Assembly: GCA_002781785.1 (NCBI GenBank)
Contig: PFGC01000041.1
Span: forward strand, 145-64,144
DNA length: 64,000 nt
Reading direction: 5' to 3'
Origin: Candidatus Kerfeldbacteria bacterium CG15_BIG_FIL_POST_REV_8_21_14_020_45_12
GTDB taxonomy: Bacteria > Patescibacteriota > Patescibacteriia > UBA9570 > XYC2-FULL-38-9
In this document: piece after piece, positions 1 through 64,000 of the stretch
How the letters are laid out: each line of letters starts with the position of its first letter
Position numbering within the stretch: position 1 is the first letter of the stretch
Translations under genes and position numbers: made by a program
The notes under the pieces: model-generated
What the model saw: the letters and a program-made list of their open reading frames with translations, nothing else
Told to the model about the DNA's origin: nothing
Databases searched by the model: none

Positions 1-322
<322 letters not shown>

Positions 323-355
323 TTATAGGTTAACGAAATAAGTAAAATAATTGCC

Positions 356-1300
356 TCAACTAACAACTGGACAAGGCTCGGCAAAGGCCTGCTCGTAACG
401 ACTAGCAAACTCCTGGCTGGTATAGGTATGTTCCTGCGTTCCGTATTGCTCAATTGCGTAAGCCGCGGCCGTTGAACCCAACCTCCCACATTGAGTCAAA
501 TCTAATCCTGCCATTAAACCAGCAATCAATCCGGCTCGATAGGCATCCCCGGCACCAGTCGGATCTTTTTGATCGAGCACTGGACAAACCGGAATCTCAA
601 CTACCTTACCTGACTGTACAATCTTTGAACCATTTGCCCCAAGAGTAGTGATCATAATTTCAACCATCTCAGCAACTTCAGCCTCAGTAAGTTTAGTGCG
701 AGTCAAAATCATCTCCAATTCGTAATCATTCACTATCAAAATATAAGCACCGTCTATGAGTGTCTTAATTTCATCTGACTCCAAAAATGGCAGCGTTTGA
801 CCTGGATCAAAAATATAACGCCTACCTAGGGCTTTAGACTCAGTCGCATAGCGTAACATATCAAACTTATTACCCGCCGATAGTACAAAAATAGTGTCGT
901 CTGAAAAATCAGCTACCGTTGCGGTGGTCTCTGCGGCCATCGCTCCCATGTAAAAAGCTGTGATCTGATTATTGGTGGTATCAGTAGTAATATAGGCAGA
1001 TGCTGTTGTTGTCTTGTCTTGAATTTCAATACCAGCTACTGATAAACCTAGATTTTTTATGTAGTCTAGATAGTTGGTAAAATCATTTCCCGCCGATGCC
1101 ACTATCACTGGCTGCCTACCTAGCAAGGCTAAGGAGTAGGCAATATTTCCAGCTGTACCACCTCGTTTTTCCTCCAGCCTTTCTATATTAAAAGACACAC
1201 TGAGCTGATGAATTTTATTTGGCAAAATATGTTCCGCAAACAAACCGGGGAAATCCATAATGCGATCAATAGCTAGTGATCCAGTCAAGACAACATTCAT
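356..1300 (-). CDS. PfkB-family carbohydrate/nucleoside kinase, possibly adenosine kinase given the adjacent ahcY
   Basis: PfkB signature 1 GGTAGNIAYSLALLG near the N-terminus and signature 2 DPTGAGDAYRAGLIAGL near the C-terminus. Confidence 0.8.
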   Translation of the reverse strand: MNVVLTGSLAIDRIMDFPGLFAEHILPNKIHQLSVSFNIERLEEKRGGTAGNIAYSLALLGRQPVIVASAGNDFTNYLDYIKNLGLSVAGIEIQDKTTTASAYITTDTTNNQITAFYMGAMAAETTATVADFSDDTIFVLSAGNKFDMLRYATESKALGRRYIFDPGQTLPFLESDEIKTLIDGAYILIVNDYELEMILTRTKLTEAEVAEMVEIMITTLGANGSKIVQSGKVVEIPVCPVLDQKDPTGAGDAYRAGLIAGLMAGLDLTQCGRLGSTAAAYAIEQYGTQEHTYTSQEFASRYEQAFAEPCPVVS

Positions 1301-1304
1301 AGTT

Positions 1305-2378
1305 CTAGAGCTCTAACTGAGCGTTTTCTCCAATAATCATTCGATAACCGCTCTCAGTTTCACTATGCGGCAGCGAAATTGTGGCATTATGACCTATGAT
1401 ACTGTCTACAATGTGCTTGTCAGTTCTAATATCTGCTTCGTCCATTACAATTGAACGCTCGACCCTAGCTCCTTCTATCTCAGTTGAATGACCAATGGTA
1501 GTGTGGGGCCCGATCCAGGCATCACGAATAACGGCATTACGACCGATACTAACAGGTCCATGGATCACGCTTTTTCCAAGCACCTGACAACCTTCTAATA
1601 GTTCAACTTCACCTTTCAGCTCCACTCCTTCTTCAACGGTCGTGGCCTGGTTAGCACCTTCCAAAGCGTCCAACACTAGAGCGTTGCCTTCTAGTAAATC
1701 TCCTGGCTTTCCCGTATCTTTCCACCATCCTTCAACTATTTCGTATTTTACCGTATGACCGTTTTCAATTAACCAAGTGTGAACATCAGAAATTTCTAAC
1801 TCACCCCGCTCGCTATATTCAATTCCATCTACCGCATCGTGAACGCTGGCGTCATAGCAATAAATACCTGTCACCGCGAACTCACTTGGTGGATTCTCAG
1901 GTTTTTCCACAACTCTTAAGATTTCACCATTTTTGCCAAGCTCTGGGACTCCAAAACGTTGGGGGTCTGGCACTTTCGAAAGAGCCAAATAACCACTCGC
2001 CCCGCTGCTGAGAAAAGCCTCTACGAATGGCTTGATTGACCCTAAGATAATATTGTCACCCAAGTAAAAGACGAATGAATCTTCGCCCAAAAAATCTCGA
2101 GCGTTCTTGATAATATGAGCCAGACCAAGCGCGCCTCCGGCCTGTTCTAAATAAGTAACCTTAACACCCCAGGCCGAGCCATCGCCCACCGATTCCTCAA
2201 TAGTGTGATCTCCTTCGTTTACATTAATTCCAATTTCAGTAATACCGGCTTCGGCAATTTTCTCAATGGCATGAAAAATCATCGGTTTGTTGCCGATGGG
2301 TATCAGATGCTTATTCATCGAGTAGGTAATCGGTCTAAGCCGTGTTCCGTGACCTCCTGCTGTGATTAGTGCTTTCAT
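1305..2378 (-). CDS. Sugar-1-phosphate nucleotidyltransferase, long form: N-terminal NTP-transferase domain plus C-terminal left-handed beta-helix (glucose-1-phosphate thymidylyl/uridylyltransferase-like)
   Basis: N-terminal ITAGGHGTRLRPITYSMNKHLIPIGNKPMI matches the G-x-G-T-R-L-x-P-x-T nucleotidyltransferase motif. The C-terminal half is rich in hexapeptide-like repeats (IGHNATI, VIHGPVSIGRNAVI). Confidence 0.75.
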   Translation of the reverse strand: MKALITAGGHGTRLRPITYSMNKHLIPIGNKPMIFHAIEKIAEAGITEIGINVNEGDHTIEESVGDGSAWGVKVTYLEQAGGALGLAHIIKNARDFLGEDSFVFYLGDNIILGSIKPFVEAFLSSGASGYLALSKVPDPQRFGVPELGKNGEILRVVEKPENPPSEFAVTGIYCYDASVHDAVDGIEYSERGELEISDVHTWLIENGHTVKYEIVEGWWKDTGKPGDLLEGNALVLDALEGANQATTVEEGVELKGEVELLEGCQVLGKSVIHGPVSIGRNAVIRDAWIGPHTTIGHSTEIEGARVERSIVMDEADIRTDKHIVDSIIGHNATISLPHSETESGYRMIIGENAQLEL

Positions 2379-2599
2379 GCCGACTGTTTTGGAAAAAGTG
2401 AGCTTGGATCAATAAGTAGAGAAAATAACGCGGCAATTATAGCAGACCACAGAAACATATCAAGATTAAGGTGGCTGCTAACAAATCCTGGTAAAACCAT
2501 TTCTATAAAAACAGCGAGGATGTACCAAAAAACCAGGGTTCGCGTAGTAAAAGCCAACAATTCTCCAATTACTTTCCTTGTTAAATATTGACTACTCAT
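2375..2599 (-). CDS. Small hypothetical membrane protein with two predicted TM helices
   Basis: ORF overlaps both neighbours by 4 nt, suggesting translational coupling. Hydrophobic segments VFWYILAVFIEMVLPGFV and LWSAIIAALFSLLI. Confidence 0.35.
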   Translation of the reverse strand: MSSQYLTRKVIGELLAFTTRTLVFWYILAVFIEMVLPGFVSSHLNLDMFLWSAIIAALFSLLIDPSSLFPKQSA

Positions 2600-4107
2600 G
2601 ATGATCCGCCAAAACGACTCTTAAGCTTTGTCCACAAATCCGCCCGATGAAAATCAAATTTCACTTCACGGACTTTAATCTCATGACCATTACGCTCGAT
2701 TCCAGGTGCTGACAAAATAAATTTCAATTCCTTGCGATCACCTACCACACCATCAAGTGACAACGGAATGGTCTGTAAATAACCCCCTCTATCAGCCACT
2801 GGAGCTGTGTACTCTTTGAAAATAATATAATCAAGGTCCTCAAGTGCAGTTGACCCACTAATCTGTTCAATCTGATAATCAGCATCAAAGAAGGCGTCTT
2901 CCGAGAAGGCAATTAATCCAGAGGTTCTTACCAACAAATCATTCTTAGGTGTAATCAACTCTCTAAATAAAGGCTCTACTTCATCCTGGCTTTCCCACCA
3001 GTATGGTACGTGTAGCTTATCGATGTGTAGCGGTTCGCCAGCGATGGTTGGAACCTGTAAGCCTGAGGTGTGATCTGTTTGCATCATCAACTCAGTCCCT
3101 TGTAAATATAAAGTTGTTGGCCCTGTGTCTAAACCAGCCACAGCTTCAGCGTATTCACTATTATTGACTAAAAATACCTTATCTCTAGCCACAAATCGCT
3201 CTTGATCAGTTCTAATTTGAGAAATCAAGATGTCGTCGTCAACGTTTACAACTATTCTATACAAACCTGCCTCTAAACCGGCCAGATCTACGGTTAAAGT
3301 TCCTCTGTCTGTAGCCACGGCTGAAGCTAAAGCATCGCCGTCGTCAGGCAATAACTCTTCGTGAATAATCGTATTAACACGATAAACCTGAATCGATATT
3401 GGATCCTCATTAAAATCTCTATTAATATCAGTTAAATCAAACTCAGCGTGCAAAGTCTCTTTATCAATATAGGTCCAGAATTCATGGCCGCCTCGCAAGA
3501 CTCGATCAATCACCTGCTTCTGCGGTGATGCCACGTAAGAACTGTCGGTGTAACGGTAAGACAGTCGATATCTATAGACACCAATTCCCTGATCCTCTGG
3601 AGTTTGGTCCACAAAATCCGCCACTGACTCAAATTCAGACTGACGTTGCAACAAAGTAACTCCATCACTTTCTATTTGAGACCAACCCTCATTAATCGCC
3701 TGATTGATAATCCCAATATCCAAAGATTGTAGTCGCACAGACAAGGGCTCCTCGCTAGTCACTAAGCCAAACTCAGTATAAGGTTGTCCATCATTTTGAT
3801 AATCCAAAGTCACACTGACATCATCGTAAGACCGTGGAACGGTTACGTTCATATAGACCGGCTCCCCTACTATTCTTTGATAAGTTTCCCCCGTTCGTAA
3901 ATTCTGCTCACGATCTAGCGCTCGACCGGCCGGAGTAAACTCTTTGACCCTGGCAGACTCACCAGAAAAATTATAGGTAATTGAAAGATTTCCAAAAATT
4001 GACAGATAATCAACCGTCAACCAGGCCACGATTACAAGAGGCACGCAAAAAATGATCGCTTTTACAATCCAAACGGGCTGGAGGTGCCGCAAAAACGACT
4101 GCTTCAT
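2596..4107 (-). CDS. Hypothetical N-terminally membrane-anchored extracytoplasmic protein
   Basis: Single N-terminal hydrophobic segment (WIVKAIIFCVPLVIVAWLTV) followed by about 470 aa of soluble sequence. No recognisable catalytic motif. Confidence 0.45.
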   Translation of the reverse strand: MKQSFLRHLQPVWIVKAIIFCVPLVIVAWLTVDYLSIFGNLSITYNFSGESARVKEFTPAGRALDREQNLRTGETYQRIVGEPVYMNVTVPRSYDDVSVTLDYQNDGQPYTEFGLVTSEEPLSVRLQSLDIGIINQAINEGWSQIESDGVTLLQRQSEFESVADFVDQTPEDQGIGVYRYRLSYRYTDSSYVASPQKQVIDRVLRGGHEFWTYIDKETLHAEFDLTDINRDFNEDPISIQVYRVNTIIHEELLPDDGDALASAVATDRGTLTVDLAGLEAGLYRIVVNVDDDILISQIRTDQERFVARDKVFLVNNSEYAEAVAGLDTGPTTLYLQGTELMMQTDHTSGLQVPTIAGEPLHIDKLHVPYWWESQDEVEPLFRELITPKNDLLVRTSGLIAFSEDAFFDADYQIEQISGSTALEDLDYIIFKEYTAPVADRGGYLQTIPLSLDGVVGDRKELKFILSAPGIERNGHEIKVREVKFDFHRADLWTKLKSRFGGSS

Positions 4108-4153
4108 GGCGCGAGCATATCAAAAAACTACCAATTCGACAAGGAAATATCGG

Positions 4154-4181
4154 TTGACCCACTAGCAATATATGCTATAGT
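4154..4181 (+). promoter_or_regulatory. Sigma70-like promoter for the 4208-7254 operon
   Basis: TTGACC (4154-4159), 16-nt spacer, TATAGT (4176-4181). Lies about 27 nt upstream of the ATG at 4208. Confidence 0.4.
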
Positions 4182-4207
4182 AGCAGCTCATTTCCTGTTA
4201 TCTACCT

Positions 4208-5170
4208 ATGAAAGTACTCTTAACTGGCGCTGCTGGTTTTATTGGATCGCACGTAGCCGACCTGCTCATCAAACAGGGTCATTCGGTTATTGCCGTAGAC
4301 AACTTTAACGATTACTACAATCCTGACTTTAAAGAAGATAACGTCTCTCACTTAATTGGCCACGAGGCGTATCAGTTGGTTAGAGCAGACATCACTAACG
4401 AAGCCTCAATGCGGGCTGTTTTTTCTGAGCATAAACCTGATGCCATTATCCACCTAGCCGCCCAAGCTGGAGTTAGAATTTCTATTCAAGAACCTCTGCG
4501 AGCAGCCACCAATAACATAACTGCAACCTACATCTTACTGGAACTGGCTCACGAATTCGGTGTTAAAGATTTCGTCTTTGCGTCATCTTCTTCGGTGTAC
4601 GGCAACCAGGAAAAAACCCCTTTCTCAGAATCTGACCCAGTTGACCTACCTATATCACCTTACGCTGCCACCAAAAAAGCTTGTGAGCTAATCGCCTACA
4701 CTTATCATCATCTCTATAAAATGAACTGCGTTGGCCTGCGGTTCTTCACAGTCTATGGTGAGCGAGGACGGCCGGACATGTCACCTTATATTTTTGCAGA
4801 TGCGATTATCAATGATAAGCCACTAAGACGATATGGTGACGGCTCCATGGAGCGGGACTTCACATACATAGATGATATTGCCAGCGGCGTGGTGGCCTGC
4901 CTTGGAAAAGATCTTGGTTACGCTATTATCAACCTCGGTAATTCAAACTCCGTAACACTTCGCGATTATATTGCTACATTTGAAAAAATTCTTGGTAAGT
5001 CAGCTATTATTGATGAGCAACCGTTACAACCAGGCGATGTCTTTAAAACCTACGCCGATGTTTCTCAAGCAAAAGCCCTTTTGAACTGGGAACCAACCAC
5101 GGATTTAGAAACCGGCCTTACTAAATTTTTAACTTGGTTCAAAGAGAACCGATCAGGTAAACCCTTATAA
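4208..5170 (+). CDS. NAD-dependent epimerase/dehydratase (extended SDR; UDP-glucuronate/UDP-hexose 4-epimerase-like)
   Basis: Rossmann motif TGAAGFIGSH and catalytic YAATK (YxxxK). Confidence 0.8.
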   Translation: MKVLLTGAAGFIGSHVADLLIKQGHSVIAVDNFNDYYNPDFKEDNVSHLIGHEAYQLVRADITNEASMRAVFSEHKPDAIIHLAAQAGVRISIQEPLRAATNNITATYILLELAHEFGVKDFVFASSSSVYGNQEKTPFSESDPVDLPISPYAATKKACELIAYTYHHLYKMNCVGLRFFTVYGERGRPDMSPYIFADAIINDKPLRRYGDGSMERDFTYIDDIASGVVACLGKDLGYAIINLGNSNSVTLRDYIATFEKILGKSAIIDEQPLQPGDVFKTYADVSQAKALLNWEPTTDLETGLTKFLTWFKENRSGKPL

Positions 5171-5171
5171 C

Positions 5172-6110
5172 ATGAAATACTCCGTCGTCATTCCTGTTTT
5201 CAATGAAGAAGAAAATGTTTTAGAGCTACACCCAGCGGTGACTGAAGCTATGGATAAAATAGGTGATCCTTATGAAATTATCTTTGTTGATGACGGTTCG
5301 TCTGATCGAACAGTTGAAAATCTTCAAGGGCTTTCTCCGGTAACCATTATTCGCCTACGAAAAAACTTTGGGCAAACCGCCGCGATGGACGCTGGTATCA
5401 AACAAGCCAAAGGTGAGTTTATTATCACTTTAGATGGAGACGGACAAAATCCCCCTTCTGAAATTCCAAAGCTACTTAAAGTTATGGAGACTGGAAACTA
5501 CGATGTTGTTTCTGGATGGCGCCGTCACCGCCATGACACCTTCATGAAGAAAGCTGTTTCGCGTGGTGCTAATCTCCTGAGAAAAGTATTTGTTAAAGAT
5601 AATATCCACGATTCTGGCTGTTCTCTGAAAGTATACCGTAGAGAATGCTTTGATAATGTTGATCTATTTGGTGAGATGCACCGATTTATTCCCGCTGTCT
5701 TAAGCTGGTCAGGCTACACAGTTGGCGAGGCTGAAGTTGAACACCAACCACGCCGCCATGGAGTTTCAAAATATGGTTGGAAACGTATAATCAAAGGGTT
5801 GATTGATATGATTTCAGTCTTCTTTTGGCGCAAGTATGCTAGCCGACCACTTCATTTGTTTGGAGCAGCTGGCTTACTGCTAATTGGTGGCGGTGGTTTA
5901 CTTGGAGTCGCTTTGGCCGTTAGAAAATTTATCTTTGACGTGCCCCTTAGCGAATCAAATTTACCCCTCTTAATGGTCCTGCTGTTCGTGCTTGGTGTGC
6001 AGTTCTTTGTCTCCGGACTTCTGGGAGACATTGTTATCCGAAACTACTACAGTGGCGGTCGAAAACCTTACGCGGTTCGAGAGGTTATCATAAAAACCAA
6101 AACCGACTAA
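5172..6110 (+). CDS. GT2 polyprenyl-phosphate glycosyltransferase (GtrB/DPM1/ArnC-like) with a C-terminal TM pair
   Basis: N-terminus MKYSVVIPVFNEEENV, DDGSSD and DGDGQ (DxD) motifs, and two C-terminal hydrophobic helices. Paralogous to 51011..51976. Confidence 0.8.
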   Translation: MKYSVVIPVFNEEENVLELHPAVTEAMDKIGDPYEIIFVDDGSSDRTVENLQGLSPVTIIRLRKNFGQTAAMDAGIKQAKGEFIITLDGDGQNPPSEIPKLLKVMETGNYDVVSGWRRHRHDTFMKKAVSRGANLLRKVFVKDNIHDSGCSLKVYRRECFDNVDLFGEMHRFIPAVLSWSGYTVGEAEVEHQPRRHGVSKYGWKRIIKGLIDMISVFFWRKYASRPLHLFGAAGLLLIGGGGLLGVALAVRKFIFDVPLSESNLPLLMVLLFVLGVQFFVSGLLGDIVIRNYYSGGRKPYAVREVIIKTKTD

Positions 6111-6117
6111 CTCGCTC

Positions 6118-7254
6118 ATGCGTGTTCTCGTTCTAAATCCAGAATATCCACCCTTGGGCGGCGGAGCTGCTAATGCCACTGCTTATTTACTGCGCGAGTT
6201 ATCAAAACATAAAAATATTAGCGTTGACCTAGTCACTGCTTCAGTTGATGGTGAGCGCACAGAACAACTCAGCGACAACATCACTCTGCACTTTCTTGAT
6301 ATAAAAAAGGAGGGGTCGCTCCATTACTACACAAATCGACAACTGTTACGATATCGCCAGCTAGCTCTACTCAAGTCTCGTCAATTACATACTCAAAAAC
6401 CTTTTGATCTAGTTCACGCCTTTTTTGGCATACCATCTGGAGTCATTGCCAAGCAACTACATATTCCCTACATCGTCAGCTTAAGAGGTTCGGATGTCCC
6501 CTATTACAATCCACGTTTCCGACTAGCTGATCGTCTATTCTTTAAACATCTTAGTCGTTATGTCTGGAAACACGCCAATTACGTAGTGGCCAATAGTCAA
6601 CAACTAGCTGATCTAGCCGGTCGTACATCGCCCAATCTAAAAATCCCTGTCATTAGAAACGGGGTCGACATTACTGAATTTACACCGGCCGCCGAAGAGC
6701 CCAGCACCGACACATTTAACATTCTCTGTGTCTCCCGTTTAGTGGGCCGCAAAGGTATTGATAGATTGATTGAAGCTGTTGCAACCATTTCGAAAACCCA
6801 CCCCCAGGTTCAACTGTCATTGGCTGGAGATGGAAATATTAAAAACCAGCTTGAGCATCAAGCTAAGCAGTTAAACGTATCTGATCGAGTTAAATTTCTA
6901 GGAGCAATTGATCATGCAACCTTGCCAAACCTTTACCAACAAAGCCACTTATTTGTATTACCTTCTCGCAACGAGGGTATGTCAAACACAGCTCTAGAAG
7001 CACTAGCTTCAGGTCTACCGCTTATTTTAACCGATACCGGAGGAGCCGCTGAGCTAACCCAAGGAAATGGCAAAACAGTACCGATTGACGATCAAATTGC
7101 CCTTGTAGAAGCTATAAAAGAAATTATGGTCGACACTACACTACGCCAAAGCTTACGTACTTCTAGCCGAAAAAAGTCTGAACAGTACGCCTGGTCAGCT
7201 ATGGCTGACTCATACATAAACCTCTACGAGCTAGTTGTCTCGCCACCACGCTGA
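6118..7254 (+). CDS. Glycosyltransferase family 4 (GT-B, retaining)
   Basis: C-terminal E-x7-E region PSRNEGMSNTALEALASGLPLILTDTGG. Confidence 0.8.
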   Translation: MRVLVLNPEYPPLGGGAANATAYLLRELSKHKNISVDLVTASVDGERTEQLSDNITLHFLDIKKEGSLHYYTNRQLLRYRQLALLKSRQLHTQKPFDLVHAFFGIPSGVIAKQLHIPYIVSLRGSDVPYYNPRFRLADRLFFKHLSRYVWKHANYVVANSQQLADLAGRTSPNLKIPVIRNGVDITEFTPAAEEPSTDTFNILCVSRLVGRKGIDRLIEAVATISKTHPQVQLSLAGDGNIKNQLEHQAKQLNVSDRVKFLGAIDHATLPNLYQQSHLFVLPSRNEGMSNTALEALASGLPLILTDTGGAAELTQGNGKTVPIDDQIALVEAIKEIMVDTTLRQSLRTSSRKKSEQYAWSAMADSYINLYELVVSPPR

Positions 7255-8000
7255 CGACTAAACCAATCTACGGTTAGTTCCACCATCTTGTCGAATTGAC
7301 CAGGGCCTCGGTAATCGTGCGTCACGTTAGGCAGCTCTATCAACTCGGCCTCTGGAAAAACAATCGCAGCTTGCCGGCTCTGCTCAATCGGCACTACATC
7401 GTCAGTGTCACCGTGAATTATTCTGACCGGAGACTGCACCTTAGCCGCTGCCAAATAGCCATCGTGTTTCAAACTGTCCTCGTAAAACCCGTAATTTAGT
7501 AACTGCGGTGGCTCACCAGCATCAGCCCTGTTAACTGAGCCCGTCTTTTGCCATAGCTGTAAACCAGTCTTACCTAATCTGTCTTGTTCCTTTTTTACAT
7601 AATCAGATACCGGTGATTTTAATACGATAGCAAAAACCTCTGGATGACTAGCTGCCACCAAAGTTGTTACCATGCCACCAAAACTTGAACCAAATAGCCC
7701 CATCTGTGAAAATTCACGCTCTTTCAAATACATGATAACAGCTTCAAGGTTATCCATGGCACGTGACAAAGTTATCTCAGAAAAATTTCCTCCACTCTCA
7801 CCGTGACCAAAAAAATCAAACCGAAAAGTCGCAAAACCAACCTCCGTTAAGGCTGCCTCTAACCCTCGACTAGTATAACCATCTTTACTAGACCTAAATC
7901 CATGCGCCAAAACAATCACCGAATCAGCCGCGTCCGGCACTGCCAATACGCCAACTATAGGCACCTCTGCTTTAATTATACAGCGCTCGATCTTTACCAT
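7224..8000 (-). CDS. Alpha/beta-fold hydrolase (dienelactone-hydrolase/esterase-like)
   Basis: Nucleophile-elbow GSSFGG (G-x-S-x-G), HGFRSS, and a C-terminal His region. Confidence 0.65.
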   Translation of the reverse strand: MVKIERCIIKAEVPIVGVLAVPDAADSVIVLAHGFRSSKDGYTSRGLEAALTEVGFATFRFDFFGHGESGGNFSEITLSRAMDNLEAVIMYLKEREFSQMGLFGSSFGGMVTTLVAASHPEVFAIVLKSPVSDYVKKEQDRLGKTGLQLWQKTGSVNRADAGEPPQLLNYGFYEDSLKHDGYLAAAKVQSPVRIIHGDTDDVVPIEQSRQAAIVFPEAELIELPNVTHDYRGPGQFDKMVELTVDWFSRQRGGETTSS

Positions 8001-8066
8001 AACAACATGTTAGCACATTGCTCCCCTTAACTTCATCTGTTAGAATTCGTCACATTAACACTCTCT

Positions 8067-9092
8067 ATGAATAAACCACAATTTACAGTCCTAATTGAAG
8101 GAGCCGGCACAGCCACTTGTATTTCACTACTTAAAGGGCTAGCCGTCCAAGATGAATTTTCCGTCCGTACCGTTGTTATCGATATGGACGATTCAAACGC
8201 CGGACGCTACATGGCGGATGCTTTTTACGCCACAGTCGGCTCAAAAGATGACGCCTACGTTGATACCGTGCTAGATATTTGTGCCAAAGAAAAAGTCGAC
8301 TTGTATATTCCAATTATTGATTACGGCTTCAGAAAATTAGCCGCCGCCAAAACTCGTTTTGCCGAAGCCGGAGTGTACTTAATGATAGCCGATGACGCGG
8401 CTATGGATGTCTGCGCTGATAAATACAACACCTATCTGTTTTTCAAAGAAAATAATATCCCTACCGCTGAAACTTGGGAAGCGGTCTCCAACGGTGACTT
8501 CTCCTCCGTGCAGTACCCGGTGTTTATTAAACCCAGAACTGACGGACGGGCCTCACTTGATGTTTATGTTATAAACAACGAAGAAGAGTTGCGCTTTCAC
8601 ACTAAGGGAAATGATAATTATGTTATGCAGCAGCTCATTGTTGGTCGCGAATTTACAGTTGACTGCTTAAGCTCACTTGATGGAACCGAGTTAGTTGGCG
8701 CAGTAGTTCGAGAACGCACCGAGACAAAGGCTGGTGTCTCAGTAAAATCTCGCATGGTAGAGCCAGCCCTTACCGAAATTATCTCCGGCTACATCAAAAC
8801 CATTGTTGAAACCTTGAAAATTCCCGGTATTTGTAACATTCAGGGTTTTATTGATGAAAACAACAATGTCTATATCTCGGAAATCAATCCACGCTCTGCT
8901 GGAACTCACGTCTTCTCAATCCAAGCTGGTTTAAATTCAATTCACCGCTTGCTCCAAATGAAGCATGGACTATCACCAGAATTGGTTAGATCTCAAATCA
9001 CCATAAATCCAAATCTAAAAATGATTAGATTTTGGGATGAACTGTTTATTGATGGAGAAACCACTTCCACATGGCCACCCTTGCTGAAGTAA
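8067..9092 (+). CDS. ATP-grasp domain enzyme (carboxylate-amine ligase-like)
   Basis: ATP-grasp features: KPRTDGRASLDVYV, QQLIVGREFTVD, and the Mg-binding E-x-N motif SEINPRSAGT. Confidence 0.7.
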   Translation: MNKPQFTVLIEGAGTATCISLLKGLAVQDEFSVRTVVIDMDDSNAGRYMADAFYATVGSKDDAYVDTVLDICAKEKVDLYIPIIDYGFRKLAAAKTRFAEAGVYLMIADDAAMDVCADKYNTYLFFKENNIPTAETWEAVSNGDFSSVQYPVFIKPRTDGRASLDVYVINNEEELRFHTKGNDNYVMQQLIVGREFTVDCLSSLDGTELVGAVVRERTETKAGVSVKSRMVEPALTEIISGYIKTIVETLKIPGICNIQGFIDENNNVYISEINPRSAGTHVFSIQAGLNSIHRLLQMKHGLSPELVRSQITINPNLKMIRFWDELFIDGETTSTWPPLLK

Positions 9093-9616
9093 TAAAACCT
9101 TACCCGATAGTCGTTTGGGACCTCGACCACACCATCGCTTCACTAGATGTCGATTGGGCGGGCCTTAAGGTAGAGTTAGCAGCTTTCTGCCAGGCAGCTG
9201 TTGATTTACCTTATCACGAACTCTTCTCAAAAGCCGCTCAGCTTGATAGCCAACAAGCCTTTGCTCTGCAAGCCAAGTACGAGGCAGGAGTTAGTTATCA
9301 AATTCATCAATCCATAGTCGAGACTATTAGAGACACAGCAAATAACCACACTTTCGCGATTTTTACGGACAATCTCCAAGCCACCGCCGAGCGAGTCTTG
9401 TCAGAATTAAACATTCTTAACTTATTCGCATCAGTCGTCACCAAAGACCAAGTTACCAACTGGAAACCCACCGCCACTGGACTTATAAAGGTTATGTCTA
9501 ACCTAAATGAGCTTGATAAAGCCAAATATGTCCTAATTGGGGATTCCTGGAAGGACCAACAAGCTGCCACTGAGGCTGAGATTGCCTTTGTCGATATCAT
9601 CCCTTTCCAGGAGTAG
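9071..9616 (+). CDS. HAD-superfamily hydrolase/phosphatase
   Basis: Motif I VVWDLDHTI (D-x-D-x-T) and motif IV-like LIGDSWKD. Overlaps the ATP-grasp gene by 22 nt. Confidence 0.65.
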   Translation: MATLAEVIKPYPIVVWDLDHTIASLDVDWAGLKVELAAFCQAAVDLPYHELFSKAAQLDSQQAFALQAKYEAGVSYQIHQSIVETIRDTANNHTFAIFTDNLQATAERVLSELNILNLFASVVTKDQVTNWKPTATGLIKVMSNLNELDKAKYVLIGDSWKDQQAATEAEIAFVDIIPFQE

Positions 9617-9675
9617 ACTTAAATATCAATAAATGGTAGATTTTCTCAGGAAAAAATGAGTAACTTTTAGTATAA

Positions 9676-10677
9676 ATGAGGATATTTCTAACTGGCGGAG
9701 CTGGTTTTGTTGGCGGCTGGATCGTCAAAAAACTGGTAGCAGATGGACACACCGTCACCGTCTACGATAATTTTTCATCAGGTCTGCGTGATAATATTTC
9801 AGGTTATGGTGATACTGTAACTATAATTGAAGGTGACATTCTGGATTTTGAACTTCTCAAACAGAGCATGGCCGGACACGACGTGGTCAGTCACCAAGCA
9901 GCTCAGCTAGAAATTACCACCGCCATCGAAGATCCCTCGATAGATGTTACTCAAAATATTATTGGCAGTTTAAATACCATTCGTGCAGCCCAGGCCAACG
10001 GTATTAAAAAAATGGTTATTGCTAGCTCCGGCTGCATCTATGGGCAAGTAAAAAATCCTCCCGTCAAAGAAACCGATACCGCTAGACCAAATTGGGAATA
10101 CGGAGTCAGTAAACTAGCCGTAGAAAAATATTGCGATATTTTTGCAGACTACGACAATATGATGATAGCCAACCTGCGCTACGCTATTGTCTATGGAGAA
10201 AACGAATGGTACGGACGAGTGCTAACTATTTTCTTAAAACGGGCACTAGAAAACAAGCCTCTCATTATCTTTGGCGAGGGATCTGCTGAACGAGATTTTG
10301 TGCACGTTGAAGATGTTGCTGCCTTAAACGTGAAACTTCTCACTGAGAAAAATTGGACGGGAAATAAACGTCTTAACGTTAGTACGGGAGTGGCCACCAC
10401 CGTCAATCAACTAGCTGAATTGGTAAAAGAAGTGGTGAAAGAAATCGATGGAAAAGAGTTAGAAGTAATACACGAGGAGCTAGCTGAAGGCAAAGAATCA
10501 AAATATGTCGAAGGACGTTTGCGCTTACCTCGAGAGCTTGGGGTCATGCACTTGGACAACAGCGAAGCTAAAGCTTTTACGGACTGGAGCGACACAGTGG
10601 CCCTTAAAGACGGCATTCGACGAGAGTATATTTGGCTAAAGGAAAATCATAAAAGATGGCATACACTTTCTTACTAA
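9676..10677 (+). CDS. NAD-dependent epimerase/dehydratase (extended SDR)
   Basis: TGGAGFVGGW Rossmann motif and YGVSKLAVEK (YxxxK). Confidence 0.8.
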   Translation: MRIFLTGGAGFVGGWIVKKLVADGHTVTVYDNFSSGLRDNISGYGDTVTIIEGDILDFELLKQSMAGHDVVSHQAAQLEITTAIEDPSIDVTQNIIGSLNTIRAAQANGIKKMVIASSGCIYGQVKNPPVKETDTARPNWEYGVSKLAVEKYCDIFADYDNMMIANLRYAIVYGENEWYGRVLTIFLKRALENKPLIIFGEGSAERDFVHVEDVAALNVKLLTEKNWTGNKRLNVSTGVATTVNQLAELVKEVVKEIDGKELEVIHEELAEGKESKYVEGRLRLPRELGVMHLDNSEAKAFTDWSDTVALKDGIRREYIWLKENHKRWHTLSY

Positions 10678-10687
10678 CTCTATAGCT

Positions 10688-11419
10688 ATGAACAAACTAG
10701 ACGAGATCGCACACTATTATAAAATTGAGGACGACTTTGACATGGTCTACATGCAACACAATTTTATTGTTGCACAGGATTATTTTGTGGGAGAAAAATT
10801 TCTTGAACTTGGTTGCGCCACAGGAGAGTCTACTCTAGCCTCAATGCACTTTGCCAAGCAAATAGACGTTGTTGAAGGATCACCTGTCAACATTGATATT
10901 ACAAAAAAGAAAGTTGAAGCTCAGAACATGCCGGCTGTTACGGTGAATTTTCAAGAGGCCTACTGGGAAGATTTTTCATTCGAAGAAAACAGTTATTCTG
11001 ACGTGCTATTTTTTAGAGGTTTGGAGCATCTTAAAGACCCAGCTCCTGTCATGAAAAACATCTTTAAGGCACTCAAGCCGGGTGGACGATGTCATATCGT
11101 CGTGCCAAACGCTAACTCACTTCATCGCAAGATTGGCGTAAATATGGGGTTATTAAAAGAAGTTCATGAATTGAACGATCGAGACAAAAGTGTTGGCCAC
11201 GAACGCGTCTTTGACCTTTATACCCTGCTTGAAACTGTAAAATCGTTTGACTTTGAAGTTGTTGACTGGCGCGGAGTCATGCTTAAAGTGTTATCAAACG
11301 GACAAATGCAAGAACTTTGTAAGGATAACGAAAACCTCATCAAAGGATTCTTTGAGGTCGGCAAGGAGCTGCCTGACAGGTGTGCCGAACTCTACATGGC
11401 AATCACTCCAAAGAAGTAA
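10688..11419 (+). CDS. Class I SAM-dependent methyltransferase
   Basis: Motif I LELGCATGEST and post-I acidic motif; LKPGGRCHIV motif. Confidence 0.65.
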   Translation: MNKLDEIAHYYKIEDDFDMVYMQHNFIVAQDYFVGEKFLELGCATGESTLASMHFAKQIDVVEGSPVNIDITKKKVEAQNMPAVTVNFQEAYWEDFSFEENSYSDVLFFRGLEHLKDPAPVMKNIFKALKPGGRCHIVVPNANSLHRKIGVNMGLLKEVHELNDRDKSVGHERVFDLYTLLETVKSFDFEVVDWRGVMLKVLSNGQMQELCKDNENLIKGFFEVGKELPDRCAELYMAITPKK

Positions 11420-11434
11420 TTAAGTCCTCGCGGC

Positions 11435-12157
11435 ATGATGAAGCTAATAAAAAATGGTTGGCGGAGAGTTGGAAATAGATTTGGCTCTTCAAATAAATAT
11501 TTCCTACAATCGCCTGCTGGCATGTTGCAACGTCAAGCCGTCTCAGCCGCTCTTAAGACCTACGCCAAAGGGGTCTTGCTCGACATCGGAGCTGGGCGCC
11601 AAGTCTATCGCAGCTTTCTGCCTGAAACAGTCACCTATCGTTCTCTAGATTTCGCGGACACCGAGGAAAACTATGAAAAAAACCGAGCTCTCGATATCAT
11701 CGGTGACGCGCAAAATATTCCACTCGATGACGAATCCATCGACACAGTTCTTTGTACTGAAGTCCTTGAACATCTACCTGAGCCACAACTGGCTGCCAAA
11801 GAAATAATTCGCCTGCTAAAACCAGGTGGTTATGCCATTGTCACGGTACCTTTTCTTGGTTACTACCACGATGAACCTTGGGATTATTACCGATTCACTA
11901 AGCACGGCCTCCAACAAATGTTGGTTACTGAATCAACTGAGCTTATCAGCGAGGCTGGCTTAGGTGGTTTATTTGTCTACCTTGGATATATCAGGTCTAC
12001 CATCTACTTAGGACTGGCCGTTTACATACCTGGCCTGTTTCAATTTGCTTTCTACACTAATATAATACTCTCTAAGCTCGATATCCTGCTGGACAAGCTA
12101 ACTGGCACCACAAGTCTTATGCCAGTCACAAATATTATTGTCGTGCGTAAACGCTGA
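11435..12157 (+). CDS. Class I SAM-dependent methyltransferase (type 11-like)
   Basis: LLDIGAGRQ motif I and LLKPGGYAIV. Confidence 0.65.
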   Translation: MMKLIKNGWRRVGNRFGSSNKYFLQSPAGMLQRQAVSAALKTYAKGVLLDIGAGRQVYRSFLPETVTYRSLDFADTEENYEKNRALDIIGDAQNIPLDDESIDTVLCTEVLEHLPEPQLAAKEIIRLLKPGGYAIVTVPFLGYYHDEPWDYYRFTKHGLQQMLVTESTELISEAGLGGLFVYLGYIRSTIYLGLAVYIPGLFQFAFYTNIILSKLDILLDKLTGTTSLMPVTNIIVVRKR

Positions 12158-12160
12158 TTT

Positions 12161-13069
12161 ATGAAGATACAATCAATTTTAGTCATCGGTGAGGAAAGTT
12201 TTCTAGGACAGCATCTAGTAGCTCGGTTGTTGTCAGAGAAATACAACATCGTGACAACTAGCAGAGAAAAAACATCACTACAGGGAACTGATCACATTAC
12301 GCTAGACCTAGGCAATCCAGATCTATCTTTTTTTCAGGGCCGTCACTTCGACGCCGTTATTCATTTAGCGGCCATCAGCAATCCGCGAATGTGCGACGAG
12401 ATGCCTGACCTGGCGCAACAAATCAACGTCACTGCCTTGCGTCAACTTGTCGAAACTCTTCAAGCTGACTCACAGCTAAAAACTTTTATCTATCCTTCTT
12501 CGGTAACTCTTGTAAAAGATGGACAAGAAATTATAGACGAGGATTCTGAGATCGACCCAGATAAAAATGTTTACACCAAGACAAAATACGAGGCAGAGAA
12601 GATCATCCAAACCGCCATTGCCGAGCATGATTTTCCAGCTACTATTTTGCGTTTTCCAAATATTTACGGACCTGGCCAGCCAGGAGGAGCCTATGCAACT
12701 TTTGTGCCTCAGGTCATTGAGCAAGCTCTAAACGATGAAAAAATAGAGATTTGGAACACTGACACTGTTCGCGACTGGGTGTATGTAGAAGATATTGTTG
12801 ACTTATTTGTCAAAACATTGAATGCTGTAACCTGCGGCCTATATCAAATTGGATCAGGACGCGGTACCTCAACAGGTGAAATAGCTGAAAATTTAGCCAA
12901 ACTAAGTGGAGTCGAGCTGACTTGCTTAAATAAATCTGGCACTGGACCTAAGCACATCATTACCAATCCAGCTAAAATTCAGCAGGCCACTGGTTGGACA
13001 GCAAACACACCAATCAACGAGGGCCTTAAGAAAACATTTGATTACTTCATATCTCATCCACAGTCATGA
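12161..13069 (+). CDS. Extended SDR reductase/epimerase, putative GDP-4-keto-6-deoxy-D-mannose reductase/epimerase partner of Gmd
   Basis: Degenerate Rossmann [12 protein letters not shown] and [10 protein letters not shown] (YxxxK). Its stop overlaps the gmd start by 4 nt. Confidence 0.55.
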
Positions 13070-14037
13070 AAACTGCACTAATTACCGGAATTACCGGACA
13101 AGACGGTTCCTATTTAGCCGAGCTTCTACTAGAAAAAGGCTATCGTGTTATTGGCATGGTTAGACGCTCTTCCGTTGAACGTTATGAACGACTTGAACAT
13201 ATTCAAGAAAATATTGAGCTAGTGCAAGGAGACCTGCTAGATCAATCATCCATGCAAGAACTTATCCAGGAATACAAACCAACCGAGGTGTACAACCTGG
13301 CCGCACAATCATTCGTGCCAACTTCCTGGCAACAACCAGTCTTAACTGGGGAATTCACCGCTCTTGGCGTTACCCGCATTCTGGAAGCTATTCGCCATGT
13401 CAATAAGGATATTAAATTCTACCAAGCCTCAAGCTCAGAAATGTTTGGCATGGTTCAAGAGGTTCCACAGACAGAAAAAACTCCCTTCTACCCACGTTCG
13501 CCTTATGGAGTTTCAAAACTTTATGGTCACTGGATTACAGTCAATTACCGTGAAAGTTATGACATGTTTGCTGTCAGTGGCATTCTATTTAATCACGAGT
13601 CTCCACGACGTGGACTTGAATTTGTCACCAGAAAAATCGCCTACAATGTAGCTAAAATTTCACTCGGCCTAGCTAAAACTCTTCCTTTAGGAAATTTAGA
13701 CGCAGAAAGAGACTGGGGTTTTGCTGGTGATTACGTTAAAGCCATGTGGCTCATGCTCCAACAAGAAAATCCAGAAGATTTTGTTATTGGAACTGGAGAA
13801 ACTCACTCAGTTCGAGAGTTCTGTAAAATTGCTTTCAATCACATAGGAAAAAACTACGAAGACTTTGTAACTGTCGACGAGCGATTTATGCGTCCAGCTG
13901 AAGTAGATCAACTCTTAGGCGATGCCAGCAAAGCTAAGAAAATTCTTAACTGGGAACCTGAGGTATCTTTTGAAAAACTGGTCACCATGATGGTTGAGTC
14001 TGACATTGAGTTTTTAAAAAAAGTTAAAAAGTCCTAA
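13066..14037 (+). CDS. gmd: GDP-mannose 4,6-dehydratase
   Basis: Diagnostic N-terminus [26 protein letters not shown], then SSEMFG and [10 protein letters not shown], along the whole length. Confidence 0.9.
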
Positions 14038-15152
14038 TGGACCAGAGTCGTCCTAAACGAGTAGCTTTTTTTGCCAGAGCCCTGACTCAAGGTGGAGTTA
14101 CTCGTTTTTTGGTAAACCTATTTCACAATCTCCAAAGTGACACCAACATAGAATACATTCTATTTACCGACGACGAATCATTAGTTGAAACCTTTCCAGG
14201 AATGACTGTAGTGGTTGTTAAATCCAAACACAAACTACTGTGGGATTATTTCGCCTCATTAAAAGCAGCTAAAAAATACAACGTCGACATTGTATTTTAC
14301 ACCAAGAACATCGTGCCTTTTAGTCATTTCCGACTACCAGCCAAGAAGGTTATTTTTGTATATGACCTAGGGTATTACGAAAAAACCATACAAGCCTATC
14401 CTTTTATGGATACGTTATATATGAAAATGCATTTTCCATTTTCGGTCAGACAAGCCCACGCTATTCTGCCTATCTCTAGCTACACTAAAGATGACCTTAT
14501 CGCCAAACTTAAAGCTGATCCCAAAAAAATAACAGTCATGCTACTAGCGGCGGAAGACTGGTACCAGCACAATGACGACTCAAATAAGATTTCAGCAGTT
14601 AAAGATAAATATAAAATATCTTCACCTTTTTTGTTCTATTGCGGAAACCTCAGTGAGCGTAAAAATCTTCGCCGGGTGATTGAAGCTTTTAATCAAATTA
14701 AAGATCAGATTCCTGATCATAATCTATACTTTGCTGGACCAAAAACTCTCGGCAGTGAAGCAGACTTAGAGCTGGCTAGCACTCTACTCGGTGATCGCTT
14801 TAAACACATTGGCTTTGCCGATGAGGCTGATATGCCTGCGCTATATTCAGCAGCAGACGTCTATCTCTTTCCATCTCTCTACGAAGGCTTTGGCCTACCA
14901 ATACTTGAGGCCAATGCCTGTGGCTGCCCAGTGCTAACCTCTAACGCCACTAGCTGTCCAGAAATTGCTGGTACTGGAGCGCACATTGTTGACCCTCTGT
15001 CCGTTTCCGAAATCGCTGATGGTATTTTAAAAATTACCACAAACTCCACCTACAAAGATGAGCTAGTGCAACGCGGATATGACAATGTTAAAAACTACAA
15101 CTGGAAAAAAACGGCTCAAGTAGTTAAAGGCGTTATCACAGACTTATTGTAA
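14037..15152 (+). CDS. Glycosyltransferase family 4
   Basis: FPSLYEGFGLPILEANACGCPVLTSN (E-x7-E). Confidence 0.8.
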   Translation: MDQSRPKRVAFFARALTQGGVTRFLVNLFHNLQSDTNIEYILFTDDESLVETFPGMTVVVVKSKHKLLWDYFASLKAAKKYNVDIVFYTKNIVPFSHFRLPAKKVIFVYDLGYYEKTIQAYPFMDTLYMKMHFPFSVRQAHAILPISSYTKDDLIAKLKADPKKITVMLLAAEDWYQHNDDSNKISAVKDKYKISSPFLFYCGNLSERKNLRRVIEAFNQIKDQIPDHNLYFAGPKTLGSEADLELASTLLGDRFKHIGFADEADMPALYSAADVYLFPSLYEGFGLPILEANACGCPVLTSNATSCPEIAGTGAHIVDPLSVSEIADGILKITTNSTYKDELVQRGYDNVKNYNWKKTAQVVKGVITDLL

Positions 15153-15161
15153 GATAGACCA

Positions 15162-15809
15162 ATGAAAACTGTAGCCATTTTTGATTTCTGCGACACCATT
15201 GTCGGACTGCAATCAGCTGATCGCTTTATTGAATTTGTCTCAGCCACGCGACCAACTCGACTAGCTGGCACCATTGACCTAATCTGGAGACCACTAAAAA
15301 AGAGACACCTCATGCCAAACTGGATTGGCAAGAGAATGATAGCTCTAAAATTGAGAGGACTGCCTGAAAAAGATATGCCTGCCATTGTTAATAAATATGT
15401 CGAAGAAATTCTTATCCCAGCTCAACACCCAGGAATTATCGCTAAACTTCAAGCTCACCTAGATAAAGGCGATCAAGTAATTATCGCATCAGCTGGCTAC
15501 TCACCATATATTAAAGAATTCGCCAGACGTCTTGGGATAACACACATAGCCGCTACCGACCTTAAGATAAAACGAGGACTCTATTCTGGTCGCTTTGACG
15601 GTTTAAACTGTTACGGTAAAAATAAAATTATAAAACTAAAAAATCTACTTGAATTATCAGAAATAAACAAAGCAGACTCACATGTCTACTCAGATGATTT
15701 AAGTGACAAGCCACTTTTTGACCTAGTCAACCACAAGCACTTAGTTATTTCAGAGCGTCAAAATAAAACGGAAGTGCCAGACGGTTACCAAGTCCTCCGC
15801 CTATTCTAA
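15162..15809 (+). CDS. HAD-IB-like hydrolase (phosphoserine-phosphatase-like), variant motif I
   Basis: VAIFDFCDTIV resembles the HAD motif IFDFDGT, but the second Asp is replaced by Cys. Motif IV-like YSDDLSDKPL. Confidence 0.5.
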   Translation: MKTVAIFDFCDTIVGLQSADRFIEFVSATRPTRLAGTIDLIWRPLKKRHLMPNWIGKRMIALKLRGLPEKDMPAIVNKYVEEILIPAQHPGIIAKLQAHLDKGDQVIIASAGYSPYIKEFARRLGITHIAATDLKIKRGLYSGRFDGLNCYGKNKIIKLKNLLELSEINKADSHVYSDDLSDKPLFDLVNHKHLVISERQNKTEVPDGYQVLRLF

Positions 15810-16981
15810 TTGGAAGATCCGACAACCGCTTTTACCGCCTCAATTATCTTGGCGTTTTCAACTTCAGTTCGACAAGCTATTCGCACAAACGCGCCTTTTT
15901 CTAGACCAATTTTGTCAGTACAAGTTCTAACATACACACCGAATCTCGAGAGCATAGCGATAAAAAAATCATCAGCAGACATGCCATTTTCAATCTCACA
16001 TAGGTAGAAATTTGCCTGACTAGGATACACCCTAATTCCATTAATAGCTCCGAGCTCTTCACCGAACTTTTTCATTTCATTAATATACCGTTGTCGGACT
16101 TGACCATATTTATTTTGAAAATCTTCCTGCGCATACAGTCTGAAAAAGTATTCAGCCAGACCCGATGAATTCCACAAGTATCCATTCTCCAGCAACTCAG
16201 CCACGCGGTCGCTGGACAAGATTCCATAACCAGCTCGAACACCGGCAATGCCAAAGTCTTTCGACATACTCTTTATCACAACCAGGTTAGGATACTTGGA
16301 TATTAACTTTCCCACAGATGGAATGGTATCATCACCTTCGGACGCAAAGTGGATAAAACTCTCATCAATTATCACTACACTTAGATCCTGTAATTCCTCT
16401 AGCAACTCTCCCACCTGAACCTGCGTTAAGTAAGTACCAGTCGGATTGTTTGGATTTATTAAAATAGCGGCCCCAGCCCCGTTCTCCCTAACAAACTTTA
16501 CATAGTCTGAGACGTCTAACGCAAAATCATTTTCCTTACTAAGTTCGTAAAACACCGGCTTAACTCCTTCCGGTGCAAATTCATAGTACGAAGAAAAAGT
16601 TGGAATACTCAATACCACCGATCCACGAACAAACCTATGTAGAACAGCTTGAATAATTTCAATGGCACCGTTGGCTACAAATATATTTTTAGAATCAACT
16701 CCAAGTTGGGGACCAATCACCTCAGCTAGCCCACTATTATGAGTTGGATAAAATTCCAAAACGTCGCGCAATTTTCCGGTGTCAATCAAATCTTCTTGCA
16801 TGGATTGCATAAACAAATCCGTCGCATATGGATTTGATAAAAAACAGGCGTCCACTGAAATTTCCAGTTCTGGTATCTTGGAACGAATTGAGGCGATGCT
16901 AGGAGAGTGGGTTCCAGCTCCCTTTTTCATCTCTAATAACTTATTTTCAATAAAATGTGGTGAAGTTTCGCTCATAAACAA
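15806..16981 (-). CDS. PLP-dependent aminotransferase class I/II (HisC / CobD threonine-phosphate-decarboxylase-like)
   Basis: PLP-lysine region KSMSKDFGIAGVRAGYG and the NPNNPTG motif (INPNNPTGTY). Confidence 0.75.
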   Translation of the reverse strand: MFMSETSPHFIENKLLEMKKGAGTHSPSIASIRSKIPELEISVDACFLSNPYATDLFMQSMQEDLIDTGKLRDVLEFYPTHNSGLAEVIGPQLGVDSKNIFVANGAIEIIQAVLHRFVRGSVVLSIPTFSSYYEFAPEGVKPVFYELSKENDFALDVSDYVKFVRENGAGAAILINPNNPTGTYLTQVQVGELLEELQDLSVVIIDESFIHFASEGDDTIPSVGKLISKYPNLVVIKSMSKDFGIAGVRAGYGILSSDRVAELLENGYLWNSSGLAEYFFRLYAQEDFQNKYGQVRQRYINEMKKFGEELGAINGIRVYPSQANFYLCEIENGMSADDFFIAMLSRFGVYVRTCTDKIGLEKGAFVRIACRTEVENAKIIEAVKAVVGSSN

Positions 16982-16982
16982 A

Positions 16983-18818
16983 TTACGTCAATTTATCTAA
17001 TGGAACATTAGCCTCTGGCAAACACTGTATCACGGGTAGATGGTGTTCTCCAAAAACATGTTTAGTTGTCTTATATGGAAATAACTGCCCACGACCTGCG
17101 TAATCAAGAACCATTTGTTTAGTTAAATTATCGTCCCGAAATGGCTCTAAATGAATCAGTGTGCTCATATAATCAACTGTAACAGCCGGCAATCTTTTTA
17201 GCCCTAACCTTTGGGCCACTCGGTAACGATGATGGCCGTCCAGGATGGTGTGCGTCTTGGCGTCGACAAGTAATGGCTTCTTAACTAAATTATCAGCAGA
17301 AACCTCTTCAGCTAACTGTACAACGTAATCTTCATCAACTTCCTCATGAGCCTTTAGTGAAGCTACGTCTAGGATCTCAATCGGCGACTCCCGCAAGACA
17401 GTATCCCTATTTGCATTTAACTCATAAGGCACCTCAGAAATTGTATGTCGAAGCTTACCACCTTTTCCAGGCACAATACTCTGCACAACCTCCCAGTGAA
17501 CAGTTCCTCCTCGCACAAATTGTTTTACTTGATCATGCAATTCGCTCAAATCAGCCTCTGGATATTCAAGAACCACATTTACTCTAAACAAATCAAGATC
17601 TTCTTGAATTACCTGAAACTGTCTAATCTTATCTTCAAACTCACGAAATAACTTAAACCAAAGATGAGTTACCAAAACCGTACCATCCTGCAATGGCATA
17701 AGATCGTTTATCCTGCCTTCTATAGAACGAAACATAGGCAAGCTCCTGCCACACTCACACTGCGCAGTGGGGTCCTCAGCAATTCCCCGATCACCTACCT
17801 TATACCTAATAAATGGCAGGGCCCGATCAGTGAAATCAGTATAAACAATATCTCCCAACACTCCCGATGGCGCAGTTGTTCCATCAGGCATAACTACTTC
17901 ACCATACGCCTTGTCGGACATAATATGCATCCCCTTCTTCGCACACTCGTGCGCCATAAGACCTATCTCGGTTCCACCGTAACGGTTGTAAACCGGACAC
18001 TGAAAGGCCTTTTCAATCAACTCTCGAGACTCGTTCGATAAATACTCAGCTCCTGTCACAATCGACTCTGGGCTGTATGCTTCAATTTTATGGTCAATAA
18101 TATATTGAGCCATGTAAACAAATGAACTAACATAGCCGTCAATTACAGCTGGCTTAAATTTATTCAGCTGAAGCAGGAATTGATCGACCCTCTCTGGCGA
18201 TAACACGCTATTTTCTGGATCTTCCACGTTATAAATTGATAACTCCAAACGCCTCCCAAACACATTTTGCAATAAGGTGCTTTTAGCATCCTTAGTACCA
18301 GTCCGCCAAAAACGAGCATTACGCGCGCCAAGAAAGTGCCCATACCACTCAATCGTCCGTAAAAATCCTCCCATGCGCTCAGCCTTGCCATCTTCGTTAA
18401 TCGGAAATATAAACGGCACTCCCGATGAACCAGTGGTCTTAAGCATGACAATTTTTTCCTCTGAACTTCCAACCTCACCCGCTTTCAGAGCATCCTTTAG
18501 CTCCTCTTTAGTAGTCAATGGAAACTTTTGAATGTCTTCTAAAGATTTAAGATCACTAGGCTTAACTCCCGCTTTAGTAAATTTATTTTTGTAAAAAACC
18601 GTATGCTCATAGGCAAACGTAACTATCTCTTGCAGTCTCTTTAACTCCAAATCTCTTAAAGCCGCCTGATCATACCACTGTGTCTTATCATAAAACCTAT
18701 AGTATTTGTATACTCTAGGCTGGCCCAAACGCAGAGCCGCTAAAAAAAACTTGTGTGTCAGGTCACCTTTTTTCATATATTGCGCCCTAAAGCTACCACA
18801 TTTACCCAACTGGCTCAA
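16983..18818 (-). CDS. CapK-like adenylate-forming enzyme (phenylacetate-CoA-ligase/F390-synthetase family) fused to a C-terminal ParB/Srx-like domain
   Basis: N-terminal region carries the AMP-binding motif KTTGSSGVPFIF. The C-terminal ~110 aa carries KKPLLVDAKTHTILDGHHRYRVAQRLGLKRLPAVTVDY, which matches the ParB/sulfiredoxin core (P-x-V-x..DGHHR..A...LGL..vP..V). The true start is probably the internal MKKGDL. Confidence 0.65.
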   Translation of the reverse strand: MSQLGKCGSFRAQYMKKGDLTHKFFLAALRLGQPRVYKYYRFYDKTQWYDQAALRDLELKRLQEIVTFAYEHTVFYKNKFTKAGVKPSDLKSLEDIQKFPLTTKEELKDALKAGEVGSSEEKIVMLKTTGSSGVPFIFPINEDGKAERMGGFLRTIEWYGHFLGARNARFWRTGTKDAKSTLLQNVFGRRLELSIYNVEDPENSVLSPERVDQFLLQLNKFKPAVIDGYVSSFVYMAQYIIDHKIEAYSPESIVTGAEYLSNESRELIEKAFQCPVYNRYGGTEIGLMAHECAKKGMHIMSDKAYGEVVMPDGTTAPSGVLGDIVYTDFTDRALPFIRYKVGDRGIAEDPTAQCECGRSLPMFRSIEGRINDLMPLQDGTVLVTHLWFKLFREFEDKIRQFQVIQEDLDLFRVNVVLEYPEADLSELHDQVKQFVRGGTVHWEVVQSIVPGKGGKLRHTISEVPYELNANRDTVLRESPIEILDVASLKAHEEVDEDYVVQLAEEVSADNLVKKPLLVDAKTHTILDGHHRYRVAQRLGLKRLPAVTVDYMSTLIHLEPFRDDNLTKQMVLDYAGRGQLFPYKTTKHVFGEHHLPVIQCLPEANVPLDKLT

Positions 18819-18888
18819 GTCAAATCAAGCCAATCTTACAGCAACTCAAAAGTTCACATGCAAGCCGTCACGTTCATTCTAATATTAG

Positions 18889-18918
18889 TTGTAATCCACC
18901 GATGATTTATGTTATAAT
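18889..18918 (+). promoter_or_regulatory. Sigma70-like promoter for the 18939-24609 operon
   Basis: TTGTAA (18889-18894), 18-nt spacer, consensus TATAAT (18913-18918). Lies about 20 nt upstream of the ATG at 18939. Confidence 0.4.
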
Positions 18919-18938
18919 CCCCGCCAAGTATAGACGGA

Positions 18939-21338
18939 ATGCCTAATAAAAAGCCAAAAATTAAAATAAATAGCTGGACTATAATCGCTGGCAGTGTAGT
19001 TTTACTTTTTGTAATAAGCGTTGGTCTTTTGTGGTTAAACCAAAATAACAAACTAACTTACAGTGAGGCCGTTGTTCCCATTGAGCAGCCCACCGAAGCC
19101 AGGCCCAACGATACCTTTGTTATCGACATAGAATCCTCTATTCTCAACGGAACTTTATCACCGGTTAATTGGAGCGACGACCGCGGCGCTTCACGTAGCC
19201 TTGCTGGTAAGCCCTTAGAAATAACCTTTCCAGTATCAGCGGATATTGATTCATTTACCGCCAACGCCACAATTGAAAAATCCAACAATTCATTACTTCT
19301 AACCGCCAGTTGCCAAGAACAGGCAGATGATGGAGAGTATACAAAAATATTCTCAACCCCTCTTTATCTTGGGAATCTTGAAGACTGGTCACAAATTGCC
19401 TTATCAGGCGGTGGTTCACTTTACTCAAAGTCTAACCTGACAGCTAGTAAAACATCCTTACCAGAAATTGCTTCGTCTGCTCTACTCAGTAATAGACTAA
19501 TTTACATCGATCCAGTGTTTGCTAGTCGGGCTGATTTATCTGACCTGCTAACGCCAATGTTACCAGCCAGTAACAAAACGATAGAATACTCTACAACCTT
19601 CGAGCCGCCCTTACAGATCATGACTCAAGCAAGTGGTGATTTACTTATCGAATTCGAAAAGTTTAATATCAACGGCCTTCAAGATTCTGACGAAATGGCG
19701 GTTATAATAAATGATGCGACTGGCAAACAAATTGCAAAACGTACCGTCCCAGACGATGGAGTTACTAACGGTCGAGGAAAAAGAACCAGTCAATCAATCT
19801 CTCTAAGTATTCCTATTCCAGAGACAGGTCTTTACGAAATTTCGTTTAGTACAGGCAATCCTGATAACGTGCGAATAAAGAACCTTAAACTAAACACCAG
19901 CCACGCGGTTATTAGCAAACTTAGCGTTTCGCAACCAACGACTCTCTACACTGAAACAGAAGCAATGCGTTCAATCCAGTTATCTGTTGTCGACCGAACG
20001 CAAGTTAGCCTAATGAACTTAGAGACTGGTGAAATTACAAATCATCAATTGGCACCCAAGCAACATGGTGAGTCATTTTTTATAGACATCATGCCAGGTA
20101 AGTATGAAATAACCTTCGACAATAAAAGCGTCATATATTTTGGATCTTTTTCAGAGAGTAGCACCAGCTTCTTTACTCCGTTTGTCTTTGAAGTAACCCA
20201 GGACGCCTTTCAAGCAGATATACTTTTGAGCGACTTAAAAATTTCCACAGACCAAACAGATAATGTTTCTCTTGAGCTACCAATAAATTGTACACCAGCA
20301 ACAAATGATAAAAACGCCACCACAGTAACACTAGACTCAGTTCTTGAGCCAACCCTCAGAGCCTTACCAGAGGCCAAGCTGATCAGTGAGCGTTACAAGT
20401 TATATGCCGACCTATGTGGCGCTTACCTGTATAGCAGCAACGCACTTGACCTACTACCAACGACAGAAACAGAGAACGCCTGTGACCCACAGACAATTGA
20501 TGAATCTGTAGTGGCCATGAAACTAGCTAATCTATTAGCACCTGAGGAAGAGGGCTTTAATTATTCTGAATCTAGAATAAGACCTTATCTTGTCAGTACA
20601 GAAAATATTTCGACATCACAAGAAAAAAACACTCTAAGCGCCAGTATTAAAGGGGCTGTTAGTGGATACTTTGTTGCTCAAGGAGATCTAGAGTTTGATT
20701 TTAACGTATCAGATATAAATAGACACTCTGGATCAGATGATATAGTTCTAGAAATTATAGACATCCGTCAGGAAACTGTTTTTTCACAAATTTTTCCAGG
20801 GGATACCGTAGATACGAACTCTGGAATCCAAACGGCCCCACGACATCAAGAGGTTAAATTGGCAGAACTCTCCGGACTATACCAGTTTAAAATAAGTGAA
20901 TTACCCTATGGTAGCTCCAGTAATGATTTCATCATCGACGACCTGTCGATCAACACCGATCGCGTTATCCTGAATGACACAATTAGATTTGTTAATAGCT
21001 CAGTTTCCGGGGCGGTTGCTAATGCTGGAGGAATCGAACAGGCAGAATTTGTAATCAATAAGGCCATTGAATCAGACAAAGATGCAACGGTTTTTCTTAA
21101 CAACTCTCCTATCACCAACACCACCGGAAAGAGAGCGTTAGACAAAATAATGCAAAATTCTCCGGTGAATTTTCGACTAGACAACGATTCACTGACTCTC
21201 CGTAATGCTGATTTTTACCCGTTTTCTCCTGAGCCTTTTGCCCACGAATATTTTAATCCTGGAACCAATTTTATTATCAGCAACTACGTTATTGATTGGT
21301 TGATAGAACTACGTGGACTGTCATTTTCTCTACGGTAA
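18939..21338 (+). CDS. Large hypothetical N-terminally anchored, Ser/Thr/Asn-rich surface protein (799 aa)
   Basis: Signal-anchor IIAGSVVLLFVISVGLLWL, then an about 760-aa S/T/N-rich extracytoplasmic region with many N-x-S/T sequons. Sits immediately upstream of a PMT/ArnT-like GT-C. Confidence 0.5.
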   Translation: MPNKKPKIKINSWTIIAGSVVLLFVISVGLLWLNQNNKLTYSEAVVPIEQPTEARPNDTFVIDIESSILNGTLSPVNWSDDRGASRSLAGKPLEITFPVSADIDSFTANATIEKSNNSLLLTASCQEQADDGEYTKIFSTPLYLGNLEDWSQIALSGGGSLYSKSNLTASKTSLPEIASSALLSNRLIYIDPVFASRADLSDLLTPMLPASNKTIEYSTTFEPPLQIMTQASGDLLIEFEKFNINGLQDSDEMAVIINDATGKQIAKRTVPDDGVTNGRGKRTSQSISLSIPIPETGLYEISFSTGNPDNVRIKNLKLNTSHAVISKLSVSQPTTLYTETEAMRSIQLSVVDRTQVSLMNLETGEITNHQLAPKQHGESFFIDIMPGKYEITFDNKSVIYFGSFSESSTSFFTPFVFEVTQDAFQADILLSDLKISTDQTDNVSLELPINCTPATNDKNATTVTLDSVLEPTLRALPEAKLISERYKLYADLCGAYLYSSNALDLLPTTETENACDPQTIDESVVAMKLANLLAPEEEGFNYSESRIRPYLVSTENISTSQEKNTLSASIKGAVSGYFVAQGDLEFDFNVSDINRHSGSDDIVLEIIDIRQETVFSQIFPGDTVDTNSGIQTAPRHQEVKLAELSGLYQFKISELPYGSSSNDFIIDDLSINTDRVILNDTIRFVNSSVSGAVANAGGIEQAEFVINKAIESDKDATVFLNNSPITNTTGKRALDKIMQNSPVNFRLDNDSLTLRNADFYPFSPEPFAHEYFNPGTNFIISNYVIDWLIELRGLSFSLR

Positions 21339-21344
21339 GAAAAC

Positions 21345-23150
21345 GTGATGCTTCTCTTTACTCGGTTGAAACAGCACGGTCCTAGTATCATTGGCATCAC
21401 AGCACTATTGGCTTTGTCGCTTAACCAAGTTTTTCACTCTTTTTTTAACTTAACCGTCTGGCCACCGCTGAAGCTTGGACTGTTCATAATAACGATAGCC
21501 TGGGTTACACTTAAACTTACCGAAAACCAGATTAGCGGCCAAGACACTAGTAAAAAATATCCACTCCACCACTGGTTACCGGGAGTAGCGCTTGTTTTAA
21601 TACTAGCAGCCGGCCTATTACTGAGACTCTACCATTTAGGCTACCTGGGCCTTAGTACCGACGAAGGGTCAACGGCTTTATTTAGTCACGCCATTTCAAT
21701 CAGTGGGCTACCCTGCATAGACGGCGAGTGCTACTTACGTGGCTTCCCTTATCTATACCTAGTGTCATTTTTTACAGGCATTTTTGGTAGCACAGAATTT
21801 TGGGTGAGACTGCCGGGCTTAGCTATCACAGCAACTATTATTCCACTGATGTATTTTATCACCAAGCGTCTGAGCAATCACTCATCAGCGCTTATTGTAG
21901 TTTCACTTGTGGCCTTTACCGACTGGAATATGATGCTGAGTCGCTACGCTCGAATGTACAATCTACTTTTGCTATTCATCCTTATTTCCATCGCTCTCTT
22001 TTCACATTACCTAAAAAAACAGCAATGGTGGATAGGCTTCCTGTTGGTTATTAGCTCAGGATTGGCTATGGTTACACACCAATTTGGATTGTTGCTGGGC
22101 TTTATATCACTACACCTTATTGTAACTAAAAGACCATTTACCATCAAAGACGGTTTTCTCAGCGGTGGAATTATACTAGCAGCGGTATATGTTCTGACTC
22201 AAGTCCCCGGCCTAACCTATGAAACAGGCTTTCAATCCATTTATAGCATTGTTCCACAACGACTCCAAAGTGATCAATTTTGGTTTTTGAGCAACCTGCA
22301 ATTTCCTCAGTTTACTTACTTCAAGGAATTGTTCATTTACCAAGCACCGTTATTTTCCCTGTTAATTGGCGGGACGCTAGCCCGAATTGCTCAATTACGA
22401 AATGGTGGTTGGAAAAAAATAGACCCTTCGATCAATTCTTTTTTCTATATATTTATTGTTGGGATATTTCTAGCGCTAGCTTTTTACAACATTAATTATT
22501 CACTAAAATACCTGTGGTGGATTTTAACCCTGATCCTGATACCAATTGGTACCATTATTTTCCATCTTTTTCGCGATAAAAAAATAGTTGCCGTCGGCCT
22601 AACGCTAATTATTTTGGCAGCAAACATTCCTGGAGTGATCACGGTTTTGGGTAGGGATTATGGCGATATCCAAACTGACCGCCCCCTTCTCATGTCATCG
22701 GAAGCTGAATCTTACTATCCTGATGACAAGACGCCAGTTGAATACGTTATCACTCATATGCAGCCCGGTGATATAATTATCACAGACTACTTTATTCACA
22801 ATGTATATTTGGAACTTCAAATAGGTGCTCAAAGTAACTATTTTGTACTACCAGAATCACCTACCCGCTTCCTGCAAACTTATCCATACTACGGACTTTA
22901 TCGAGACACTAATAACTGGCGACTACGAGAACATGGATCAATCCTGATTCACACTAGCACCGAGCTTGCACAAATAATCAATCAAGCCGATACTACGGTT
23001 TGGATTATCACTGCCGTTGATTTTTCAGGTAAGCAGCACAAAATTTCAAACGGTGGGGTCACGCGCTATTTACGAAATAATTACACAGGAAGCATCGTTT
23101 ACACAGGATTCGATGACAACAGCCAAGTCTATGCCATCAACCCAAGATAA
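21345..23150 (+). CDS. GT-C fold membrane glycosyltransferase (PMT/ArnT-like, GT39/GT83-like)
   Basis: More than 10 predicted TM helices. First extracytoplasmic loop has an acidic DE motif (LGLSTDEGSTALF) as in the PMT/ArnT families. C-terminal soluble domain. Confidence 0.55.
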   Translation: MMLLFTRLKQHGPSIIGITALLALSLNQVFHSFFNLTVWPPLKLGLFIITIAWVTLKLTENQISGQDTSKKYPLHHWLPGVALVLILAAGLLLRLYHLGYLGLSTDEGSTALFSHAISISGLPCIDGECYLRGFPYLYLVSFFTGIFGSTEFWVRLPGLAITATIIPLMYFITKRLSNHSSALIVVSLVAFTDWNMMLSRYARMYNLLLLFILISIALFSHYLKKQQWWIGFLLVISSGLAMVTHQFGLLLGFISLHLIVTKRPFTIKDGFLSGGIILAAVYVLTQVPGLTYETGFQSIYSIVPQRLQSDQFWFLSNLQFPQFTYFKELFIYQAPLFSLLIGGTLARIAQLRNGGWKKIDPSINSFFYIFIVGIFLALAFYNINYSLKYLWWILTLILIPIGTIIFHLFRDKKIVAVGLTLIILAANIPGVITVLGRDYGDIQTDRPLLMSSEAESYYPDDKTPVEYVITHMQPGDIIITDYFIHNVYLELQIGAQSNYFVLPESPTRFLQTYPYYGLYRDTNNWRLREHGSILIHTSTELAQIINQADTTVWIITAVDFSGKQHKISNGGVTRYLRNNYTGSIVYTGFDDNSQVYAINPR

Positions 23151-24609
23151 TCACAATAATTCTGGCTGGAAACTTAGCGGCACTATTTTTGTGCTAGCCT
23201 CAAGCCTAGCCACACAGGGCTTGATGTTCTTAACCGCGATAGTTTTGGCTCGTGTTCTCAGCAAAGCTGATCTAGGAGTTTACTCAATTGTTATTCAAAT
23301 TCAGAACATCCTAGTTCTAGCCCTACCGCTTGCCATTCCCCTAGCCCTTACCTCTATTATTGCCAAAGAACAAAAAGCGGCTGAGAAGGTAGCCCATCTC
23401 ATGACCACATCTTTGCAACTTGCAGCCATTACCACTGTAATTTTTGGCAGCGCCTTTGTGGTAATTAATCTTCTATTCGCTGAGTCTATTTATGGTACTC
23501 CTCGAATTACTCAGTACTTAATTCTGGTTCTAATTGGAGCAATTCTTACTAGTCAATTTCAGATCGCTCGAGGTGGTTTACACGGCTTAAAACAAATGCA
23601 GGTGCCGGCAGTGGCGATTACGCTCGGTAGCTTAGCGGGACTACTGGCCATGCCCCTAGCTGTTGTTTACGGCCTTAGCGGCGCGCTTGGAGCCACCATT
23701 ATTGGCGGAGCGGTTAGCTTGATCATAGTCGCAATTGGCATGAAAAGAACTGCCAGCTCTCTTACCACCGAGCACATTCTCAAAAAAATATCGCTGATCG
23801 ACCTGGGAGATTTAAGCAAAATAGCCTTGCCTCTATTTGGATCTTCTGTTGTCTTATTTGTGGCACTCCTGATTGCTCGTACAGTATTACAGTGGCAAGG
23901 TGGCTTTGATGAGGTTGGTAACTTCCAGATAGCGAATAATATTATTCAGGCGATGACAGTAATTCCAATCGCCATCGCTACCATTGCCCTACCCGCCACC
24001 GCCAAGCTTTCTACCGCAGGTGACAGCGAGAGCGCATCAATTTTTAAGTTTGTTAAAGAAGCTTTTTCAAAGTCATCGACTACTGCGGCCATTATGGTAG
24101 TACTAGTCACTTCTACAATCTATCTAATTCCCATTATCTACGGACGGCAGTACGACGAGGCCATGACTGCAGTTATGCTAATTGCCTTAGCTTATGGGAT
24201 TATTGCTCCGTTTGCTGCCACCCTAAACCAAGTGCTTATCTCAGAAAACAGAACTGTACTACGCATGATTATCGATGTTGTCGTTGGCTTGCTTATTATT
24301 CTAGGAACTTACCTGCTTGGAAAAAATTGGGGAGCCTCGGGCCTAGCCTTAAGTTACGGTTTAGCTTATACAGGCGCCGCAGTCTGGATGGCCTGTCTTT
24401 ATCACAAAAAAACCGGTTGGAATATATTTCTCCGTCACGGACTACTTTCAATAATTCTCGCTCTTCAGATTTTAAGTTTCTATACTGACTACTTTATCAT
24501 CGCAACGTGCGTTACAATTTTGGTAGTTTTAATTATCACCAAATCAGACGTTATGGACATTGCCAACAAGCTACTATCACCTCTTCTCAAGCGCGTTAGA
24601 AAGAATTAA
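23113..24609 (+). CDS. Wzx-like oligosaccharide flippase / polysaccharide biosynthesis protein (MOP superfamily)
   Basis: About 12-14 TM helices. Start trimmed to ATG 23113 (MTTAKSM), because the upstream part of the ORF lies inside the preceding gene. Confidence 0.65.
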   Translation: MTTAKSMPSTQDNHNNSGWKLSGTIFVLASSLATQGLMFLTAIVLARVLSKADLGVYSIVIQIQNILVLALPLAIPLALTSIIAKEQKAAEKVAHLMTTSLQLAAITTVIFGSAFVVINLLFAESIYGTPRITQYLILVLIGAILTSQFQIARGGLHGLKQMQVPAVAITLGSLAGLLAMPLAVVYGLSGALGATIIGGAVSLIIVAIGMKRTASSLTTEHILKKISLIDLGDLSKIALPLFGSSVVLFVALLIARTVLQWQGGFDEVGNFQIANNIIQAMTVIPIAIATIALPATAKLSTAGDSESASIFKFVKEAFSKSSTTAAIMVVLVTSTIYLIPIIYGRQYDEAMTAVMLIALAYGIIAPFAATLNQVLISENRTVLRMIIDVVVGLLIILGTYLLGKNWGASGLALSYGLAYTGAAVWMACLYHKKTGWNIFLRHGLLSIILALQILSFYTDYFIIATCVTILVVLIITKSDVMDIANKLLSPLLKRVRKN

Positions 24610-25490
24610 TCTTCTTCAGGCTGCTCTATTTTATTCAAATATAATTCTGGTGGCACGCCATGTTCCTCCAAAATTGATGTTATCTCAGCCGCGTGCCTGC
24701 GCTTGTATAGATATGAAAAAACCTGGGCATGAACCAAAAAATAATAGAAGCCCTTTTCCATACACATATACAAACCATAAGTACCGTCTAGAAAGCCTCC
24801 TTTAAATACAATCAAACCAAGTGACTCTTTCATGCCATAGTAAAACATTTGAAGTGTCACTTTACACATCTCTGTAAGACTTACTCGAGTCTGCTTAGCG
24901 TACCCTCTCTCTTCAATAATTTGGCCTGCCTCAAGCTTGGCGTATTTTGTGTATTTTTCAACGGTCGCGCTCATCTCCACATAACTAAAATGATAGACCA
25001 CGTTATCTAGCGTCCGCGTGGTGCTACCCTCTGGCAATAAGACGGTTTCGTGCACTGCGTCATTACTCCAATAACCCTTGTCTGCTCGAAACAACCTCAT
25101 ATGCTTATGAGAAAACCCGCCATGCTTAATCCATTTCCCAAACATAAAATCCCTTCTCCGAATCACAAAACCATCTTCTACTGGACTCTCCAAAGCGCGC
25201 TGTATTTCAACTGCTAGCTCAGGCGATACAACTTCGTCTGAAGCTACAAAAAATATCCATTCATGCTTTGCCCGGTCCATCGCATAGGTCCATTGCTTAG
25301 AAAAAGTGTCTAACTTTCTCGTAAAGATAGATGAAGTATATTTTTCCAAAACTGGACGATATCTTGCAGAGCTTTCGTCATCAATTACAAGGATCTCATC
25401 TGCCCAATGTAGGCTCTTTAGAGTCGCCTCAATCGTCTGCCCGTGCGCATCGTGAAATGGCGTAATCACGGTTATTTTATGTCTTTCCAT
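24606..25490 (-). CDS. Glycosyltransferase family 2 (WaaE/KdtX-like)
   Basis: ITVITPFHDAHGQTIEATLKSLHWADEILVIDDESS resembles the WaaE-type N-terminus (..NEE..I..CL.S..WADEIIVVDSGSTD). Downstream FVASDEVVSPEL. Confidence 0.65.
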   Translation of the reverse strand: MERHKITVITPFHDAHGQTIEATLKSLHWADEILVIDDESSARYRPVLEKYTSSIFTRKLDTFSKQWTYAMDRAKHEWIFFVASDEVVSPELAVEIQRALESPVEDGFVIRRRDFMFGKWIKHGGFSHKHMRLFRADKGYWSNDAVHETVLLPEGSTTRTLDNVVYHFSYVEMSATVEKYTKYAKLEAGQIIEERGYAKQTRVSLTEMCKVTLQMFYYGMKESLGLIVFKGGFLDGTYGLYMCMEKGFYYFLVHAQVFSYLYKRRHAAEITSILEEHGVPPELYLNKIEQPEED

Positions 25491-25582
25491 TGACCAAAAT
25501 ACGTTAAAGTCCTATCCTATTGCAGATAGTCAACCGACCGAATTTATATTCGATCAAAACTACCTACTCGTAAGCTATTCTA

Positions 25583-26608
25583 ATGGAATCCACTATGAAG
25601 TCAATTGGCGTGGCCGTAATCGGACTCGGTTACTGGGGGCCAAATCTAGTACGAAACTTTAGCACAACAACAGGCGCTGAGCTTTTATACGGTTGCGATT
25701 TAGACGAAAACCTTTGCGCAAAAACCGCCAGCCAACACCCTAACATCACTGTTACGACAGACTATGGAAAAATTCTAGCCGACGAAGCGGTTCAACTAGT
25801 AGCCATCGCCACACCAGTTGCGACTCACTACAAACTAGCCAAATTAGCTCTGGAAGCTGGCAAGCATGTCTTCGTTGAAAAACCCATGACACAGACTAGT
25901 GCCGAAAGTGAAGAGCTTATACAACTAGCCAAGGACAAGAACTTGATCCTAGCAATCGACCACCCATTTATCTTCAGTGGTGTTGTCAAGAAAATGCAAG
26001 ATCTCATAAACTCTGGTGATATTGGGGATGTTTTATATTACGACTCAGTTAGAATAAATTTAGGCCTATTTCGCTCCGACGTTAACGTAATCTGGGACTT
26101 GCTTCCACACGATCTCTCTATCTTGGCTGAAATATTTACCGACAAACCAATTTCAGTTCAAGCTATCGGACTTGATCACTTTGACAGAAACAACGTTGAC
26201 GTAGCCTATATTGCATTGCGATACCCAAACAACGTCACTGCTCACGTTCACGTTAGCTGGACCTCACCTGTAAAAATAAGACAGATGATTCTCGGCGGAA
26301 CCAAAAAAATGGTTGTTGTCGATGACGTCGCTCCAGATGAAAAGCTTAAACTTTACGATAGAGGTGTTGATCAAGAACAGCAAGAAAAAGCTCAAAGCCC
26401 ATTTCAACCACTTTATCGATCAGGCGACGTCGTCATTCCTAAACTCGATCAAGCTGAACCACTAGCTGCTGAGTGTGCCAATGTCATTGCTGCCATCAAC
26501 GGCGAAGCAGCCCTGAGGGCCACCGGCGAGGTCGGTTTAGACATTGTACGCATCCTTGAGGCAACCGACAGGTCACTGGCGGAAGGCGGTATTAAAATTT
26601 CATTGTAA
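25583..26608 (+). CDS. Gfo/Idh/MocA-family NAD(P)-dependent sugar oxidoreductase (WbpB/WlbA-like nucleotide-sugar 3-dehydrogenase)
   Basis: IGVAVIGLGYWGPNLVRNF Rossmann motif and the EKP motif (VFVEKPM). Confidence 0.8.
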   Translation: MESTMKSIGVAVIGLGYWGPNLVRNFSTTTGAELLYGCDLDENLCAKTASQHPNITVTTDYGKILADEAVQLVAIATPVATHYKLAKLALEAGKHVFVEKPMTQTSAESEELIQLAKDKNLILAIDHPFIFSGVVKKMQDLINSGDIGDVLYYDSVRINLGLFRSDVNVIWDLLPHDLSILAEIFTDKPISVQAIGLDHFDRNNVDVAYIALRYPNNVTAHVHVSWTSPVKIRQMILGGTKKMVVVDDVAPDEKLKLYDRGVDQEQQEKAQSPFQPLYRSGDVVIPKLDQAEPLAAECANVIAAINGEAALRATGEVGLDIVRILEATDRSLAEGGIKISL

Positions 26609-26623
26609 TTAATTTAATCCTAT

Positions 26624-27739
26624 ATGAAAGTTCCATTTGTAGATCTACAACAGCAGTACCGCAGCATCAAATCAGAAATTGATCCTGCAATTTTAGCAGT
26701 ACTAGACGAAGCTCATTTCATCATGGGCCCAGAAGTCTATGCCTTTGAAGACGAATTTTCCGTTTTTTCAGGTGTTGAATTTACCACTAGCATGGGCACT
26801 GGAACTGACGCGCCTCACATTGCCCTAAGGGCTATGGGAATCGGCGCTGGTGACGAGGTGATCACTCAATCAAACACCTTTATTGCAACCCTAGAAGCCA
26901 TTATCATGGCCGGTGCTAAACCAGTGCTTGTAGACATGACCCCTGACACCTATAACATGGACCCTGATCTGCTAGAGGCGGCTATCACTGATAAAACTAA
27001 GGCTATTATTCCCGTTCACATGTACGGCCAACCGTGCCAGATGGACGAAATAAATGCCATCGCTAAAGCTCATCATTTGTTTGTACTTGAGGATAATGCC
27101 CAGTCCGTGGGAGCAAAGTATAAAGGTCGCCCAACTGGTTCACTTGGCGACGCCGCGTCAACTAGTTTTTATCCAGGAAAGAACTTAGGCGCCTACGGTG
27201 ACGCTGGAGCAGTGACAACCAACAATGAGGAGTGGACCGTCAGAATGCGCATGATGCGCGATCATGGGTCTAGTCGAAAGTATCACCATGATGTTTGGGG
27301 AACCAATTCCAGACTAGACGGCGTTCAAGCCGCTGTGCTTCATGTAAAAATGAAATACATTGACCAGTGGAATCAGCAACGTCGTGAGGCCGGAGCCAAA
27401 TATTCTGAAAAACTTTCTGGAGTAGGCGGTCTAAAATTACCCACCACCCATCCTGACACTGATCACATTTACCATCTCTATGTTGTGCAAACCAAAGATG
27501 AGACTGAGCGCGACGCCTTAATGAAACAACTTCAAGACAATGACATCGGCGTTGCTATTCACTATCCAATTCCACCACACCTGCAACCTGGTTACACAAA
27601 CCTTGGCTACAAGCTCGGTGACTTTCCAAGAGCCGAGTCCTACGCCAAGCGCATTATCTCATTGCCCATCTTTCCAGAAATTACCGACGAACAAATTGAC
27701 CACGTTGTCGAAAACATAAAAAATTTCTACGCCAAGTAG
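26624..27739 (+). CDS. DegT/DnrJ/EryC1/StrS-family PLP-dependent sugar aminotransferase (WbpE-like)
   Basis: N-terminus VPFVDLQQQYRSIKSEIDPAIL and family-typical HIYHLYVV. Paired with the WbpB-like oxidoreductase upstream. Confidence 0.88.
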   Translation: MKVPFVDLQQQYRSIKSEIDPAILAVLDEAHFIMGPEVYAFEDEFSVFSGVEFTTSMGTGTDAPHIALRAMGIGAGDEVITQSNTFIATLEAIIMAGAKPVLVDMTPDTYNMDPDLLEAAITDKTKAIIPVHMYGQPCQMDEINAIAKAHHLFVLEDNAQSVGAKYKGRPTGSLGDAASTSFYPGKNLGAYGDAGAVTTNNEEWTVRMRMMRDHGSSRKYHHDVWGTNSRLDGVQAAVLHVKMKYIDQWNQQRREAGAKYSEKLSGVGGLKLPTTHPDTDHIYHLYVVQTKDETERDALMKQLQDNDIGVAIHYPIPPHLQPGYTNLGYKLGDFPRAESYAKRIISLPIFPEITDEQIDHVVENIKNFYAK

Positions 27740-27747
27740 AACAACTA

Positions 27748-27778
27748 CAGCCTCCTAATTGGAGGCTGTTTTTATTTT
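27748..27778 (+). terminator. Rho-independent terminator at a convergent gene junction
   Basis: Stem CAGCCTCC (27748-27755), 5-nt loop, stem GGAGGCTG (27761-27768), then TTTTTATTTT. Located 9 nt after the aminotransferase stop codon. Confidence 0.6.
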
Positions 27779-29958
27779 GTATCTAATCTCTGCCAATAGT
27801 AAACTTCAACATTTGAGTTCTTCAACTCAGGCACTTGACTGGTTTTGTACTCAGCCTGCTCAGCAATAAATTTACGCACAGGCCTTGTCAAATGATGAGC
27901 CTTGCCCGCTGGCCAAATAAACCACATCGCCTCATGTTCCTTAACCATTTTCTTTAACTTCTTCAATGTCAAGCTTTGCTGTTCACCCAAATTAATAACT
28001 TCTAAATCCTTATCAACCCCCCAGTAGACACCTCTGAAAGACTGCGCAAAAATTGGCTCCGATACCGACCTGTTTCCTTTTACATAAGCATAAGCTGTAC
28101 GGACATCATGTCCAATACCAGCAACATGCACTTGTTCTGACCTCCCCTCATAAGTTAGCCCCCACAAGGCCGGCACTCCTGGGAGTGTGATAGGTACAAA
28201 AATCAGTATAGCAGTTAAAACAGTGACTCCCCTGCCTAAGCGCTGATTATTAAATACAGCACTCAATCGTTCGAGAGCATAGTACAAAACCACCGATGCG
28301 ACAGTTAAAGCCATTGGCATAATAAATAATATATAACGCATGGCGTTATATCTTTTCACAGCAAAAGTGAAGAGCAAAATTACTGCCACAGACACGACAC
28401 TAATAAATCTACCGCCGGAACTATGTCGCAGATTATAGATAATGCCTACTAAGTAAAGTACAATCACTAAAGCGACGATCGGCTGGTCAGAAAACGGTAT
28501 CAATTCATATTGAAAATTTGCAATTGGCCTCCAACCAATGAACTGCCCCAACAAAGAAACATTGAAGACTTGAAATGCCACAGCCCCTAACCACACTATC
28601 ACCACGCCCAGCAACACCCATAATCCAGCCACTTGTCTCTGGCGATGACTGCCATCATTTGCTACTTCCCAAATTAACTCAACTATTAAGTATAAAAGCC
28701 AGGCTGGAAAGAAAATCAAAAATAGGAAATGCGTTTCAATAGCCAGCAGGCTCATTAAAACTGCCAAAATACCTACCGCCACCAATCTAAACCAACGCAC
28801 GGTCGCCGCCATAGACAATCTATAACACGCGTACCACAACAACATAGCGGCGTTCCCAACAACTAACAACATACTGTACATCCTCACTATCCTGGCGTGC
28901 AAAATAAAATGATCTAAAAACACAAAGGCAAGAACTGTCACCGTGGCTACTCCAATATTTTTAGTCCAAACTCGAATTACAATATAGGCTCCAGCAATAA
29001 ATATCATAAACCACATCACTGACGGTAAGCGCAGAGCAGATTCTGATAAGCCGAATATAGCTAAAGCCCCTGTTGTTTGCAGTGTGTAAGCCCGAGCTCG
29101 GTCATACCGCAAAACCTCTCCGTCCGCATCGAGTAGCGGAGCATCATCAACCGCGTTCCACTGCACAAAATCTCCAGACTCACGCAGGCCCAGAGCTGTG
29201 TTTACATGATAGTACTCGTCATTTTGAAAACTCAATCCAGACAAATTTGTTCCCGTAACCATTAAAGTTAAAAATAAAAGTCCAGCCAAAACAATTCCAT
29301 CAACCCATCCTGGAACTGACCATTTTTGTATCCCCAATTGAAAATGTGCTCTAGTATTTTCAGTTAATCCTCTAGAGTGCACTAACGCAACAAATCCTCC
29401 AACCACCGTTGCCGAAAGAAATAATAAAACCAAATCCAGATCTCCAACTGATCTTTCACCAAACTGCCCAGCGCTAAAAAATCTATATAGAACTAATATA
29501 CCTATCGCCCCATACCCAGTCCAAGCTGGTAACTTAAGTGCGTGGTGTCGTAAAAGGAGAGCAGCAGGAATAGTAAAAAATAGGAAACAAGTTCCTGTTA
29601 GCCAAACATCTCCTAAAATTGGCTCCCCTATTGCCAAGCAAACCATCACAACTGGGAAGCTGGACATTGCCACATAAAATAACAACTGATCACGACTCAT
29701 TCTGTGCTGCAAACTCGCCCACACAACTGCGGCAATAACTATACCAGCCGCTATATATGGAATTGGCGAAACAGACAAACCTCCAACCTCTAGCCAACTG
29801 ACAATAAAAAAATGTACCGAAACTGAATACAAGACTGAGAGCGGGTACAACCATCTCTTTAAATCTTCAGAATGCTGATTATACACTAACCACAAAAAAG
29901 CTAGCGCCATGGCACCCAGAAAAACTAGTGTATCTGTCAAGAAAACCCATGAGCTCAT
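27772..29958 (-). CDS. Large polytopic membrane protein (728 aa), possibly a GT-C-like glycosyltransferase or polymerase
   Basis: About 15 hydrophobic helices along most of its length, plus a C-terminal soluble domain of about 130 aa. No diagnostic motif recognised. Confidence 0.4.
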   Translation of the reverse strand: MSSWVFLTDTLVFLGAMALAFLWLVYNQHSEDLKRWLYPLSVLYSVSVHFFIVSWLEVGGLSVSPIPYIAAGIVIAAVVWASLQHRMSRDQLLFYVAMSSFPVVMVCLAIGEPILGDVWLTGTCFLFFTIPAALLLRHHALKLPAWTGYGAIGILVLYRFFSAGQFGERSVGDLDLVLLFLSATVVGGFVALVHSRGLTENTRAHFQLGIQKWSVPGWVDGIVLAGLLFLTLMVTGTNLSGLSFQNDEYYHVNTALGLRESGDFVQWNAVDDAPLLDADGEVLRYDRARAYTLQTTGALAIFGLSESALRLPSVMWFMIFIAGAYIVIRVWTKNIGVATVTVLAFVFLDHFILHARIVRMYSMLLVVGNAAMLLWYACYRLSMAATVRWFRLVAVGILAVLMSLLAIETHFLFLIFFPAWLLYLIVELIWEVANDGSHRQRQVAGLWVLLGVVIVWLGAVAFQVFNVSLLGQFIGWRPIANFQYELIPFSDQPIVALVIVLYLVGIIYNLRHSSGGRFISVVSVAVILLFTFAVKRYNAMRYILFIMPMALTVASVVLYYALERLSAVFNNQRLGRGVTVLTAILIFVPITLPGVPALWGLTYEGRSEQVHVAGIGHDVRTAYAYVKGNRSVSEPIFAQSFRGVYWGVDKDLEVINLGEQQSLTLKKLKKMVKEHEAMWFIWPAGKAHHLTRPVRKFIAEQAEYKTSQVPELKNSNVEVYYWQRLDTK

Positions 29959-30005
29959 GAAATCAGTATAGCTTGACAGGCCCTCTCAAGCAACACCAGG
30001 TCAGC

Positions 30006-30034
30006 TTGAAAAAATAGGCTACTTCAGCTAGTAT
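30006..30034 (+). promoter_or_regulatory. Candidate sigma70-like promoter for the 30044-39547 gene series
   Basis: TTGAAA (30006-30011), 17-nt spacer, TAGTAT (30029-30034). The ATG at 30044 would give a very short leader. Confidence 0.3.
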
Positions 30035-30043
30035 AGCCAGGAT

Positions 30044-31114
30044 ATGGACACTTCCCACATTCTGTTCCTCACCCGTAAATTCCCGCCTTCTCGTGGCGGC
30101 ATGGAAACATTTAGCTACGAGCTAACCCAACGGTATCCAGGCTCTAGCGAAGTTGTACACTATGGTCATAAACAACATGACATTATTTGGGCTGCACCAA
30201 TGTTGTTATTCTCAGCTTTTAGTCGCCGCAAACAAGTTAATCTAATCCATTTAGGAGATCTCGTTCTAGCACCGCTGGCCCCCTTTCTAAAACGTTGGTT
30301 TAAAGTTCCAGTTGTAGCCACCGCTCACGCCTTGGAATTAACTCATGGCAATCGCCTATTGCAGTGGTTAATTAATAGATCGCTACCCGATCTAACACAC
30401 ATAGTAGCTGTTAGCGACTTCACCAAAGATTTACTTATAAGTCGCGGTGTCTCTCTTGATAAAATTTCTGTCATCACCCACGGAATTGAACCTCCTATTG
30501 AACTAGACCGCAATCAAGCCCGCGCCACTCTTTCTACTAAACTAAAATTAACCAGCGATGATGTCCATCGTCCACTACTTCTCACCGTTGGTCGACTGGT
30601 AAAACGAAAAGGGGTGGCTTGGTTTATAGAAAATGTCCTTGATACCTTAGGGGCATCTCCCATATATTTAATTTCTTCAGACGGTCCTGACAAAACTGAC
30701 CTTGAAAAACTAGCTACCACCAGACCTAATGTTCGTTTACTAGGCAAGGTTGATGACATGTTTCTCAGCACGCTGTATGCCGGAACAGATATTTTTATTA
30801 TGCCCAACATTGATATTACCGGTGACGCTGAAGGCTTTGGCTTTGTCGCCATCGAGGCTGCAGCTCACGGGCTGCCGGTAGTGGCAGCCCGTCTAGATGG
30901 CATCCCTAACGCAATTCACGATGACAAGAATGGCAAACTAGTAACCCCAGGTGCAGCTGATGAATTTATTTACGTTATTAATCAATGGGTAAATAACCCG
31001 CAAGACAGACAAGACTTTGGCCAAGCCGCTAAAGCCTATACCGTACGTCATTTTTCCTGGGACGATAGAGTCAAGCAATATCAAGAGTTGTTTTTATTAC
31101 TTTTAAAGCCATGA
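30044..31114 (+). CDS. Glycosyltransferase family 4
   Basis: GDAEGFGFVAIEAAAHGLPVVAARLDGIP (E-x7-E). Confidence 0.8.
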   Translation: MDTSHILFLTRKFPPSRGGMETFSYELTQRYPGSSEVVHYGHKQHDIIWAAPMLLFSAFSRRKQVNLIHLGDLVLAPLAPFLKRWFKVPVVATAHALELTHGNRLLQWLINRSLPDLTHIVAVSDFTKDLLISRGVSLDKISVITHGIEPPIELDRNQARATLSTKLKLTSDDVHRPLLLTVGRLVKRKGVAWFIENVLDTLGASPIYLISSDGPDKTDLEKLATTRPNVRLLGKVDDMFLSTLYAGTDIFIMPNIDITGDAEGFGFVAIEAAAHGLPVVAARLDGIPNAIHDDKNGKLVTPGAADEFIYVINQWVNNPQDRQDFGQAAKAYTVRHFSWDDRVKQYQELFLLLLKP

Positions 31115-32550
31115 ACCTAACAAAGGTTGTTTTCAAAAATTTTTCCTACATCATGATCGGACGTGTCCTCTTTCGTTTCTTGAATGCGGCCATCATGATC
31201 TATGCCGCTCGCTATCTTGGAGTGGACCGCTACGGAATGTTTGAAACCGCCCTAGCCTGGGCCAATGCGTTTTTGGCGCTCAACGACGTTGGCATGAGTA
31301 CACTAATCGTACGAGAGGGGGCTCGAGACGAATCAAAAATTGCTGTCTATTTTGGAAACACTTTGTTAGTTGAAGTTATCTTCTCCATTATTTTGTACGC
31401 GACCGTCTTATTGGTCGGTTTTGGAATTGGTTACAACCACACTACCATGGTTCTACTAGCCATCCTCGGAGCCGGAGGTTTAATCTTTGAGTTCCGCAAA
31501 GTCATGCGCGGAATCTTCCGAATTTATCTTAAACTAAAAGTGGTGGCCTTCCTAGAAGTTCTCAACGGCATTATTTATTTCCTTTTAACCTTGTGGATTG
31601 TCACCACGATCAAGGACATCGACGTCGGTCTACTGGGTATTGCTCACGCCAATTTGTGGACAAACGTGCTCTTTGTCGCAGCTTTGTTCTTTTACACTCT
31701 ACGCTTCGTCAAACCAAAAATTGACCGCAAGCAAATCTGGCCAATGATCAAGCAGTCATACGTATTCACCTTGTACAATTTATTTTTCATGTTGTACTTC
31801 CAAATTGATCAGATAATTCTCTCCATCCTCAAACCGGCTAGTGAGGTTGGCATCTATTCGGCCTCAGCAAAATTAGTTGGTGCATTTCTGTTTATTCCAG
31901 TCATGCTCTTTCAAGTCACCATGCCAATTATGTATCAAGCTAGTCGTGAAGACATGCCAAGATACAAGCGTATTAATCATATGAAGTGGCGCTATCTAGC
32001 TGCCTTCGGCATTCCCGCTGGAGTTGGCCTTTGGTTACTAGCTCCACAAATCATCAACTTTGTGTTTGGAGAAAAGTATCTTGCCTCTATTCCAGTGCTT
32101 GCAGTCATGGGTTGGTTTTTAGCCATTCGCTTCACTGCGCTGTCTCAAGGCAATTCTCTAACCACCACTGATCGCCAAGGCCTACGCGCCTTCATTCAAA
32201 TTCTCTCCCTAGTCTTAAATATTGTTCTGGACATTATCTTGATCAAAAAATATGGAGCACTTGGGGCTGGTATAGCCACCTTAATCACTGAAGCCTGCAT
32301 CGCCACGTCTTATCTATATTTTTCAGCCAAGTATTTGGAAGAAAGCGTGCTCAAAAACAGCTTATCCTTGCTGCCAATTGTGGGAGCAACGCTAGTTATG
32401 AGCCTGGCTGTTTTCTTGGCAAAAGACCAACTGCATGTTATCTTTGTGATGCTTTTAGGCGTAATAACCTACCTCCCCTTCCTCTGGATTTTTAGGTTCT
32501 TTCGCCCCTACGACAAACAGATTTTGCAGCAAATAATGAGCAAGCCATAG
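31111..32550 (+). CDS. Wzx-like oligosaccharide flippase (MOP superfamily polysaccharide biosynthesis protein)
   Basis: N-terminus NFSYIMIGRVLFRFLNAAIMIYAARYLGVDRYG is typical of Wzx. About 12-14 TM helices. Confidence 0.7.
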   Translation: MNLTKVVFKNFSYIMIGRVLFRFLNAAIMIYAARYLGVDRYGMFETALAWANAFLALNDVGMSTLIVREGARDESKIAVYFGNTLLVEVIFSIILYATVLLVGFGIGYNHTTMVLLAILGAGGLIFEFRKVMRGIFRIYLKLKVVAFLEVLNGIIYFLLTLWIVTTIKDIDVGLLGIAHANLWTNVLFVAALFFYTLRFVKPKIDRKQIWPMIKQSYVFTLYNLFFMLYFQIDQIILSILKPASEVGIYSASAKLVGAFLFIPVMLFQVTMPIMYQASREDMPRYKRINHMKWRYLAAFGIPAGVGLWLLAPQIINFVFGEKYLASIPVLAVMGWFLAIRFTALSQGNSLTTTDRQGLRAFIQILSLVLNIVLDIILIKKYGALGAGIATLITEACIATSYLYFSAKYLEESVLKNSLSLLPIVGATLVMSLAVFLAKDQLHVIFVMLLGVITYLPFLWIFRFFRPYDKQILQQIMSKP

Positions 32551-32551
32551 C

Positions 32552-33283
32552 ATGCGTACAATAATAATGGCCGCTGGTGCCAGTCGACGCCTTCAACCGC
32601 TCACTGACACTATTCCAAAAACCTTACTTAAGCTCGGTGAAAAAACTATCTTAGCTAGGATTTTAGATACAGCCAGAGAGCAAAGTTTGACGCATTTTGA
32701 CATCGTCACCGGACACGGGCATCCAGCCGTAGAGGAATTTGCTGCTGAATATCAAACTGCTCACCCCGACATCAACATCAATCTCATTTATAACGATCAG
32801 TACGACTCCACTGGTAATATTGTTTCACTTCAATATGCCAACCAGGCCTTCGACGAAGATTTTCTAATTGTAAACTCGGACACTATATTCCATGCTGACA
32901 TTCTCAAGCGCTTGCTAGATTCAAACCACCCCAATGCTATGGTGGTAGACAACGTCAGCCAGCTTGGAGAAGAAGAGATGAAAGTGCTCACCGATGACAA
33001 AGAAGCCATTACGCACATTCACAAAAGTCTCGACCCAGACTCCGCTACTGGTGAGTACATTGGCATCATGAAGTTATCTAAGGATGTAAAACAGAAATTG
33101 CTCAACAGTCTTGATCAAACTATAAACAAGGACAATTCTCTTTACTATGAAGACGCCTTGCAGCATTTGATCACCGACAACGGGATTACCATTCACCCAG
33201 TCTATACCGATAGTCTGCCAAGTATGGAAATCGATACTCCAGAGGACCTAGATGACGCTGGCAAGTTAATTCTAGAAATGTAA
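32552..33283 (+). CDS. Nucleotidyltransferase (LicC/MobA-like cytidylyl/sugar-phosphate nucleotidyltransferase)
   Basis: IIMAAGASRRLQPLTDTIPKTLLKLGEKTIL resembles the LicC N-terminus (ILAAGLGTRLRPLTENTPKAL). Confidence 0.65.
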   Translation: MRTIIMAAGASRRLQPLTDTIPKTLLKLGEKTILARILDTAREQSLTHFDIVTGHGHPAVEEFAAEYQTAHPDININLIYNDQYDSTGNIVSLQYANQAFDEDFLIVNSDTIFHADILKRLLDSNHPNAMVVDNVSQLGEEEMKVLTDDKEAITHIHKSLDPDSATGEYIGIMKLSKDVKQKLLNSLDQTINKDNSLYYEDALQHLITDNGITIHPVYTDSLPSMEIDTPEDLDDAGKLILEM

Positions 33284-33285
33284 AT

Positions 33286-34368
33286 ATGTCAGTCATTCTT
33301 CGTAACATTCAAATCCCTCTCTTTATCAAAATAGAGACTGGTTGCTTGCAGAACATTCGACAAATTCTCGACGAACATCATTTGCATTTTCAAAAACCGT
33401 TAGTTCTGTCTGAAGAACACATTCTAGCCCTCGGCGGTAATGATGTTGTAAATGCTCTCGGCAATCCCGCCACAGTTTTGATGAAAGAAAATTCCATCGC
33501 GGCTGGCGACCGCCTAGCCAAGGAAATTAGAGAAAAGGGCAACGATCTGATTGTCAGCGTCGGCGGTGGCCGCACGCTTGACCTTGGTAAATACGCTGCT
33601 ACTAAAGCCGGTGTAAATTACATTTCAATACCAACCTCACCATCTAACGATGGTATTTGCTCTCCGGTAGCCGTACTGACAGACGACGACATGACCAAGA
33701 GCCTTCCTGTCAATATGCCTATTGGAATATTTGTCGACACCTCTATCCTAACCAGCGCTCCGATACACAACATTAGAGCTGGCATTGGAGATCTCATTTC
33801 AAATATGTCTGCTATAAACGACTGGAGACTAGCTTACCACGACGGCAAAGAAAGCATGGATGACTTTGCTGCCTCTATCGCTTTTTCCGCCGCTCAGCTA
33901 ATTCACGAAACCTGCCGCGGTGTAAATATAAATATTTCCGATGAAGCCTTTCTAGAAAAACTTGTCCATGGATTGATTCTGTCTGGAATTGCCATGAACA
34001 TTGCTGGCAACAGTCGTCCCTGTTCGGGTTCAGAACACGAAATCTCCCACGCTATTGATGCACTATTTCCTGGCAGATCTATTCATGGACTGCAGGTTTC
34101 TTATGGAACCTTACTTGGCTGCTTCCTCAGAAAAGAGGAGGACCTGCTGGTTGATTTAGTAGATTTTTTTGCTCGCGTTGAGCTGCCTGCCACTCACCAA
34201 GAACTAGGCCTTACCGATGATGAAATGATCGATGTGTTTCTAAAAGCTCCGGAAACTCGCCCAGAGCGATATACTATTTTGGAAAAACTACACATCACTG
34301 ACAGAGGTGCGGTAGCTAAACTGCTCAATGAATACAATGCCCACATCGCCGAACTCCAAGGTAAATAA
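33286..34368 (+). CDS. sn-glycerol-1-phosphate dehydrogenase-like enzyme (G1PDH/AraM family, DHQS-like iron-ADH superfamily)
   Basis: GGGRTLDLGKYAA (NAD site), IPTSPSNDGICS, DTSILTSAPIHNIRAGIGDLISN, metal-ligand region SGSEHEISHAID and HGLQVSYG. This pattern fits the G1PDH/glycerol-DH branch. Confidence 0.55.
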   Translation: MSVILRNIQIPLFIKIETGCLQNIRQILDEHHLHFQKPLVLSEEHILALGGNDVVNALGNPATVLMKENSIAAGDRLAKEIREKGNDLIVSVGGGRTLDLGKYAATKAGVNYISIPTSPSNDGICSPVAVLTDDDMTKSLPVNMPIGIFVDTSILTSAPIHNIRAGIGDLISNMSAINDWRLAYHDGKESMDDFAASIAFSAAQLIHETCRGVNINISDEAFLEKLVHGLILSGIAMNIAGNSRPCSGSEHEISHAIDALFPGRSIHGLQVSYGTLLGCFLRKEEDLLVDLVDFFARVELPATHQELGLTDDEMIDVFLKAPETRPERYTILEKLHITDRGAVAKLLNEYNAHIAELQGK

Positions 34369-35134
34369 TCAGGAAAATCCACGCTGGATAATAAAACGGG
34401 AAGATCCGCTCTATGGCCACTACGTTGTCCAGCAATTAGCCTACTTTGTAGTTAGGTTAATAGACCGAACCCCGATCACGCCAAATTTTGTCACAGCGCT
34501 CTCCTTTCTCACCGGCCTTACTGGCGCTGTACTTTTTGCTCTGGGCCAGCGTCACTATTTTATCTGGGGAATACTTTTTATAAACTTAGCCTTAATCCTT
34601 GATTGTGTTGATGGCCAGCTTTGCCGTAGACGTGGCACAGGCTCTAATTTTGGGGCTTGGCTTGACTACCATACGGATAAACTAAAAGACGGCGCCGTTC
34701 TACTTGGCTGGACCATTGGTGCCTACAAACTAGCCAGTGCTCATTCGGCAGAAATTGTTAGTAGCTTTCCGCAAACCTCTCTAGCCATACTTTATTTTAC
34801 AGTAGCTTTCTTAGCTATCTTCTTTCAATTTCTCCGCAATATCACAGCGCTTAATCGAGACATTAATACCCTGCAAAAAACCGGTCACAAAGATGAACCA
34901 AGAACCTTCTACGACACCTCAGCAAATTCTGGCCAATTCATCCGTTCACTCAAGCACTCTCTACTATTTAAGTATGCCGATCGCATCTTACTGTTTACTA
35001 TCTTTGGCTTACTAGGGCTTTACTTTCAAGCAATTATCGTGTACGCTGCCCTGGCAATTTTTTACGCAACGCTCTCTGCCTTCCTTAATTATCGTGAAGG
35101 CTGGCGCGCCGACCAAGTAAAACAACCCCAATAA
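34328..35134 (+). CDS. CDP-alcohol phosphatidyltransferase-family membrane enzyme
   Basis: Family motif D-G-x2-[AC]-R-x8-G-x3-D-x3-D is present as LDCVDGQLCRRRGTGSNFGAWLDYHTDKLKD. Multiple TM helices. Confidence 0.75.
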   Translation: MNTMPTSPNSKVNNQENPRWIIKREDPLYGHYVVQQLAYFVVRLIDRTPITPNFVTALSFLTGLTGAVLFALGQRHYFIWGILFINLALILDCVDGQLCRRRGTGSNFGAWLDYHTDKLKDGAVLLGWTIGAYKLASAHSAEIVSSFPQTSLAILYFTVAFLAIFFQFLRNITALNRDINTLQKTGHKDEPRTFYDTSANSGQFIRSLKHSLLFKYADRILLFTIFGLLGLYFQAIIVYAALAIFYATLSAFLNYREGWRADQVKQPQ

Positions 35135-35137
35135 ACT

Positions 35138-35365
35138 ATGCAAATTTCTCTACCTGACGATCTCGTCAAGCAACTAGAAAGCCGCGTTAGCGCCTCAACC
35201 GAATTTTCTACGATTGAAGAGTACGCTATCTACGTACTAACAGAGGTCTTAAAGCAGACCGACGACTCAAGTACTAAAAATAGCACTGATTCAGATGACA
35301 ATTACACTAAAGACCAAGAAGACGCTGTCAAAGACCGACTCGAGAGCTTAGGCTATTTAGATTAA
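35138..35365 (+). CDS. Small (75 aa) ribbon-helix-helix-like protein, paralog of 50824..51021
   Basis: N-terminus MQISLPDDLVKQLESRVS is RHH beta-strand plus helix-like. C-terminal tail VKDRLESLGYLD is shared with the ORF at 50824..51021. Tightly packed between neighbours, with a 3-nt gap upstream and a 2-nt gap downstream. Confidence 0.45.
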   Translation: MQISLPDDLVKQLESRVSASTEFSTIEEYAIYVLTEVLKQTDDSSTKNSTDSDDNYTKDQEDAVKDRLESLGYLD

Positions 35366-35367
35366 AC

Positions 35368-36051
35368 ATGCGCGCTGTCATCCTAGCCGCTGGGATGGGC
35401 ACACGTCTTGGTGGCGACGTTCCCAAACCCCTTACTCCGCTGATGGCAGATCGGACAATTATTGATTTACAAATTGCTAAACTAGAACCACTGGTCGGAC
35501 GAGACAACATTACAGTAGTCATCGGCTATGAGCAGGAACAATTCATGGACCGCTTTCCAGATCTTAATTTTGTAATAAACGAACAGTACCAGTTTACCAA
35601 TACCGCCAAGAGCTTACTACTGGCTCTTAAAACGATCAGCAACGAATCGGTACTTTGGATGAATGGCGATATCTTTTTTGATGACAGCGTACTCGACTAC
35701 CTTACCCAAGCCAGCGGATCAACCTGCCTAGTTGATACCAAGCAGTGCGGTGAGGAGGAGATAAAATATACAACCAACGAGCGTGGCACCATTGACCAGC
35801 TTTCCAAGCAGGTACAAAACGCTGAGGGAGAAGCTCTAGGGATAAATCTAATTGAAGCTACTGACCTAAGCCTGTTTACTGAACAGCTTGAGAGCGTCGG
35901 CGATAACGATTATTTTGAAAAGGCCCTCGAAGAACTTACAACTTCCGGGCGTTTGGAGCTGACTCCAGTCGATATTGAAACAGCTTTTTGCCAAGAGATA
36001 GACTTCCCAGAAGACCTCGCGCAAGTTCAAGCCCATCTTGAGGCCAATTAA
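35368..36051 (+). CDS. Nucleotidyltransferase (MobA/LicC-like)
   Basis: MRAVILAAGMGTRLGGDVPKPLTPL. Confidence 0.65.
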   Translation: MRAVILAAGMGTRLGGDVPKPLTPLMADRTIIDLQIAKLEPLVGRDNITVVIGYEQEQFMDRFPDLNFVINEQYQFTNTAKSLLLALKTISNESVLWMNGDIFFDDSVLDYLTQASGSTCLVDTKQCGEEEIKYTTNERGTIDQLSKQVQNAEGEALGINLIEATDLSLFTEQLESVGDNDYFEKALEELTTSGRLELTPVDIETAFCQEIDFPEDLAQVQAHLEAN

Positions 36052-36123
36052 CCAATAGCTTGAAACTCCAGCCAAAATACTGTACCCTTTCTTGGGTACA
36101 TTTTTGATCCTGATATACCACAT

Positions 36124-37755
36124 ATGAAGAAAAAAACCGTTGTTTTGGGGCTCGATGGAGCTACTTGGAAGATCCTAAAACCTTTTGCTGAAGCCGGCTA
36201 CATGCCGACATTAAAGGGATTACTTGAACGTGGCGTCCACGGCGAACTAGAATCCACCATGCCAGCCATGACTGCTCCGGCTTGGGTGACTTTCGCAACC
36301 GGAAAACATCCTGGTAATCACGGCGTGTTTGATTTTATGTTGCCTACCGACAGTTTGGGCAAGATGAAGTTTGCCACTGCAAAAGATATTCGTGATAAAA
36401 CACTCTACGAAATACTAAAAGACGAAGGATATACTCCAATTTTAGTTAACCTTCCCGCTACCTGGCCACCCAAGCGTGATGACATTATTACCATTACTAG
36501 CTTGCTAACCCAGGGCGACCAGTGGGTCTATCCAGCTTCTTTAAAGGAGGAATTCCCAGAACTAGCTAAGTACCGCCTAACTCCAGACGAGAGCCTGAGG
36601 GTGGCCGAACGCCGTGACGAGTACATCGTTGATCTACTTGCCCATCTTGAAGAGCAAATGGCAGCAGTTAGACGTTTATTTACTGAGAAACCCTGGGACT
36701 TTTTCTTCTACCTATTCTCACACTCAGATTGGATCTCGCACCTGGCTTACACTGAGCTCGAAGAAGAACATGAACCCAAAGCCAGGGCCATTTTTGAAAG
36801 AATTGACCAACACCTCAAGTGGTTTACAGAAAATATTCCAGCAGACACTAATTTAATCTTACTGTCTGATCATGGTTTTACGGCCTACAAAAAAGTTTTT
36901 TACTTTAACCGGTGGCTTGAGCAGGAAGGATATCTTAAGACCAACAAGGAAGGTGATAAAATGCGCGGTGCGGCAACTCGACGCGCGAAGGAGAGCGATA
37001 AAATTACGGCTACAAAAAAACGCGTAAACATTGGCACCGGCCTGCTTCGATTTCTTGATACTTTCCCCTTCTTAAAACCAGTTGCTAAGTGGTCCTACCA
37101 CTCAGTTATAAAAAAGTACCTACCAATAAATTTAAAAGTTAATGTTGGTATAGACTTTCCAAATACCAAAGTTTGCTTTCCTAAGGGTAGTTATATTACC
37201 AATGGTTATATCAATAAAAACTGGGTTTATACCGATGGTTGTATAAGTCGCGAAGAATATCCCAAATTAGTCGAAGAGCTGGCAGAGAAAATACGCAATA
37301 TCAAAGATCCGTCTGGCAATCCGGTAGTGGCTAAAGTAATGACTCGTAAAGAGGTTTACGGTGACACTGCTCCTGATGAGGCTCCAGATATTTTCTTTGA
37401 ACTATCGGACTACTGGCTGATTGGTAATTTTAATTCTAGCTCGCTATTTGATGAAGAGATAGAAAACAAACATGGCAAGATGGGTATTTTTCTAGCCGTC
37501 GGACCAGATTTTGAAACAGACGCCGATGTGGAAGGGCTAAAAATGCAAGATGTCACTCCAACTATTTTACATCTATTAGGTTTACCAGTACCTGAAGACT
37601 GCGACGGTCAGGTAGCCCACGCTCTGTTTAAAGCTGGCTCTGAGCCAAGAGAGCGTAGCGTTAACTTTGGAGCACCATCCAGACTAGACGATAAACCTAG
37701 TGAGTCCAGTGAAAAAACTTCTTTGGCCAAAGCAATTGGAAAAATAAAGCTCTAA
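36124..37755 (+). CDS. Alkaline-phosphatase-superfamily enzyme, NPP/type-I-phosphodiesterase-like (543 aa, cytoplasmic)
   Basis: N-terminus KTVVLGLDGATWKIL and the nucleophile region TMPAMTAPAWVTFATGKHPGNHGVFDF. This parallels the NPP motif T-F-P-N-H..TG.YP..HGI. Has no signal peptide. Paralog of 47244..48635. Confidence 0.7.
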   Translation: MKKKTVVLGLDGATWKILKPFAEAGYMPTLKGLLERGVHGELESTMPAMTAPAWVTFATGKHPGNHGVFDFMLPTDSLGKMKFATAKDIRDKTLYEILKDEGYTPILVNLPATWPPKRDDIITITSLLTQGDQWVYPASLKEEFPELAKYRLTPDESLRVAERRDEYIVDLLAHLEEQMAAVRRLFTEKPWDFFFYLFSHSDWISHLAYTELEEEHEPKARAIFERIDQHLKWFTENIPADTNLILLSDHGFTAYKKVFYFNRWLEQEGYLKTNKEGDKMRGAATRRAKESDKITATKKRVNIGTGLLRFLDTFPFLKPVAKWSYHSVIKKYLPINLKVNVGIDFPNTKVCFPKGSYITNGYINKNWVYTDGCISREEYPKLVEELAEKIRNIKDPSGNPVVAKVMTRKEVYGDTAPDEAPDIFFELSDYWLIGNFNSSSLFDEEIENKHGKMGIFLAVGPDFETDADVEGLKMQDVTPTILHLLGLPVPEDCDGQVAHALFKAGSEPRERSVNFGAPSRLDDKPSESSEKTSLAKAIGKIKL

Positions 37756-37807
37756 ATTCTACCCAAGTTGTGAGTGCTTACTCATATTACTAACACCATA
37801 TACAACT

Positions 37808-38230
37808 ATGGCCCTAGATCCAGAAACAATTAAAACTGAGCGTGCGAAAATACAGCAAATCAATGTCAGTGGCATTATCGGTGAATCTACACTTATTGAT
37901 CATACCGAGTGCATAGACCACTACGAATCTTCTATAGATACTGAAGTAAATCAAATAGATTTTTCCTACTCTGTACATAGTGGAATGTGCTCAACTGACT
38001 CAATCAACGATATTGTCCTACAACCTTTTGCTGAGGGCGCCAATGCAAAATTATCACTAACCGAAGCAGAGCCACATGCGATGGTTTCCGGTACTGTCTT
38101 GTATACAGAGGCTCCAGACCCAGAACCTTCGCTAAATACGACCTATCTGCTAGGCGGTGCTATAATTCTAGCTATTGGCATGATCATCGGACTAGCCTTG
38201 TCGCATTTGAAAAAAAATAAAATCACCTAA
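37808..38230 (+). CDS. Small tail-anchored protein (140 aa) with a C-terminal TM helix and basic tail
   Basis: No N-terminal hydrophobic segment. C-terminus ...EAPDPEPSLNTTYLLGGAIILAIGMIIGLALSHLKKNKIT. Confidence 0.4.
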   Translation: MALDPETIKTERAKIQQINVSGIIGESTLIDHTECIDHYESSIDTEVNQIDFSYSVHSGMCSTDSINDIVLQPFAEGANAKLSLTEAEPHAMVSGTVLYTEAPDPEPSLNTTYLLGGAIILAIGMIIGLALSHLKKNKIT

Positions 38231-38262
38231 CACTCTGTTAAACAGCTTTATTCAAAATATCA

Positions 38263-38817
38263 ATGAACTACTCGGTATCACCGCTGGCAAAAGCAGATCT
38301 CGATCAATTACCAAGCTTTTTACAAGTTGTAATTTCTGACACATTCAAACAAGATAACATTGACAACCCTCTTGATGAAGTAGAAGAAATCGAAAACAAG
38401 CTTGCTAGCATGAAAGCTTCCTGCCAACCTGAAAATACAGAAACATTATACCTGGTGGCAAAATCTCAACCTGAAGATAACATAATAGGCACAATTGCCT
38501 ACAGCAAGCCCAATCAATTAATTAAAGATCATTTAAAAATTGATCTTTCCGAGGTTCCAGAAGTCTCAAGTGTTCTTATTTTGCCCACATCTCAAGGTCA
38601 GGGTATTGGCTCAGCCTTATTTAAAAAAATCCTAGAGCTCCTAAAACAGCGGCAAGTTAAATCATTTTGCTTAGATGGAGGTTATATAAAATCACAAGGT
38701 TTTTGGATAAAAAAACTCGGCAAGCCAGACGTTGTACTTACTGATTACTACGGCAAAGGCAGGCCGTATATGATATGGCACAGAGATGTTACTAGTATTT
38801 TAGAAAAGAATTCTTAG
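38263..38817 (+). CDS. GNAT-family N-acetyltransferase
   Basis: Acetyl-CoA motif A QGQGIGSALFKKILE. Confidence 0.65.
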   Translation: MNYSVSPLAKADLDQLPSFLQVVISDTFKQDNIDNPLDEVEEIENKLASMKASCQPENTETLYLVAKSQPEDNIIGTIAYSKPNQLIKDHLKIDLSEVPEVSSVLILPTSQGQGIGSALFKKILELLKQRQVKSFCLDGGYIKSQGFWIKKLGKPDVVLTDYYGKGRPYMIWHRDVTSILEKNS

Positions 38818-38836
38818 ACCCCTACCTGCCACGCCT

Positions 38837-39547
38837 ATGAAACTATCAATTTCCGATGATATATTTGAAAAATACCCTACTCTAAATCTGGGTGTGGTTT
38901 TTGCAAAAAATATAGATAACACCGGTGAAAAAACAGAGGTGCTGACTATGCTTAACGATCAAGTTAAAACTATAGCCTCTACCTATGAGCTTGATACCTT
39001 GAAGGACTTGCCTAAGCTACAATCCTGGAGACAAGCCTATGCAGATTTTGGTGCCAAACCAAAAAAATACACTTGCTCCGTTGAAAATTTACACCGTATG
39101 ATTCTAGAAGGAGTCAGTCTTCAGCACATTAACACCCTCGTCGATATCTATAATTACATCTCCCTAAAACACATGGTCCCTGTCGGAGGTGATGATTTGG
39201 ATAAAATAGACGGCAACATCACTTTAAAATTTGCTACAGGCAGTGAGCCATTTGTTCGATTAAACTCAGACGAGATAGATTATCCTAAAATTGGTGAAGT
39301 GATTTATACCGACGACAGAGAGGTCCTTTGCAGGCGATGGAACTGGAGGGAATCTGACAAATCAAAAATGACCGAGCAAACTAAAAATGTTGCCCTGGTT
39401 ATCGAGGGATTAGCCCCAGTCACTGCTGCAGACGTTCAATTAATTACTCAGGAGCTAGCTGGCTTGGTTGAAAAGTATTGCGGTGGCAGCACTTCAACTC
39501 ATTTACTAAATAGTGGCAGCAGGGAGCTTGAGCTAAATCAACTTTAG
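38837..39547 (+). CDS. B3/B4 tRNA-binding-domain-like protein
   Basis: WRQAYADFGAKPKKYTCSVENLHRMILEGVSLQHINTLVDIYNYISLKHMVPVGGDDLD matches the B3/4-domain pattern (W...Y...G.KP..Y..S.E.L.RR...G..LP.IN.LVD..N..SL....P.G..DLD). Confidence 0.55.
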   Translation: MKLSISDDIFEKYPTLNLGVVFAKNIDNTGEKTEVLTMLNDQVKTIASTYELDTLKDLPKLQSWRQAYADFGAKPKKYTCSVENLHRMILEGVSLQHINTLVDIYNYISLKHMVPVGGDDLDKIDGNITLKFATGSEPFVRLNSDEIDYPKIGEVIYTDDREVLCRRWNWRESDKSKMTEQTKNVALVIEGLAPVTAADVQLITQELAGLVEKYCGGSTSTHLLNSGSRELELNQL

Positions 39548-39559
39548 CGGCTCCTTACA

Positions 39560-40246
39560 CTAACCTCGCTGACTTAAGCGATAGGCTGAAGACAATTGTT
39601 TTAATACTAACGGAATACTAACTAGCAAGAAAATCCACAAGGCTACATATTCCAAATTTACCACCACAGCCAGACTGACTAAGTAAATAGTCACATCAAC
39701 AGTGCCAATGTAAACATTTTTGGAAATAAATATCTCAGAAGTTCTGGTGGTGGGCCAAGAACTCTTTTTTGCTTCTCGCAGGTAAGACACTAAAAGTAAT
39801 CCAATGATAGCGCCGGCTCCGACTACAATTACCCAAACACTAGTCTGCTGATAGGTATACCAATATGCTGTCATTGCCCCAAACATCATAATTTCCTTGA
39901 AGCGATCAAAAACGGAATCAAGCCAGGCTCCAAATTTAGAACTTAAGTTTGTAATCCTGGCCACCTCTCCATCCGAGCAATCAAAAGCAAAACTTAACTG
40001 TAATAAAACCGCTCCAGCAAACCTCCACCAATAGCCTGGGAATATCAATAAAATACAAGCAACCACCGCTAGAAAAAACGAAATTACTGATACCATGTTA
40101 GGAGTCACTGCTGGCCAAAACCGCACGAATAAATAAGTAATTACCTGCGAAATTTTTCTCGTAATATAGTAAGAAAAGATCGAGTCTTGCGGCTTTTGAA
40201 ATGGTTTTACATCGGCAATACGTTTGATGTCATGCATAAAGATCAC
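39560..40246 (-). CDS. CDP-alcohol phosphatidyltransferase-family membrane enzyme (second copy)
   Basis: Family motif present as FAFDCSDGEVARITNLSSKFGAWLDSVFDRFKE. Shares FGAWLD with 34328..35134. Confidence 0.75.
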   Translation of the reverse strand: MIFMHDIKRIADVKPFQKPQDSIFSYYITRKISQVITYLFVRFWPAVTPNMVSVISFFLAVVACILLIFPGYWWRFAGAVLLQLSFAFDCSDGEVARITNLSSKFGAWLDSVFDRFKEIMMFGAMTAYWYTYQQTSVWVIVVGAGAIIGLLLVSYLREAKKSSWPTTRTSEIFISKNVYIGTVDVTIYLVSLAVVVNLEYVALWIFLLVSIPLVLKQLSSAYRLSQRG

Positions 40247-41979
40247 TCAACTGGTAAAAGTCTATAAATATGAACGTCTGTCTGAAAACTGTAATTCTGC
40301 ACTAAAACTTCTTCGTGCGGTTGGTCTTCAAGCCACAAATGTAGCCTCACCGAAGAGGTAGAATCTTCCCAGACATAGACATCATACCCCGCTTGCAACA
40401 TCTGATCAAAAAACTTTTCAACCTCTACCTGATCAAAATCAAAGCGTTGTTCTAAAGGATAACGAATTGATTTAAGTCCAGTATGGGCCTCAACCATCTC
40501 TGATAAGCCGTACTGCCAGTCACCTGACATCATTAAAACACTTTTTTCATTCACTGGAACACCATCAGGAATCGACCGCAAAGTTGCCAAGTCATCTGCC
40601 GAAATAGACTTATTCCGATAGACTTGGGCAGCTAGATTTTCTCTTACTTCAGCTATAGTTGGCTGATACGAAAAAATAACTCCACCAATAATTCCGACCA
40701 CTACAACTACATGCTGCCAACGTTTTTGAAACAACCGAAAAACCCCATCCGTTACCACCTCAACTACACCGTAAACACCTATCACAATTAAGGCTGGAAA
40801 CAGCGGTAAAATATAACGAGAATATGGATTTATCCACAACGAAAAGATGGTTAAAACACCTAATACCCACAAGCTCAACAGAGCGGCAGTTGGCCTAGAC
40901 TCACGCCATAAATAGAGTAAACCAAAAGCTACAAAAACAATGAAATATGGAAGCGGAGTAGCGTTTTTAATTATCTGCCAATAGTGAGGCAAGGCTCCTT
41001 TACCGGGACGGAACTTGCCATCGTTATCGAATAAATTATTTACCGACAATGTCTGAATGTGGTTGATATTAGAAAGCAGTACAACTTCGCTAGTGTCTCT
41101 TTTTTTAAACACCTCCTTATGCGCAGAGATGGTGGCAGAATTTTGAATAGTTGGAATTAGCGCAATAATCCAAGTTACGAAGAAAACGCCAACGTAGGGC
41201 AACGTGTGTTTAAGATTTGTCTTCCAAGTGTACTGCTTGTGCCACAAAGCAGAAATAGCATAAACCAGTGCTGCAGGCAGAACTACCCCACTAGTCTCTC
41301 GAATATTAAAAGCCATTCCAAAAACCAAGGCTGAAACTACCAACCAAATCGTAGCCACACCGCGCTTTACCTCGCGATGCTTTAATTGCCGCACAGCCAT
41401 CACCAAAGCTATCATAGTTACCAGCAAAAAGGTCATCGACGGAATTTCTCGCATCGGTTGCGATAAAGCGTATGCGTAATACAAGCTAGAAAATCCTAAG
41501 GCCAGCGACGACAGCAAACCAATGACATGTCTATATTGATGTTTTGGAAAAAGAGTCATCACTAACAAATACGTCAGCACCAGATTAGTCGTAGCCAACA
41601 GCGGCATTACTAGATAGAACCCGGAGCTATCTCCAACTATTCTTGCCGCCAAAGCCAGTAGCAAAGATGCTCCAACTGGATACTTCGAAGCGATCCAGCC
41701 CTCTTGGTTAATAAACTCGTGGTGGGTCGGCGTCAGCCAGCGCGCCAATTTCTCATCTCCAAAAAAATCAAAACCCATCTGAGCTAAATCATCATGGTAC
41801 ACCAACGGCTTGTCTTGAATCATGCGTCCAGCCAAATATATGTAACCAGCCGAATCATCTCCCCAGGTTCCCCAAGCATGATCATCAAAATAGATTATAC
41901 CGAACAGCAAGACTATGGCAGCAATAATTACCCCGCCAATCAGCCAATGTATCAAAGATTTTTTTTTGTGTGGTGTCAT
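40243..41979 (-). CDS. Polytopic membrane protein (578 aa), possibly a GT-C-like glycosyltransferase
   Basis: More than 10 TM helices, an N-proximal acidic loop (WGTWGDDSAGYIY, YHDDLAQMGFDFFGDEK), and a C-terminal soluble domain. Overlaps cysC and the CDP-OH transferase by 4 nt each. Confidence 0.45.
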   Translation of the reverse strand: MTPHKKKSLIHWLIGGVIIAAIVLLFGIIYFDDHAWGTWGDDSAGYIYLAGRMIQDKPLVYHDDLAQMGFDFFGDEKLARWLTPTHHEFINQEGWIASKYPVGASLLLALAARIVGDSSGFYLVMPLLATTNLVLTYLLVMTLFPKHQYRHVIGLLSSLALGFSSLYYAYALSQPMREIPSMTFLLVTMIALVMAVRQLKHREVKRGVATIWLVVSALVFGMAFNIRETSGVVLPAALVYAISALWHKQYTWKTNLKHTLPYVGVFFVTWIIALIPTIQNSATISAHKEVFKKRDTSEVVLLSNINHIQTLSVNNLFDNDGKFRPGKGALPHYWQIIKNATPLPYFIVFVAFGLLYLWRESRPTAALLSLWVLGVLTIFSLWINPYSRYILPLFPALIVIGVYGVVEVVTDGVFRLFQKRWQHVVVVVGIIGGVIFSYQPTIAEVRENLAAQVYRNKSISADDLATLRSIPDGVPVNEKSVLMMSGDWQYGLSEMVEAHTGLKSIRYPLEQRFDFDQVEVEKFFDQMLQAGYDVYVWEDSTSSVRLHLWLEDQPHEEVLVQNYSFQTDVHIYRLLPVE

Positions 41980-42602
41980 GAAACGATTTGACGTCTCTTT
42001 AGCTCAGCAATTAACTGTTCAACACATTCATCAACGCTGTTCACGCCTGTATCAACAACAACCTCTGCTGTTTTTGGCTCCTCGTAAGGTGCGTCAATTC
42101 CAGTAAAATCCTTAATTTCACCAGCTCTAGCTTTTTTATACAAACCCTTTGGATCACGAGACTCACAAACTTCTAAATCACATTTAACATAGACCTCTAA
42201 AAATTGATTACCCTCCACCAGAGACCTGGCTGAATCACGATCACTTCGGTAGGGTGAAATAAAGGAAGCCATCACCACAACACCTGCATCCACAAACAAT
42301 TTGGCGACTTCTCCTATGCGACGAATATTTTCTGTTCTATCTTCTGGGGAAAAACCTAAGTCAGCATTTAAACCATGCCTAATGTTATCTCCATCCAATC
42401 TATAAGCCAGATTACCTAGCTGGTTTAGTCTAGTTTCTAAAGCTACAGCTACAGTTGACTTACCGGATCCCGATAAACCCGTAAACCACAAAACAACTCC
42501 TTTTTGAGATAATAATTTTTCACGGTCAACACGTGTAATTTCTCCCTCGTGCCAAGTAACGTTGGTAGATTTGTTCATGAATATACCTATTGAATAGATC
42601 AA
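41976..42602 (-). CDS. cysC: Adenylyl-sulfate (APS) kinase
   Basis: P-loop VLWFTGLSGSGKSTVAVALE. The motifs DGDNIRHGLNADLGFS and ENIRRIGEVAKLF are diagnostic of APS kinase. Confidence 0.88.
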   Translation of the reverse strand: MIYSIGIFMNKSTNVTWHEGEITRVDREKLLSQKGVVLWFTGLSGSGKSTVAVALETRLNQLGNLAYRLDGDNIRHGLNADLGFSPEDRTENIRRIGEVAKLFVDAGVVVMASFISPYRSDRDSARSLVEGNQFLEVYVKCDLEVCESRDPKGLYKKARAGEIKDFTGIDAPYEEPKTAEVVVDTGVNSVDECVEQLIAELKRRQIVS

Positions 42603-42661
42603 AAACCACCTATATTCTACTCAAAATAGCCGAATAAATCAACTGCCACTGACTACATACC

Positions 42662-43444
42662 TTAAAGAAAGCGCCTTGGCTTGCCAGTCAACCACAAAGC
42701 ATCAAACATAGACATCAAGGCTCTAGCAATGCGTCGATGTTGTATACGAATAATAATTCCCTCTTCAGGCGTCACAAAGTGAACTACGTCGTCATGGATA
42801 AAAAACTCTTCAAATGGAAAGCGCTCCTCAACAATAGAGCGAAGTTGCCAATTTCGTTTGCAAAACAAAGCATACGTCTCAGCCGACATCATATTCGGAA
42901 TAGCAGAAATCATTTCGTCAGGGAAAATAGCTCGGGTAATTATTTTATTCTTAACAAAAAGTTCAACGATTCCGTGCCACTCATCATTCGTAAAACCACC
43001 TAAGTCGGCTTTGGCGTTAGCTCGACCTTGAATCACTCTAAACTCACTCCCAGAAGGGAGAGAGGCCAATTCATGATAGGTGTCATAATGAGCCTCATTA
43101 AAATCTCTAATAGTTACAACAGGCGCGGATTCGTCCACACTCTGCAATGATCCTAATTTAGGTACCAAGTTAGAAAAATCTGCGGTCCACTTTTCAAAGC
43201 GTTGCAAAAGTGATGCCGGTGAAGTTGCTGAAAAATATTTAACCCCACTAACTTCGTGCACTTTTATAACTAATAAACGATGGAGTTCATCTAATTGAAA
43301 ATATATAGCTGAACGCTTCATGCCAACTTTACGAGCTATGGTGGAAGCAGGCAAGCGTCCAAATTTTAACAACACAAAATAGATTTTGGAGTGCTGCTCA
43401 GTCAAGCCAAAATTCTTAAATATTCTAATCAAACGCTGTTCCAT
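42662..43444 (-). CDS. TrmB-like HTH transcriptional regulator with a C-terminal ligand-binding-like domain
   Basis: N-terminus LTEQHSKIYFVLLKFGRLPASTIARKVGMKRSAIYFQLDELHRLLVIK follows the TrmB wHTH pattern. Divergent from 43586. Confidence 0.5.
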   Translation of the reverse strand: MEQRLIRIFKNFGLTEQHSKIYFVLLKFGRLPASTIARKVGMKRSAIYFQLDELHRLLVIKVHEVSGVKYFSATSPASLLQRFEKWTADFSNLVPKLGSLQSVDESAPVVTIRDFNEAHYDTYHELASLPSGSEFRVIQGRANAKADLGGFTNDEWHGIVELFVKNKIITRAIFPDEMISAIPNMMSAETYALFCKRNWQLRSIVEERFPFEEFFIHDDVVHFVTPEEGIIIRIQHRRIARALMSMFDALWLTGKPRRFL

Positions 43445-43585
43445 AAAATTACTATATCAAAATATATCTACATTGTCAAAAATAATTAACAACAAAAAAA
43501 CATACTTTTTTAGGTGTAAATTTAAAAAATACAAAAAAGTCAATTCAAATCAACATAAAATAAACAATTCTGCTATCCTGTAGCC
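43445..43585. promoter_or_regulatory. AT-rich divergent promoter/operator region between the TrmB-like regulator and the ATP-grasp gene
   Basis: 141 bp of A/T-rich sequence with poly-A tracts between divergently oriented genes. Likely contains both promoters and the regulator's operator. Confidence 0.35.
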
Positions 43586-44992
43586 ATGAATAAAGACCTG
43601 CTGGATAAAAACAGCTCCAAACCCAGAACTATAGTGGTATGTCCAGGGATAACTTTCCCTGACTGGATATACGCTGAAATAACTGGTCTGCGATATTTTG
43701 AAGAAAGGCTTTTATATTTCCTATTTCATTGTAAATATCCTGGACAACGACTTATCTACCTTCTATCTGAAGCGCTAGATCCAGAAGAATTACACTACTG
43801 GATCACAACAGCTGCCGCTGCCATGAACATGAGTTCACAGGTTTTAAAAGAACGACTCACAATAATAACCGTCAACGACACATCAGACAAAGGGCTAGCC
43901 CAAAAAATTCTAGCTAGCCCCAAAGTGATTGAGTTAATTAAAAATGAAATAACTGAAACATCAAATACCTACCTAGAAGTTTTTGCTGTTAGCCAACATG
44001 AGATACAACTAGCAAAAGACCTAGGCATCCCCTATTGGGGAAATACACCAACAGCCCTTAAGTATGACCAAAAAGGCCCAGCCCGAGAACTAGCTAAGTC
44101 AGTTGGCGTAAAGGTAGCGCCAGGTAAAGAAAATATTAATAATCTTACCGGCGCCTATGCTGCCTGGAAAGAGCTTGGCGCGAAACCCGGAAAATACATG
44201 CTCAAAATAAATACTGGTGACGGGGGTGTTGGTCTCTGGAAAATAGACATGTCACAAAATAAGGTCTTAGATTTTACAAACTTCCGTAAAACTATTCCAG
44301 AGACCAAGCTCACCGATAGACTTGAAGAGCTCCTAAGTAACGAAGGTGGAATACTGGAACAATATATTGAGGCACCAATAAAAATATCTCCGAGCATTCA
44401 GTACTTAGCGTGGAGCGCTACTGATTTTACTTACATAGGAGCCCACGAGCAAGATCTAGCCGATGATAAATACGTTGGCTCCTATTTTCCAGCTGAATCA
44501 GATCAAGCCAGCAGTATGCGCGAGGCCGGTGACCTAATCATGCATGAATTAATAAAAAACGGTGTCCGAGGACGAGTGTCCATGGATTTTCTTCTCACTA
44601 AAAACTCCCCTGAAGAAAAGTGGACAACCTATCTCATAGAATTGAACATCAGAAAAGGAGGAACTACTCACACCGAACAATGGGCTGAATACCTAACTGG
44701 AGCTCGCTTAACAGAAGGCTTGCTTACCAGGCAAGATAATAAACCGGTTTACTATTACAGCAGCGAAAAAGGTAGTCTTCGGGATGAATTTTCTCAGCTG
44801 TCAACGAGCAACTTCCTAGCCCAAGTAAATAAGGCGGGCCTTGCTTACTCTCAGTTAACACAAAGTGGTATATTTTTCCATCTACTATCCCAACGAGCAC
44901 CATTTCATAAAGTCGGGTATACTGCCATTGGACGTACTCGCTCTGAAACCATAGAGCTGAAGAAAAAATTTGAAGAAAAATTTGGTAAATAA
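43586..44992 (+). CDS. ATP-grasp-fold ligase-like protein (468 aa) with an N-terminal extension
   Basis: C-terminal YLIELNIRKGGTTH matches the ATP-grasp Mg-binding E-x-N motif. A Gly-rich KINTGDGGVGLWKID segment lies upstream. Confidence 0.45.
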   Translation: MNKDLLDKNSSKPRTIVVCPGITFPDWIYAEITGLRYFEERLLYFLFHCKYPGQRLIYLLSEALDPEELHYWITTAAAAMNMSSQVLKERLTIITVNDTSDKGLAQKILASPKVIELIKNEITETSNTYLEVFAVSQHEIQLAKDLGIPYWGNTPTALKYDQKGPARELAKSVGVKVAPGKENINNLTGAYAAWKELGAKPGKYMLKINTGDGGVGLWKIDMSQNKVLDFTNFRKTIPETKLTDRLEELLSNEGGILEQYIEAPIKISPSIQYLAWSATDFTYIGAHEQDLADDKYVGSYFPAESDQASSMREAGDLIMHELIKNGVRGRVSMDFLLTKNSPEEKWTTYLIELNIRKGGTTHTEQWAEYLTGARLTEGLLTRQDNKPVYYYSSEKGSLRDEFSQLSTSNFLAQVNKAGLAYSQLTQSGIFFHLLSQRAPFHKVGYTAIGRTRSETIELKKKFEEKFGK

Positions 44993-44995
44993 GCT

Positions 44996-46078
44996 ATGAG
45001 AGAAAGAAGAATTCAAACACTTGGAGATCTTAGTAGGGCTACAAAACAAGAGGGCCACAATGTAATCGAAGAACTTGAGGCCGATCTCATAACAGAAGTG
45101 CATACCCTAAAAGAAGCTCAGCAGCAATCAGCGGAACTCCTTAGTCAAGGTCAGGGCGTGCTACTAGTTGACACCACCCTGGGTAATGTACGACGAATTA
45201 TTGACGAGGGTAATAAGCGCTTTGCAGGCAATGCAAATTTAGAACTATACGCGCGAATGATAATATCTGCCCTACACGGCGGCTCAGAACCTACTGACTA
45301 TACAGACTTAATTGCCTCTTGGACTGGACTATCACGTGATCACATACAGACATTAGACATCAGAAATAGCGGATCACCCCAAGAGCTAGACACATCAATC
45401 AAGGCGGTGCTCTTCTCCGGCTCTCCATCACATCTACCGAATATAGGCAGTGGTAAAGAAATTAGACCAGGCATCACCGATGCTGATGTTTACAACCGAT
45501 CTCTAGCTGTTTGGCGCGAGGCTGTTAAAGCAGGCCTTCCAGAGTTTGGGATCTGTTATGGACTTCAGCGTGGTGCCAAGCATGTTGGTATGGATATTTT
45601 GCAGCAACCCGGCCGTTCCCAAGCCGGTGAAGCAACTCAGATCGTGACCCAAGAGGGAGTAGATATAATAAGCATGCTTGGCTGCACGACTGATCCAAGC
45701 GAATTAGCTGGAAGGATTTCTGCATTTCGTAGCGACGAAGTTCAAGGTACTCCAGATCCAAGATTTGCCTCTATTCTATTTACCCCACATGACCTTGACC
45801 CCAGTATGGTTTTTGGTCTAATCCACAATCCTCAAGGCACTGGCACTAGTCCAGAAATAATCAAACAAGTATTAGCCGCTGGTCAATCAGCTGGTTTAGA
45901 CATCCAAGGCCATCCAGAAATAAGACGCGGCGAACGAGCCCGAATTTCCGCCGGAGCTGGCCGTAACTTAGATAACATTCCACTGCGTTTGAATGGTTCA
46001 GATCAAGAACTATCAACGGCCATGCTAAAAATGATGACTGAGTTTTTCCGTCTTCACAAAAGAGCTGAGCGCGCTTAA
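44996..46078 (+). CDS. Class I glutamine-amidotransferase-like (GATase1 / C26 peptidase-like) protein with an about 150-aa N-terminal extension
   Basis: Nucleophile elbow FGICYGLQ (G-x-C-x-G-x-Q) and, near the C-terminus, the His-Pro-Glu motif LDIQGHPEI. Confidence 0.45.
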   Translation: MRERRIQTLGDLSRATKQEGHNVIEELEADLITEVHTLKEAQQQSAELLSQGQGVLLVDTTLGNVRRIIDEGNKRFAGNANLELYARMIISALHGGSEPTDYTDLIASWTGLSRDHIQTLDIRNSGSPQELDTSIKAVLFSGSPSHLPNIGSGKEIRPGITDADVYNRSLAVWREAVKAGLPEFGICYGLQRGAKHVGMDILQQPGRSQAGEATQIVTQEGVDIISMLGCTTDPSELAGRISAFRSDEVQGTPDPRFASILFTPHDLDPSMVFGLIHNPQGTGTSPEIIKQVLAAGQSAGLDIQGHPEIRRGERARISAGAGRNLDNIPLRLNGSDQELSTAMLKMMTEFFRLHKRAERA

Positions 46079-46119
46079 AATTACACTACGATTTTAAGCC
46101 AAGATCAGGCCAGATAAAA

Positions 46120-47166
46120 TTACCAGCTAATTCCGTCCAACTTATCGGCTCTAGCGTAAACAAATTGCTTAGCCTCTGGTAGCTGGTATGCCATACGTCG
46201 ACAAGCCTCGGTGATACTGGGGCTTAATTCACCCTTTATTCCAAAAGTTCCACCTGTTCTAAAAATTGCATCCTCCACTGCCTGTAAATTAGCGCCAACT
46301 AATCTGACTGAATCTGAATCATCTCTAACTGGCCCTCCACGGGGAACCTCTCCAGCGCTTTTTAAGAAATCTTCCAGGCTCAGAAAGGCGCCTTCCAAAT
46401 CTTGAATATCCTCACTAGTTAAAGGCTGTTCAGAATTACGCGTGGTAAATGGCTCAACAACAGCTAAAACTGAGTGTAATCTACTTGGATCATCTCCAAA
46501 CATCTCATTAAATCCCTGACTCTGCCTATCTCCCAATACAGCAACAAGACCTGTCACTGCGTACTGTGTTTCCAACATTCTTTCTTTGACTTGCGCCTGC
46601 CATTCCACGTCAATTTCAGCTCCCTCTACTTCACCCTCAGGAGCTGCTCCTAGGATCTGCTCAGACAAATCTTCAACGGCATCAGCTGCCGCTGGCTTAT
46701 CTCCCACCTCGACTTCCGCTACACCTTCATCCAGCTGAGCCTCCCACGTTTCAAAAGCCTCACGATTAGCGCGGGCATCCTTAATAAGCGTAAGTGCATC
46801 AAAGGCTGCTTGTAGATCAGCTTGTTGCTCGCGAAAACTCTCTTGTTGCGCCGGATCCTTAGACTGCGGGTCAAGTGTTCGCAGTCTCATTTCACGCACC
46901 TGAACATCTCCATCGATGACGTCGTACAGTCCTTCTGGCTGAGAGCCAGCAAAGCCTGGTAAAACTGATCTAACATAATCAGTTACCCTTTCAGCGCGCT
47001 GACCATCAATACCAACAGCGTCCATGCGGCCAGCCTGCTGCGCGTAATCTAAATATTTACTTAGAACGCCAATCCCCTCTCCGGCCGGCAAAAAACTCGG
47101 AGCTTGTTCAGTTGCCTCCTGGGCTGGTCTTTTACCTTTAGGATCGCCATTTGGGTTAAATGACAT
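46120..47166 (-). CDS. Hypothetical acidic Ala/Glu/Gln/Gly-rich protein with compositionally atypical, GC-richer codons
   Basis: ORF of 348 aa. Local GC is about 50-57% in sampled 60-nt stretches, versus about 45% nearby. No motif recognised. Confidence 0.35.
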   Translation of the reverse strand: MSFNPNGDPKGKRPAQEATEQAPSFLPAGEGIGVLSKYLDYAQQAGRMDAVGIDGQRAERVTDYVRSVLPGFAGSQPEGLYDVIDGDVQVREMRLRTLDPQSKDPAQQESFREQQADLQAAFDALTLIKDARANREAFETWEAQLDEGVAEVEVGDKPAAADAVEDLSEQILGAAPEGEVEGAEIDVEWQAQVKERMLETQYAVTGLVAVLGDRQSQGFNEMFGDDPSRLHSVLAVVEPFTTRNSEQPLTSEDIQDLEGAFLSLEDFLKSAGEVPRGGPVRDDSDSVRLVGANLQAVEDAIFRTGGTFGIKGELSPSITEACRRMAYQLPEAKQFVYARADKLDGISW

Positions 47167-47243
47167 ATTCTATATCTAAATAATCATTACTAAAACTATA
47201 GCACTTTGTAGCGTAAAAGTCAAATACTTATTTCTCTTCTACT

Positions 47244-48635
47244 CTATTCAATAACCTTGCCGCGCATGTCACTTGGTACGCCCTGACCAAAGTCTGCGAG
47301 AATAGATGGCGTAACATCTAGAATATCCAAATCATCCCGCTTCCCCTGCCCTGCCACAGCCGGATCATATTTTACAAAGATTCCGTTCCAGTCATGTACA
47401 CCATAATCTAAACCACGATCATCCTGATCAATGTAATGACTATCATATCCAAGCGTGCCGGCTACTTTCCAATACAAGTCTCCCCAAAAAATTAGTAAGT
47501 CTGGGACATCTCCAGTGGCTTCTGGATATAATTCTGTAGCTCTATATATCTTGTGCTCTAAAACCTGACCATCAGGACCTGCTACCTGCATGAGCTTGCC
47601 TCTTAGCTCCTCGATAAAACTTTCATACTCAGCCTCAGGTACGACGCCTTGAGGCTCTCGTCCCTCCAAGTTAACAAACAGTCGAGCGTAAAAACCACCC
47701 CACGCCCAGGCGCGAGTTTTGGACCAGTCTACATCACACTTTTCAATACTAGTTGGTTCCTTTGGTTTATTCTTTAACACCAAATAGCCATTATCAATTA
47801 ACCATTCATTGATAACAAACATACCTTCCATCCGCTTAGCTCCGTGATCAGACACCACATAAAAAATCGTGCCCTCAGGTGCTAAAGCCTGCAAATCTCC
47901 AATCCACCTATCAATGTGTCTATAATATTCACGAATCTTTTCCTCGTAAGGATTTCCAGCTTCGTAATCTTTGTGCTCTGGATCCATGTACTGCCACAGA
48001 TAGTGATGAATACGATCTACACCCATCTCTACCATCATCAAGAAATCCCACTCTTTCTCTGTAATCCATTGCTTGAAAATCTTTTGCCGCTGATCGGTCA
48101 TTTTATAGATAACATCCAGCACCTCATCAGGTGGAGCCTGAGTACGATTTGCAAAATCGAAGATGTAGTCATCTGGAGCGACCGCATCTAAAATTTCCTT
48201 TTTTAGCTCAGCTGGATAAGTAAACTCAACATCTGTACCAGGTGTCAGAAAACTTGAAACCATCATTCCATTCACAGGCCTAACTGGATAAGTTTGAGGA
48301 ACTCCCAACATGCCGACTTTTTTTCCGGCGTCACCCAAATATTCCCAAACTCGTTTCTCCTTAACCATGCCACCATGAGCAATATCCATTTCGCCATAAT
48401 CAGAACCGGGTGTACGGGATCTGAAACCATAAATACCCAAATCACCAGCATGTTTGCTAGTGGTCATAGCCGCCCAAGCTGGCACTGTAATTGGTGGGAT
48501 AGTACTTTTTAGTGGGCCCCAAGTGCCTTGCTTCATCATGGCCGCAATATTCGGCAAATCTTCTTGATAACGATCAAACACCAGTTGCGGGGTCGCACAG
48601 TCTAATCCAATAACGATAACTTTAGGTTCACTCAT
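47244..48635 (-). CDS. Alkaline-phosphatase-superfamily enzyme, NPP/type-I-phosphodiesterase-like (463 aa, cytoplasmic), paralog of 36124..37755
   Basis: N-terminus KVIVIGLDCATPQLV and TIPPITVPAWAAMTTSKHAGDLGIYGF align with the paralog's GLDGATW and nucleophile region. Confidence 0.7.
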   Translation of the reverse strand: MSEPKVIVIGLDCATPQLVFDRYQEDLPNIAAMMKQGTWGPLKSTIPPITVPAWAAMTTSKHAGDLGIYGFRSRTPGSDYGEMDIAHGGMVKEKRVWEYLGDAGKKVGMLGVPQTYPVRPVNGMMVSSFLTPGTDVEFTYPAELKKEILDAVAPDDYIFDFANRTQAPPDEVLDVIYKMTDQRQKIFKQWITEKEWDFLMMVEMGVDRIHHYLWQYMDPEHKDYEAGNPYEEKIREYYRHIDRWIGDLQALAPEGTIFYVVSDHGAKRMEGMFVINEWLIDNGYLVLKNKPKEPTSIEKCDVDWSKTRAWAWGGFYARLFVNLEGREPQGVVPEAEYESFIEELRGKLMQVAGPDGQVLEHKIYRATELYPEATGDVPDLLIFWGDLYWKVAGTLGYDSHYIDQDDRGLDYGVHDWNGIFVKYDPAVAGQGKRDDLDILDVTPSILADFGQGVPSDMRGKVIE

Positions 48636-48638
48636 ATT

Positions 48639-49655
48639 CTATGATAATTGATCAAGCAAAAACTTCTCTACTTTTGGCAAAAAATCTGACAGTGTCATGT
48701 CCAATAAAACAATGCCAGCGACCTCAGGCTTGCCACCAGAATTTTGTCCTAGCCCCCTCGCAAACTCTGTAACCTTACGACAATCAATCTTGTCTGTACG
48801 TGTTCGAATATAGACCATATCAAGTCCACCTTTGCTCTGCCAAGTTAGCACTACTTTATCAGCAAACTCTCGAGCCTTGGCCCGAGTAGCCTCGGACAAG
48901 ACGCTAACTTCCGAAATAAATTCAAAAGACACTAAATCGGCCGATTCTATGTATGTTTTCGGTTCCTGATTCAAAACCCGCTTTAATTCATCAGAAATTT
49001 TTTGTTCATTCATTACAAATCTAGCATCAGTCAATACCAACTTTGGATCACGCCGTAAAATATCAATCGTATCAGCCATGCCCCGTGAATCACCCAACAT
49101 ATACATCGTATCGACCAATTTAGTGAGGCGCATAATTCCAGGCCAATCCAAACCTGACTCCTCCATCATTTCTCTTACTTGTGGCCAAAACTCCGCCTCA
49201 TCGCGAATCGCCTCTTCCTTATCCCCAACCGCACCAAGTACCGATACTAATGACAGCGGCTTCATCAAGTAATCATTAATCAGCATCGATGCAGATGGGT
49301 ATTTAGTGTCCTGCAAACCCGGTCGATCAATATCAGCAGTCTGAGCGTGATTATCAAAAACAAACAACAACCCACCTTCTTCTAGTCGCGTTATCGTATC
49401 AAGCGGGGCATTAAAATCCATCATTACAACGGCATCAGCTCCGTAAGCAGCTATCCGTTCAAACTCCTCATTCACTAGAAAATAACGATTGATGGTGGGG
49501 TGTTCGATTATAATTTCAGTGGCCGGAGAGACCTCCTCAAAAAAATTAATGAAGAGTGCGCAGCTGGCCAAACCATCGCAGTCCCAATGGTACAGTAAGA
49601 CTACCTTCGCAGGTTTTGCAGTCGATACCCACTCCTGAAAATCTGGATGTAGCAT
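48639..49655 (-). CDS. DHH-family phosphoesterase (NrnA-like), probable 3'-phosphoadenosine-5'-phosphate (pAp) phosphatase / nanoRNase
   Basis: N-terminal DHH motif I/II region VVLLYHWDCDGLASCAL, as in NrnA (H..PDGDA.GS), and DNHAQT (DHH-like motif III). Start and stop abut sat and the AlkP-like gene. Confidence 0.6.
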   Translation of the reverse strand: MLHPDFQEWVSTAKPAKVVLLYHWDCDGLASCALFINFFEEVSPATEIIIEHPTINRYFLVNEEFERIAAYGADAVVMMDFNAPLDTITRLEEGGLLFVFDNHAQTADIDRPGLQDTKYPSASMLINDYLMKPLSLVSVLGAVGDKEEAIRDEAEFWPQVREMMEESGLDWPGIMRLTKLVDTMYMLGDSRGMADTIDILRRDPKLVLTDARFVMNEQKISDELKRVLNQEPKTYIESADLVSFEFISEVSVLSEATRAKAREFADKVVLTWQSKGGLDMVYIRTRTDKIDCRKVTEFARGLGQNSGGKPEVAGIVLLDMTLSDFLPKVEKFLLDQLS

Positions 49656-50831
49656 CTACTCAACAAACAAGGACTTCTGCTGCAGTAACATTTCAACAAT
49701 CTGCGGACGCATGATATCTGCTGGCACAGGTTGTCCAGCGCTAAGTAGATCACGAATTTTTGTTCCAGAAGGCGGCACACGAACATCGTCACCGTGACCA
49801 CAAGTCTTAGAGGTAGCTACTGTTTCACAAGTCTTACACATGAATGAGTGCTCAAACTTAAGAATTTTAATTCCAATTTCATCCTCGATGCCTTCAAAAA
49901 TTTTCTGAGCAGCATAAGTGCCATAATAATCTCCTACCCCAGCATGATCTCGCCCAACCACAAAATGTGTACAGCCAAAATTCTTACGAATGATGGCATG
50001 TAAGACAGCCTCACGTGGACCAGCGTAATTCATGCGAGCCGGTAAAATTGAAAAAGTAGCGCTCTCACGTGGAAAGAAGTTCTCAATCATAAAATGATAG
50101 GCCTTAATGATGACCTCATCTTGAAAATCTCCTGTTTTTTTCTTTCCAATAATCGGATTTATAAATAATCCATCAGTTAACTCTAAGGCACACCGCTGTA
50201 GATATTCGTGCGCTCGATGTGGCACATTTCTTGTTTGAAATCCAGCTACCGTTTTCCAACCTCGCTCTTTAAATAAGTATCTAGTTTCCGCTGGATCTAA
50301 ATTAACTTCGTAATATGGCTCCTTTGTATTATCAATCAAATCAATAAGCCCACCAACTAAACGTGACTTCATGGCCTGCCAGTGAGCCACTCCCGGATGC
50401 GCCGAATCATCAGTTCCGTAAACAAAACGAGCCACATGCGCCGCGTCATAACCGTAAATATCACCAACGTGCAATACAGCGATTAAATTACCGGTCGCAT
50501 CCTGCAAAGCTACCTCATCTCCGGTGTTCATATTTGAAGCATCTTCTTCTGACACATCCAACACGAATGGTATAGACCAAATTGTCCCGTCAGCCAGTCT
50601 CATCTCTTCCACCACCCGCACAAAATCAGACTCATTCATGAATCCTGTCAGTGGACTTAAAACTCCCCGGGCAATATTTTTTACATCTTTAACCTGCTCA
50701 TCATCTAAGGTTAGAGAAAATTTTCCGGCCAGTCTGGTTTTTGCCTCAGCTGCATGCGCCTCACTGAGCACTCTATTAACTAACGTGTTGCCATGTGGTG
50801 GTATTAAAATATGTTCCATAACCTTAATCAA
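49656..50831 (-). CDS. sat: Sulfate adenylyltransferase (homo-oligomeric ATP sulfurylase type)
   Basis: Diagnostic motifs GFQTRNVPHRAHEYLQ (QTRN...HRAH) and VVGRDHAGVG (GRDHAG). Confidence 0.88.
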   Translation of the reverse strand: MIKVMEHILIPPHGNTLVNRVLSEAHAAEAKTRLAGKFSLTLDDEQVKDVKNIARGVLSPLTGFMNESDFVRVVEEMRLADGTIWSIPFVLDVSEEDASNMNTGDEVALQDATGNLIAVLHVGDIYGYDAAHVARFVYGTDDSAHPGVAHWQAMKSRLVGGLIDLIDNTKEPYYEVNLDPAETRYLFKERGWKTVAGFQTRNVPHRAHEYLQRCALELTDGLFINPIIGKKKTGDFQDEVIIKAYHFMIENFFPRESATFSILPARMNYAGPREAVLHAIIRKNFGCTHFVVGRDHAGVGDYYGTYAAQKIFEGIEDEIGIKILKFEHSFMCKTCETVATSKTCGHGDDVRVPPSGTKIRDLLSAGQPVPADIMRPQIVEMLLQQKSLFVE

Positions 50832-51021
50832 TATATCCTAATGATTTCAAGCGCTCCTTGATTTTAGCCTCATCATGATCTTGGTAAACAGCTCCGGCAG
50901 CTTTAAGTGAATCTCCCAGCATTTCTTGGACAAGCTGATCCACTGTGACTCCGCGCTGGGTAGCCATTTGATCTAGCTTTATAAATAAATCTTCACTGAT
51001 TTGTACGGGCTTATTCGTCAT
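50824..51021 (-). CDS. Small (65 aa) ribbon-helix-helix-like protein, paralog of 35138..35365
   Basis: QISEDLFIKLDQMATQRGVTVDQLVQEML is an RHH-like strand plus helices. C-terminal tail IKERLKSLGYID is shared with the ORF at 35138..35365. Overlaps sat by 8 nt and the GT2 gene by 11 nt. Confidence 0.45.
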   Translation of the reverse strand: MTNKPVQISEDLFIKLDQMATQRGVTVDQLVQEMLGDSLKAAGAVYQDHDEAKIKERLKSLGYID

Positions 51022-51976
51022 GGTGATCTTCCATTATTTTTTCTAATGTTTGCCTCTTTGCAAAATATAGTGCCTCTTCAGAAACTTTGCGCGTCCAACC
51101 CATTGAGGAGCCAAGCATGCCAAGCATTAGGCTATTAAAACTAAGAATAATAAGCACTCCAGCTAAGGTCAGGGACTGTAAATGACCACTACCCTCACCA
51201 ACTAGGTATAAATAAAACCACCGCAGGATTGGAATTATTCCAATTAAAAACAGAAAAATTGCATTGAGCCCAAAGAATCTCAGCGGCCTAAATAAAACTA
51301 TGTTACGAACAATATTCTCACCTGCCTTCCAAACATGGCTGGGTACGCTTTTAATGAGTCGTGACTCTCGCGTGACTTGCCTGGCTTTAATCGGCACCTC
51401 CATAACGCCCAATCTCTGATCCTGGGCTGACAACAAGGTGGTGTGTACATAAGTGTGCAAAGAATAAACTTGCAAGCGCAACGCCGCATCTTTACTATAG
51501 CCACGGAAACCAGTCGAAACATCATACTTTGGCATGCCGCTCCACTTGGTGAACATCCAACTACCAAACCTGTTCAGGTGCTTGTTCCAAAACGGCATGT
51601 GGTCTAGCTCAGCCACCTTGCGGGAACCAATAGTAATCTCGGCTCTACCTTCAACAACCGGTGCTATTAACTCAGGAATTCTTGATTGGTCGTAATGATT
51701 ATCACCGTCAGTATTTACAATAACGTCAGCGCCACGAATTAGCGCTTCCCATAAAGCTTGCTTAAAGGTCATGGCCAAGCCCTTGTTGCGCTTACGTTCA
51801 ATAACGTAATCAGCGCCAGCCTCACGTGCAATTTCGCATGTGCGATCGCTCGAACCATCGTCAACCACCAGAACCTCTACCTTATCAATACCAGGAATCG
51901 ACCTTGGAATTTCACGAATAACTTCAGCAAGGTTTTCCTCTTCATTAAATACTGGGATGGTGACGATTAATTTCAT
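51011..51976 (-). CDS. GT2 polyprenyl-phosphate glycosyltransferase (GtrB/DPM1-like) with C-terminal TM helices
   Basis: MKLIVTIPVFNEEENL, DDGSSDRT and a DGD motif, plus C-terminal hydrophobic helices. Paralog of 5172..6110. Confidence 0.8.
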   Translation of the reverse strand: MKLIVTIPVFNEEENLAEVIREIPRSIPGIDKVEVLVVDDGSSDRTCEIAREAGADYVIERKRNKGLAMTFKQALWEALIRGADVIVNTDGDNHYDQSRIPELIAPVVEGRAEITIGSRKVAELDHMPFWNKHLNRFGSWMFTKWSGMPKYDVSTGFRGYSKDAALRLQVYSLHTYVHTTLLSAQDQRLGVMEVPIKARQVTRESRLIKSVPSHVWKAGENIVRNIVLFRPLRFFGLNAIFLFLIGIIPILRWFYLYLVGEGSGHLQSLTLAGVLIILSFNSLMLGMLGSSMGWTRKVSEEALYFAKRQTLEKIMEDHHDE

Positions 51977-51985
51977 ATTCAGATA

Positions 51986-53311
51986 CTAGGATTTTTGGTC
52001 ACCAAACTCACCGTTACGCCCGATAGAAATGTAGGTCAATCCATGTTCCCGCATTCGTTCAGGTTGGAAGAGATTTCTACCATCAAATATCACTGGATTT
52101 GCAACGAGACGAGCAACTTTTGCCCAATCTAGTTCAATAAACTGTGGCCACTCGGTGGCAATTACCACAACATCAGCTCCGTTAACACAATCATAAGGGT
52201 CTTCTGCATAACGAACTGCCACACCCTCAAGAGCACGCTGAGCATTCTTGGTAGCCTCATAGTCAAAGGCTGAAACATCTGCCCCATTTTCAGCAAACAT
52301 TCTAACGATATCAACTGCCGCCGATTCTCTAATGTCGTCCGTATTACCCTTAAAGGCTAAGCCTAATATGGCGATCTTCTTTCCAGTCAGCTTGCCTTCA
52401 AAGTGTTCCATGACCTTGGCCACAAAATGTTTCCTTTGATCATTATTCACCTCAATAACAGCGGACAAGAGCTTAAAATCATAGCCATACATTCCGGCCA
52501 TTTGATCAAGTGCTTCTACATCCTTTGGGAAACATGAGCCTCCCCAGCCTATGCCGGCTTTCAAAAAGCGTGGTCCAATTCTACTATCTAAACCAATACC
52601 GTAGGCCACCTCTTCAATATCAGCCCCGGCTCGCTCACAAATCTGTGCGATCTCATTGATGAATGAAATTTTTGTTGCCAAAAAGGCGTTGCTGGCATAC
52701 TTAATCAATTCGGCACTTTCAACCGTAGTTACCAACTTCTCTCCACGGATACCTTTAAATACCTCGAGCAAGACCTGCGCAGCTCGATCATCCCTGGCTC
52801 CAATTACCACTCGGTCAGGTTTCATAAAATCTTCAACGGCAGAACCTTCGCGTAAAAATTCTGGGCAAGACACTACACTAAACTCACCAGAATAGTTTTT
52901 TCGAATGATATCCTCTACCTCTTTACCAGTCCCAACCGGAACCGTACTTTTATTGACGATCGCTGTATATTTTTTCAAATTCTGCCCGATCTGCTCGGCA
53001 ACGGCATAGACATATTGCAAATCTGCATGTCCGTCTGGGCGAGACGGTGTTCCCACGGCGATGACAATGACATCTGTCTTATCTATCACATCCGGCAGCG
53101 AGGTTGTAAATTTAAGGCGGCCGACTCGCACGTTACTCAAAACTAGTGCATCTAGTCCCGGCTCAAAAATTGGAATCTCCCCTTTCTCTAAACGCTTAAT
53201 TTTATCCTCGTCTATATCAACACAGGTCACTGAGTGGCCAATTTCTGCAAGGCATGTTCCTGAGACCAATCCTACGTACCCGGTCCCGACAACTGTAATA
53301 TTCATAGTCAA
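51986..53311 (-). CDS. ugd: UDP-glucose 6-dehydrogenase
   Basis: NITVVGTGYVGLVSGTCLAEIGHSVTCVDIDEDKIKRL, catalytic Cys region GWGGSCFPKD, and a C-terminal UDP-binding domain. Confidence 0.9.
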   Translation of the reverse strand: MTMNITVVGTGYVGLVSGTCLAEIGHSVTCVDIDEDKIKRLEKGEIPIFEPGLDALVLSNVRVGRLKFTTSLPDVIDKTDVIVIAVGTPSRPDGHADLQYVYAVAEQIGQNLKKYTAIVNKSTVPVGTGKEVEDIIRKNYSGEFSVVSCPEFLREGSAVEDFMKPDRVVIGARDDRAAQVLLEVFKGIRGEKLVTTVESAELIKYASNAFLATKISFINEIAQICERAGADIEEVAYGIGLDSRIGPRFLKAGIGWGGSCFPKDVEALDQMAGMYGYDFKLLSAVIEVNNDQRKHFVAKVMEHFEGKLTGKKIAILGLAFKGNTDDIRESAAVDIVRMFAENGADVSAFDYEATKNAQRALEGVAVRYAEDPYDCVNGADVVVIATEWPQFIELDWAKVARLVANPVIFDGRNLFQPERMREHGLTYISIGRNGEFGDQKS

Positions 53312-53399
53312 TGAAATTCATCTAATCTTGGCAAAAAAGAACAGTCTGTCCTCACTCAAAGTTCTTCATTTTGCTCGTGTATTTGTACAGGAAAGTCAG

Positions 53400-54341
53400 T
53401 CACACGTCAACTGAAAAACCACCACTCTTAAACCATTCCCAGGTTTGCTCAATTCCTTCATTTAATGACACCTCTGGCTGCCAATTAAACTTTTCAGCAA
53501 ACAATTGACTAGCAATGGCGCTTCGCTTGAGCTCACCAACAATAGCTTCCGTGTGTTTTACTTCAATTGGATTGCCATAAACACGCTCAATAGCTCCAAC
53601 GATCTGATTTACGGAAGTTTCCTGTCCGGTTCCCACATTATAATCGCCAGCGATTCCACTTCCCATTTGGTCAACTACTGCCACAAAGGCGGCCACCGCG
53701 TCATCTATATACAGATAGTCACGCGTCTGGTTGCCGTCCCCATAAATAGTTAACGGCTGTCCTGCTAATAATCTTTCAATGAATATAGAAACCACTCCAG
53801 CCTCGCCGGCCGGATCTTGTCGTGGTCCAAAAATATTTGCCAGTCGCATAGTAACACCATTCATGCCAAAGCGATTGGAATAGTAACGAAGGTACAACTC
53901 CCCTGCCCGTTTTGTTATCGTATAAGGAGACTGCGGATCAATCGACGCCGTCTCTGGTGTTGGAATTTCTTGCGCCTCACCATAGATCGTACCACCAGTT
54001 GATGCCAGTACAACATTTTTCACATTATGCTTTCTGGACGCCTCCAATATTCTCAATAGTCCAATTACATTTAATTCTGCATCAAACACCGGATCGTCAA
54101 ATGACGGACGCACCCCCTTCTGCGCTGCAAAGTGTAGCACAGCGTCAAAATTTCCAGATACAAATATATCATCGATGCCCGGGTCGGTAATCGATAAATT
54201 TAAAAAAATTGCCTCTTGATTGACGTGGTGCTCGTGCCCATAAGACAGATCATCAACCACTGTAATCAGGTGATCATCAACTAAGGCGTCGACCACATGT
54301 GACCCAATAAATCCAGCTCCTCCTGTAACCAAAATATTCAT
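53400..54341 (-). CDS. NAD-dependent epimerase/dehydratase (GalE-like UDP-hexose 4-epimerase)
   Basis: TGGAGFIGSH and YTITKRAGE (YxxxK). Confidence 0.75.
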   Translation of the reverse strand: MNILVTGGAGFIGSHVVDALVDDHLITVVDDLSYGHEHHVNQEAIFLNLSITDPGIDDIFVSGNFDAVLHFAAQKGVRPSFDDPVFDAELNVIGLLRILEASRKHNVKNVVLASTGGTIYGEAQEIPTPETASIDPQSPYTITKRAGELYLRYYSNRFGMNGVTMRLANIFGPRQDPAGEAGVVSIFIERLLAGQPLTIYGDGNQTRDYLYIDDAVAAFVAVVDQMGSGIAGDYNVGTGQETSVNQIVGAIERVYGNPIEVKHTEAIVGELKRSAIASQLFAEKFNWQPEVSLNEGIEQTWEWFKSGGFSVDV

Positions 54342-55438
54342 GACTCGGATTCTTGCTCGTGAGTTGGCTCAGGTGCCGGTGACAATCCACTGGCCATCGA
54401 ATTTTTAGCTGCGGACTCATCAACCAAAGACGAATATGACAAGACTCGCGATCCTTTCATATTATCAACAGTGCGCTCCAAGCCAGATCTAAGATCAGTA
54501 ACAGGAAACCACCCGAGGTAACGCTTCGCCCGCGATATGTCAGGAGGCGAAAACCTAACCAAACCCTTCACCGCATCACCAAACAGAAGATTAGATTTAG
54601 AAGCGGTCAAATCAATTATGTACTGAGCTACAGTTATTATTTTATGTGTCTCTGGATTTCCTAAATTGACCGGGTCATTCGTATTACTTTGCATCAGAGC
54701 TACAATACCTTGAACCATGTCGGAAACATAACAGTAACTATCCTCCTCAGTACCGTCACCCAATACCTCTAAATCTTGCTGATCCAAAGCTGCTTTTACT
54801 AAGTCAGGAATCTGACGACCGGAACGCAATGCCATACGCGGACCGTAGGTATTAAATATTCTGGCAATCTTTGTGTCCATGCCGTAAGCCAAGTGATAAG
54901 TAGATGTGAGAGTTTCTCCAAAGCGCTTACCCTCGTTGTAACAGGCTCGCTCTGACATTGGATCTACAAATCCCCAGTAATCTTCCTGAAAAGATTCTTG
55001 TCCATCCAATGGATCTCCGTAAACTGCTCGAGTTGAACCGAACAGGAACTTGGCATTATACTTTTTAGCAATTTCCAAGGAATTAACAACGCCGACTGAG
55101 TTAGCTTGAGCGGTAGCCACAGCGTAACCCTCAAATCCCATCTGATAGGTAGGACAAGCCATATTGTAAACTTCTTGGATACCTTGAAACCTAACTTGAA
55201 AAATCTCGGTATCTGGCAAAGACTCCAAATCGATCGGCTCTGTAATATCGTGTCGCAAAAATACAAAGTTTGGATGCTGCAGTAGATGTTCTATGTTTTG
55301 TACTGAGCCACTTGCGTAGTTATCAATACAAATAACCTTGGAGGTCTTTATCAGTTCATCACAAAGATGTGAACCAATAAAACCAGCACCGCCAATGACC
55401 AGGACGTTCTTTTTATCGAAAATGACTTTACGTGCCAT
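54338..55438 (-). CDS. uxs: UDP-glucuronate decarboxylase (UDP-xylose synthase)
   Basis: VLVIGGAGFIGSHLCDELIK..VICIDNYASGSVQNIEHLLQHPNFVFLRHDITEP parallels the UXS N-terminus (..LDNFFTG...N..H...HPNFEL.RHDV). It sits adjacent to, and downstream of, ugd and the epimerase. Confidence 0.8.
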   Translation of the reverse strand: MARKVIFDKKNVLVIGGAGFIGSHLCDELIKTSKVICIDNYASGSVQNIEHLLQHPNFVFLRHDITEPIDLESLPDTEIFQVRFQGIQEVYNMACPTYQMGFEGYAVATAQANSVGVVNSLEIAKKYNAKFLFGSTRAVYGDPLDGQESFQEDYWGFVDPMSERACYNEGKRFGETLTSTYHLAYGMDTKIARIFNTYGPRMALRSGRQIPDLVKAALDQQDLEVLGDGTEEDSYCYVSDMVQGIVALMQSNTNDPVNLGNPETHKIITVAQYIIDLTASKSNLLFGDAVKGLVRFSPPDISRAKRYLGWFPVTDLRSGLERTVDNMKGSRVLSYSSLVDESAAKNSMASGLSPAPEPTHEQESES

Positions 55439-55503
55439 ATCTCCTCTTCAATCGCCAATTATCTCCTCCATATATCTTCTACAGTATAGAAGATTTCCAG
55501 GAC

Positions 55504-55950
55504 TTATTCAACCTTCTCAAAATCCTCGTTGGAGTTATACAGATCCTCCCGGCGTGGGAAGGTCCAAAATTTCTGTAAGGCAAAGTTTAAGCCGCCAGCA
55601 CTAACTCCAGCCATCACCTTAGCTATTACGTCGTAAACGTCAAACTGACTAACAAACAGCCATAATAATGTCTGATTAAGTGCCAAAGCAATGCCAGATG
55701 ATGAATAAAAACGAATCAGTTGGCCGTGAGTAAACCGCAATTTGTCATTAAAGGTCCAATGCTTATTCCAAATAAATCCATTCACACCTGAGACTAAAAA
55801 TGAAATGACAGCCGCCGTCAGGTAATGATCTCCAAACCACGGAATACCTCTAGTTAAACCAAGATAAACTAAAACGTCTAGGGCAGTATTGCCAACGCCT
55901 ACCACCCCAAATCTCACCAATTGTCCAAATAAGTTTTTCATATATTTCAA
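55504..55950 (-). CDS. GtrA-family membrane protein (polyprenyl-phosphate-sugar translocase-like)
   Basis: RFGVVGVGNTALDVLVYLGL is a GtrA-like first helix. Four TM helices in about 148 aa. Confidence 0.7.
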   Translation of the reverse strand: MKYMKNLFGQLVRFGVVGVGNTALDVLVYLGLTRGIPWFGDHYLTAAVISFLVSGVNGFIWNKHWTFNDKLRFTHGQLIRFYSSSGIALALNQTLLWLFVSQFDVYDVIAKVMAGVSAGGLNFALQKFWTFPRREDLYNSNEDFEKVE

Positions 55951-56010
55951 TCACTGTACCAGATTGATAAAATTCAGGAAAGCGTGAACCAAGATAAAGA
56001 CTGCTAATTT

Positions 56011-56038
56011 AAATACAGCTGGATATCCAGCTGTATTT
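56011..56038 (-). terminator. Perfect 28-nt palindrome, probable intrinsic terminator after the GT4 gene
   Basis: AAATACAGCTGGATATCCAGCTGTATTT lies about 20 nt downstream of the stop at 56059 on the minus strand. The U-tract is weak. Confidence 0.35.
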
Positions 56039-56058
56039 ACTTCTTAACTCTATTTGAT

Positions 56059-57231
56059 TTACTGCATTCTGGCGCTGACGGCAGCAGACTCTGCAAAGAC
56101 CGTTGGGGACTGCTTTTCATATACCTCTTGAGTGGCTTGCGCAACACTCGACCAGTGGTAATTTGCATTGACGTGAGAACGCAGCAATCTACCCGCCTCC
56201 TCTACTGCTGTTTCACTCGACAAGCAAACTGCGAGCTGTTCTCGTAAATTATCAACATTTCTATTCTCGAACAGGAAGCCCTTGTTTTGTACTAATTCTA
56301 CATTACTGGGAATGTCCGAAGTTAGCACGCCAAGCCCATAACTACCCGCCTCAAGTACAGCCACAGATAATCCCTCTGACTCAGACGGTTGCACGTACAG
56401 GTAAGCATTACTAAACAATTCTTCAAGTATTTGACCGCTCTGATAGCCGGTGAAAATAATGCGATCGTCTCCTTCAGCTAAAGCTTTAAGTTCTGCAACA
56501 TAATCATCCGTCTGTGCCGAGTCTCCAACTATTACGAGTTTTTTATCAGTCTCAACTCCCTGAAAGGCCTTAACCAAGTAGTGAGCGCCTTTGTGTCTAA
56601 CTAGTCGTGATACCATCAATACATATCCTTGTTCTTGCAATCCCCACTCTGCCGTAATCATAGATGGGCGCCTGTACTGCACCGTGTTAACTCCATTTGG
56701 AATATAAATAGCTTGAGCATTGTATTCGTTGAGAACATATCGCTGAAGATCTCGTGAAACAGTAATGGTCTTATTTGCAAACCTAATAGAGGCCTGCTCT
56801 CCTAATGTCAGCATAGTTCTAGCAAAGACCCCCCACTTTTGGTGAAGACGGTCAGGACTATGAAAGGTTGATACAACTTGAGCACGCGGTCTAAGTAACC
56901 GTGGAATCCAGGCCAGTAAAGATGGGCCTACACTTTGGTAGTGAAAGACATCAACCCGCTGAAACAAGGCGTGTACAGTTGCAAAAAAGGTATGACTAAT
57001 AGTATCTAGATGTTTCGTGTGGATAGATGGCACAAACACTATTCGAACATTCGAGTGCTGTTTCATGAAATCCTGAGCGGCCGCCTTGGTGACGTAGTGT
57101 TTCCGAGCATAGACCACCACTTCGTAGCCTAAACTACCCAGCTGTCTAGACAGATTATCAACGTGGACCTCAACACCACCCCAGGTCGCTGGAATGCCTT
57201 TTTGTCCGATTATAGCTACTTTCATATGCAT
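56059..57231 (-). CDS. Glycosyltransferase family 4
   Basis: N-terminus KVAIIGQKGIPATWGGVEVHV and the E-x7-E region YVQPSESEGLSVAVLEAGSYGLGVLTSD. Confidence 0.75.
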   Translation of the reverse strand: MHMKVAIIGQKGIPATWGGVEVHVDNLSRQLGSLGYEVVVYARKHYVTKAAAQDFMKQHSNVRIVFVPSIHTKHLDTISHTFFATVHALFQRVDVFHYQSVGPSLLAWIPRLLRPRAQVVSTFHSPDRLHQKWGVFARTMLTLGEQASIRFANKTITVSRDLQRYVLNEYNAQAIYIPNGVNTVQYRRPSMITAEWGLQEQGYVLMVSRLVRHKGAHYLVKAFQGVETDKKLVIVGDSAQTDDYVAELKALAEGDDRIIFTGYQSGQILEELFSNAYLYVQPSESEGLSVAVLEAGSYGLGVLTSDIPSNVELVQNKGFLFENRNVDNLREQLAVCLSSETAVEEAGRLLRSHVNANYHWSSVAQATQEVYEKQSPTVFAESAAVSARMQ

Positions 57232-57387
57232 AGATATTGGAATGGAGTCCCCTCGATTGCTCTTAAGTAGTATTTAAGAGGACCGAAGACTTTATCACAC
57301 ATGTCGCATTTTGTCAATACCTATCATGCAGTTGCTTATATATCAAAAAAAGGCCACTCTCGTAAGAAATAAGGCCTATTTTATGGG

Positions 57388-59280
57388 TTATTCTACTACC
57401 GCCCCACTGGCACTAGTCGCCCCAGCCGACATTAAAATAGCTGATCCTGTAAAAGCATCTGTAGTAACTGCCTTAGTATCTAACGTAATCGCAGGTATTT
57501 GTCCTATTTGCAGATGATTTGGGGTAAGCCAAACCTCAAATTGAGCTCCATAGGCATCTGACTGCGGTGGCAAGGCCGGGATTTTCCAAGTGACTGTGCG
57601 AGTTGATTCGTCGTAAGTTAGCTCAGTTCCAGCTGATACACTATTTTCTCCTGTCCATTCGACCTGAGTAGGCAGCTGGGTTGTTACTCTTGTACCAGCA
57701 ATAACATTGTTCACATTCCGCAGAGTCATCACAACTCGATAAGCTGTGACTTCCCAAGCCCTTGGCGGATTAGGCCCATATCCTAACTGCTCACCTCCGG
57801 GAGTTGTGTAAACCGTATCAACGCCAAGCTCAACCCGAGAATTAAATTTGGTGACAGAACTTGCCGCAGGTATAGCAATGGTCTCATCAACTAACGGAGC
57901 AAACACTGAACCAGTTACTCGGAGACTAGCACTCACATTTTGAGTAGTTAAAATGGTCGTCGGTATGCTTAAAGTAATAGTCGCCGACTCACCGACAGCC
58001 AACTCTTCTATTACCGGTAACACCAGAAAACCGTCATTTAATGTAACTGACTGACTGACTTCGCGCTCGCCAGATTTTACCACCGCAGCAGTTGCTCGTG
58101 ATGGTACCAAAGCAGAACCCGTAGCAAAGACTTTTAGGGCCACTTGCTGCATCACACTGTTTCCAGCATTGCGAACCGTAATAGTACTTGACAGCGGGAA
58201 TCCAAAATTCAAGGCGACGGGCGACTTAAGCGTAGCTACCACTCTAGGCAAAATAAGACTAACTACATTACTCTTACCACCGTCGTCGAATAATCTAGCC
58301 GAATCAATAATTTCACTTTCCACCCCACTGGTTCCAGAAATCCTAACTTCAGTTTCCAAATCACCAAGCACAACCTCATCGCTAGTTGGCTGTATAAATA
58401 TACCCGTCAATGGTATTCGCAATTCTTGACCAGCCGCTATCGATGGAATAGTAATCTGCTGAGTAAATACATTCAAAGCTGCCTCACTGTCTCCAGCGTC
58501 GATACCAGCTGCTCTAAATCCAGCCGGAGCGCTTAATGTTAATAGAATATTTTTTCTCGGCACAATACTATGATTAATCAAAACCAAAGTCCCTTCAACT
58601 GGCTCGCCATATACCACGGCCTTAGGTAGCTCGAGCCCCAATTCAAATGATGACTTCAATACTGAAAAATGATGTGTCGCCGCCTCGTAAAAAGTTCTTC
58701 CTGCTGACTGGTAATCAGCAATAATCCTAACATCGTAGGTTTCACCAATATCACCAAAAACGACTCCAGAAATAGTTACCACACCTGAACTACCACTAGG
58801 CAAGCTACCTAACTCAACGTGCTGTAAACTATGAGCATTATGCTGTTCACCTGGAATGTACCCCTCTGGTAAATATATATCCATAGTGGCTTGTTTTAGG
58901 TCCCGCCCTGGATTGCTATAAATAACATTTACATGCATAGGCTCTCCACTAACCACCTCTGACGTAGTCACTATCTGTAATTCCAAGTCAGCCGGAACAA
59001 AATATAAATAATACCAGATGCCCATCGCCAAATTTACAGCAATCAAAATAAATGTGACGACTGAGTAAATAATATCAACAACTAGGTGATGGCGCCGCCC
59101 TTCATACTTATCCGTCATGAAATGAATCCAAATTGGAAAGTATAGATGAGAAAACTTCCACCAAATAAACTTTGTCAACCTAGTAAAATTTGGCAAATGA
59201 CGGTGATGAAACCGTTGCTTGGTCTGCTCAGTTTTAGCTATATCTGATTTCATCTGGTCAAAATGAATTAAAGATTCCAA
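57388..59280 (-). CDS. Hypothetical membrane-anchored extracytoplasmic protein (630 aa)
   Basis: Two N-proximal hydrophobic helices, then about 480 aa of T/S/V-rich, probably beta-rich sequence. No catalytic motif recognised. Confidence 0.4.
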   Translation of the reverse strand: MESLIHFDQMKSDIAKTEQTKQRFHHRHLPNFTRLTKFIWWKFSHLYFPIWIHFMTDKYEGRRHHLVVDIIYSVVTFILIAVNLAMGIWYYLYFVPADLELQIVTTSEVVSGEPMHVNVIYSNPGRDLKQATMDIYLPEGYIPGEQHNAHSLQHVELGSLPSGSSGVVTISGVVFGDIGETYDVRIIADYQSAGRTFYEAATHHFSVLKSSFELGLELPKAVVYGEPVEGTLVLINHSIVPRKNILLTLSAPAGFRAAGIDAGDSEAALNVFTQQITIPSIAAGQELRIPLTGIFIQPTSDEVVLGDLETEVRISGTSGVESEIIDSARLFDDGGKSNVVSLILPRVVATLKSPVALNFGFPLSSTITVRNAGNSVMQQVALKVFATGSALVPSRATAAVVKSGEREVSQSVTLNDGFLVLPVIEELAVGESATITLSIPTTILTTQNVSASLRVTGSVFAPLVDETIAIPAASSVTKFNSRVELGVDTVYTTPGGEQLGYGPNPPRAWEVTAYRVVMTLRNVNNVIAGTRVTTQLPTQVEWTGENSVSAGTELTYDESTRTVTWKIPALPPQSDAYGAQFEVWLTPNHLQIGQIPAITLDTKAVTTDAFTGSAILMSAGATSASGAVVE

Positions 59281-61336
59281 AACTACTGGTTACAATTTCA
59301 TCACTGCCGTCTCCATCTATATCTGAAGTCGAAACCAACACACCGCTACGATCAGACTCTTCGTAGGCAAAAAATCCAGCTGATAACATCTTACCATGCC
59401 TATTGAAAATTCGAATATGCGGCCCTCCGCCAGGGCCCGAAGCTGCTATAATTTCTGCCTTTCCATCCCCATTTAAGTCACCCACGGCCATATTTACACC
59501 AATGCGAAGATGTTGATCAAAGGCGAAAAAACCTGGATCTACTAACTGACAACGATTATTAAAAATTCGAATGTGCGGGCCGCCTCCAAATCCTGCTGCT
59601 ACCACAATTTCTTGTTTTTTATCGCCATCTAAATCACCCACTCCGACATTGACTCCACCAGTAAAGCCATCGCCGTATACCCGGCAGCCAGGATTAAACA
59701 GATTACCTGTCATATCATAAATTTTTACCTCTGGAACACCAGACGCATTGCCAGTCACAATATATTTCTTTTTACCTCCATATAAAGCGCCTACTGCTAT
59801 ATTAACACCTCCACTATAGCCGCTTCCATAAGGATCAAATGAGGCAATCTGCTGATTGCGGCTGTTGTATATCTTTACGCTAGTACCATTAGCAACTACC
59901 TTTTTTCCAGAACCAGACAGTCTGTGTACCTGGGTTCCACCTGGGAATGATCCGTCATAGGAAAAGAAGGAGTTTCTAATCTGATTACCACCTCCGTCAA
60001 AAATTTTGGAAAAGGCTCCATTAATAAATGTCGTGTCTTTTATAACCTGTAAGCGCGTTAGCAGTAAAATACCATCTCGAGCGGGTATAGTTATTGATCC
60101 CACTAAATCACCTGAATTCGTCGAGGGGTCCTGCTGCCCAGAAAATTTTTCGTAGCCAGTGTTTAGTCGAATGGTTTGATCAGAATAGGTTGTATTAACA
60201 AAAACGCTAACCTCTTCATAATCTCTTCGCCAAACGCCTTCCCGTAGCGTAGTAGGATCACTCGGTTGCAAAACATTGTAAGCTCCACTAATCGGTTCAC
60301 CCAGAGCAATGTCGTACTCGTCGTAATACCATTTTTCATGATGAGTTTGATCACCATTATCAAAACTATAATAACCGTTATCAAGCAAGGTCGACATTAA
60401 ACCGAACCGGAATTGTTGGTAGTCAGTTTTATTTCCAGTATTTCCAGTGTTTGAATTAATAATACCAATTTGATTTGGAACGGCGTTTTCAATAATAAAC
60501 TGATACTCTTCCATGGAAGACACCCAGTCTCCGTAAACAGTATTTGGAAAATGCTCAAAACCAACTCCATTCAACTGCTTATGATACCGCGTGCCACCGT
60601 TTCCAGTAATTAGGAATGAGTTACCCCTATTCTTGTTAGCACTCTTTCGTGTTTTCTTTAAAAATTTACGAACCCCCTTCCGCCACTGCGCATTAACCTT
60701 AGAACCGGACTCTGCCCTACCATCTAAATTTGTATCAATTCCTCTACTAACAAATGAAGCGCCTTCCCAAACATTGTCCAAAAAAATTCCATCCCAGATT
60801 TTATCCTTTACAATAGAATCGCGAACAAAATCCGCATACCAATCATTAAACCTCTGACCATTTACCTTAGGTGCCTGATTAGTCATGTTAAAGATTGAAT
60901 TTCCGGGCCACCATCTAGCTGCCGCTCCGCTCTTTTTTTTCAAAACCCAGCCTGGATTCTCTTCAAGCTTTTCCCCAACGTGCTGCCTTGAGGTACCAGC
61001 ATCAAGTGAAGCGGCATCTTTTCTGATATCAGACAAAGAAATGTATGCCAATATTTTTATGTCTGGGTTTAGTTTTTTTATGTAACGCAGACGATCGCGC
61101 GAATAATGTTCACTCTCAGCATCAATAATCAACACGTCCCACTCCGCTAAGCTCTCAGCCTCTGCGTCAGAATCAATGCTCCACTTGAAATTCCAATTAG
61201 CAATTGGCGAAGCACCTTCAGGTCGATGTATTGCCATCACCGGACTAGGCAAGACTCCAAAACAAGCTACAGCAAAAACAGTCGCTAGACTTGCCAGTTT
61301 AATTAAATTCCAGCTACTTGGTTTGAACTTTTTCAT
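59258..61336 (-). CDS. Secreted two-domain protein: N-terminal GH114-like TIM-barrel (endo-alpha-1,4-polygalactosaminidase/PelA-hydrolase-like), C-terminal FG-GAP/integrin-alpha-like repeats
   Basis: N-terminal signal peptide. WDVLIIDAESEHYSRDRLRYIKKLNPDIKILAYISLSDI fits the GH114 pattern (ydvvviD.......v..Lk..g..viaYlS.Ge). The C-terminus has three or more Ca-binding FG-GAP-like repeats (DLDGDGKQEIVVAAGFGGGPHIRIF, DLNGDGKAEIIAASGPGGGPHIRIF, DIDGDGSDEIVTSS). Confidence 0.5.
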   Translation of the reverse strand: MKKFKPSSWNLIKLASLATVFAVACFGVLPSPVMAIHRPEGASPIANWNFKWSIDSDAEAESLAEWDVLIIDAESEHYSRDRLRYIKKLNPDIKILAYISLSDIRKDAASLDAGTSRQHVGEKLEENPGWVLKKKSGAAARWWPGNSIFNMTNQAPKVNGQRFNDWYADFVRDSIVKDKIWDGIFLDNVWEGASFVSRGIDTNLDGRAESGSKVNAQWRKGVRKFLKKTRKSANKNRGNSFLITGNGGTRYHKQLNGVGFEHFPNTVYGDWVSSMEEYQFIIENAVPNQIGIINSNTGNTGNKTDYQQFRFGLMSTLLDNGYYSFDNGDQTHHEKWYYDEYDIALGEPISGAYNVLQPSDPTTLREGVWRRDYEEVSVFVNTTYSDQTIRLNTGYEKFSGQQDPSTNSGDLVGSITIPARDGILLLTRLQVIKDTTFINGAFSKIFDGGGNQIRNSFFSYDGSFPGGTQVHRLSGSGKKVVANGTSVKIYNSRNQQIASFDPYGSGYSGGVNIAVGALYGGKKKYIVTGNASGVPEVKIYDMTGNLFNPGCRVYGDGFTGGVNVGVGDLDGDKKQEIVVAAGFGGGPHIRIFNNRCQLVDPGFFAFDQHLRIGVNMAVGDLNGDGKAEIIAASGPGGGPHIRIFNRHGKMLSAGFFAYEESDRSGVLVSTSDIDGDGSDEIVTSSFGIFNSF

Positions 61337-62495
61337 AAATAGATACCAGTTCAGCTATATGCTTGGCCGCTGGAAACGGGTCATCCAATCCTGCGAATGA
61401 CCTCATATTCAACACCTTTTTTATAGATTTTGCAAGTCCTGCCGTGTCTCCAGGAGTAAATAGCTCACCAGTCTTTCCTGGGGAAATTAACTCCGGCAAA
61501 CCACCATGAGCTGAAGCTACCACGGCCGTGCCAAGGGTTAGGGCTTCGTAAACAACCAAAGGTGCATTTTCATACCACAAAGATGGTACTGCTAGAACCT
61601 GTGATTCCTGCATAAGCTCGCGCACACGCTTTGCGCTAACTGATCCGAGTAATCGACAGTTTTCTAAACTTCGTCTTTCAATTTCAAACTGCAATCTTTC
61701 TCGCTCTTCTCCGTCTCCGGCAAATATAAAGTTAACTTTTGGAAATTTACCAGCCACCTCTAAGAGTAAATGAGCTCCCTTTTCATGAACCAATCTGCCT
61801 ACAAATAAAACTTGTGCTTTTTTGATCACCTCACCATTTTTCCTAAAATTTACAAAATGAGGTAAATAAGTCAGTTTCTCAACTGACCATCCCCAAGCTT
61901 CCATGCGCTCCTTCATGAACTTGGAAGGAGCAATATAACGATCGACTTTCTGATAATTCTTCAGTAGTAAATTATGCGTAACCATTTCAACCGCCGATAA
62001 CGCTGAGGCCAGCACGCTATTGCGCACACATCGATACCTAATGGCATTCCAATAACTGTGTCGCTTACAGCGCTCACACGCCTTTTGTTGAGTGTACATT
62101 TGGTAATTTGGACACAACACTTGGTAGTCATGCAGCGTCATCACCACTGGCAGACCAGCTTTCTTCAGTGTAGAAATAATCGCCGGCGTCAATTGGTGAG
62201 CAATGTTATGCAGATGCGCCACATCCGGCTTAGTATCAACGATTAATTTTTTTAACTGCCGCACGGCGGCTCGCGAATAAATAAACTTGGCAGCTTTGCC
62301 TAAGGAAATATCTGAATTAAAATCAATAGCCGGCGCAAAGTATTTTGACCAAGGTGATTGATGGTTGCGTTTATCCTGCATGGAAAAATAAACAACCTCA
62401 TGGCCCGCCGCCCGCAACGACTCAGTTACATCAAAAAAGTAGCGCTCTGATCCACCGTTCTCATAAAAAAACTTATTTACCTGCAAGATTTTCAT
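61314..62495 (-). CDS. Glycosyltransferase family 4
   Basis: N-terminus KILQVNKFFYENGGSERYF and the E-x7-E region YENAPLVVYEALTLGTAVVAS. Confidence 0.75.
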   Translation of the reverse strand: MKILQVNKFFYENGGSERYFFDVTESLRAAGHEVVYFSMQDKRNHQSPWSKYFAPAIDFNSDISLGKAAKFIYSRAAVRQLKKLIVDTKPDVAHLHNIAHQLTPAIISTLKKAGLPVVMTLHDYQVLCPNYQMYTQQKACERCKRHSYWNAIRYRCVRNSVLASALSAVEMVTHNLLLKNYQKVDRYIAPSKFMKERMEAWGWSVEKLTYLPHFVNFRKNGEVIKKAQVLFVGRLVHEKGAHLLLEVAGKFPKVNFIFAGDGEERERLQFEIERRSLENCRLLGSVSAKRVRELMQESQVLAVPSLWYENAPLVVYEALTLGTAVVASAHGGLPELISPGKTGELFTPGDTAGLAKSIKKVLNMRSFAGLDDPFPAAKHIAELVSIYEKVQTK

Positions 62496-63580
62496 AGAAA
62501 CGACTGGTATAGTTTTTCATATTCTGCAACCATAACATCTACTGTGTACTCTCTTCTAACCATCTCGAGACCAAGGCCGGCCAACGCTCGCTGTCTTTTG
62601 GGGTCCCGCATTAATTCACTAATAGCCTCTCCTGCTAACTTAGCAGCCTCAAAATTGACCAACAAGCCAGTTTCACCGTGGCGAACAATTTCACGCAAGC
62701 CGTCAACGTCAGCCGCCACTACCGCACAACCCGCCGCCATCGCTTCTAAAGCGGCCAGGCCCAGGCCTTCCCAACGCGATGGCACAATAGCAATGTCAGC
62801 TGCTTGATAAAATTTTTCAACATCATCTCTTCTACCAACAAACTTCACCTTATGCTGCCAACCAAGCTTCTTAACCTGATCTTCTAATCCTAAACGCTGG
62901 GACCCATCGCCGACAAAGGTTAGTCTAAAATCATCTGACACGTAAGCCAAAGCCCGCAATAATGAGGCTTGGCCCTTCTCAGGATCCAACCTACCAACTA
63001 CGACTAACTCTACTGGCTTGTGAGACTCCCTGACAACATCGCCAGCTTTCACAAAGCGCTCAACATCTATTCCATTGGCAATGACCTGCACCTTATCTTC
63101 CTGTGCTGGACTCTGTTCCTTTACGTAAGCCGCCACCGCCTCTGACACTGCAATAATTTGAGTCTGATGTTTACGAGCGCGTTTCTTTAGTAGATTTTTC
63201 AGAAATCCCTCGTTTTGATTTACACTGTGTTCAGTTGAAATTACTATTGGAACATGTGCCCGACTTGCAGCCTGTGTTCCCCAGACGTCTGCAGCAAATA
63301 AATGAGTATGAACAATGTCAGGATGAGTTTGTTGAAACTCCTGAACTAAATCCTCGTACAACTCAATCCCAAGTTTGTCGTTTTTTTCTATCCAACAAAC
63401 TTTAATACCAGCCACCTCCAAGGCGTGCTTGGTAGCATCGCCGGCCCTCGGAGCCAAACCTATAACATCAACTAAAAACTTATCTGGCGAAGTACGGGTT
63501 GCCAACTCATAAACAATCCGCTCAGCCCCACCGGTGCCAAGTCCATCAATGATGTGCGTAATATGTGGTCGACGATTCAT
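62492..63580 (-). CDS. Glycosyltransferase family 4
   Basis: N-terminus ITHIIDGLGTGGAERIV and the E-x7-E region SRWEGLGLAALEAMAAGCAVVAADVDGL. Confidence 0.8.
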   Translation of the reverse strand: MNRRPHITHIIDGLGTGGAERIVYELATRTSPDKFLVDVIGLAPRAGDATKHALEVAGIKVCWIEKNDKLGIELYEDLVQEFQQTHPDIVHTHLFAADVWGTQAASRAHVPIVISTEHSVNQNEGFLKNLLKKRARKHQTQIIAVSEAVAAYVKEQSPAQEDKVQVIANGIDVERFVKAGDVVRESHKPVELVVVGRLDPEKGQASLLRALAYVSDDFRLTFVGDGSQRLGLEDQVKKLGWQHKVKFVGRRDDVEKFYQAADIAIVPSRWEGLGLAALEAMAAGCAVVAADVDGLREIVRHGETGLLVNFEAAKLAGEAISELMRDPKRQRALAGLGLEMVRREYTVDVMVAEYEKLYQSFL

Positions 63581-64000
63581 AATTTTTCTCTTTTATCAAA
63601 ACTATAACCTTGCTGCTTACTAACCATCGCCACCGCCGAGACCGCCAAGCCTATGGGGAACCACAATTTCGCTACGTAATAAGATGTCTGGAACAATTGA
63701 AAAAACAAAGTTCCGGCCACCATCATAAGTAATGAAACTAGCAAATAAGCCCAGTCACTATCGAGGGATTGTTTTCGATAAGCTGAAAAAACTTTCCACA
63801 ATACAAACAAGCTCATGGAAAAATATGCAACCAGACCAACAACTCCCAACTCGCTCCCAACCTTTTGAATAATTCCGTGAGAATCAAGCGGCGCACCGAA
63901 CTCCTCTATATAAACCCGATTGCGCTCAAGTGTTGGGATGAACGTTCCAGGCCCTTGTCCAAATAGTGGATATTCCTGAAACATCTCCAAAGCCACATCG
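63577..64000 (-). CDS. O-antigen-ligase/polymerase-family (Wzy_C domain) membrane protein, C-terminal fragment
   Basis: The gene continues past the window edge. The fragment carries the Wzy_C periplasmic-loop signature PLFGQGPGTF....APLDSHGIIQKVGSELGVVGLVAY (G.G.G.F...H......E.G..G), followed by TM helices. Confidence 0.55.
   Translation of the reverse strand, partial: DVALEMFQEYPLFGQGPGTFIPTLERNRVYIEEFGAPLDSHGIIQKVGSELGVVGLVAYFSMSLFVLWKVFSAYRKQSLDSDWAYLLVSLLMMVAGTLFFQLFQTSYYVAKLWFPIGLAVSAVAMVSKQQGYSFDKREKL

What the first reader, a model, noticed from the sequence alone, without database searches (positions are those of the whole stretch)
15806..18818. CapK-like adenylating enzyme fused to a C-terminal ParB/sulfiredoxin-like domain, co-operonic with a HisC/CobD-like PLP enzyme
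Seen in sequence: the 611-aa ORF combines a phenylacetate-CoA-ligase/CapK-type adenylation core (KTTGSSGVPFIF) with a C-terminal ParB/Srx core (..PLLVDAKTHTILDGHHRYRVAQRLGLKRLPAVTVDY). Immediately downstream, 2 nt away, is a class I/II aminotransferase/decarboxylase-like PLP enzyme.

Established knowledge: CapK-like enzymes in capsule loci activate carboxylates for amide formation. ParB/Srx folds bind nucleotides (CTP/ATP), and in sulfiredoxin the domain performs ATP-dependent chemistry on a sulfur oxyacid.

Inference: this is an unusual domain combination for a glycan-tailoring enzyme. In a locus that also makes PAPS, a Srx-like nucleotide/sulfur-oxyanion binding domain on an adenylating enzyme deserves a look. 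It could direct an amino-acid/aminoalcohol amide onto a uronic acid, or it could have a second nucleotide-dependent activity.
Basis: partly seen in the sequence, partly recalled or inferred. Interest (0 to 1): 0.6.

Follow-up and report, generated by a model that had tools for sequence, protein, structure and literature searches.

The report
Serine-to-ethanolamine amide glycan decoration module
A candidate-phylum bacterium fuses a small serine kinase to an amide-forming ligase next to a phosphoserine decarboxylase and a phosphatase, which together probably convert free serine into an ethanolamine amide on a sugar acid of the cell surface, a new enzyme solution to chemistry already known from the Campylobacter capsule.

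Summary
A 611-aa ORF (16983-18818, minus strand; 597 aa from the annotated ATG) joins a PaaK/CapK-type adenylating ligase to a C-terminal ParB/Srx-fold domain, and a PLP enzyme gene follows 1-7 nt downstream. It is not a frameshift artefact: two other assemblies carry the same fusion.

The C-terminal domain is a shortened free-serine-kinase (SerK/SbnI) homologue. Structure search ranks SerK and SbnI first, and the SerK catalytic Glu, DGHHR and KTTxH motifs are 92-100% conserved in 141 relatives. Stand-alone relatives sit beside or are fused to CysK/CysM-type enzymes.

The PLP enzyme is 54% identical to the Campylobacter Cj1436-position L-serine-phosphate decarboxylase. It matches PDB 6OUX at 1e-101. 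The convergent HAD-IB gene resembles the Cj1435-position phosphatase.

The closest ligase relatives are fused or adjacent to a Cj1437-like serinol-phosphate transaminase, and a phosphatase follows.

Best model: serine, then phosphoserine, then phosphoethanolamine, then an ATP-dependent amide on a lipid-linked sugar acid, then dephosphorylation. This is a new variant of a known kind. The fusion is rare (three protein clusters) and uncharacterised, and no step has been tested biochemically.

The parts
17433..18776 (-). PaaK/CapK-type (ANL superfamily) adenylating ligase domain, aa 15-462 of the 611-aa ORF. Proposed amidoligase that couples a sugar-acid carboxylate to phosphoethanolamine.
   Evidence: PaaK structures match at E 1.4e-25. 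NCBIfam PaaK and F390-synthetase-related models match but lie far below their cut-offs. The precomputed Pfam hit is PF27533 CapK_C. Motifs present: A3 TTGSSGVPF aa 128-136, A5 YGGTE 280-284, A7 YKVGD 339-343, A8 GRINDL 368-373, A10 GKGGKLRH 451-458.
17382..17432 (-). Linker between the ligase and kinase-like domains (aa 463-479).
   Evidence: pLDDT is low over the first ~11 residues of the C-terminal model (aa 455-465). This stretch is poorly conserved among the three fusion proteins.
16986..17381 (-). Shortened SerK/SbnI-like ParB/Srx-fold domain ('mini-SerK', aa 480-611). Proposed free L-serine kinase that makes O-phospho-L-serine. Key residues: H491-E492 (17343-17348), D527-G-H-H-R531 (17226-17240), K583-T-T-K-H587 (17058-17072).
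   Evidence: NCBIfam SerK E 1.1e-14. phmmer against PDB: SerK 5X0B and 1VK1 at about 6e-10, in two pieces that skip SerK residues 97-203. AF2 model pLDDT 90.8. The top nine Foldseek hits are SerK or SbnI, TM 0.64-0.70. Motifs are 92-100% conserved in 141 relatives.
15806..16981 (-). PLP-dependent decarboxylase of the Cj1436/SMUL_1544 type (annotated start ATG 16975). Proposed reaction: O-phospho-L-serine to O-phosphoethanolamine. PLP-lysine motif SMSKDFG at 16250-16270.
   Evidence: PDB 6OUX matches at E 1e-101 over the full length. 54% identity (E 4e-152) to the Cj1436-position protein of C. upsaliensis, against 25% to the Cj1437-position protein. The best NCBIfam match is CobD, below its cut-off.
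15162..15809 (+). HAD-IB phosphatase, convergent with the PLP gene and overlapping it by 4 nt. Proposed to remove the phosphate from the phosphoethanolamine amide, as Cj1435 does. Motif I DFCDT at 15183-15197.
   Evidence: PF12710 at 7.8e-24 and TIGR01490 at 134 bits, above its 98.3-bit cut-off. 29% identity (E 3e-27) over the full length to the Cj1435-position HAD. 28-35% identity to the HADs that follow the ligase in L012, L013 and L019.
4208..7254 (+). SDR epimerase/dehydratase (4208-5170), ArnC-like polyprenyl-phosphate sugar synthase GT2 (5172-6110) and GT4 glycosyltransferase (6118-7254). These are conserved partners of the ligase that lie about 10 kb away in this genome.
   Evidence: 49-64% identical to the three genes directly upstream of the fusion gene in L001. 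The GT2 and GT4 that directly precede the ligase, or sit one methyltransferase gene upstream, in L002, L003, L012 and L019 also best-hit these window genes at 40-47%. The GT2's best NCBIfam match is ArnC (177.6 bits, full length).
21345..23150 (+). PMT_2 (ArnT-like GT-C) membrane glycosyltransferase. Possible final transferase for the decorated lipid-linked sugar. Its membership of the module is tentative.
   Evidence: PF13231 at 2.1e-12. PMT_2 or DUF2142 membrane proteins recur near the ligase in L002, L012 and L019.
51986..53311 (-). UDP-glucose 6-dehydrogenase (TuaD-like). Possible source of the uronic acid. It is distant from the ligase, so its membership of the module is tentative.
   Evidence: All three UDPG_MGDP_dh Pfam domains are present. 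NCBIfam TuaD scores 579.9 bits. L013 has two UDP-sugar dehydrogenases within 7 kb upstream of the ligase fusion.

Best explanation
The fusion protein, the downstream PLP enzyme and the convergent HAD phosphatase most likely form a self-contained four-step pathway that turns free L-serine into an ethanolamine amide on a carboxyl-bearing sugar of a cell-surface glycan.

1. The C-terminal mini-SerK domain phosphorylates free L-serine to O-phospho-L-serine. The phosphate donor (ATP, ADP or CTP) is unknown.
2. The Cj1436/SMUL_1544-like PLP enzyme decarboxylates it to O-phosphoethanolamine.
3. The CapK/PaaK-like domain adenylates a carboxylate, and the amine of phosphoethanolamine attacks to give an amide plus AMP. 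The carboxylate is most plausibly C6 of a hexuronic acid or another sugar acid on a polyprenyl-phosphate-linked intermediate made by the conserved ArnC-like GT2.
4. The HAD-IB phosphatase removes the phosphate.

The decorated sugar is then presumably exported and transferred by a GT-C (PMT_2) enzyme.

Basis of each step:
- Steps 2 and 4 rest on strong or moderate homology to enzyme types that have been characterised.
- Step 1 rests on fold, motif conservation and gene context.
- Step 3 rests on ANL motifs, the gene-fusion pattern and the VpsH precedent.
- The identity of the acceptor is inferred from neighbourhood only.
- Nothing has been shown biochemically for these proteins.
For: Kinase domain:
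- Best HMM match is SerK (1.1e-14), better than generic ParB_N.
- It aligns to SerK 20-96 and 204-227, including the His-Glu site that is mutated in PDB entries 5X0E and 5X0J (E30A, E30Q).
- The AF2 model (pLDDT 90.8) hits SerK and SbnI first, TM 0.64-0.70, against about 0.41 for ParB and 0.35-0.39 for Srx.
- H491, E492, DGHHR and KTTxH are 92-100% conserved in 141 family members.
- Stand-alone relatives lie directly next to CysK/CysM/SbnA-type PALP enzymes in three lineages, and one (P0261) is fused to such an enzyme. Threonine synthase models score much lower. This is the SerK-to-cysteine-synthase and SbnI-to-SbnA logic (PMC5120207).

Decarboxylase:
- E 1e-101 to 6OUX.
- 54% identity to the Cj1436-position gene in a locus with the Cj1438-1437-1436-1435 gene order.
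- Cj1436 decarboxylates L-serine phosphate (PMC11800397).

Phosphatase: homologous to the Cj1435-position HAD and to the HADs that follow the ligase elsewhere.

Ligase as amine-coupling enzyme:
- All 16 ligase+PLP fusions of about 810 aa carry a Cj1437-like domain (31-37% identity, E 1e-48 to 1e-73). Cj1437 is the transaminase that makes serinol phosphate.
- L019 has ligase, Cj1437-like PLP enzyme and HAD as separate adjacent genes.
- Phosphoethanolamine and serinol phosphate share only a free amine and a phosphate ester, so the ligase must supply the carboxylate partner.
- The fusion-then-decarboxylase gene order is conserved in L001.
- VpsH, a PaaK/CapK-like protein, is genetically required for the glycine amide on L-GulNAcA of a lipid-linked intermediate (PMC13463779).

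Glycan context: the locus has an ArnC-like GT2, a GT4, PMT_2 and a Ugd.
Against: - The kinase-like domain lacks about 100 residues of the SerK/SbnI C-terminal domain. It scores far below the curated SerK and SbnI cut-offs (54 vs 380 bits; 17 vs 350 bits).
- No member of the short family has been assayed, as far as I could find.
- The ligase shows no closer detectable relationship to any characterised amide ligase than to PaaK.
- The carboxylate substrate is not identified. The Ugd is 33 kb away, and one related locus (L019) carries NeuB instead.
- The HAD gene is on the opposite strand, so co-regulation is not shown.
- The conserved GT2 and GT4 partners are about 10 kb away in this genome.
- That PDB 6OUX is SMUL_1544, and that this enzyme prefers serine phosphate, rests on an identical molecule name and my recollection of Keller et al. 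2016/2019, not on a paper I could read.
Confidence: 0.6

Rival explanations
1. The C-terminal ParB/Srx-fold domain is a non-catalytic nucleotide-binding (CTP/ATP) regulatory or scaffolding module that gates the ligase. Phosphoserine for the decarboxylase comes from ordinary metabolism (the SerA/SerC pathway).
For: The domain is truncated relative to SerK and SbnI. ParB-fold domains act as NTP binders or switches in many fusions, and a SerK-like protein bound CTP (PMC12704722). Campylobacter and the ligase+transaminase fusions manage without a dedicated kinase.
Against: The equivalent of the SerK catalytic Glu, together with DGHHR and KTTxH, is 92-100% conserved across 141 relatives. Relatives are repeatedly adjacent or fused to cysteine-synthase-type enzymes, not to regulators. 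The kinase-like domain occurs only in the ligase variant that is paired with the serine-phosphate decarboxylase. It is absent from the variant paired with the DHAP transaminase, which needs no kinase.
Confidence: 0.12
2. The ligase does not amidate a glycan carboxylate. One possibility is that it nucleotidylates phosphoethanolamine or its hydroxyl, as F390 synthetase does, to make an activated donor such as ADP-ethanolamine. Another is that it acts on a non-sugar carboxylate, for example a fatty or aromatic acid, giving an N-acyl-ethanolamine phosphate.
For: The family includes F390 synthetase, which forms a phosphodiester, and CoA ligases. No acceptor has been identified. The ligase P-loop lacks the terminal Lys of classical ANL enzymes (sequence).
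Against: A dedicated phosphatase follows the ligase in five loci. That fits removal of a phosphate after coupling (the Cj1435 logic) and is unnecessary for a nucleotide-activated donor. The constant partners are an ArnC-like GT2, a GT4 and GT-C proteins. VpsH is a precedent for uronic-acid amidation.
Confidence: 0.12
3. The pathway uses L-threonine. The kinase makes O-phospho-L-threonine and the CobD-like enzyme makes (R)-1-amino-2-propanol phosphate, giving an aminopropanol amide.
For: The best NCBIfam match of the PLP enzyme is CobD, the threonine-phosphate decarboxylase (163 bits). The substrate specificity of the short kinase family is unknown.
Against: The PLP enzyme is far closer to 6OUX (344 bits) and the Cj1436-position protein (54% identity) than to Salmonella CobD 1LC5 (59 bits). 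T. kodakarensis SerK rejects threonine (PMC5120207). The family's partners are cysteine-synthase-type enzymes.
Confidence: 0.08
4. One reading: a sulfiredoxin-like domain performs ATP-dependent chemistry on a sulfur oxyanion, functionally tied to PAPS synthesis in the locus.
For: The fold is shared with Srx. ATP sulfurylase and APS kinase genes are in the window.
Against: There is no Cys at the Srx catalytic position (DGHHR). The TM-score to Srx is 0.35-0.39, against 0.70 to SerK. The PAPS genes are more than 23 kb away and absent from all related loci examined. The family's conserved partners are serine- and cysteine-pathway enzymes.
Confidence: 0.03

Closest known systems
Campylobacter jejuni HS:2 glucuronamide pathway (Cj1436 decarboxylase, Cj1437 transaminase, Cj1438 C-terminal amidoligase, Cj1435 HAD phosphatase; PMC11800397)
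   Same: The logic is the same: make a phospho-amino-alcohol, couple it ATP-dependently to a sugar C6 carboxylate after the sugar is incorporated, then remove the phosphate. The decarboxylase (54% identity to the C. upsaliensis positional orthologue) and the HAD (29% identity) are homologous. The relatives' fused PLP domain is Cj1437-like.
   Different: The amidoligase is not homologous: an ANL/PaaK/CapK-type adenylating enzyme here, an ATP-grasp (TupA-type) domain there. A serine-kinase-like domain is added and fused to the ligase. The glycan machinery differs: ArnC-like GT2, GT4 and GT-C here, an ABC-transporter-dependent capsule there. The host is a candidate-phylum (Kerfeldbacteria) organism.
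Free serine kinases SerK (T. kodakarensis TK0378; PDB 5X0B) and SbnI (S. aureus; PDB 5UJE)
   Same: It has a ParB/Srx-fold N-terminal domain with the catalytic Glu and DGHHR motif, plus the C-terminal KTT(R/K)H segment. These are the top sequence and structure matches. The gene is coupled to an enzyme that consumes phosphoserine.
   Different: It is about 135 aa instead of about 240-255 aa, because SerK residues 97-203 are missing. It lies far below the curated family cut-offs. It occurs here as the C-terminal domain of a ligase. Its product would feed a decarboxylase rather than a cysteine synthase or SbnA. Activity and phosphate donor are untested.
VpsH of Vibrio cholerae (PaaK/CapK-like; glycine amidation of L-GulNAcA on a bactoprenyl-linked disaccharide; PMC13463779)
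   Same: It is a PaaK/CapK-like enzyme in a polysaccharide locus that is required for amide formation on a uronic-acid carboxylate of a lipid-linked intermediate.
   Different: The amine there is glycine rather than a phospho-amino-alcohol, and VpsH has no fused kinase or PLP partner. I could not obtain the VpsH sequence, so direct similarity was not measured. VpsH's own mechanism is not yet established biochemically.
SMUL_1544 (PDB 6OUX) and CobD of cobamide biosynthesis
   Same: The PLP fold and full-length similarity match (E 1e-101 to 6OUX). The predicted reaction, decarboxylation of an O-phospho-amino acid to a phospho-amino-alcohol that is then amide-linked to a carboxylate, parallels the CobD/CbiB logic.
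   Different: The window has no cobamide genes. The amide-forming partner is an ANL ligase, not CbiB. The enzyme scores below the curated CobD cut-off (163 vs 290 bits).
ArnC/ArnT-type lipid-linked sugar modification (L-Ara4N pathway)
   Same: An ArnC-like GT2 and an ArnT-like GT-C (PMT_2) are conserved near the ligase. This suggests that a sugar is modified while on a polyprenyl phosphate carrier and then transferred outside the membrane.
   Different: There are no ArnA, ArnB or ArnD homologues. The modification would be an amide on a carboxylate. This link is inference from neighbourhood only.

Membership tests
ParB N-terminal domain / ParB-CTPase fold (PF02195) | Score at or above the Pfam gathering threshold | tested here: not met
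   24.0 bits against a 26.3-bit cut-off, E 4.1e-5. A newer precomputed Pfam release lists a weak hit.
ParB N-terminal domain / ParB-CTPase fold (PF02195) | Three-dimensional fold shared with ParB N-domains | tested here: met
   The AF2 model (pLDDT 90.8) matches ParB and Noc structures with Foldseek probability 1.0 and TM about 0.41 over about 103 columns.
ParB N-terminal domain / ParB-CTPase fold (PF02195) | CTP-binding GERRxRA-type arginine motif of canonical ParB clamps (known from the literature) | tested here: not met
   The equivalent position reads L-D-G-H-H-R-Y (aa 526-532). There is no HTH or dimerisation domain.
Sulfiredoxin (Srx) | Catalytic cysteine in the (F/S)GCHR motif (known from the literature) | tested here: not met
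   The motif is DGHHR, with His529 at the Cys position. That position is 99% His in 141 relatives.
Sulfiredoxin (Srx) | Closest structural neighbour | tested here: not met
   Srx TM is 0.35-0.39 (rank 22 and below), against 0.64-0.70 for SerK and SbnI (ranks 1-9).
Free serine kinase SerK/SbnI | Curated NCBIfam equivalog cut-off | tested here: not met
   SerK 54.1 bits against 380; SbnI 17.1 bits against 350.
Free serine kinase SerK/SbnI | Catalytic Glu (SerK E30) and DGHHR nucleotide-binding motif | tested here: met
   E492 aligns with the SerK residue that is changed in the E30A and E30Q structures. DGHHR is present. These positions are 99-100% conserved in 141 relatives.
Free serine kinase SerK/SbnI | Complete two-domain architecture (about 240 aa) | tested here: not met
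   Only SerK 20-96 and 204-227 have counterparts, so about 100 residues are missing. The median family length is 138.5 aa.
Free serine kinase SerK/SbnI | Genomic coupling to a PLP enzyme that consumes O-phosphoserine | tested here: met
   In this window the partner is the Cj1436-like decarboxylase 1-7 nt downstream. Relatives are coupled to CysK/CysM/SbnA-type enzymes, either adjacent (L004, L006, L008) or fused (P0261).
Free serine kinase SerK/SbnI | Phosphorylation of free L-serine | not testable with these tools
   This requires an enzyme assay.
ANL superfamily, PaaK/CapK branch | Adenylation core motifs A3, A5, A7, A8 and the A10 lysine | tested here: met
   TTGSSGVPF, YGGTE, YKVGD, GRINDL and GKGGKLRH are present. 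All are conserved in P0002, and those within the partial P0003 are conserved there too.
ANL superfamily, PaaK/CapK branch | Phenylacetate-CoA ligase equivalog cut-off | tested here: not met
   TIGR02155 scores 118 bits against 646. All nine NCBIfam hits are below their cut-offs. The domain is a family relative, not a PaaK.
L-serine-phosphate decarboxylase (Cj1436/SMUL_1544 type) | Full-length similarity to the characterised enzyme types and a PLP-binding lysine | tested here: met
   E 1e-101 to 6OUX over residues 17-389. 54% identity to the Cj1436-position protein. The SMSKDFGIAGVR motif is conserved.
L-serine-phosphate decarboxylase (Cj1436/SMUL_1544 type) | Decarboxylation of O-phospho-L-serine in preference to O-phospho-L-threonine | not testable with these tools
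   This requires an assay. The CobD equivalog cut-off is not met (163 vs 290 bits).
C. jejuni-type glucuronamide system (Cj1435-Cj1438) | ATP-grasp (TupA-type) amidoligase | tested here: not met
   The only ATP-grasp in the window (8067-9092) hits PylC-like, ATPgrasp_Ter and CPS-like models, not ATPgrasp_TupA. The ligase next to the decarboxylase is ANL-type.
C. jejuni-type glucuronamide system (Cj1435-Cj1438) | HAD phosphatase of the Cj1435 type | tested here: met
   PF12710 is present. 29% identity (E 3e-27) over the full length to the Cj1435-position HAD. Both share the DFC(D/E)T motif I.
C. jejuni-type glucuronamide system (Cj1435-Cj1438) | A uronic acid in the glycan as the amide acceptor | tested here: inconclusive
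   A Ugd is present but lies 33 kb away. L013 has two UDP-sugar dehydrogenases within 7 kb upstream of the ligase fusion. L019 has NeuB instead. No glycan structure is available.

The most novel reading that the evidence does not exclude
Two uncharacterised enzyme families are exposed here.

(a) A minimal free-serine kinase of about 135 aa ('mini-SerK') is widespread in small-genome Patescibacteria and DPANN archaea, with at least 301 clusters at 50% identity. It would be their entry point to O-phosphoserine, both for cysteine and Fe-S synthesis and for glycan decoration.

(b) A CapK/PaaK-type clade would be the general amidoligase joining phospho-amino-alcohols to sugar acids in uncultivated lineages. 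It would act on polyprenyl-phosphate-linked sugars within an ArnC/ArnT-like three-component pathway, and it would be a non-homologous replacement of the Campylobacter ATP-grasp enzyme.

The Kerfeldbacteria fusion would then be a self-sufficient route from scavenged serine to a charge-neutralising cell-surface ethanolamine amide.
Probability: 0.35. Interest if true: 0.7.

Novelty: new variant of a known kind. Interest (0 to 1): 0.55.

Why it matters
If correct, the finding gives testable functions to four things:
- a rare three-activity gene pair;
- a large family of short ParB-fold proteins that are currently annotated as ParB, transcriptional regulator or hypothetical;
- a clade of 'phenylacetate-CoA ligase' or 'CapK' genes that recur in glycan loci of uncultivated bacteria and archaea;
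- the neighbouring phosphatases.

It would show that amino-alcohol amidation of surface sugar acids, so far worked out only in Campylobacter, is widespread. It would also show that this chemistry has been assembled at least twice from non-homologous ligases.

It also suggests how organisms with minimal biosynthetic capacity obtain phosphoserine.

In practice it corrects misleading annotations and nominates small, easily expressed proteins for assay.

Tried and rejected
- Sulfiredoxin/PAPS link: rejected. There is no catalytic Cys, the structural match is weaker than to SerK, the PAPS genes are more than 23 kb away, and they are absent from related loci.
- Frameshift artefact: rejected. Three independent assemblies carry the fusion.
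- Homoserine kinase alternative for the mini-SerK family: rejected. The PALP partners score 136-339 bits to CysK/CysM models, against at most 61 bits to threonine synthase models.
- My initial assumption that the ~810-aa ligase+PLP fusions link the ligase to the decarboxylase: wrong. Their PLP domain is Cj1437-like, not Cj1436-like. This in fact strengthened the model.
- Scans for more copies of the fusion: two genome-contig scans and one metagenome scan found only distant (27-32% identity) ligase relatives without the kinase domain.
- Among 150 top mini-SerK profile hits, no other ligase fusion was found.
- Promoter and terminator scan of 13900-19100: neither class clearly exceeded the shuffled expectation.
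- Literature:
  - No held paper contains '6OUX'.
  - The Raushel papers on Cj1436, Cj1437 and Cj1435, the SbnI paper and the Keller 2019 paper could not be read.
  - The PNAS 2025 survey of ParB-fold fusions mentions no ligase, AMP-binding or aminotransferase fusion in its main text or its held supplements.
- A full-length structure prediction was not run, because its output (pLDDT and secondary structure only) would not show domain docking.

Full report
**Observation.** The window comes from a Candidatus Kerfeldbacteria (Patescibacteria/CPR) metagenome-assembled genome. Protein P0001, named from that organism, is 100% identical to the ORF. On the minus strand, ORF 16983-18818 encodes 611 aa from a TTG. 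The database protein starts at the ATG at 18776 and is 597 aa. The next gene, 15806-16981, starts 1 nt (TTG) or 7 nt (ATG, matching the 389-aa database protein P0135) after the stop codon. The fusion is real. P0002 (595 aa, 50% identity) and P0003 (partial, 65% identity) come from independent assemblies and have the same continuous architecture.

**Ligase domain (aa 15-462).**
- It matches PaaK structures (2Y27, E 1.4e-25).
- It matches PaaK and F390-synthetase-related NCBIfam models, all far below their cut-offs.
- It carries the newer Pfam family CapK_C.
- ANL motifs A3, A5, A7, A8 and the A10 lysine are present.

It is therefore an adenylating enzyme of the PaaK/CapK branch, but not a phenylacetate-CoA ligase.

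**C-terminal domain (aa 480-611).**
- Pfam ParB_N falls just below threshold (24.0 vs 26.3 bits). NCBIfam SerK, the ADP-dependent L-serine kinase, scores 1.1e-14, and SbnI also hits.
- Against PDB sequences the best matches are the free serine kinase SerK and its Pyrococcus orthologue (about 6e-10). The alignment is in two pieces, SerK 20-96 and 204-227. The domain is therefore a SerK without its middle ~100 residues.
- The alignment places H491-E492 on the His-Glu of SerK. That Glu is the residue replaced in the deposited E30A and E30Q structures, which were trapped with phosphoserine.
- An AlphaFold model built on 14 homologues is confident (pLDDT 90.8, pTM 0.83).
- Foldseek ranks nine SerK/SbnI entries first (TM 0.64-0.70). 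ParB and Noc CTPases follow at about 0.41, and sulfiredoxin at 0.35-0.39.
- The sulfiredoxin catalytic Cys position is His (DGHHR).

**The mini-SerK family.** A profile search of 1.84 billion representatives finds 301 clusters at E <= 1e-30, mostly stand-alone proteins with a median length of 138.5 aa. The named members are from Patescibacteria, Woesearchaeota and Nanoarchaeota. In 141 members the conservation is:
- H491 98% and E492 100%;
- D527 and G528 100%;
- H529, H530 and R531 99%;
- K583 and T584 92-93%, and H587 98%.

In three unrelated contigs the stand-alone gene lies directly next to a PALP enzyme. One representative (P0261) is fused to a PALP enzyme and another (P0393) to a SufS-like desulfurase. 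Those PALP partners score as CysK/CysM/SbnA-type enzymes (136-339 bits) and not as threonine synthases (at most 61 bits). This is the pairing known for SerK with cysteine synthesis in Thermococcus (PMC5120207) and for SbnI with SbnA. It argues that the short family makes O-phosphoserine.

**PLP enzyme.** It aligns over its full length to PDB 6OUX, 'threonine phosphate decarboxylase-like enzyme', at E 1e-101, with the PLP-lysine motif conserved. That molecule name is the annotation of SMUL_1544 of Sulfurospirillum multivorans, the gene that governs norcobamide synthesis (reference title). From memory, SMUL_1544 is an L-serine-O-phosphate decarboxylase (Keller et al. 2016/2019); I could not read those papers. 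Independently, the enzyme is 54% identical (E 4e-152) to the C. upsaliensis protein at the Cj1436 position of a locus whose gene order is Cj1438-1437-1436-1435. It is only 25% identical to the Cj1437-position protein. Cj1436 decarboxylates L-serine phosphate to ethanolamine phosphate (PMC11800397).

**Phosphatase.** The convergent gene 15162-15809 is a HAD-IB phosphatase (TIGR01490 above its cut-off). It is 29% identical over its full length to the Cj1435-position HAD, and both have the motif DFC(D/E)T. Cj1435 removes the phosphate from the phosphorylated glucuronamide.

**Comparative genomics of the ligase clade.** Its closest relatives (36-54% identity) come in four architectures:

| Architecture | Loci or proteins |
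|---|---|
| Ligase fused to the kinase-like domain, followed by the Cj1436-like decarboxylase | this window and L001, where the truncated downstream gene starts ...LLALKKRSGSHSPSISTVR |
| Proteins of ~690-840 aa (most about 810) in which the ligase is fused to a PLP domain | 16 of 16 domains are Cj1437-like (31-37% identity, E 1e-48 to 1e-73), not Cj1436-like |
| Ligase, Cj1437-like PLP enzyme and HAD as separate adjacent genes | L019 |
| Ligase followed by HAD only | L012 |

A phosphatase follows in every case where sequence is available: PHP in L002 and L003, and HAD PF12710 in L012, L013 and L019. Cj1437 makes (S)-serinol phosphate from dihydroxyacetone phosphate. The ligase is thus repeatedly wired to makers of two different phospho-amino-alcohols. 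These share only a free amine and a phosphate ester. It follows that they are the amine substrates and that the carboxylate comes from elsewhere.

The kinase-like domain appears only in the flavour that starts from serine. That makes sense, because DHAP needs no kinase. Many CPR organisms have reduced amino-acid biosynthesis (general knowledge), but I could not check this genome for serA or serC.

**Acceptor.** An ArnC-like GT2 (best NCBIfam match ArnC, 177.6 bits, full length) and a GT4 directly precede the ligase, or lie one methyltransferase gene upstream, in L001, L002, L003, L012 and L019. Their orthologues in this window are at 5172-7254, with an SDR at 4208-5170 (49-64% identity to L001). 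The module is therefore split in this genome. PMT_2 or DUF2142 GT-C proteins recur nearby. A TuaD-like UDP-glucose dehydrogenase is in the window, and L013 has two UDP-sugar dehydrogenases within 7 kb upstream of the ligase fusion. L019, however, has NeuB. As a precedent, V. cholerae VpsH, a PaaK/CapK-like protein, is genetically required for the glycine amide on L-GulNAcA of a bactoprenyl-linked disaccharide (PMC13463779). I therefore infer a sugar-acid carboxylate on a lipid-linked intermediate. This is the weakest step.

**Mechanism.**

| Step | Reaction | Proposed catalyst | Basis |
|---|---|---|---|
| 1 | L-serine to O-phospho-L-serine | mini-SerK domain | inferred |
| 2 | O-phospho-L-serine to phosphoethanolamine | PLP enzyme | strong homology |
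| 3 | adenylation of a sugar-acid carboxylate, then amide formation | ligase domain | inferred |
| 4 | dephosphorylation | HAD-IB phosphatase | moderate homology |

Rival explanations and their weights are listed separately.

**Comparison and novelty.** The chemistry parallels the Campylobacter HS:2 glucuronamide pathway. The differences are that the ATP-grasp amidoligase is replaced by a non-homologous ANL enzyme and that a kinase is added by fusion. The short SerK-like family fails the curated SerK and SbnI cut-offs and lacks half of the SerK architecture, so I do not file it as a SerK. I argue only that it works like one. The 2025 survey of ParB-fold fusions does not mention a ligase or aminotransferase fusion. 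Only three protein clusters in 5.8 billion carry the fusion. I rate it a new variant of a known kind.

**Caveats.**
- No biochemistry exists for any of these proteins.
- The HAD gene is on the opposite strand.
- The GT2 and GT4 partners and the Ugd are distant in this genome.
- Promoter and terminator scans were uninformative.
- Several key papers could not be read.

Noticed in passing
window 8067-9616 (+): An ATP-grasp enzyme (carbamoyl-phosphate-synthase-like, PylC-like N domain) overlaps the start of a HAD_2 phosphatase gene. This may be a second ligase-plus-phosphatase pair in the same glycan locus. It is not of the TupA/Cj1438 type.
   Followed up: partly
window 32552-36051 (+) and 39560-41979 (-): This cluster holds two MobA-like nucleotidyltransferases, an Fe-ADH_2 (glycerol-1-phosphate-dehydrogenase-like) gene and a CDP-alcohol phosphatidyltransferase. 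A second CDP-alcohol transferase lies next to a second PMT_2. The set looks like a CDP-activated polyol-phosphate decoration system.
   Followed up: no
window 41976-42602, 47244-50831 (-): PAPS-making genes (APS kinase; ATP sulfurylase with a PUA_2 domain) sit with a DHH-family protein and a PF01663 phosphodiesterase/sulfatase-like protein. No Pfam sulfotransferase hit was seen among the window ORFs scanned. These genes are unrelated to the fusion studied here.
   Followed up: partly
window 27772-29958 (-): This 728-aa ORF has no Pfam hit and lies in the stretch with the most extreme AT skew of the window (0.234 at 28001-30000).
   Followed up: no
proteins P0304, P0368, P0279, P0255-P0260: The mini-SerK domain is also fused to GalU-like nucleotidyltransferases and to a ferredoxin-reductase-type NAD-binding domain. 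It also occurs as tandem repeats of two copies. This suggests that the family may have substrates or roles beyond serine.
   Followed up: partly
window 15183-15197; L010 4697-5335: HAD motif I reads DFCDT in the window phosphatase and DFCET in the Campylobacter upsaliensis Cj1435-position phosphatase. In both, the usual Asp+2 general acid/base is a Cys.
   Followed up: no
window 10688-12157 (+); L012, L013, L019: SAM-dependent methyltransferase genes recur next to the ligase/PLP/HAD module in related loci, and two lie in this window. The amino-alcohol or the sugar may therefore be methylated as well.
   Followed up: no
L004 1339-2956 and L008 5030-9904: Stand-alone mini-SerK genes sit with serine dehydratase subunits (L004) or with SufS-like desulfurase and NifU genes (L008). 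This suggests a compact route from serine through cysteine to Fe-S clusters in small-genome organisms.
   Followed up: partly

Follow-up and report, generated by a model that had tools for sequence, protein, structure and literature searches.

A 64-kb stretch of DNA (the window) from a Candidatus Kerfeldbacteria (CPR/Patescibacteria) MAG carries a gene cassette that we read, from its sequence and with about even confidence, as a glycerol-phosphate module within a surface-glycan island. If this reading is true, the bacterium would make CDP-glycerol via an archaeal-type G1PDH and attach its glycerol phosphate to a surface glycan or lipid by membrane enzymes of the kind usually tied to phospholipid synthesis, a route not ascribed to bacteria.

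Gene organization of the island

The three consecutive genes of the original prediction, encoding a nucleotidyltransferase, a G1PDH-like enzyme and a CDP-alcohol transferase, were all found as ORFs at the positions it quoted, with matching Pfam families and motifs. They belong to a plus-strand operon of five genes that overlap or lie 1–2 nt apart. It opens with a GT4 glycosyltransferase (30044..31114; Glyco_trans_1_4, 7.6e-26), whose stop overlaps the start of the next gene by 4 nt, and continues with a Wzx-type (Polysacc_synt) flippase (31111..32550; PF01943, 4.5e-24), a LicC/PntC-type nucleotidyltransferase of 243 aa (NT1, 32552..33283; NTP_transf_3, 1.5e-13, and NTP_transferase), a G1PDH-family (Fe-ADH_2) dehydrogenase of 360 aa (33286..34368; PF13685, 5.5e-31) and a CDP-alcohol phosphotransferase of 268 aa (CPT1, 34328..35134; CDP-OH_P_transf, PF01066). 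The NT1, dehydrogenase and CPT1 genes are translationally coupled. Another gene call starts CPT1 at 34337 (265 aa), which is probably the true start.

Divergent from the operon, a polytopic membrane protein of 728 aa with ~15 hydrophobic segments (27772..29958, minus strand) is possibly GT-C-like: the window copy has no Pfam match, its orthologue in locus L001 matches PMT weakly, and a gene is kept at this position in L001–L004. The island further contains GT4s, GtrA, several GT-C proteins and a GT2 with C-terminal TM helices (51011..51976, minus strand; Glycos_transf_2; TM segments at residues 226–289) of the polyprenyl-phosphate sugar synthase type, whose top NCBIfam matches are of the AglJ, dolichyl-phosphate hexose transferase, PpgS and ArnC types. 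No priming phosphoglycosyl transferase was found among the scanned ORFs of the 64-kb window. The trio had been placed inside a bacterial glycan cluster; the glycan context stands, with the correction that the island fills the entire window.

The paralogous transferase (CPT2, 39560..40246, minus strand; 228 aa; PF01066, 1.3e-18; signature residues 89–114) lies where it had been predicted, beside a GT-C-like protein and cysC. Its gene overlaps by 4 nt that of a GT-C/PMT_2-like membrane glycosyltransferase of 578 aa (40243..41979, minus strand; PMT_2, 1.6e-08; at least 9 hydrophobic segments), which also adjoins CPT2 in L001–L004. A second 4-nt overlap joins this glycosyltransferase gene to an APS kinase gene (CysC, 41976..42602, minus strand; APS_kinase, 5.2e-72, 241 bits). 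The sulfate-activation genes also include an ATP sulfurylase (49656..50831, minus strand; ATP-sulfurylase, 1.4e-87, and PUA_2). Next to it, a DHH-family phosphoesterase (48639..49655, minus strand; DHH, 8.4e-06, under the Pfam cut-off), kept in position in L001–L003, is a candidate pAp phosphatase.

Two cytoplasmic alkaline-phosphatase-superfamily proteins (PF01663), 29% identical to each other, accompany these genes. AlkP1 (36124..37755, plus strand; Phosphodiest, 3.8e-38), in which neither a TM segment nor a signal peptide was found, is encoded downstream of CPT1, and its gene type adjoins the type-1 CPT in L001–L004, L008, L026 and L061. AlkP2 (47244..48635, minus strand; Phosphodiest, 9e-47) is linked to the sulfate-activation genes and in relatives adjoins the APS kinase; its L017 homologue (462 bits) lies one short gene away from an APS kinase.

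The top solved relatives of NT1 are PntC (6pd1, 55 bits) and LicC (1jyk), enzymes that activate small phospho-compounds with CTP, and NT1 is predicted to be a CTP:glycerol-1-phosphate cytidylyltransferase. A second LicC-type nucleotidyltransferase (NT2, 35368..36051, plus strand; NTP_transf_3, 2.8e-17), 30% identical to NT1, appears accessory, being missing from most relatives and present among them only in L008.

The dehydrogenase belongs to the G1PDH family

The product of 33286..34368 had been proposed to be a G1PDH, and NCBIfam, PDB and tree comparisons agree in grouping it with G1PDH and AraM and not with GldA or DHQS. The motifs GGGRTLDLGKYAA at residue 93, IPTSPSNDG at 115 and SGSEHEISHAID at 247 were confirmed. 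NCBIfam scores were 274.5 bits for G1PDH (below the equivalog cut-off of 413), 86.5 for GldA and 28 for AroB. PDB comparison gave 141–155 bits for G1PDHs, no more than 73 for GldA and 25 for DHQS, and the enzyme was nearer to archaeal G1PDH (155 bits, M. jannaschii) than to AraM (84 bits). In the tree, it was monophyletic with archaeal G1PDH and AraM, with GldA outside, in 100/100 bootstraps.

Every residue common to the proven G1PDHs is present. The metal ligands D169, H251 and H267 are retained, as are G123, D179-W180, the S243-R-P-x-S-G248 insertion, E250, R325 and R328, none of which occurs in GldA. The last two arginines fit a phosphorylated substrate, and the enzyme is predicted to convert DHAP to sn-glycerol-1-phosphate. 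No GGGPS or DGGGPS was found in the window, and the nucleotidyltransferase-linked dehydrogenases formed, in one tree, a mostly bacterial group apart from the archaeal housekeeping G1PDH, the monophyly of this group having 6% bootstrap support and the branching within the G1PDH family being left unsettled. The association, earlier described as typical of archaeal lipid and DIP-like pathways, is on these grounds not an archaeal lipid signature.

It is extremely improbable that the genes are ordinary housekeeping neighbors, namely a glycerol dehydrogenase or dehydroquinate synthase beside PgsA/PssA phospholipid synthases. Such a reading could draw on the top PDB match of the dehydrogenase, 3ce9, which is titled ‘glycerol dehydrogenase’, and on the ‘phosphatidylglycerophosphate synthase’ label that JGI auto-annotation gives to some CPT1 homologues. 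However, GldA is excluded by the bootstraps, the AroB score of 28 bits compares with a cut-off of 305, and the synteny is kept across phyla. The two transferases scored 24 and 19 bits with pgsA (cut-off 109) and 23 and 34 bits with pssA (cut-off 107), confirming that they are not ordinary PgsA/PssA, and matches of PgsA and PssA structures to the CPT1 model all had E > 0.05. The housekeeping explanation is refuted as far as sequence, fold and synteny evidence allows.

Two CDP-alcohol phosphotransferases related to AF2299

CPT1 is a six-helix class I enzyme carrying the full signature D92-x2-D95-G-x2-C-R100...G109-x3-D113-x3-D117, invariant in 14 homologues. CPT2, also six-helix and AF2299-like, is 28% identical to CPT1 across the N-terminal half (E 1e-15); the two, of 228–268 aa, represent old paralogue types that co-occur elsewhere. 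The top sequence and fold matches of the transferases were AF2299, then PIPS and DIPPS: the AF2 model of CPT1 (pLDDT 77.8) matched AF2299 at TM 0.60, and CPT2 reached 70 bits with AF2299 and 46 with DIPPS. The donor of AF2299 is described as CDP-glycerol, and the protein has a cytidylyltransferase-like domain (PMC4634129).

The same comparison offers a first alternative, that NT1, G1PDH, CPT1 and AlkP1 together produce a compatible solute, either diglycerol-phosphate-like or of the glycerophospho-X type. CDP-glycerol and a polyol phosphate would yield a phosphorylated diester that an AlkP protein then dephosphorylates, in parallel with the way Archaeoglobus and Aquifex make DIP, GPI and DGP. 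It would account for the likeness of CPT1 and CPT2 to the soluble-substrate, non-lipid enzymes AF2299 and DIPPS, for the six-helix architecture, which goes with soluble acceptors (PMC4634129), and for the conserved cytoplasmic AlkP-family protein beside the CPT. We nevertheless find this alternative improbable, as the genes are translationally coupled to GT4 and the Wzx flippase, the NCBIfam DIPPS scores (36.8–88) all fall far under the cut-off of 580, and no polyol-phosphate synthase beyond the G1PDH-like enzyme was found by Pfam in the window ORFs of at least 120 aa or by NCBIfam in 20 of them.

A second alternative, rather unlikely, is that the product of CPT1, CPT2 or both is a phosphoglycerol lipid, serving as a lipoglycan anchor or as a polar lipid of unusual kind. 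Either CDP-glycerol would react with diacylglycerol or polyprenol, or CDP-diacylglycerol with G1P before AlkP dephosphorylation; GT4s would extend the product, which would then be flipped and elongated by GT-C enzymes, as in the mycobacterial series from PI to PIM/LM/LAM. In keeping with this, PIP and AIP synthases are among the nearest characterized enzymes, the island combines its GT4s, polyprenyl-phosphate sugar synthase, GtrA and GT-C proteins with no priming transferase in the scanned ORFs, the AlkP-family gene beside the type-1 CPT recalls the phosphatase that comes after PgsA or PIPS, and the type-1 CPT of Streptomyces has a hydrophobic DUF5941 domain in addition. On the other hand, a CDP-diacylglycerol donor would make NT1, the most tightly linked gene, needless, and a TagF-type transferase substitutes in locus L028. 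In addition, enzymes acting on lipid acceptors usually have 3–4 extra helices (PMC4634129), while CPT1 and CPT2 have six in all, and AF2299, the closest structure, does not process lipids (PMC4634129).

The cassette recurs beside glycan export genes

The same gene block was found in six distinct Patescibacteria loci, with dehydrogenases 49–75% identical, indicating that the arrangement is not a chance neighborhood. Among 87 G1PDH homologues, an NT1-like gene adjoined the dehydrogenase in 23 of the 36 members of the window's group and in 0/51 of the archaeal-type group (Fisher p = 3.6e-12, which overstates independence because the loci are related); a CDP-alcohol transferase lay within 9 kb in 16/36 and 0/51, respectively. 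A flippase is directly upstream of the nucleotidyltransferase in L001–L004, L012, L016 and L028, and upstream of the dehydrogenase in L017. The gene set is widely distributed and in Streptomyces adjoins TagGH; its neighbors across phyla are flippases, WbaP-type transferases, a TagF-type enzyme or TagGH exporters, a distribution that also speaks against the compatible solute.

Locus L028 has the order Wzx, nucleotidyltransferase, G1PDH-like enzyme and TagF-type CDP-glycerol glycerophosphotransferase (PF04464, 232 bits). The TagF-type enzyme in the CPT position suggests that the nucleotidyltransferase/G1PDH pair supplies CDP-glycerol and that the CPT fills the TagF role. It thereby supports the core of the original prediction, non-TagF transfer of a CDP-activated glycerol phosphate to a glycan or lipid acceptor, the phosphate being probably sn-G1P; comparative evidence upholds this part, while its framing of known biology needed correction.

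A different alcohol could be transferred by the same logic, with CDP-2-glycerol, as in a pneumococcal Gtp1/Gtp2/Gtp3-like route, or another CDP-polyol taking the place of CDP-sn-1-glycerol. Gtp1 of pneumococcus, possibly a relative, reportedly reduces dihydroxyacetone, not DHAP, which counts against the main reading. The Gtp enzymes are described as dehydrogenase, nucleotidyltransferase and phosphotransferase, and the pneumococcal order wzx-wchX-gtp1-gtp2-gtp3 (PMC5581491) resembles L028 and the window. Yet this is quite unlikely given the retention of all proven-G1PDH residues, including the two arginines that GldA lacks, and given that neither the conserved Patescibacteria block nor the surroundings of nucleotidyltransferase/G1PDH pairs in other loci yielded a kinase or Gtp3 equivalent. 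With no kinase in the block, the dehydrogenase must itself release a phosphorylated product.

A possible glycerol-phosphate pathway

From the observed gene identities, family placement, catalytic motifs, operon coupling, and conservation and substitution patterns, we infer the substrates, stereochemistry, acceptor and final product of the glycerol-phosphate module and a role for AlkP1 and AlkP2. The G1PDH-family enzyme would reduce DHAP to sn-glycerol-1-phosphate, which NT1 would join with CTP into CDP-glycerol (CDP-1-Gro). On the cytoplasmic side of the membrane, CPT1 and CPT2 would then pass glycerol phosphate to a hydroxyl of an acceptor anchored there, releasing CMP. Each probably has its own acceptor, or one primes and the other extends, to give a teichoic-acid-like product. 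The acceptor would most likely be a lipid-linked glycan intermediate made by the co-transcribed GT4, although the lack of a priming phosphoglycosyl transferase in the 64 kb makes a lipid-linked acceptor hypothetical. The co-transcribed Wzx would flip the product out for processing by GT-C enzymes with polyprenyl-phosphate sugars, and the nearby PAPS module suggests that the same polymer may also be sulfated.

Some points speak against this reading. Six-helix CDP-alcohol phosphotransferases take up soluble acceptors, and with PIPS and DIPPS, the nearest functional relatives, the acceptor is phosphorylated and a phosphatase acts afterwards (PMC4634129). The cytoplasmic AlkP-family gene beside the type-1 CPT is as compatible with a soluble or phosphorylated acceptor as with a glycan. 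Our limited literature search found no CDP-alcohol phosphotransferase of the classical type with a glycan as acceptor.

Comparison with known systems

The original prediction held that bacterial envelope polymers are normally decorated with glycerol phosphate by TagD/TagF-type enzymes and sn-G3P. This was too narrow: sn-Gro-1-P derived from phosphatidylglycerol is already known on LTA, streptococcal rhamnose polysaccharides and LPS, and CDP-1-glycerol is regarded by the field as likely absent from bacteria (PMC8262930). LtaS, GacH and OpgB share with the window the predicted end result, sn-glycerol-1-phosphate on an envelope polymer; unlike it, they are extracytoplasmic sulfatase-family enzymes cleaving phosphatidylglycerol, whereas the window's donor would be cytoplasmic CDP-1-glycerol.

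As in TagD/TagF (TarD/TarF) wall teichoic acid synthesis, a CDP-glycerol donor would meet a lipid-linked acceptor at the cytoplasmic face before export, and the TagF-type enzyme of L028 and the TagGH genes flanking the Streptomyces version tie the two together. However, the TagD/TagF precursor is sn-G3P (from GpsA or GlpK), activated by the unrelated TagD fold, and TagF, which is peripheral and GT-B-like, lacks the CDP-alcohol phosphotransferase motif; no families of this system were found in the window's scanned ORFs.

The pneumococcal CDP-2-glycerol pathway (gtp1, gtp2, gtp3, wchX; serotypes 15 and 23) likewise places a dehydrogenase and a nucleotidyltransferase beside wzx in a polysaccharide locus, Gtp1 and Gtp2 being likened to the window proteins by description, not sequence. 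Its CDP-glycerol is used to decorate a Wzx-dependent repeat unit with glycerol phosphate (PMC1391919, PMC5581491). It differs in needing a third enzyme, Gtp3, where the window block has no kinase, in yielding glycerol-2-phosphate, and in relying for transfer on WchX, an enzyme outside class I of the CDP-alcohol phosphotransferases.

Of the solved structures, Archaeoglobus fulgidus AF2299 and IPCT/DIPPS come closest to CPT1 and CPT2; they are six-helix class I enzymes whose CDP-alcohol donor is soluble. In both, the nucleotidyltransferase is fused to the transferase (PMC4634129), whereas it is a separate neighboring gene in the window. Their products are, or are presumed to be, soluble solutes, and they lie outside glycan loci, and the polyol phosphate comes from an inositol-phosphate synthase in IPCT/DIPPS versus a dedicated G1PDH paralogue in the window. 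With Bacillus subtilis AraM/PcrB and archaeal EgsA (ether lipids), the dehydrogenase shares its enzyme family, metal ligands and family-specific residues; unlike theirs, its gene has no GGGPS/PcrB or DGGGPS neighbor in the window and falls in a nucleotidyltransferase- and glycan-gene-linked grouping (in one tree, without bootstrap support).

Another parallel is a Streptomyces synteny listed as a teichoic-acid-associated, uncharacterized orphan group (CDP-alcohol phosphatidyltransferase, GT2, sugar-phosphate nucleotidyltransferase, araM, tagG, tagH; PMC13118837). In Streptomyces fungicidicus, which shows this synteny, the order is CPT-DUF5941, LicC-family nucleotidyltransferase, Fe-ADH_2, CPT, GT2, TagG and TagH. 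The fusion of the type-1 transferase to DUF5941 and the lack of AlkP or sulfation genes nearby set it apart from the window, as does export through the ABC transporter TagGH in place of Wzx, but the three families and their order agree, and there too the two CDP-alcohol transferases represent both paralogue types.

Results

Gene organization of the glycan island

The ORF map places three genes consecutively on the plus strand, as the original prediction had it: a nucleotidyltransferase, NT1 (32552-33283, 243 aa, NTP_transf_3/NTP_transferase), a G1PDH-like dehydrogenase (33286-34368, 360 aa, Fe-ADH_2 PF13685, 5.5e-31), and a CDP-alcohol phosphotransferase (CPT), CPT1 (34328-35134, 268 aa, CDP-OH_P_transf), whose start is probably at 34337. 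Upstream of this trio, on the same strand, are a GT4 glycosyltransferase (30044-31114) and a Wzx-type flippase (31111-32550). Neighbors in this series overlap or sit 1-2 nt apart, and the genes from GT4 to CPT1 look like one translationally coupled unit. The second CDP-alcohol transferase, CPT2, was also located as predicted, on the minus strand (39560-40246); its gene overlaps by 4 nt that of a PMT_2/GT-C protein, and a second 4-nt overlap joins the PMT_2/GT-C gene to an APS kinase gene. Promoters and terminators were sought in 29800-40400, with no signal above shuffled expectation, and tRNA and Rfam scans of the whole window were both empty.

When almost every ORF of 120 aa or more was scanned with Pfam and NCBIfam, the entire 64 kb proved to be a glycan island. 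GT4 and GT2 glycosyltransferases are numerous in it, as are enzymes that modify sugar nucleotides; alongside them are two Wzx-like flippases, one GtrA, a polyprenyl-phosphate sugar synthase-type GT2 (GtrB/AglJ-like; 51011-51976, minus strand), and at least three large GT-C- or PMT_2-like membrane proteins (21345-23150, 27772-29958, and 40243-41979). Among the ORFs scanned across the window (1-64000), no priming phosphoglycosyl transferase of the WbaP, WecA, or MraY type was found, nor any Wzy or LicD. Archaeal families account for many of the best NCBIfam matches of the window proteins, and a TrmB regulator is encoded as well; an archaeal origin of the window was ruled out, as the exact protein matches are PIW36758-PIW36776 from a Candidatus Kerfeldbacteria MAG, a member of the CPR/Patescibacteria.

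The window carries three insertions relative to related loci. One, at the operon end (37808-39547, plus strand), encodes a protein of 140 aa with a single TM helix at its C terminus, a GNAT acetyltransferase, and a B3_4 domain protein that stands alone and has the PheT editing domain as a relative; this last protein is odd company for glycan genes. Another, seen in comparison with other Kerfeldbacteria loci (42662-47166), encodes the TrmB-family regulator, an ATP-grasp ligase distantly BesA-like (111 bits), a GATase-like protein, and a 348-aa protein for which no family match was found. The third is NT2 (35368-36051, plus strand), a paralog of NT1 (30% identity).

The dehydrogenase belongs with G1PDH and AraM

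The motifs quoted in support of a G1PDH were found in the 33286-34368 product at residues 93, 115, and 247. Its NCBIfam profile scores were 274.5 bits for G1PDH, 86.5 for GldA, and 28 for AroB. Among PDB sequences, it reached 155 bits with the Methanocaldococcus jannaschii (Mj) G1PDH, 141 with that of Pyrobaculum calidifontis (Pc), and 84 with AraM (9h4x), compared with at most 73 for GldA and 25 for DHQS. In a neighbor-joining tree that included an AraM-type Priestia plasmid sequence and had RefSeq-named GldA sequences as the outgroup, the window protein, archaeal G1PDHs, and AraM formed one group excluding GldA in 100/100 bootstraps, within which the branching order lacks resolution. The dehydrogenase thus sides with G1PDH/AraM, and a GldA or DHQS identity is ruled out by the scores and the tree.

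The metal ligands D169, H251, and H267 are present, as are G123, D179-W180, the S243-R-P-x-S-G248 insertion, E250, R325, and R328, which are common to the Mj, Pc, and AraM enzymes and not found in GldA. R325 and R328 would be compatible with a phosphorylated substrate. The G1PDH score misses the NCBIfam equivalog cut-off for the archaeal enzyme (413 bits), and the protein therefore represents a distinct branch and not the archaeal housekeeping enzyme; we infer that it would be functionally equivalent to archaeal G1PDH. Neither GGGPS/PcrB nor DGGGPS (UbiA) occurs in the window or in the conserved block of four related loci (L001-L004), and bacterial G1PDH homologs should not be taken as markers of archaeal-type membrane lipids.

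Conservation and variation of the cassette

Dehydrogenase homologs of 49-75% identity are all from Patescibacteria, and the same block occurs in six distinct loci (L001-L004, L008, and L012, where sequence was available). Its plus strand encodes GT, Wzx, NT1, the G1PDH-like enzyme, CPT1, and the PF01663 protein AlkP1; the convergent minus strand encodes CPT2, GT-C, APS kinase, a second PF01663 protein (AlkP2), DHH, ATP sulfurylase, and GT2. A scan of a genome collection with the dehydrogenase alone as the query found three close loci only, and a metagenome scan added another 80 loci. The 87 full-length dehydrogenase homologs placed in a distance tree fell into two groups. None of the 51 members of the group containing the Mj and Pc enzymes has an NT1-like neighbor or a CDP-alcohol transferase within 9 kb; in the group of the window protein, 23 of 36 have the former and 16 of 36 the latter (Fisher p = 3.6e-12 and 6e-08, respectively, values that overstate independence because the loci are phylogenetically related). 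The dehydrogenase's best PDB match, 3ce9 from Clostridium acetobutylicum, was deposited as a 'glycerol dehydrogenase'; both trees place it within the G1PDH family and apart from GldA, and it is probably misnamed.

NT1 itself matched NTP_transf_3 (1.5e-13), with the CTP-dependent PntC (6pd1, 55 bits) and LicC (1jyk, 34.5 bits) as top PDB matches. By fold and profile match, it classes as a putative LicC/PntC-type (COG1213) cytidylyltransferase, and the RefSeq name of its Streptomyces ortholog is 'phosphocholine cytidylyltransferase family'. In locus L028, Wzx, nucleotidyltransferase, and G1PDH-like genes are followed by a TagF-type CDP-glycerol glycerophosphotransferase (PF04464, 232 bits). Because of this neighbor, and because the NT1 gene adjoins and couples to the G1PDH-like gene, the predicted substrates of NT1 are CTP and glycerol-1-phosphate.

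Other loci present further arrangements: Wzx, nucleotidyltransferase, G1PDH-like, CPT (L016); CPT, nucleotidyltransferase, G1PDH-like, CPT (L030); nucleotidyltransferase, G1PDH-like, and a WbaP-type transferase, with an AlkP gene immediately downstream of a type-1 (CPT1-type) CPT (L026 and L061); and, in an exosortase-bearing organism (L017), Wzx, G1PDH-like, nucleotidyltransferase, CPT, a 12-TM protein, an AlkP2-like protein (462 bits), a short gene, APS kinase, and an AlkP1-like protein. Apparent nucleotidyltransferase-G1PDH (L030) and CPT-AlkP (L061) fusions were ruled out as over-extended ORFs in high-GC DNA. In the loci examined, no kinase adjoins the nucleotidyltransferase/G1PDH pairs, and the conserved block's only kinase is the APS kinase. 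This, together with the failure to find a Gtp3-like third gene, argues against a variant of the pathway built on CDP-2-glycerol or another polyol, which we consider quite unlikely.

A contig labeled Candidatus Woesearchaeota, a DPANN lineage, bears a related gene set (L009, GCA_043803105.1, 1569-8454): an NTP transferase, a B12/radical SAM enzyme, a CPT, an NT-HAD fusion, a G1PDH-like protein 41% identical to the window dehydrogenase, and a Wzx flippase. This points to module exchange between CPR and DPANN, or to mis-binning. The Kerfeldbacteria-type block is present on a 318 kb contig labeled 'uncultured Gammaproteobacteria bacterium' (L002/L006, CAYFNF010000002.1), where the dehydrogenase shares 68% identity with that of the window; this label is probably wrong. 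A G1PDH-like subgroup without a nucleotidyltransferase was seen in L021, L029, and L032, one of them from a human-gut metagenome. In the two of these loci scanned (L021 and L032), a DUF218 protein follows the G1PDH-like gene, and this neighborhood is a third context for the family. The D. vulgaris pDV homolog stands alone, with neither nucleotidyltransferase nor CPT.

A tblastn search over plasmid and chromid records found a copy in Streptomyces fungicidicus p1 (L092, NZ_CP023408.1, 6447-13502), comprising a CPT-DUF5941 fusion, a LicC-family nucleotidyltransferase, the Fe-ADH_2 dehydrogenase ortholog WP_121548871, a 259-aa CPT, GT2, TagG, and TagH, directly beside a hopanoid cluster (hpnCDE, shc). 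The same synteny is listed as an uncharacterised teichoic-acid-associated group in a 2026 pan-proteome study (PMC13118837).

The CDP-alcohol phosphotransferases are probably of two types

Both transferases were tested for the class I CDP-alcohol phosphotransferase signature (D-x2-D-G-x2-A-R...G-x3-D-x3-D), which lies at residues 92-117 of CPT1 and 89-114 of CPT2. In CPT1 it is complete (D92-x2-D95-G-x2-C-R100...G109-x3-D113-x3-D117), with Cys where the consensus has Ala, and the signature Asp, Gly, and Arg positions are invariant across 14 CPT1 homologs. CPT2 is 28% identical to CPT1 across the N-terminal half. An AlphaFold (AF2) model of CPT1 (pLDDT 77.8) has the six-helix CDP-alcohol phosphotransferase fold; a Foldseek search with it returned AF2299 as the best match (E 1.3e-07, TM 0.60), then PIP synthases (PIPS) and DIPPS, with PgsA and PssA structures at E > 0.05 only. 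By sequence, CPT2 scored 70 bits with AF2299 and 46 bits with DIPPS.

The two transferases missed the NCBIfam equivalog cut-offs for pgsA (24 and 19 bits; cut-off 109) and pssA (23 and 34 bits; cut-off 107) and, also by wide margins, those for PIPS and AIPS. They are thus not the ordinary PgsA/PssA of lipid synthesis that the original prediction had set against its own claim. The broader reading of the cassette as housekeeping genes (PgsA, PssA, GldA, DHQS) is rejected, as scores, fold, and tree are all contrary to it. On the DIPPS/IPCT profile NF041135 (cut-off 580), NT1 (63.6 bits), CPT1 (36.8), and CPT2 (88.4) all scored below threshold, and the scanned ORFs of the window include no inositol-phosphate synthase.

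CPT1 is fast-evolving: a word-indexed search gave 18 relatives only, and a profile search of 1.84 billion representatives gave 18 at E <= 1e-30 and 4544 at E <= 1e-10, with CPT-DUF5941 fusions among the next-best relatives. In a rough tree, CPT1 clusters with one of the two L030 copies and the DUF5941 fusion from Streptomyces, and CPT2 with the remaining L030 copy, the short CPT of Streptomyces, and AF2299. This suggests two old paralog types, so that two-transferase loci would hold one of each.

AlkP proteins and sulfate activation

AlkP1 (36124-37755, plus strand) and AlkP2 (47244-48635, minus strand) are PF01663 alkaline-phosphatase-superfamily paralogs (29% identity). They lack TM segments and signal peptides and are therefore cytoplasmic, which rules out an LtaS-like role for AlkP1. 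Such a pair accompanies nucleotidyltransferase/G1PDH/CPT genes in distant phyla, one usually directly downstream of the type-1 CPT and the other beside the APS kinase (L017, 14419-18736; L026, 8224-11631; L061, 10852-12561 and 17056-18684). Their role could be that of a phosphatase, or lie in sulfotransfer or phosphotransfer.

The sulfate-activation set of the island is complete, with ATP sulfurylase (49656-50831), APS kinase (41976-42602), and a DHH phosphoesterase that is a candidate pAp phosphatase (48639-49655), all on the minus strand. The window yielded no classical sulfotransferase, although Sulfotransfer_1/3 genes lie close by in L001. The presence of this set inside a glycan island implies that a CPR bacterium has a surface polymer bearing sulfate, and the polymer considered here is probably sulfated as well.

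Discussion

In the route that we propose, the G1PDH-family enzyme would convert DHAP to sn-G1P, NT1 would turn sn-G1P into CDP-glycerol, and glycerol phosphate would be passed by CPT1 and CPT2 to a membrane-bound acceptor on the cytoplasmic side; the product would then be exported by Wzx and completed by GT-C enzymes. Taken as a whole, with a probably sulfated polymer, we judge this route about as apt to be right as wrong. The strongest single argument for it is substitution: the same nucleotidyltransferase/dehydrogenase pair occurs with a TagF-type enzyme (L028) or with CDP-alcohol transferases, and with Wzx or TagGH exporters. Gene context thus supports the central claim of the original prediction, that a CDP-activated polyol phosphate is attached to a lipid or glycan by non-TagF chemistry, while the acceptor and the chirality stand as a proposal.

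AF2299 and DIPPS are non-lipid-processing enzymes; the donor pocket of AF2299, which also has a cytidylyltransferase-like domain, holds the glycerol of CDP-glycerol, and six-helix members have soluble acceptors, lipid-acceptor enzymes having extra helices (Clarke et al., PMC4634129). A glycan acceptor is made less secure by this association of six-helix members with soluble acceptors, by the conserved cytoplasmic AlkP gene beside the type-1 CPT, which by analogy could encode a phosphatase acting after a phosphorylated-acceptor reaction, as after PIPS, DIPPS, or PgsA, and by the missing priming transferase. The same three points keep alive a lipid or lipoglycan anchor as the product, which we find unlikely, and a soluble diglycerol-phosphate-like product, which we find very unlikely.

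Returning to transfer onto a membrane-bound acceptor, a bolder and more doubtful extension can be offered tentatively. The cassette, consisting of a G1PDH-family enzyme, a LicC-type cytidylyltransferase, and one or two six-helix CDP-alcohol phosphotransferases, might be a widespread, unrecognised CDP-sn-1-glycerol route in Bacteria and some DPANN archaea, whose CPTs, classical enzymes of the phospholipid type, would prime and extend teichoic-acid-like polymers containing sn-glycerol-1-phosphate at the cytoplasmic face. It might then be both the missing LtaS-independent LTA/teichoic pathway of Actinobacteria and the basis of a sulfated glycerol-phosphate envelope polymer in CPR. For CPR bacteria, which are not culturable alone, the prediction is an anionic surface polymer with phosphate and sulfate, relevant to host attachment. 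Streptomyces would offer a culturable, genetically tractable model, and its cassette is a concrete, testable candidate for LtaS-free synthesis in Actinobacteria, where LTA made without an LtaS ortholog is an acknowledged gap (PMC3196553).

The background framing of the original prediction needs correcting, as Gro1P has already been reported from bacterial envelopes: that of LTA, PG, rhamnose polysaccharides, and LPS derives from phosphatidylglycerol, CDP-1-glycerol being expected to be likely absent from bacteria and free Gro1P essentially absent (PMC8262930). If true, a dedicated G1PDH and cytidylyltransferase cassette in the glycan loci of Patescibacteria, Actinobacteria, and other groups would overturn the phosphatidylglycerol-only assumption, and class I CDP-alcohol phosphotransferases would gain a role beyond phospholipid and solute synthesis.

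No functional description of the cassette was found in limited searches of the literature, and its logic resembles that of three known systems. The first is TagD/TagF teichoic acid synthesis; among the window ORFs scanned (at least 120 aa), there is no Glyphos_transf (PF04464) or TagD-type cytidylyltransferase, and PF04464 occurs only in the related locus L028. The second is the pneumococcal gtp/wchX cassette, with the gene order wzx-wchX-gtp1-gtp2-gtp3 (PMC5581491); compared by gene content, the window cassette lacks a counterpart of the third gene of the Gtp1-3 pathway, Gtp3 (glycerol-2-phosphotransferase). The third is the chemistry of AF2299 and DIPPS. Unlike all of these, the window cassette combines a G1PDH-family source, a LicC-type activator, and class I CPTs, and does so in glycan loci.

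Follow-up and report, generated by a model that had tools for sequence, protein, structure and literature searches.

A candidate family of small ribbon-helix-helix regulators at sulfate-activation operons of archaea and bacteria

MetJ, the methionine repressor of Escherichia coli, is a small ribbon-helix-helix (RHH) protein that binds short tandem boxes between the promoter and the start codon. In the case of Mnt and Arc of phage P22, RHH dimers cooperate on adjacent half-sites about one helical turn apart. Mnt also has an extra C-terminal helix after the RHH domain, by which it forms a tetramer. In the CymR-CysK and CysE-CysK pairs, a sulfur-pathway enzyme binds a regulator or a C-terminal peptide, and metabolite levels set expression. 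CymR is an Rrf2-type protein, and CysK binds peptides ending in isoleucine. To my knowledge, sulfate activation and PAPS synthesis have no described transcription factor in archaea, Dehalococcoidia, or CPR bacteria; a full-text search of the literature found none.

Here I analyze two small proteins, ORF A and ORF B, encoded in a 64-kb stretch of DNA from a contig of Candidatus Kerfeldbacteria, a CPR lineage (hereafter the window, meaning the whole stretch analyzed). An earlier note had suggested that they are a dedicated partner, adaptor, or regulator pair for AlkP/NPP-like enzymes. Among these roles, that of a regulator is the best supported. ORF A and ORF B probably belong to an undescribed family of small RHH DNA-binding proteins that regulates operons for sulfate uptake, APS/PAPS activation, and sulfotransfer. 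They are most likely regulators of PAPS operons and not dedicated AlkP partners, because the family usually heads sulfate-activation operons, both in archaea and in bacteria of several phyla.

ORF A and ORF B in the window

ORF A (35138..35365, plus strand) encodes an RHH-like protein of 75 amino acids with a short N-terminal strand (MQISLP) and the tail YTKDQEDAVKDRLESLGYLD; its translation ends in ...AVKDRLESLGYLD. It is a CPR-specific paralogue whose homologues are 53-65% identical. ORF B (50824..51021, minus strand) encodes an RHH-like protein of 65 amino acids ending in ...KIKERLKSLGYID, and lies directly upstream of sat, which is the canonical position of the family. The common R-L-x-S-L-G-Y-[LI]-D end pointed out in the earlier note is present in both, and no other ORF of the window ends with the tail motif. 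BLASTP aligns only the last 20 residues of the two proteins (50% identity, E 2e-5 for the pair), while the family alignment places them in register across their full length. The small ORFs are evidently true proteins under protein-level selection, since the last 20 codons of ORF A and its orthologue in a related locus (L085) differ by 13 synonymous and 4 non-synonymous changes.

Both ORFs lie in the middle of operons and not at their heads, with a 3-nt junction at ORF A and overlapping junctions at ORF B. The stop codon of a CDP-alcohol phosphatidyltransferase gene (34328..35134, plus strand; PF01066) is located 3 nt before ORF A, and the start of a MobA-like nucleotidyltransferase gene (35368..36051, plus strand; PF12804) 2 nt after it, as had been described. 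The latter gene separates ORF A from the gene for the long-type AlkP/NPP-like protein (36124..37755, plus strand; 543 aa; PF01663 E 4e-38). ORF B overlaps the 3′ end of a GT2 glycosyltransferase gene (51011..51976, minus strand; PF00535) by 11 nt. The second overlap claimed for ORF B, with the ATP sulfurylase gene sat (49656..50831, minus strand; PF01747 and PUA_2), exists only if sat starts with the TTG at 50831. Because the sat orthologues begin with MEH(I/L)LIPPHG, the true start is likely the matching ATG at 50819, 4 nt past the ORF B stop codon. Directly after sat comes a gene for a DHH/DHHA1 phosphoesterase (48639..49655, minus strand), and then the gene for the short-type AlkP/NPP-like protein (47244..48635, minus strand; 463 aa, hereafter AlkP463; PF01663 E 9e-47). 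Thus, ORF B is two genes (Sat and DHH) away from its AlkP, and not one gene as had been stated. The APS kinase gene cysC (41976..42602, minus strand; PF01583 E 5e-72) is away from the sat operon in the window genome and adjoins it in relatives.

The long and short AlkP proteins are 29% identical and score 132 and 161 bits, respectively, against PF01663 (cut-off 23), with the metal-ligand and Thr-nucleophile region present. The GLD[GC]AT motif and the T-x-P-A-W (T-[AV]-P-A-W) region, which the earlier note ascribed to both, were indeed seen in both. The short type has more than 7600 homologues and carries the JGI label 'predicted AlkP superfamily phosphohydrolase/phosphomutase'. The DHH protein stays below the Pfam cut-offs (DHH 26.5 bits, cut-off 28.1; DHHA1 19.1 bits, cut-off 25.9). 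Its sole PDB match is 8A8K (E 2e-14, residues 16-326), the PAP phosphatase of M. thermolithotrophicus, and the window protein is probably a PAP phosphatase as well. PMC10322725 reports the activity of the M. thermolithotrophicus enzyme.

An RHH-like half and a conserved C-terminal tail

A profile search (E<=1e-3) collected 1230 cluster representatives, nearly all of them 64-80 aa long and closing with the tail. They make up a large family with sharp limits, and its mark is the tail, which is specific to it and not a generic RHH C-terminus. ORF B matches the profile with E 4e-19. No Pfam or NCBIfam model covers the small proteins, and no paper was found on the family or its tail. The architecture consists of an RHH-like N-terminal half, an acidic and disordered linker, and a conserved amphipathic helix of about 13 residues ending L-G-Y-[LIM]-[DE]; the proteins end about 25 residues past the RHH domain. 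In an alignment of 71 sequences, all members have the tail residues L, G, and Y. The extreme C-terminus is variable (LD, L, LE, ID, I, LKEEE...). Across the domains of life, conservation is highest in the tail, above that of the predicted DNA-binding half.

The RHH-like nature of the small proteins, also proposed before, is supported by two results. A family paralogue, the first of a paired clade (L010:9780-10001), scores 21.3 bits against PF01402 RHH_1, above the cut-off of 20.5. The family consensus ..TVSIP..L...I..R I.GTGF.SVS.YV.YVLRE aligns in register with the RHH domain of E. coli NikR over 42 columns (hhalign Prob 61%, E 8e-5). Sub-threshold matches to RHH models were found for 16 of the 71 members (FitA-like 7, RHH_1 5, RHH_5 4). 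ORF A matches none of the curated RHH models and ORF B stays below all cut-offs, its weak matches to the NCBIfam models of a BrnA antitoxin (E 0.009) and a LexA-regulated RHH protein (E 0.03) being far below them. In the AF2 model of ORF A, residues 1-6 are extended and residues 7-19, 26-43, and 58-70 form helices, with pLDDT about 75-85 for the first three elements. Both the model and the consensus have the strand-helix-helix order of an RHH fold with an alternating strand and a G-x-[ST]-type turn. The ORF A strand is very short; it has just two polar residues that face outward and lacks a basic one. A natural tandem fusion of three modules (P0130) gave pLDDT 44 in AF2 without an alignment, and this model was not used. 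Foldseek found no significant match; the top entries were the RHH antitoxins ParD, MazE-mt1, VapB, and AtaR (E 1.3-5.7).

Are the small proteins antitoxins of a type II toxin-antitoxin pair? Their size and architecture would fit, and the non-significant Foldseek entries and the BrnA match of ORF B point the same way. However, no toxin-like gene was found beside any of roughly 90 loci, where the downstream genes encode metabolic enzymes and transporters. The toxin-antitoxin reading is contradicted by this context (Sat, DHH, AlkP, APS kinase, CysD/CysN, sulfotransferases, and transporters), and its likelihood is next to negligible.

Operon context and upstream repeats

The gene context was compared in 80 loci of at least 10 lineages (Thermoplasmatota, DHVE2, Asgard, ANME-1, Dehalococcoidia, and others), a biased sample made of the best tblastn matches to one Dehalococcoidia-type query and one tail pattern. 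As a rule, the small gene opens an operon for sulfate uptake, activation, or sulfotransfer. The usual order is the small gene, Sat, the DHH-type PAP phosphatase, in part of the loci an AlkP-like protein, and APS kinase, while CysD/CysN replaces Sat in some loci. Sat was found in 41, APS kinase in 38, DHH in 37, and AlkP in 26 of the 80 loci. The downstream gene is on the same strand in 73/76 loci, with a median gap of about 9 nt, and the upstream gene is divergent in 36/69. Sat directly follows the small gene in 40/76 loci, and an AlkP gene does so in 8. Other genes on the downstream side encode sulfotransferases (small sulfotransferases in 26 loci), CysD/CysN, Na/sulfate symporters, and TauE. 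In many loci the short-type AlkP gene is flanked by the genes for DHH and APS kinase, and in one locus (L072) it is fused to APS kinase. Where at least 6 kb of downstream sequence is available, sulfate genes are present in 40/42 loci (95%) and Sat or CysD in 36/42 (86%). Since Sat and CysD are not homologous, a link of the small gene to the pathway is favored over a link to one enzyme. A profile scan of metagenomes returned four loci, and in two metagenome loci (L091 and L092) the family members have glycan genes as neighbors, and no sulfate gene was detected there.

In CPR relatives, both small genes are in the middle of operons, and neither of the repeat types described below is nearby. In L001, L085, and L088, the ORF A orthologue is flanked by the genes for the CDP-alcohol transferase and the long AlkP; the MobA-like nucleotidyltransferase gene is missing there, and the long AlkP gene directly abuts the ORF A orthologue. 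The position of the CDP-alcohol transferase is the same in L001, L003, L004, L085, L088, and L089, and the next gene after the ORF A homologue in L002-L004 encodes a Sulfotransfer_2 protein. ORF B orthologues lie between GT2 and Sat in L086, L087, and L088, with the GT2/ORF B gene order repeated in L086 and L088. APS kinase comes directly after AlkP463 in L085, L088, and L097, and one uncharacterized ORF separates them in L086 and L087. L085, L086, and L097 have lost one or the other small gene and kept the AlkP genes. I count this dispensability for the reading as regulators. In L095, a second small gene follows the gene of a 529-aa AlkP.

How strong is the link to AlkP, then? The co-occurrence with PF01663 proteins does extend beyond this genome, to about 50% of the loci with at least 6 kb downstream and to the long AlkP of the CPR relatives. 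A rival reading that builds on the earlier note makes the small proteins dedicated adaptors or subunits of AlkP, which would not bind DNA and would dock on the enzyme with their tails. The loci where AlkP directly follows the small gene, the abutting genes in L001, L085, and L088, the L095 arrangement, the truncated strand of ORF A, and the lack of an operator nearby all agree with this. However, 22/42 well-covered loci have no AlkP, and the most constant neighbors are ATP sulfurylase (86%), APS kinase, and DHH. Where AlkP homologues occur apart from sulfate genes (L094 and L096), the small gene is missing too, AlkP persists where a small gene has been lost, and the operator-like repeats and RHH matches would stay unexplained. 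Nor was a fused LGY tail present in any of the 12 longest among 120 listed AlkP463 homologues (of more than 7600), and an internal AlkP segment that the tail might mimic (INEWLxxxGYL) is carried by only 5/41 AlkPs of the loci. The AlkP link is real but secondary, and an adaptor dedicated to AlkP is improbable.

Within 150 bp upstream of the small gene, the pair TAATTA-N4/5-TAATTA was found in 41/72 loci (7.7 per kb), against 5/364 other intergenic regions (0.098 per kb). Hexamer positions cluster at -60 to -10, in the stretch that separates the promoter elements from the start codon, and their spacing is 10 bp. In the paired clade, the palindrome ACTACAATTGTAGT directly precedes the ATG in 7/14 loci at <=2 mismatches, against 4 such matches in 1 Mb elsewhere. 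No Rfam family accounts for the upstream regions. The repeat type follows the type of the N-terminal strand (41/51 vs 0/51, 13/14, 0/9), although strand type, repeat type, and operon type (Sat vs CysD/CysN) are confounded by shared cassette ancestry. The protein and the repeats are linked by co-occurrence, and the repeats are predicted operators. In the window, no TAATTA pair and no ACTACAATTGTAGT-like site was found near ORF A or ORF B or in the intergenic regions of both operons. Long palindromes were likewise not found upstream of ORF A, ORF B, and the CPR orthologues examined, except for a 12-bp palindrome (aataacgttatt) 22 nt before the start in L001. The earlier remark that the small genes are unlike RHH repressors at operon heads applies to this CPR lineage only; family-wide, the small gene heads its operon and has operator-like repeats.

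In the proposed mechanism, RHH dimers would bind the upstream repeats, one dimer per palindromic TAATTA hexamer, with neighboring hexamers one helical turn apart. The binding may repress the small gene and the downstream sulfate genes in the manner of MetJ, Arc, and Mnt on tandem boxes. The tail helix may join neighboring dimers, as does the C-terminal helix of Mnt, or may relay a signal of the pathway. ORF B is still in the ancestral place directly before sat, the PAP phosphatase gene, and AlkP463, now inside a longer glycan operon; ORF A is a CPR paralogue in a CDP-alcohol/glycerol-phosphate operon beside the long AlkP. Several findings speak against a repressor: Foldseek gave no significant match, the window ORFs are below the RHH cut-offs and mid-operon with no repeat nearby, the short ORF A strand has no basic residue, and no sulfate gene was detected in L091 and L092. 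A simple repressor also leaves unexplained why the tail is better conserved than the predicted DNA-binding half and resembles enzyme C-termini.

The tail and comparison with known systems

The tail is similar to the C-terminal ends of CysD and APS kinase, and to no segment of AlkP. In the same operons, 11/18 CysD proteins end in ..MQKLRALGYM and 13/38 APS kinases in ..L..LGY[IV].., and the best local hhalign matches are tail to tail (CysD E 5e-4, APS kinase E 1.5e-3), albeit with low probabilities (17-31%). This may reflect a conditional repressor that binds DNA while its tail docks in APS kinase, CysD/CysN, or AlkP, so that repression would track the level or ligand state of the enzyme, in the way of RHH antitoxins with their toxins or of CymR with CysK; it differs from the proposed mechanism only in the role of the tail. 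The order of RHH, flexible acidic linker, and short amphipathic helix, which is that of RHH antitoxins (the top but non-significant Foldseek entries), and the tail's rank as the best-conserved part argue for it. However, none of these enzymes is common to all loci (CysD is missing from Sat-type operons, and AlkP occurs in about half), L..LGY is common after helices, and weak tail matches to PG_binding_2, POTRA, and UFL1_C were also obtained. Docking anchored by the carboxylate is unlikely, because the protein end varies. A conditional repressor is possible, but I regard it as rather unlikely. More speculative, and quite doubtful, is the view that the tail mimics the CysD/APS kinase C-termini, and that the repressor uses this to engage the sulfate-activating machinery, or else the uncharacterized AlkP-like enzyme, which is fused to APS kinase in Desulfotomaculum copahuensis. 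Enzyme occupancy or the state of the pathway would then determine how PAPS operons are transcribed, through an antitoxin-like, enzyme-coupled repressor that spread with its operator among archaea, Chloroflexi, and CPR. A proteasome-type HbYX motif was rejected because Gly precedes Tyr and the C-terminal end varies.

It was also considered that the tail Tyr is a site of modification, e.g., O-sulfation by a sulfotransferase of the operon, so that the small protein would serve as a substrate, as a carrier, or as a sensor of PAPS. This Tyr does not vary in the alignment, has an acidic neighbor, and lies near the acidic linker, and the 26 loci with small sulfotransferases and the Sulfotransfer_2 genes of L002-L004 would fit. 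However, only about a third of the loci have a sulfotransferase, the G at -1 and R/K at -5 and -7 do not match known tyrosine-sulfation sites, and CysD and APS kinase share this G-Y-[hydrophobic] ending as part of their own enzyme folds. Tyrosine sulfation, whose sole support is the co-location with sulfotransferases, was rejected as very improbable.

Taken as PAPS-operon regulators, the small proteins provide a candidate regulator with a predicted operator for hundreds of uncultured lineages, and a 70-residue protein with a 16-bp site would allow a direct test of how sulfation is controlled. Archaea and bacteria alike carry the cassette of regulator, predicted operator, and enzymes, clearly a regulatory unit that has moved between domains. 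A family model could be assigned to roughly 1200 clusters now labeled 'hypothetical protein'. The widespread PF01663 AlkP-like protein turns out to be a regular member of PAPS operons that can be fused to APS kinase, which points to an unassigned step of PAPS metabolism; nothing linking the PF01663 family to PAPS metabolism was found in the literature.

The enzyme set of the family-headed operons is that of the M. thermolithotrophicus locus (ATPS, APSK, and DHH-type PAP phosphatase; PMC10322725). Term searches of the main text of that paper, apart from the operon map in its Fig. 1d, found no mention of a small RHH protein or an AlkP-like enzyme. Like the RHH antitoxins ParD, MazE-mt1, VapB, and AtaR, the small proteins start with an RHH and continue in a flexible C-terminal segment able to form a helix, but their neighbors are sulfate-pathway genes and a toxin gene is absent. 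CymR-CysK and CysE-CysK are a precedent for the docking alternative only, with no CysK involved here. NikR gives the clearest in-register alignment of the RHH half (PDB profile matches have E about 0.5), with N-termini of MQISLPDDL in ORF A and MQRVTITLDDDL in NikR. Unlike NikR, the family lacks a C-terminal ACT-like metal-binding tetramerization domain and has only the linker and one short helix after the RHH. As with MetJ, sulfur-metabolism operons have tandem arrays, here TAATTA hexamers with 10-bp spacing as predicted operators. In contrast, no sequence relationship to MetJ was detectable, and the pathway is sulfate activation instead of methionine synthesis. MetJ has S-adenosylmethionine as co-repressor and no conserved C-terminal tail, whereas the present family has such a tail. 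The predicted order of RHH, linker, and helix is like that of Mnt, but the family tail is much shorter (about 13 helix residues), follows an acidic disordered linker, and is near-invariant across archaea and bacteria.

Two small proteins and a family with a conserved C-terminal tail

ORF A (35138..35365, plus strand) and ORF B (50824..51021, minus strand) are both labelled hypothetical by NCBI. Their translations end with DRLESLGYLD and ERLKSLGYID, respectively, and the shared tail claimed in the earlier note is indeed present. No third ORF with such an ending was found among the ORFs of the 64-kb window, which belongs to a contig of Candidatus Kerfeldbacteria (CPR). In an orthologue codon comparison with locus L085, the tail has 13 synonymous and 4 non-synonymous changes in 20 codons. 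Since the changes are mostly synonymous, both ORFs must be translated and are under selection. The reported overlap of ORF B with sat, an ATP sulfurylase gene, was not confirmed; the true sat start is most likely the ATG at 50819, and sat thus does not overlap with ORF B.

ORF A, ORF B, and the seven homologues of ORF A were combined in a family profile, and a search of 1.84 billion representative proteins with it gave 1230 matches at E<=1e-3, of which 138 reached E<=1e-10. The best 150 matches are nearly all 64-80 aa in length and share one layout: an N-terminal segment resembling a strand, a pair of helices, an acidic linker, and the tail. At the extreme C-terminus, the tail reads E-x-[VI]-[KR]-x-R-L-x-x-L-G-Y-[LIM]-[DE], in which the L, G, and Y are invariant in a 71-member alignment. 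The search for a tail family suggested in the earlier note therefore recovered a large, specific, and conserved RHH-tail (RHH, ribbon-helix-helix) family. No Pfam or NCBIfam model matched either window ORF, none of the 71 members reached the Pfam cut-offs, and full-text literature searches on the family, tail, or context found no paper. In two metagenome proteins, P0130 (185 aa) and P0145 (116 aa), two or three RHH-tail modules are naturally joined in one chain, and the tail is missing from the first module in both.

The N-terminal half of ORF A and ORF B is probably an RHH domain, judging from profile comparisons. hhalign placed the entire half in register with the E. coli NikR RHH domain (Prob 61%, E 8e-5), and a profile search of PDB gave weak matches to NikR chains (E about 0.5). 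RHH models gave 16 sub-threshold matches among the 71 members, and one paralogue outside that set marginally passed the RHH_1 gathering cut-off of 20.5 bits at 21.3. In the AF2 model of ORF A (pLDDT 76), the N-terminus is extended and is followed by helices spanning residues 7-19 and 26-43. Residues from about 44 to 57 are disordered (pLDDT <50 at 46-53), and the last helix, at 58-70, is predicted with confidence. Foldseek found no significant match to this model, and RHH antitoxins ranked at the top.

Gene neighbourhoods and sulfate activation

A scan with the tail-family alignment, using one genome per species, gave at least 448 confirmed places from the 600 pattern matches listed, and the best 80 of these (L005-L084) were kept for context analysis. 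They come from the archaeal groups Thermoplasmatota, Aciduliprofundum/DHVE2, Asgard, ANME-1, Hadarchaeota, Altiarchaeales, and Aenigmatarchaeota, and from Dehalococcoidia, Actinomycetota, and Desulfotomaculum. ORFs were called in the 80 loci and searched with the window's proteins; by this similarity, Sat was found in 41 of the best 80 loci, APS kinase in 38, the DHH protein in 37, and a PF01663 AlkP-like enzyme in 26. The commonest gene order is small gene, Sat, DHH, (AlkP), and APS kinase. The small gene and the gene after it share a strand in 73 of 76 loci, typically separated by about 9 nt (median), and the upstream gene is divergent in 36 of 69. The remaining downstream genes group into small sulfotransferases (26 loci), CysD (16) with CysN (10), Na/sulfate symporters (14), TauE (11), and sugar-nucleotide enzymes.

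In the 42 loci whose sequence reaches 6 kb or more past the small gene, the same-strand run has some sulfate gene in 40, an ATP sulfurylase of either type (Sat or CysD/CysN) in 36, APS kinase in 23, and DHH and AlkP in 20 each (AlkP in 24 anywhere in the locus). The sole PDB relative of the window DHH protein is the PAP phosphatase of M. thermolithotrophicus, described in PMC10322725. Thus, the link of the family is to the PAPS pathway and does not depend on which ATP sulfurylase is used. Two other family members (L091:5096-5332 and L092:7974-8210), with very acidic linkers and ends of the type VKDRLESLGYLD/NS, adjoin glycosyltransferase and epimerase genes. Searches with the window sulfate-pathway proteins and two sulfotransferases detected no sulfate gene in about 13 kb at these loci, indicating that a place at the head of a sulfate operon is not universal in the family.

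Two tandem overlapping small genes, both tailed, were found in L005-L007, L009-L011, L013, L014, L016, L027, L042, L051, L057, and L073, which belong to Dehalococcoidia, ANME-1/Methanospirareceae, and one Halobacteriota MAG. The first protein ends with RLR+LGYL, mostly plus a short acidic extension (KEEE or similar), and stops at LGYL in L027, L042, L051, and L073; the second ends with LGYLD or LGYLE. In most of them, TauE, CysD, CysN, and AlkP follow.

The earlier note had proposed that the small proteins are partners, adaptors, or regulators of the AlkP-like enzymes. The two window enzymes are paralogous, as claimed, with the quoted motifs in common (both PF01663, 29% identity), although ORF B lies two genes (sat and DHH) and not one gene away from its AlkP. 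In a reverse test, eight homologues of the short enzyme (AlkP463; 47244..48635, minus strand) were looked up, giving nine loci, of which L086 and L087 are near-identical. The small gene is directly upstream of Sat in L086/L087, L088, L093, L095, and L097. L085 has a Sat operon without the small gene, and in L094 and L096 AlkP stands alone with neither sulfate genes nor a small gene. Thus, among these loci, the small gene tracks sat rather than AlkP. The ORF A clade differs: its members, always preceded by a CDP-alcohol transferase gene, adjoin or sit near the long AlkP of about 540 aa (36124..37755, plus strand, in the window) in the window, L001, L002, L085, and L088. L095 has a second small gene immediately after a 529-aa AlkP, and L086/L087 and L097 have a long AlkP and no ORF A-type small gene. 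The AlkP link therefore extends well past this genome, and this part of the proposal, together with a conserved RHH-tail family, stands; the primary link is with sulfate activation. That the small proteins are pure AlkP adaptors is very unlikely, given the absence of the small gene where AlkP lacks sulfate genes.

AlkP itself looks like a component of PAPS metabolism, with no assigned step, because of three kinds of loci. In Desulfotomaculum copahuensis (NZ_LYVF01000166.1; L072:10244-12574), the gene directly after the small gene encodes a 777-aa protein in which a PF01663 AlkP-like domain (residues 5-403) is fused to an APS kinase domain (615-760). In L049, L058, and L069, the operon has the small gene, AlkP, and APS kinase, with neither Sat nor DHH, and in L048, AlkP occupies the usual place of DHH.

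Window operons and tail-like enzyme ends

In CPR relatives, the two small-gene operons are convergent neighbours. Operon B runs through UGDH, GT2, small B, Sat, DHH, AlkP463, APS kinase, PMT_2, and CDP-OH transferase, and operon A through flippase, NTP transferase, Fe-ADH_2, CDP-OH transferase, small A, and the long AlkP (AlkP541). Relative to L085 and L088, an insertion at 42662..47166 parts AlkP463 from APS kinase in the window; it encodes a TrmB-like regulator (42662-43444), a 468-aa protein matching PGM1_C, a weak match to class-I glutamine amidotransferases, and a 348-aa ORF (46120-47166) without a Pfam match. Neither a 728-aa ORF (27772-29958, minus strand) nor a 140-aa ORF next after the long AlkP (37808-38230, plus strand) has a Pfam match. 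By the PAPS genes lies an island (30044-39547, plus strand; 39560-42602, minus strand) with a glycerol-1-phosphate-dehydrogenase-like Fe-ADH_2, two CDP-alcohol phosphatidyltransferases, two nucleotidyltransferases, a PMT_2-type transferase, and a flippase, and its synteny extends to other Patescibacteria (L085, L088, and L097). It suggests a sulfated, phospho-alcohol-modified surface glycoconjugate.

The tail was found on none of the Sat, DHH, AlkP, sulfotransferase, CysN, and transporter proteins of the loci. Similar ends occur on two other enzymes of the same loci: MQKLRALGYM in 11 of 18 CysD proteins (listed for L006, L010, L016, L027, L033, L042, L051, L073, L078, and L084) and the KKLEELGYI type (L..LGY[IV]) in 13 of 38 APS kinases (listed for L030, L032, L034, L036, L043, L046, L067, L075, L081, L082, and L093). 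The equivalent region of P. syringae CysD (PDB 1ZUN) reads MEEKKRQGYF. The best local hhalign matches of the small-protein profile are the C-termini of CysD (E 5e-4, Prob 31%) and APS kinase (E 1.5e-3, Prob 17%). With scores this weak, and with L..LGY being a motif that often follows a helix, the likeness may reflect a helix cap or a docking site common to these proteins, or else mimicry. The close similarity of the ends would fit a tail that docks on an enzyme; the last residues of the small proteins vary (LD, L, LE, ID, I, and LKEEE), which argues against a carboxylate-anchored peptide. I consider an enzyme-docking role of the tail rather unlikely.

Upstream repeats and a candidate repressor

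The regions upstream of the small genes have arrays of TAATTA-like hexamers (consensus TAAT[T/G]A-n-A-T-w-TAATTA) with a preferred spacing of 10 bp, concentrated from -60 to -10 relative to the start codon. In DHVE2 loci, a TTTATA-type box precedes them; the candidate operator region of the Aciduliprofundum/DHVE2 loci L015 and L017 is TAATTAAATATAATTA. Within the 150 bp before the small gene, 41 of 72 loci have a hexamer pair with at most one mismatch (83 matches, 7.7 per kb), compared with 5 of 364 other intergenic regions of the same loci (0.098 per kb). Further intergenic pairs distant from the small gene (L024:3675, L045:756, L049:6656, L058:6593, L070:2635, and L082:1450) could be more regulon members or chance matches.

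The tandem loci (Dehalococcoidia, ANME-1, and Halobacteriota; strand KVTIKIP) have the palindrome ACTACAATTGTAGT in place of the array, between the -10 or TATA element and the ATG. With at most two mismatches, it occurs in 7 of 14 tandem loci, and just four other matches exist in 1 Mb. The same cassette with the same palindrome in bacteria and archaea suggests transfer between domains. The repeat type tracks the type of the N-terminal strand: the array is present in 41 of 51 loci with a TTVSIP-like strand, 4 of 14 with KVTIKIP, and none of 9 with other strands, and the palindrome (at most three mismatches) in none, 13, and none, respectively. L093 (Bathyarchaeota) and L097, found independently via AlkP, have the same pattern. 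Strand, repeat, and operon types share ancestry. No Rfam family matched the repeat-bearing regions.

In the window, both small genes are embedded in operons, and neither repeat was found near them or in the intergenic regions of both operons. The very short strand of ORF A leaves room for a changed role.

Repeats next to the small gene are what would be expected of an autoregulatory RHH repressor with its predicted operator. The family members are probably DNA-binding regulators, and their most likely role is that of an operon repressor linked primarily to sulfate activation. RHH regulators themselves are known; what would be new here is the conserved tail, which is novel, and the regulon.
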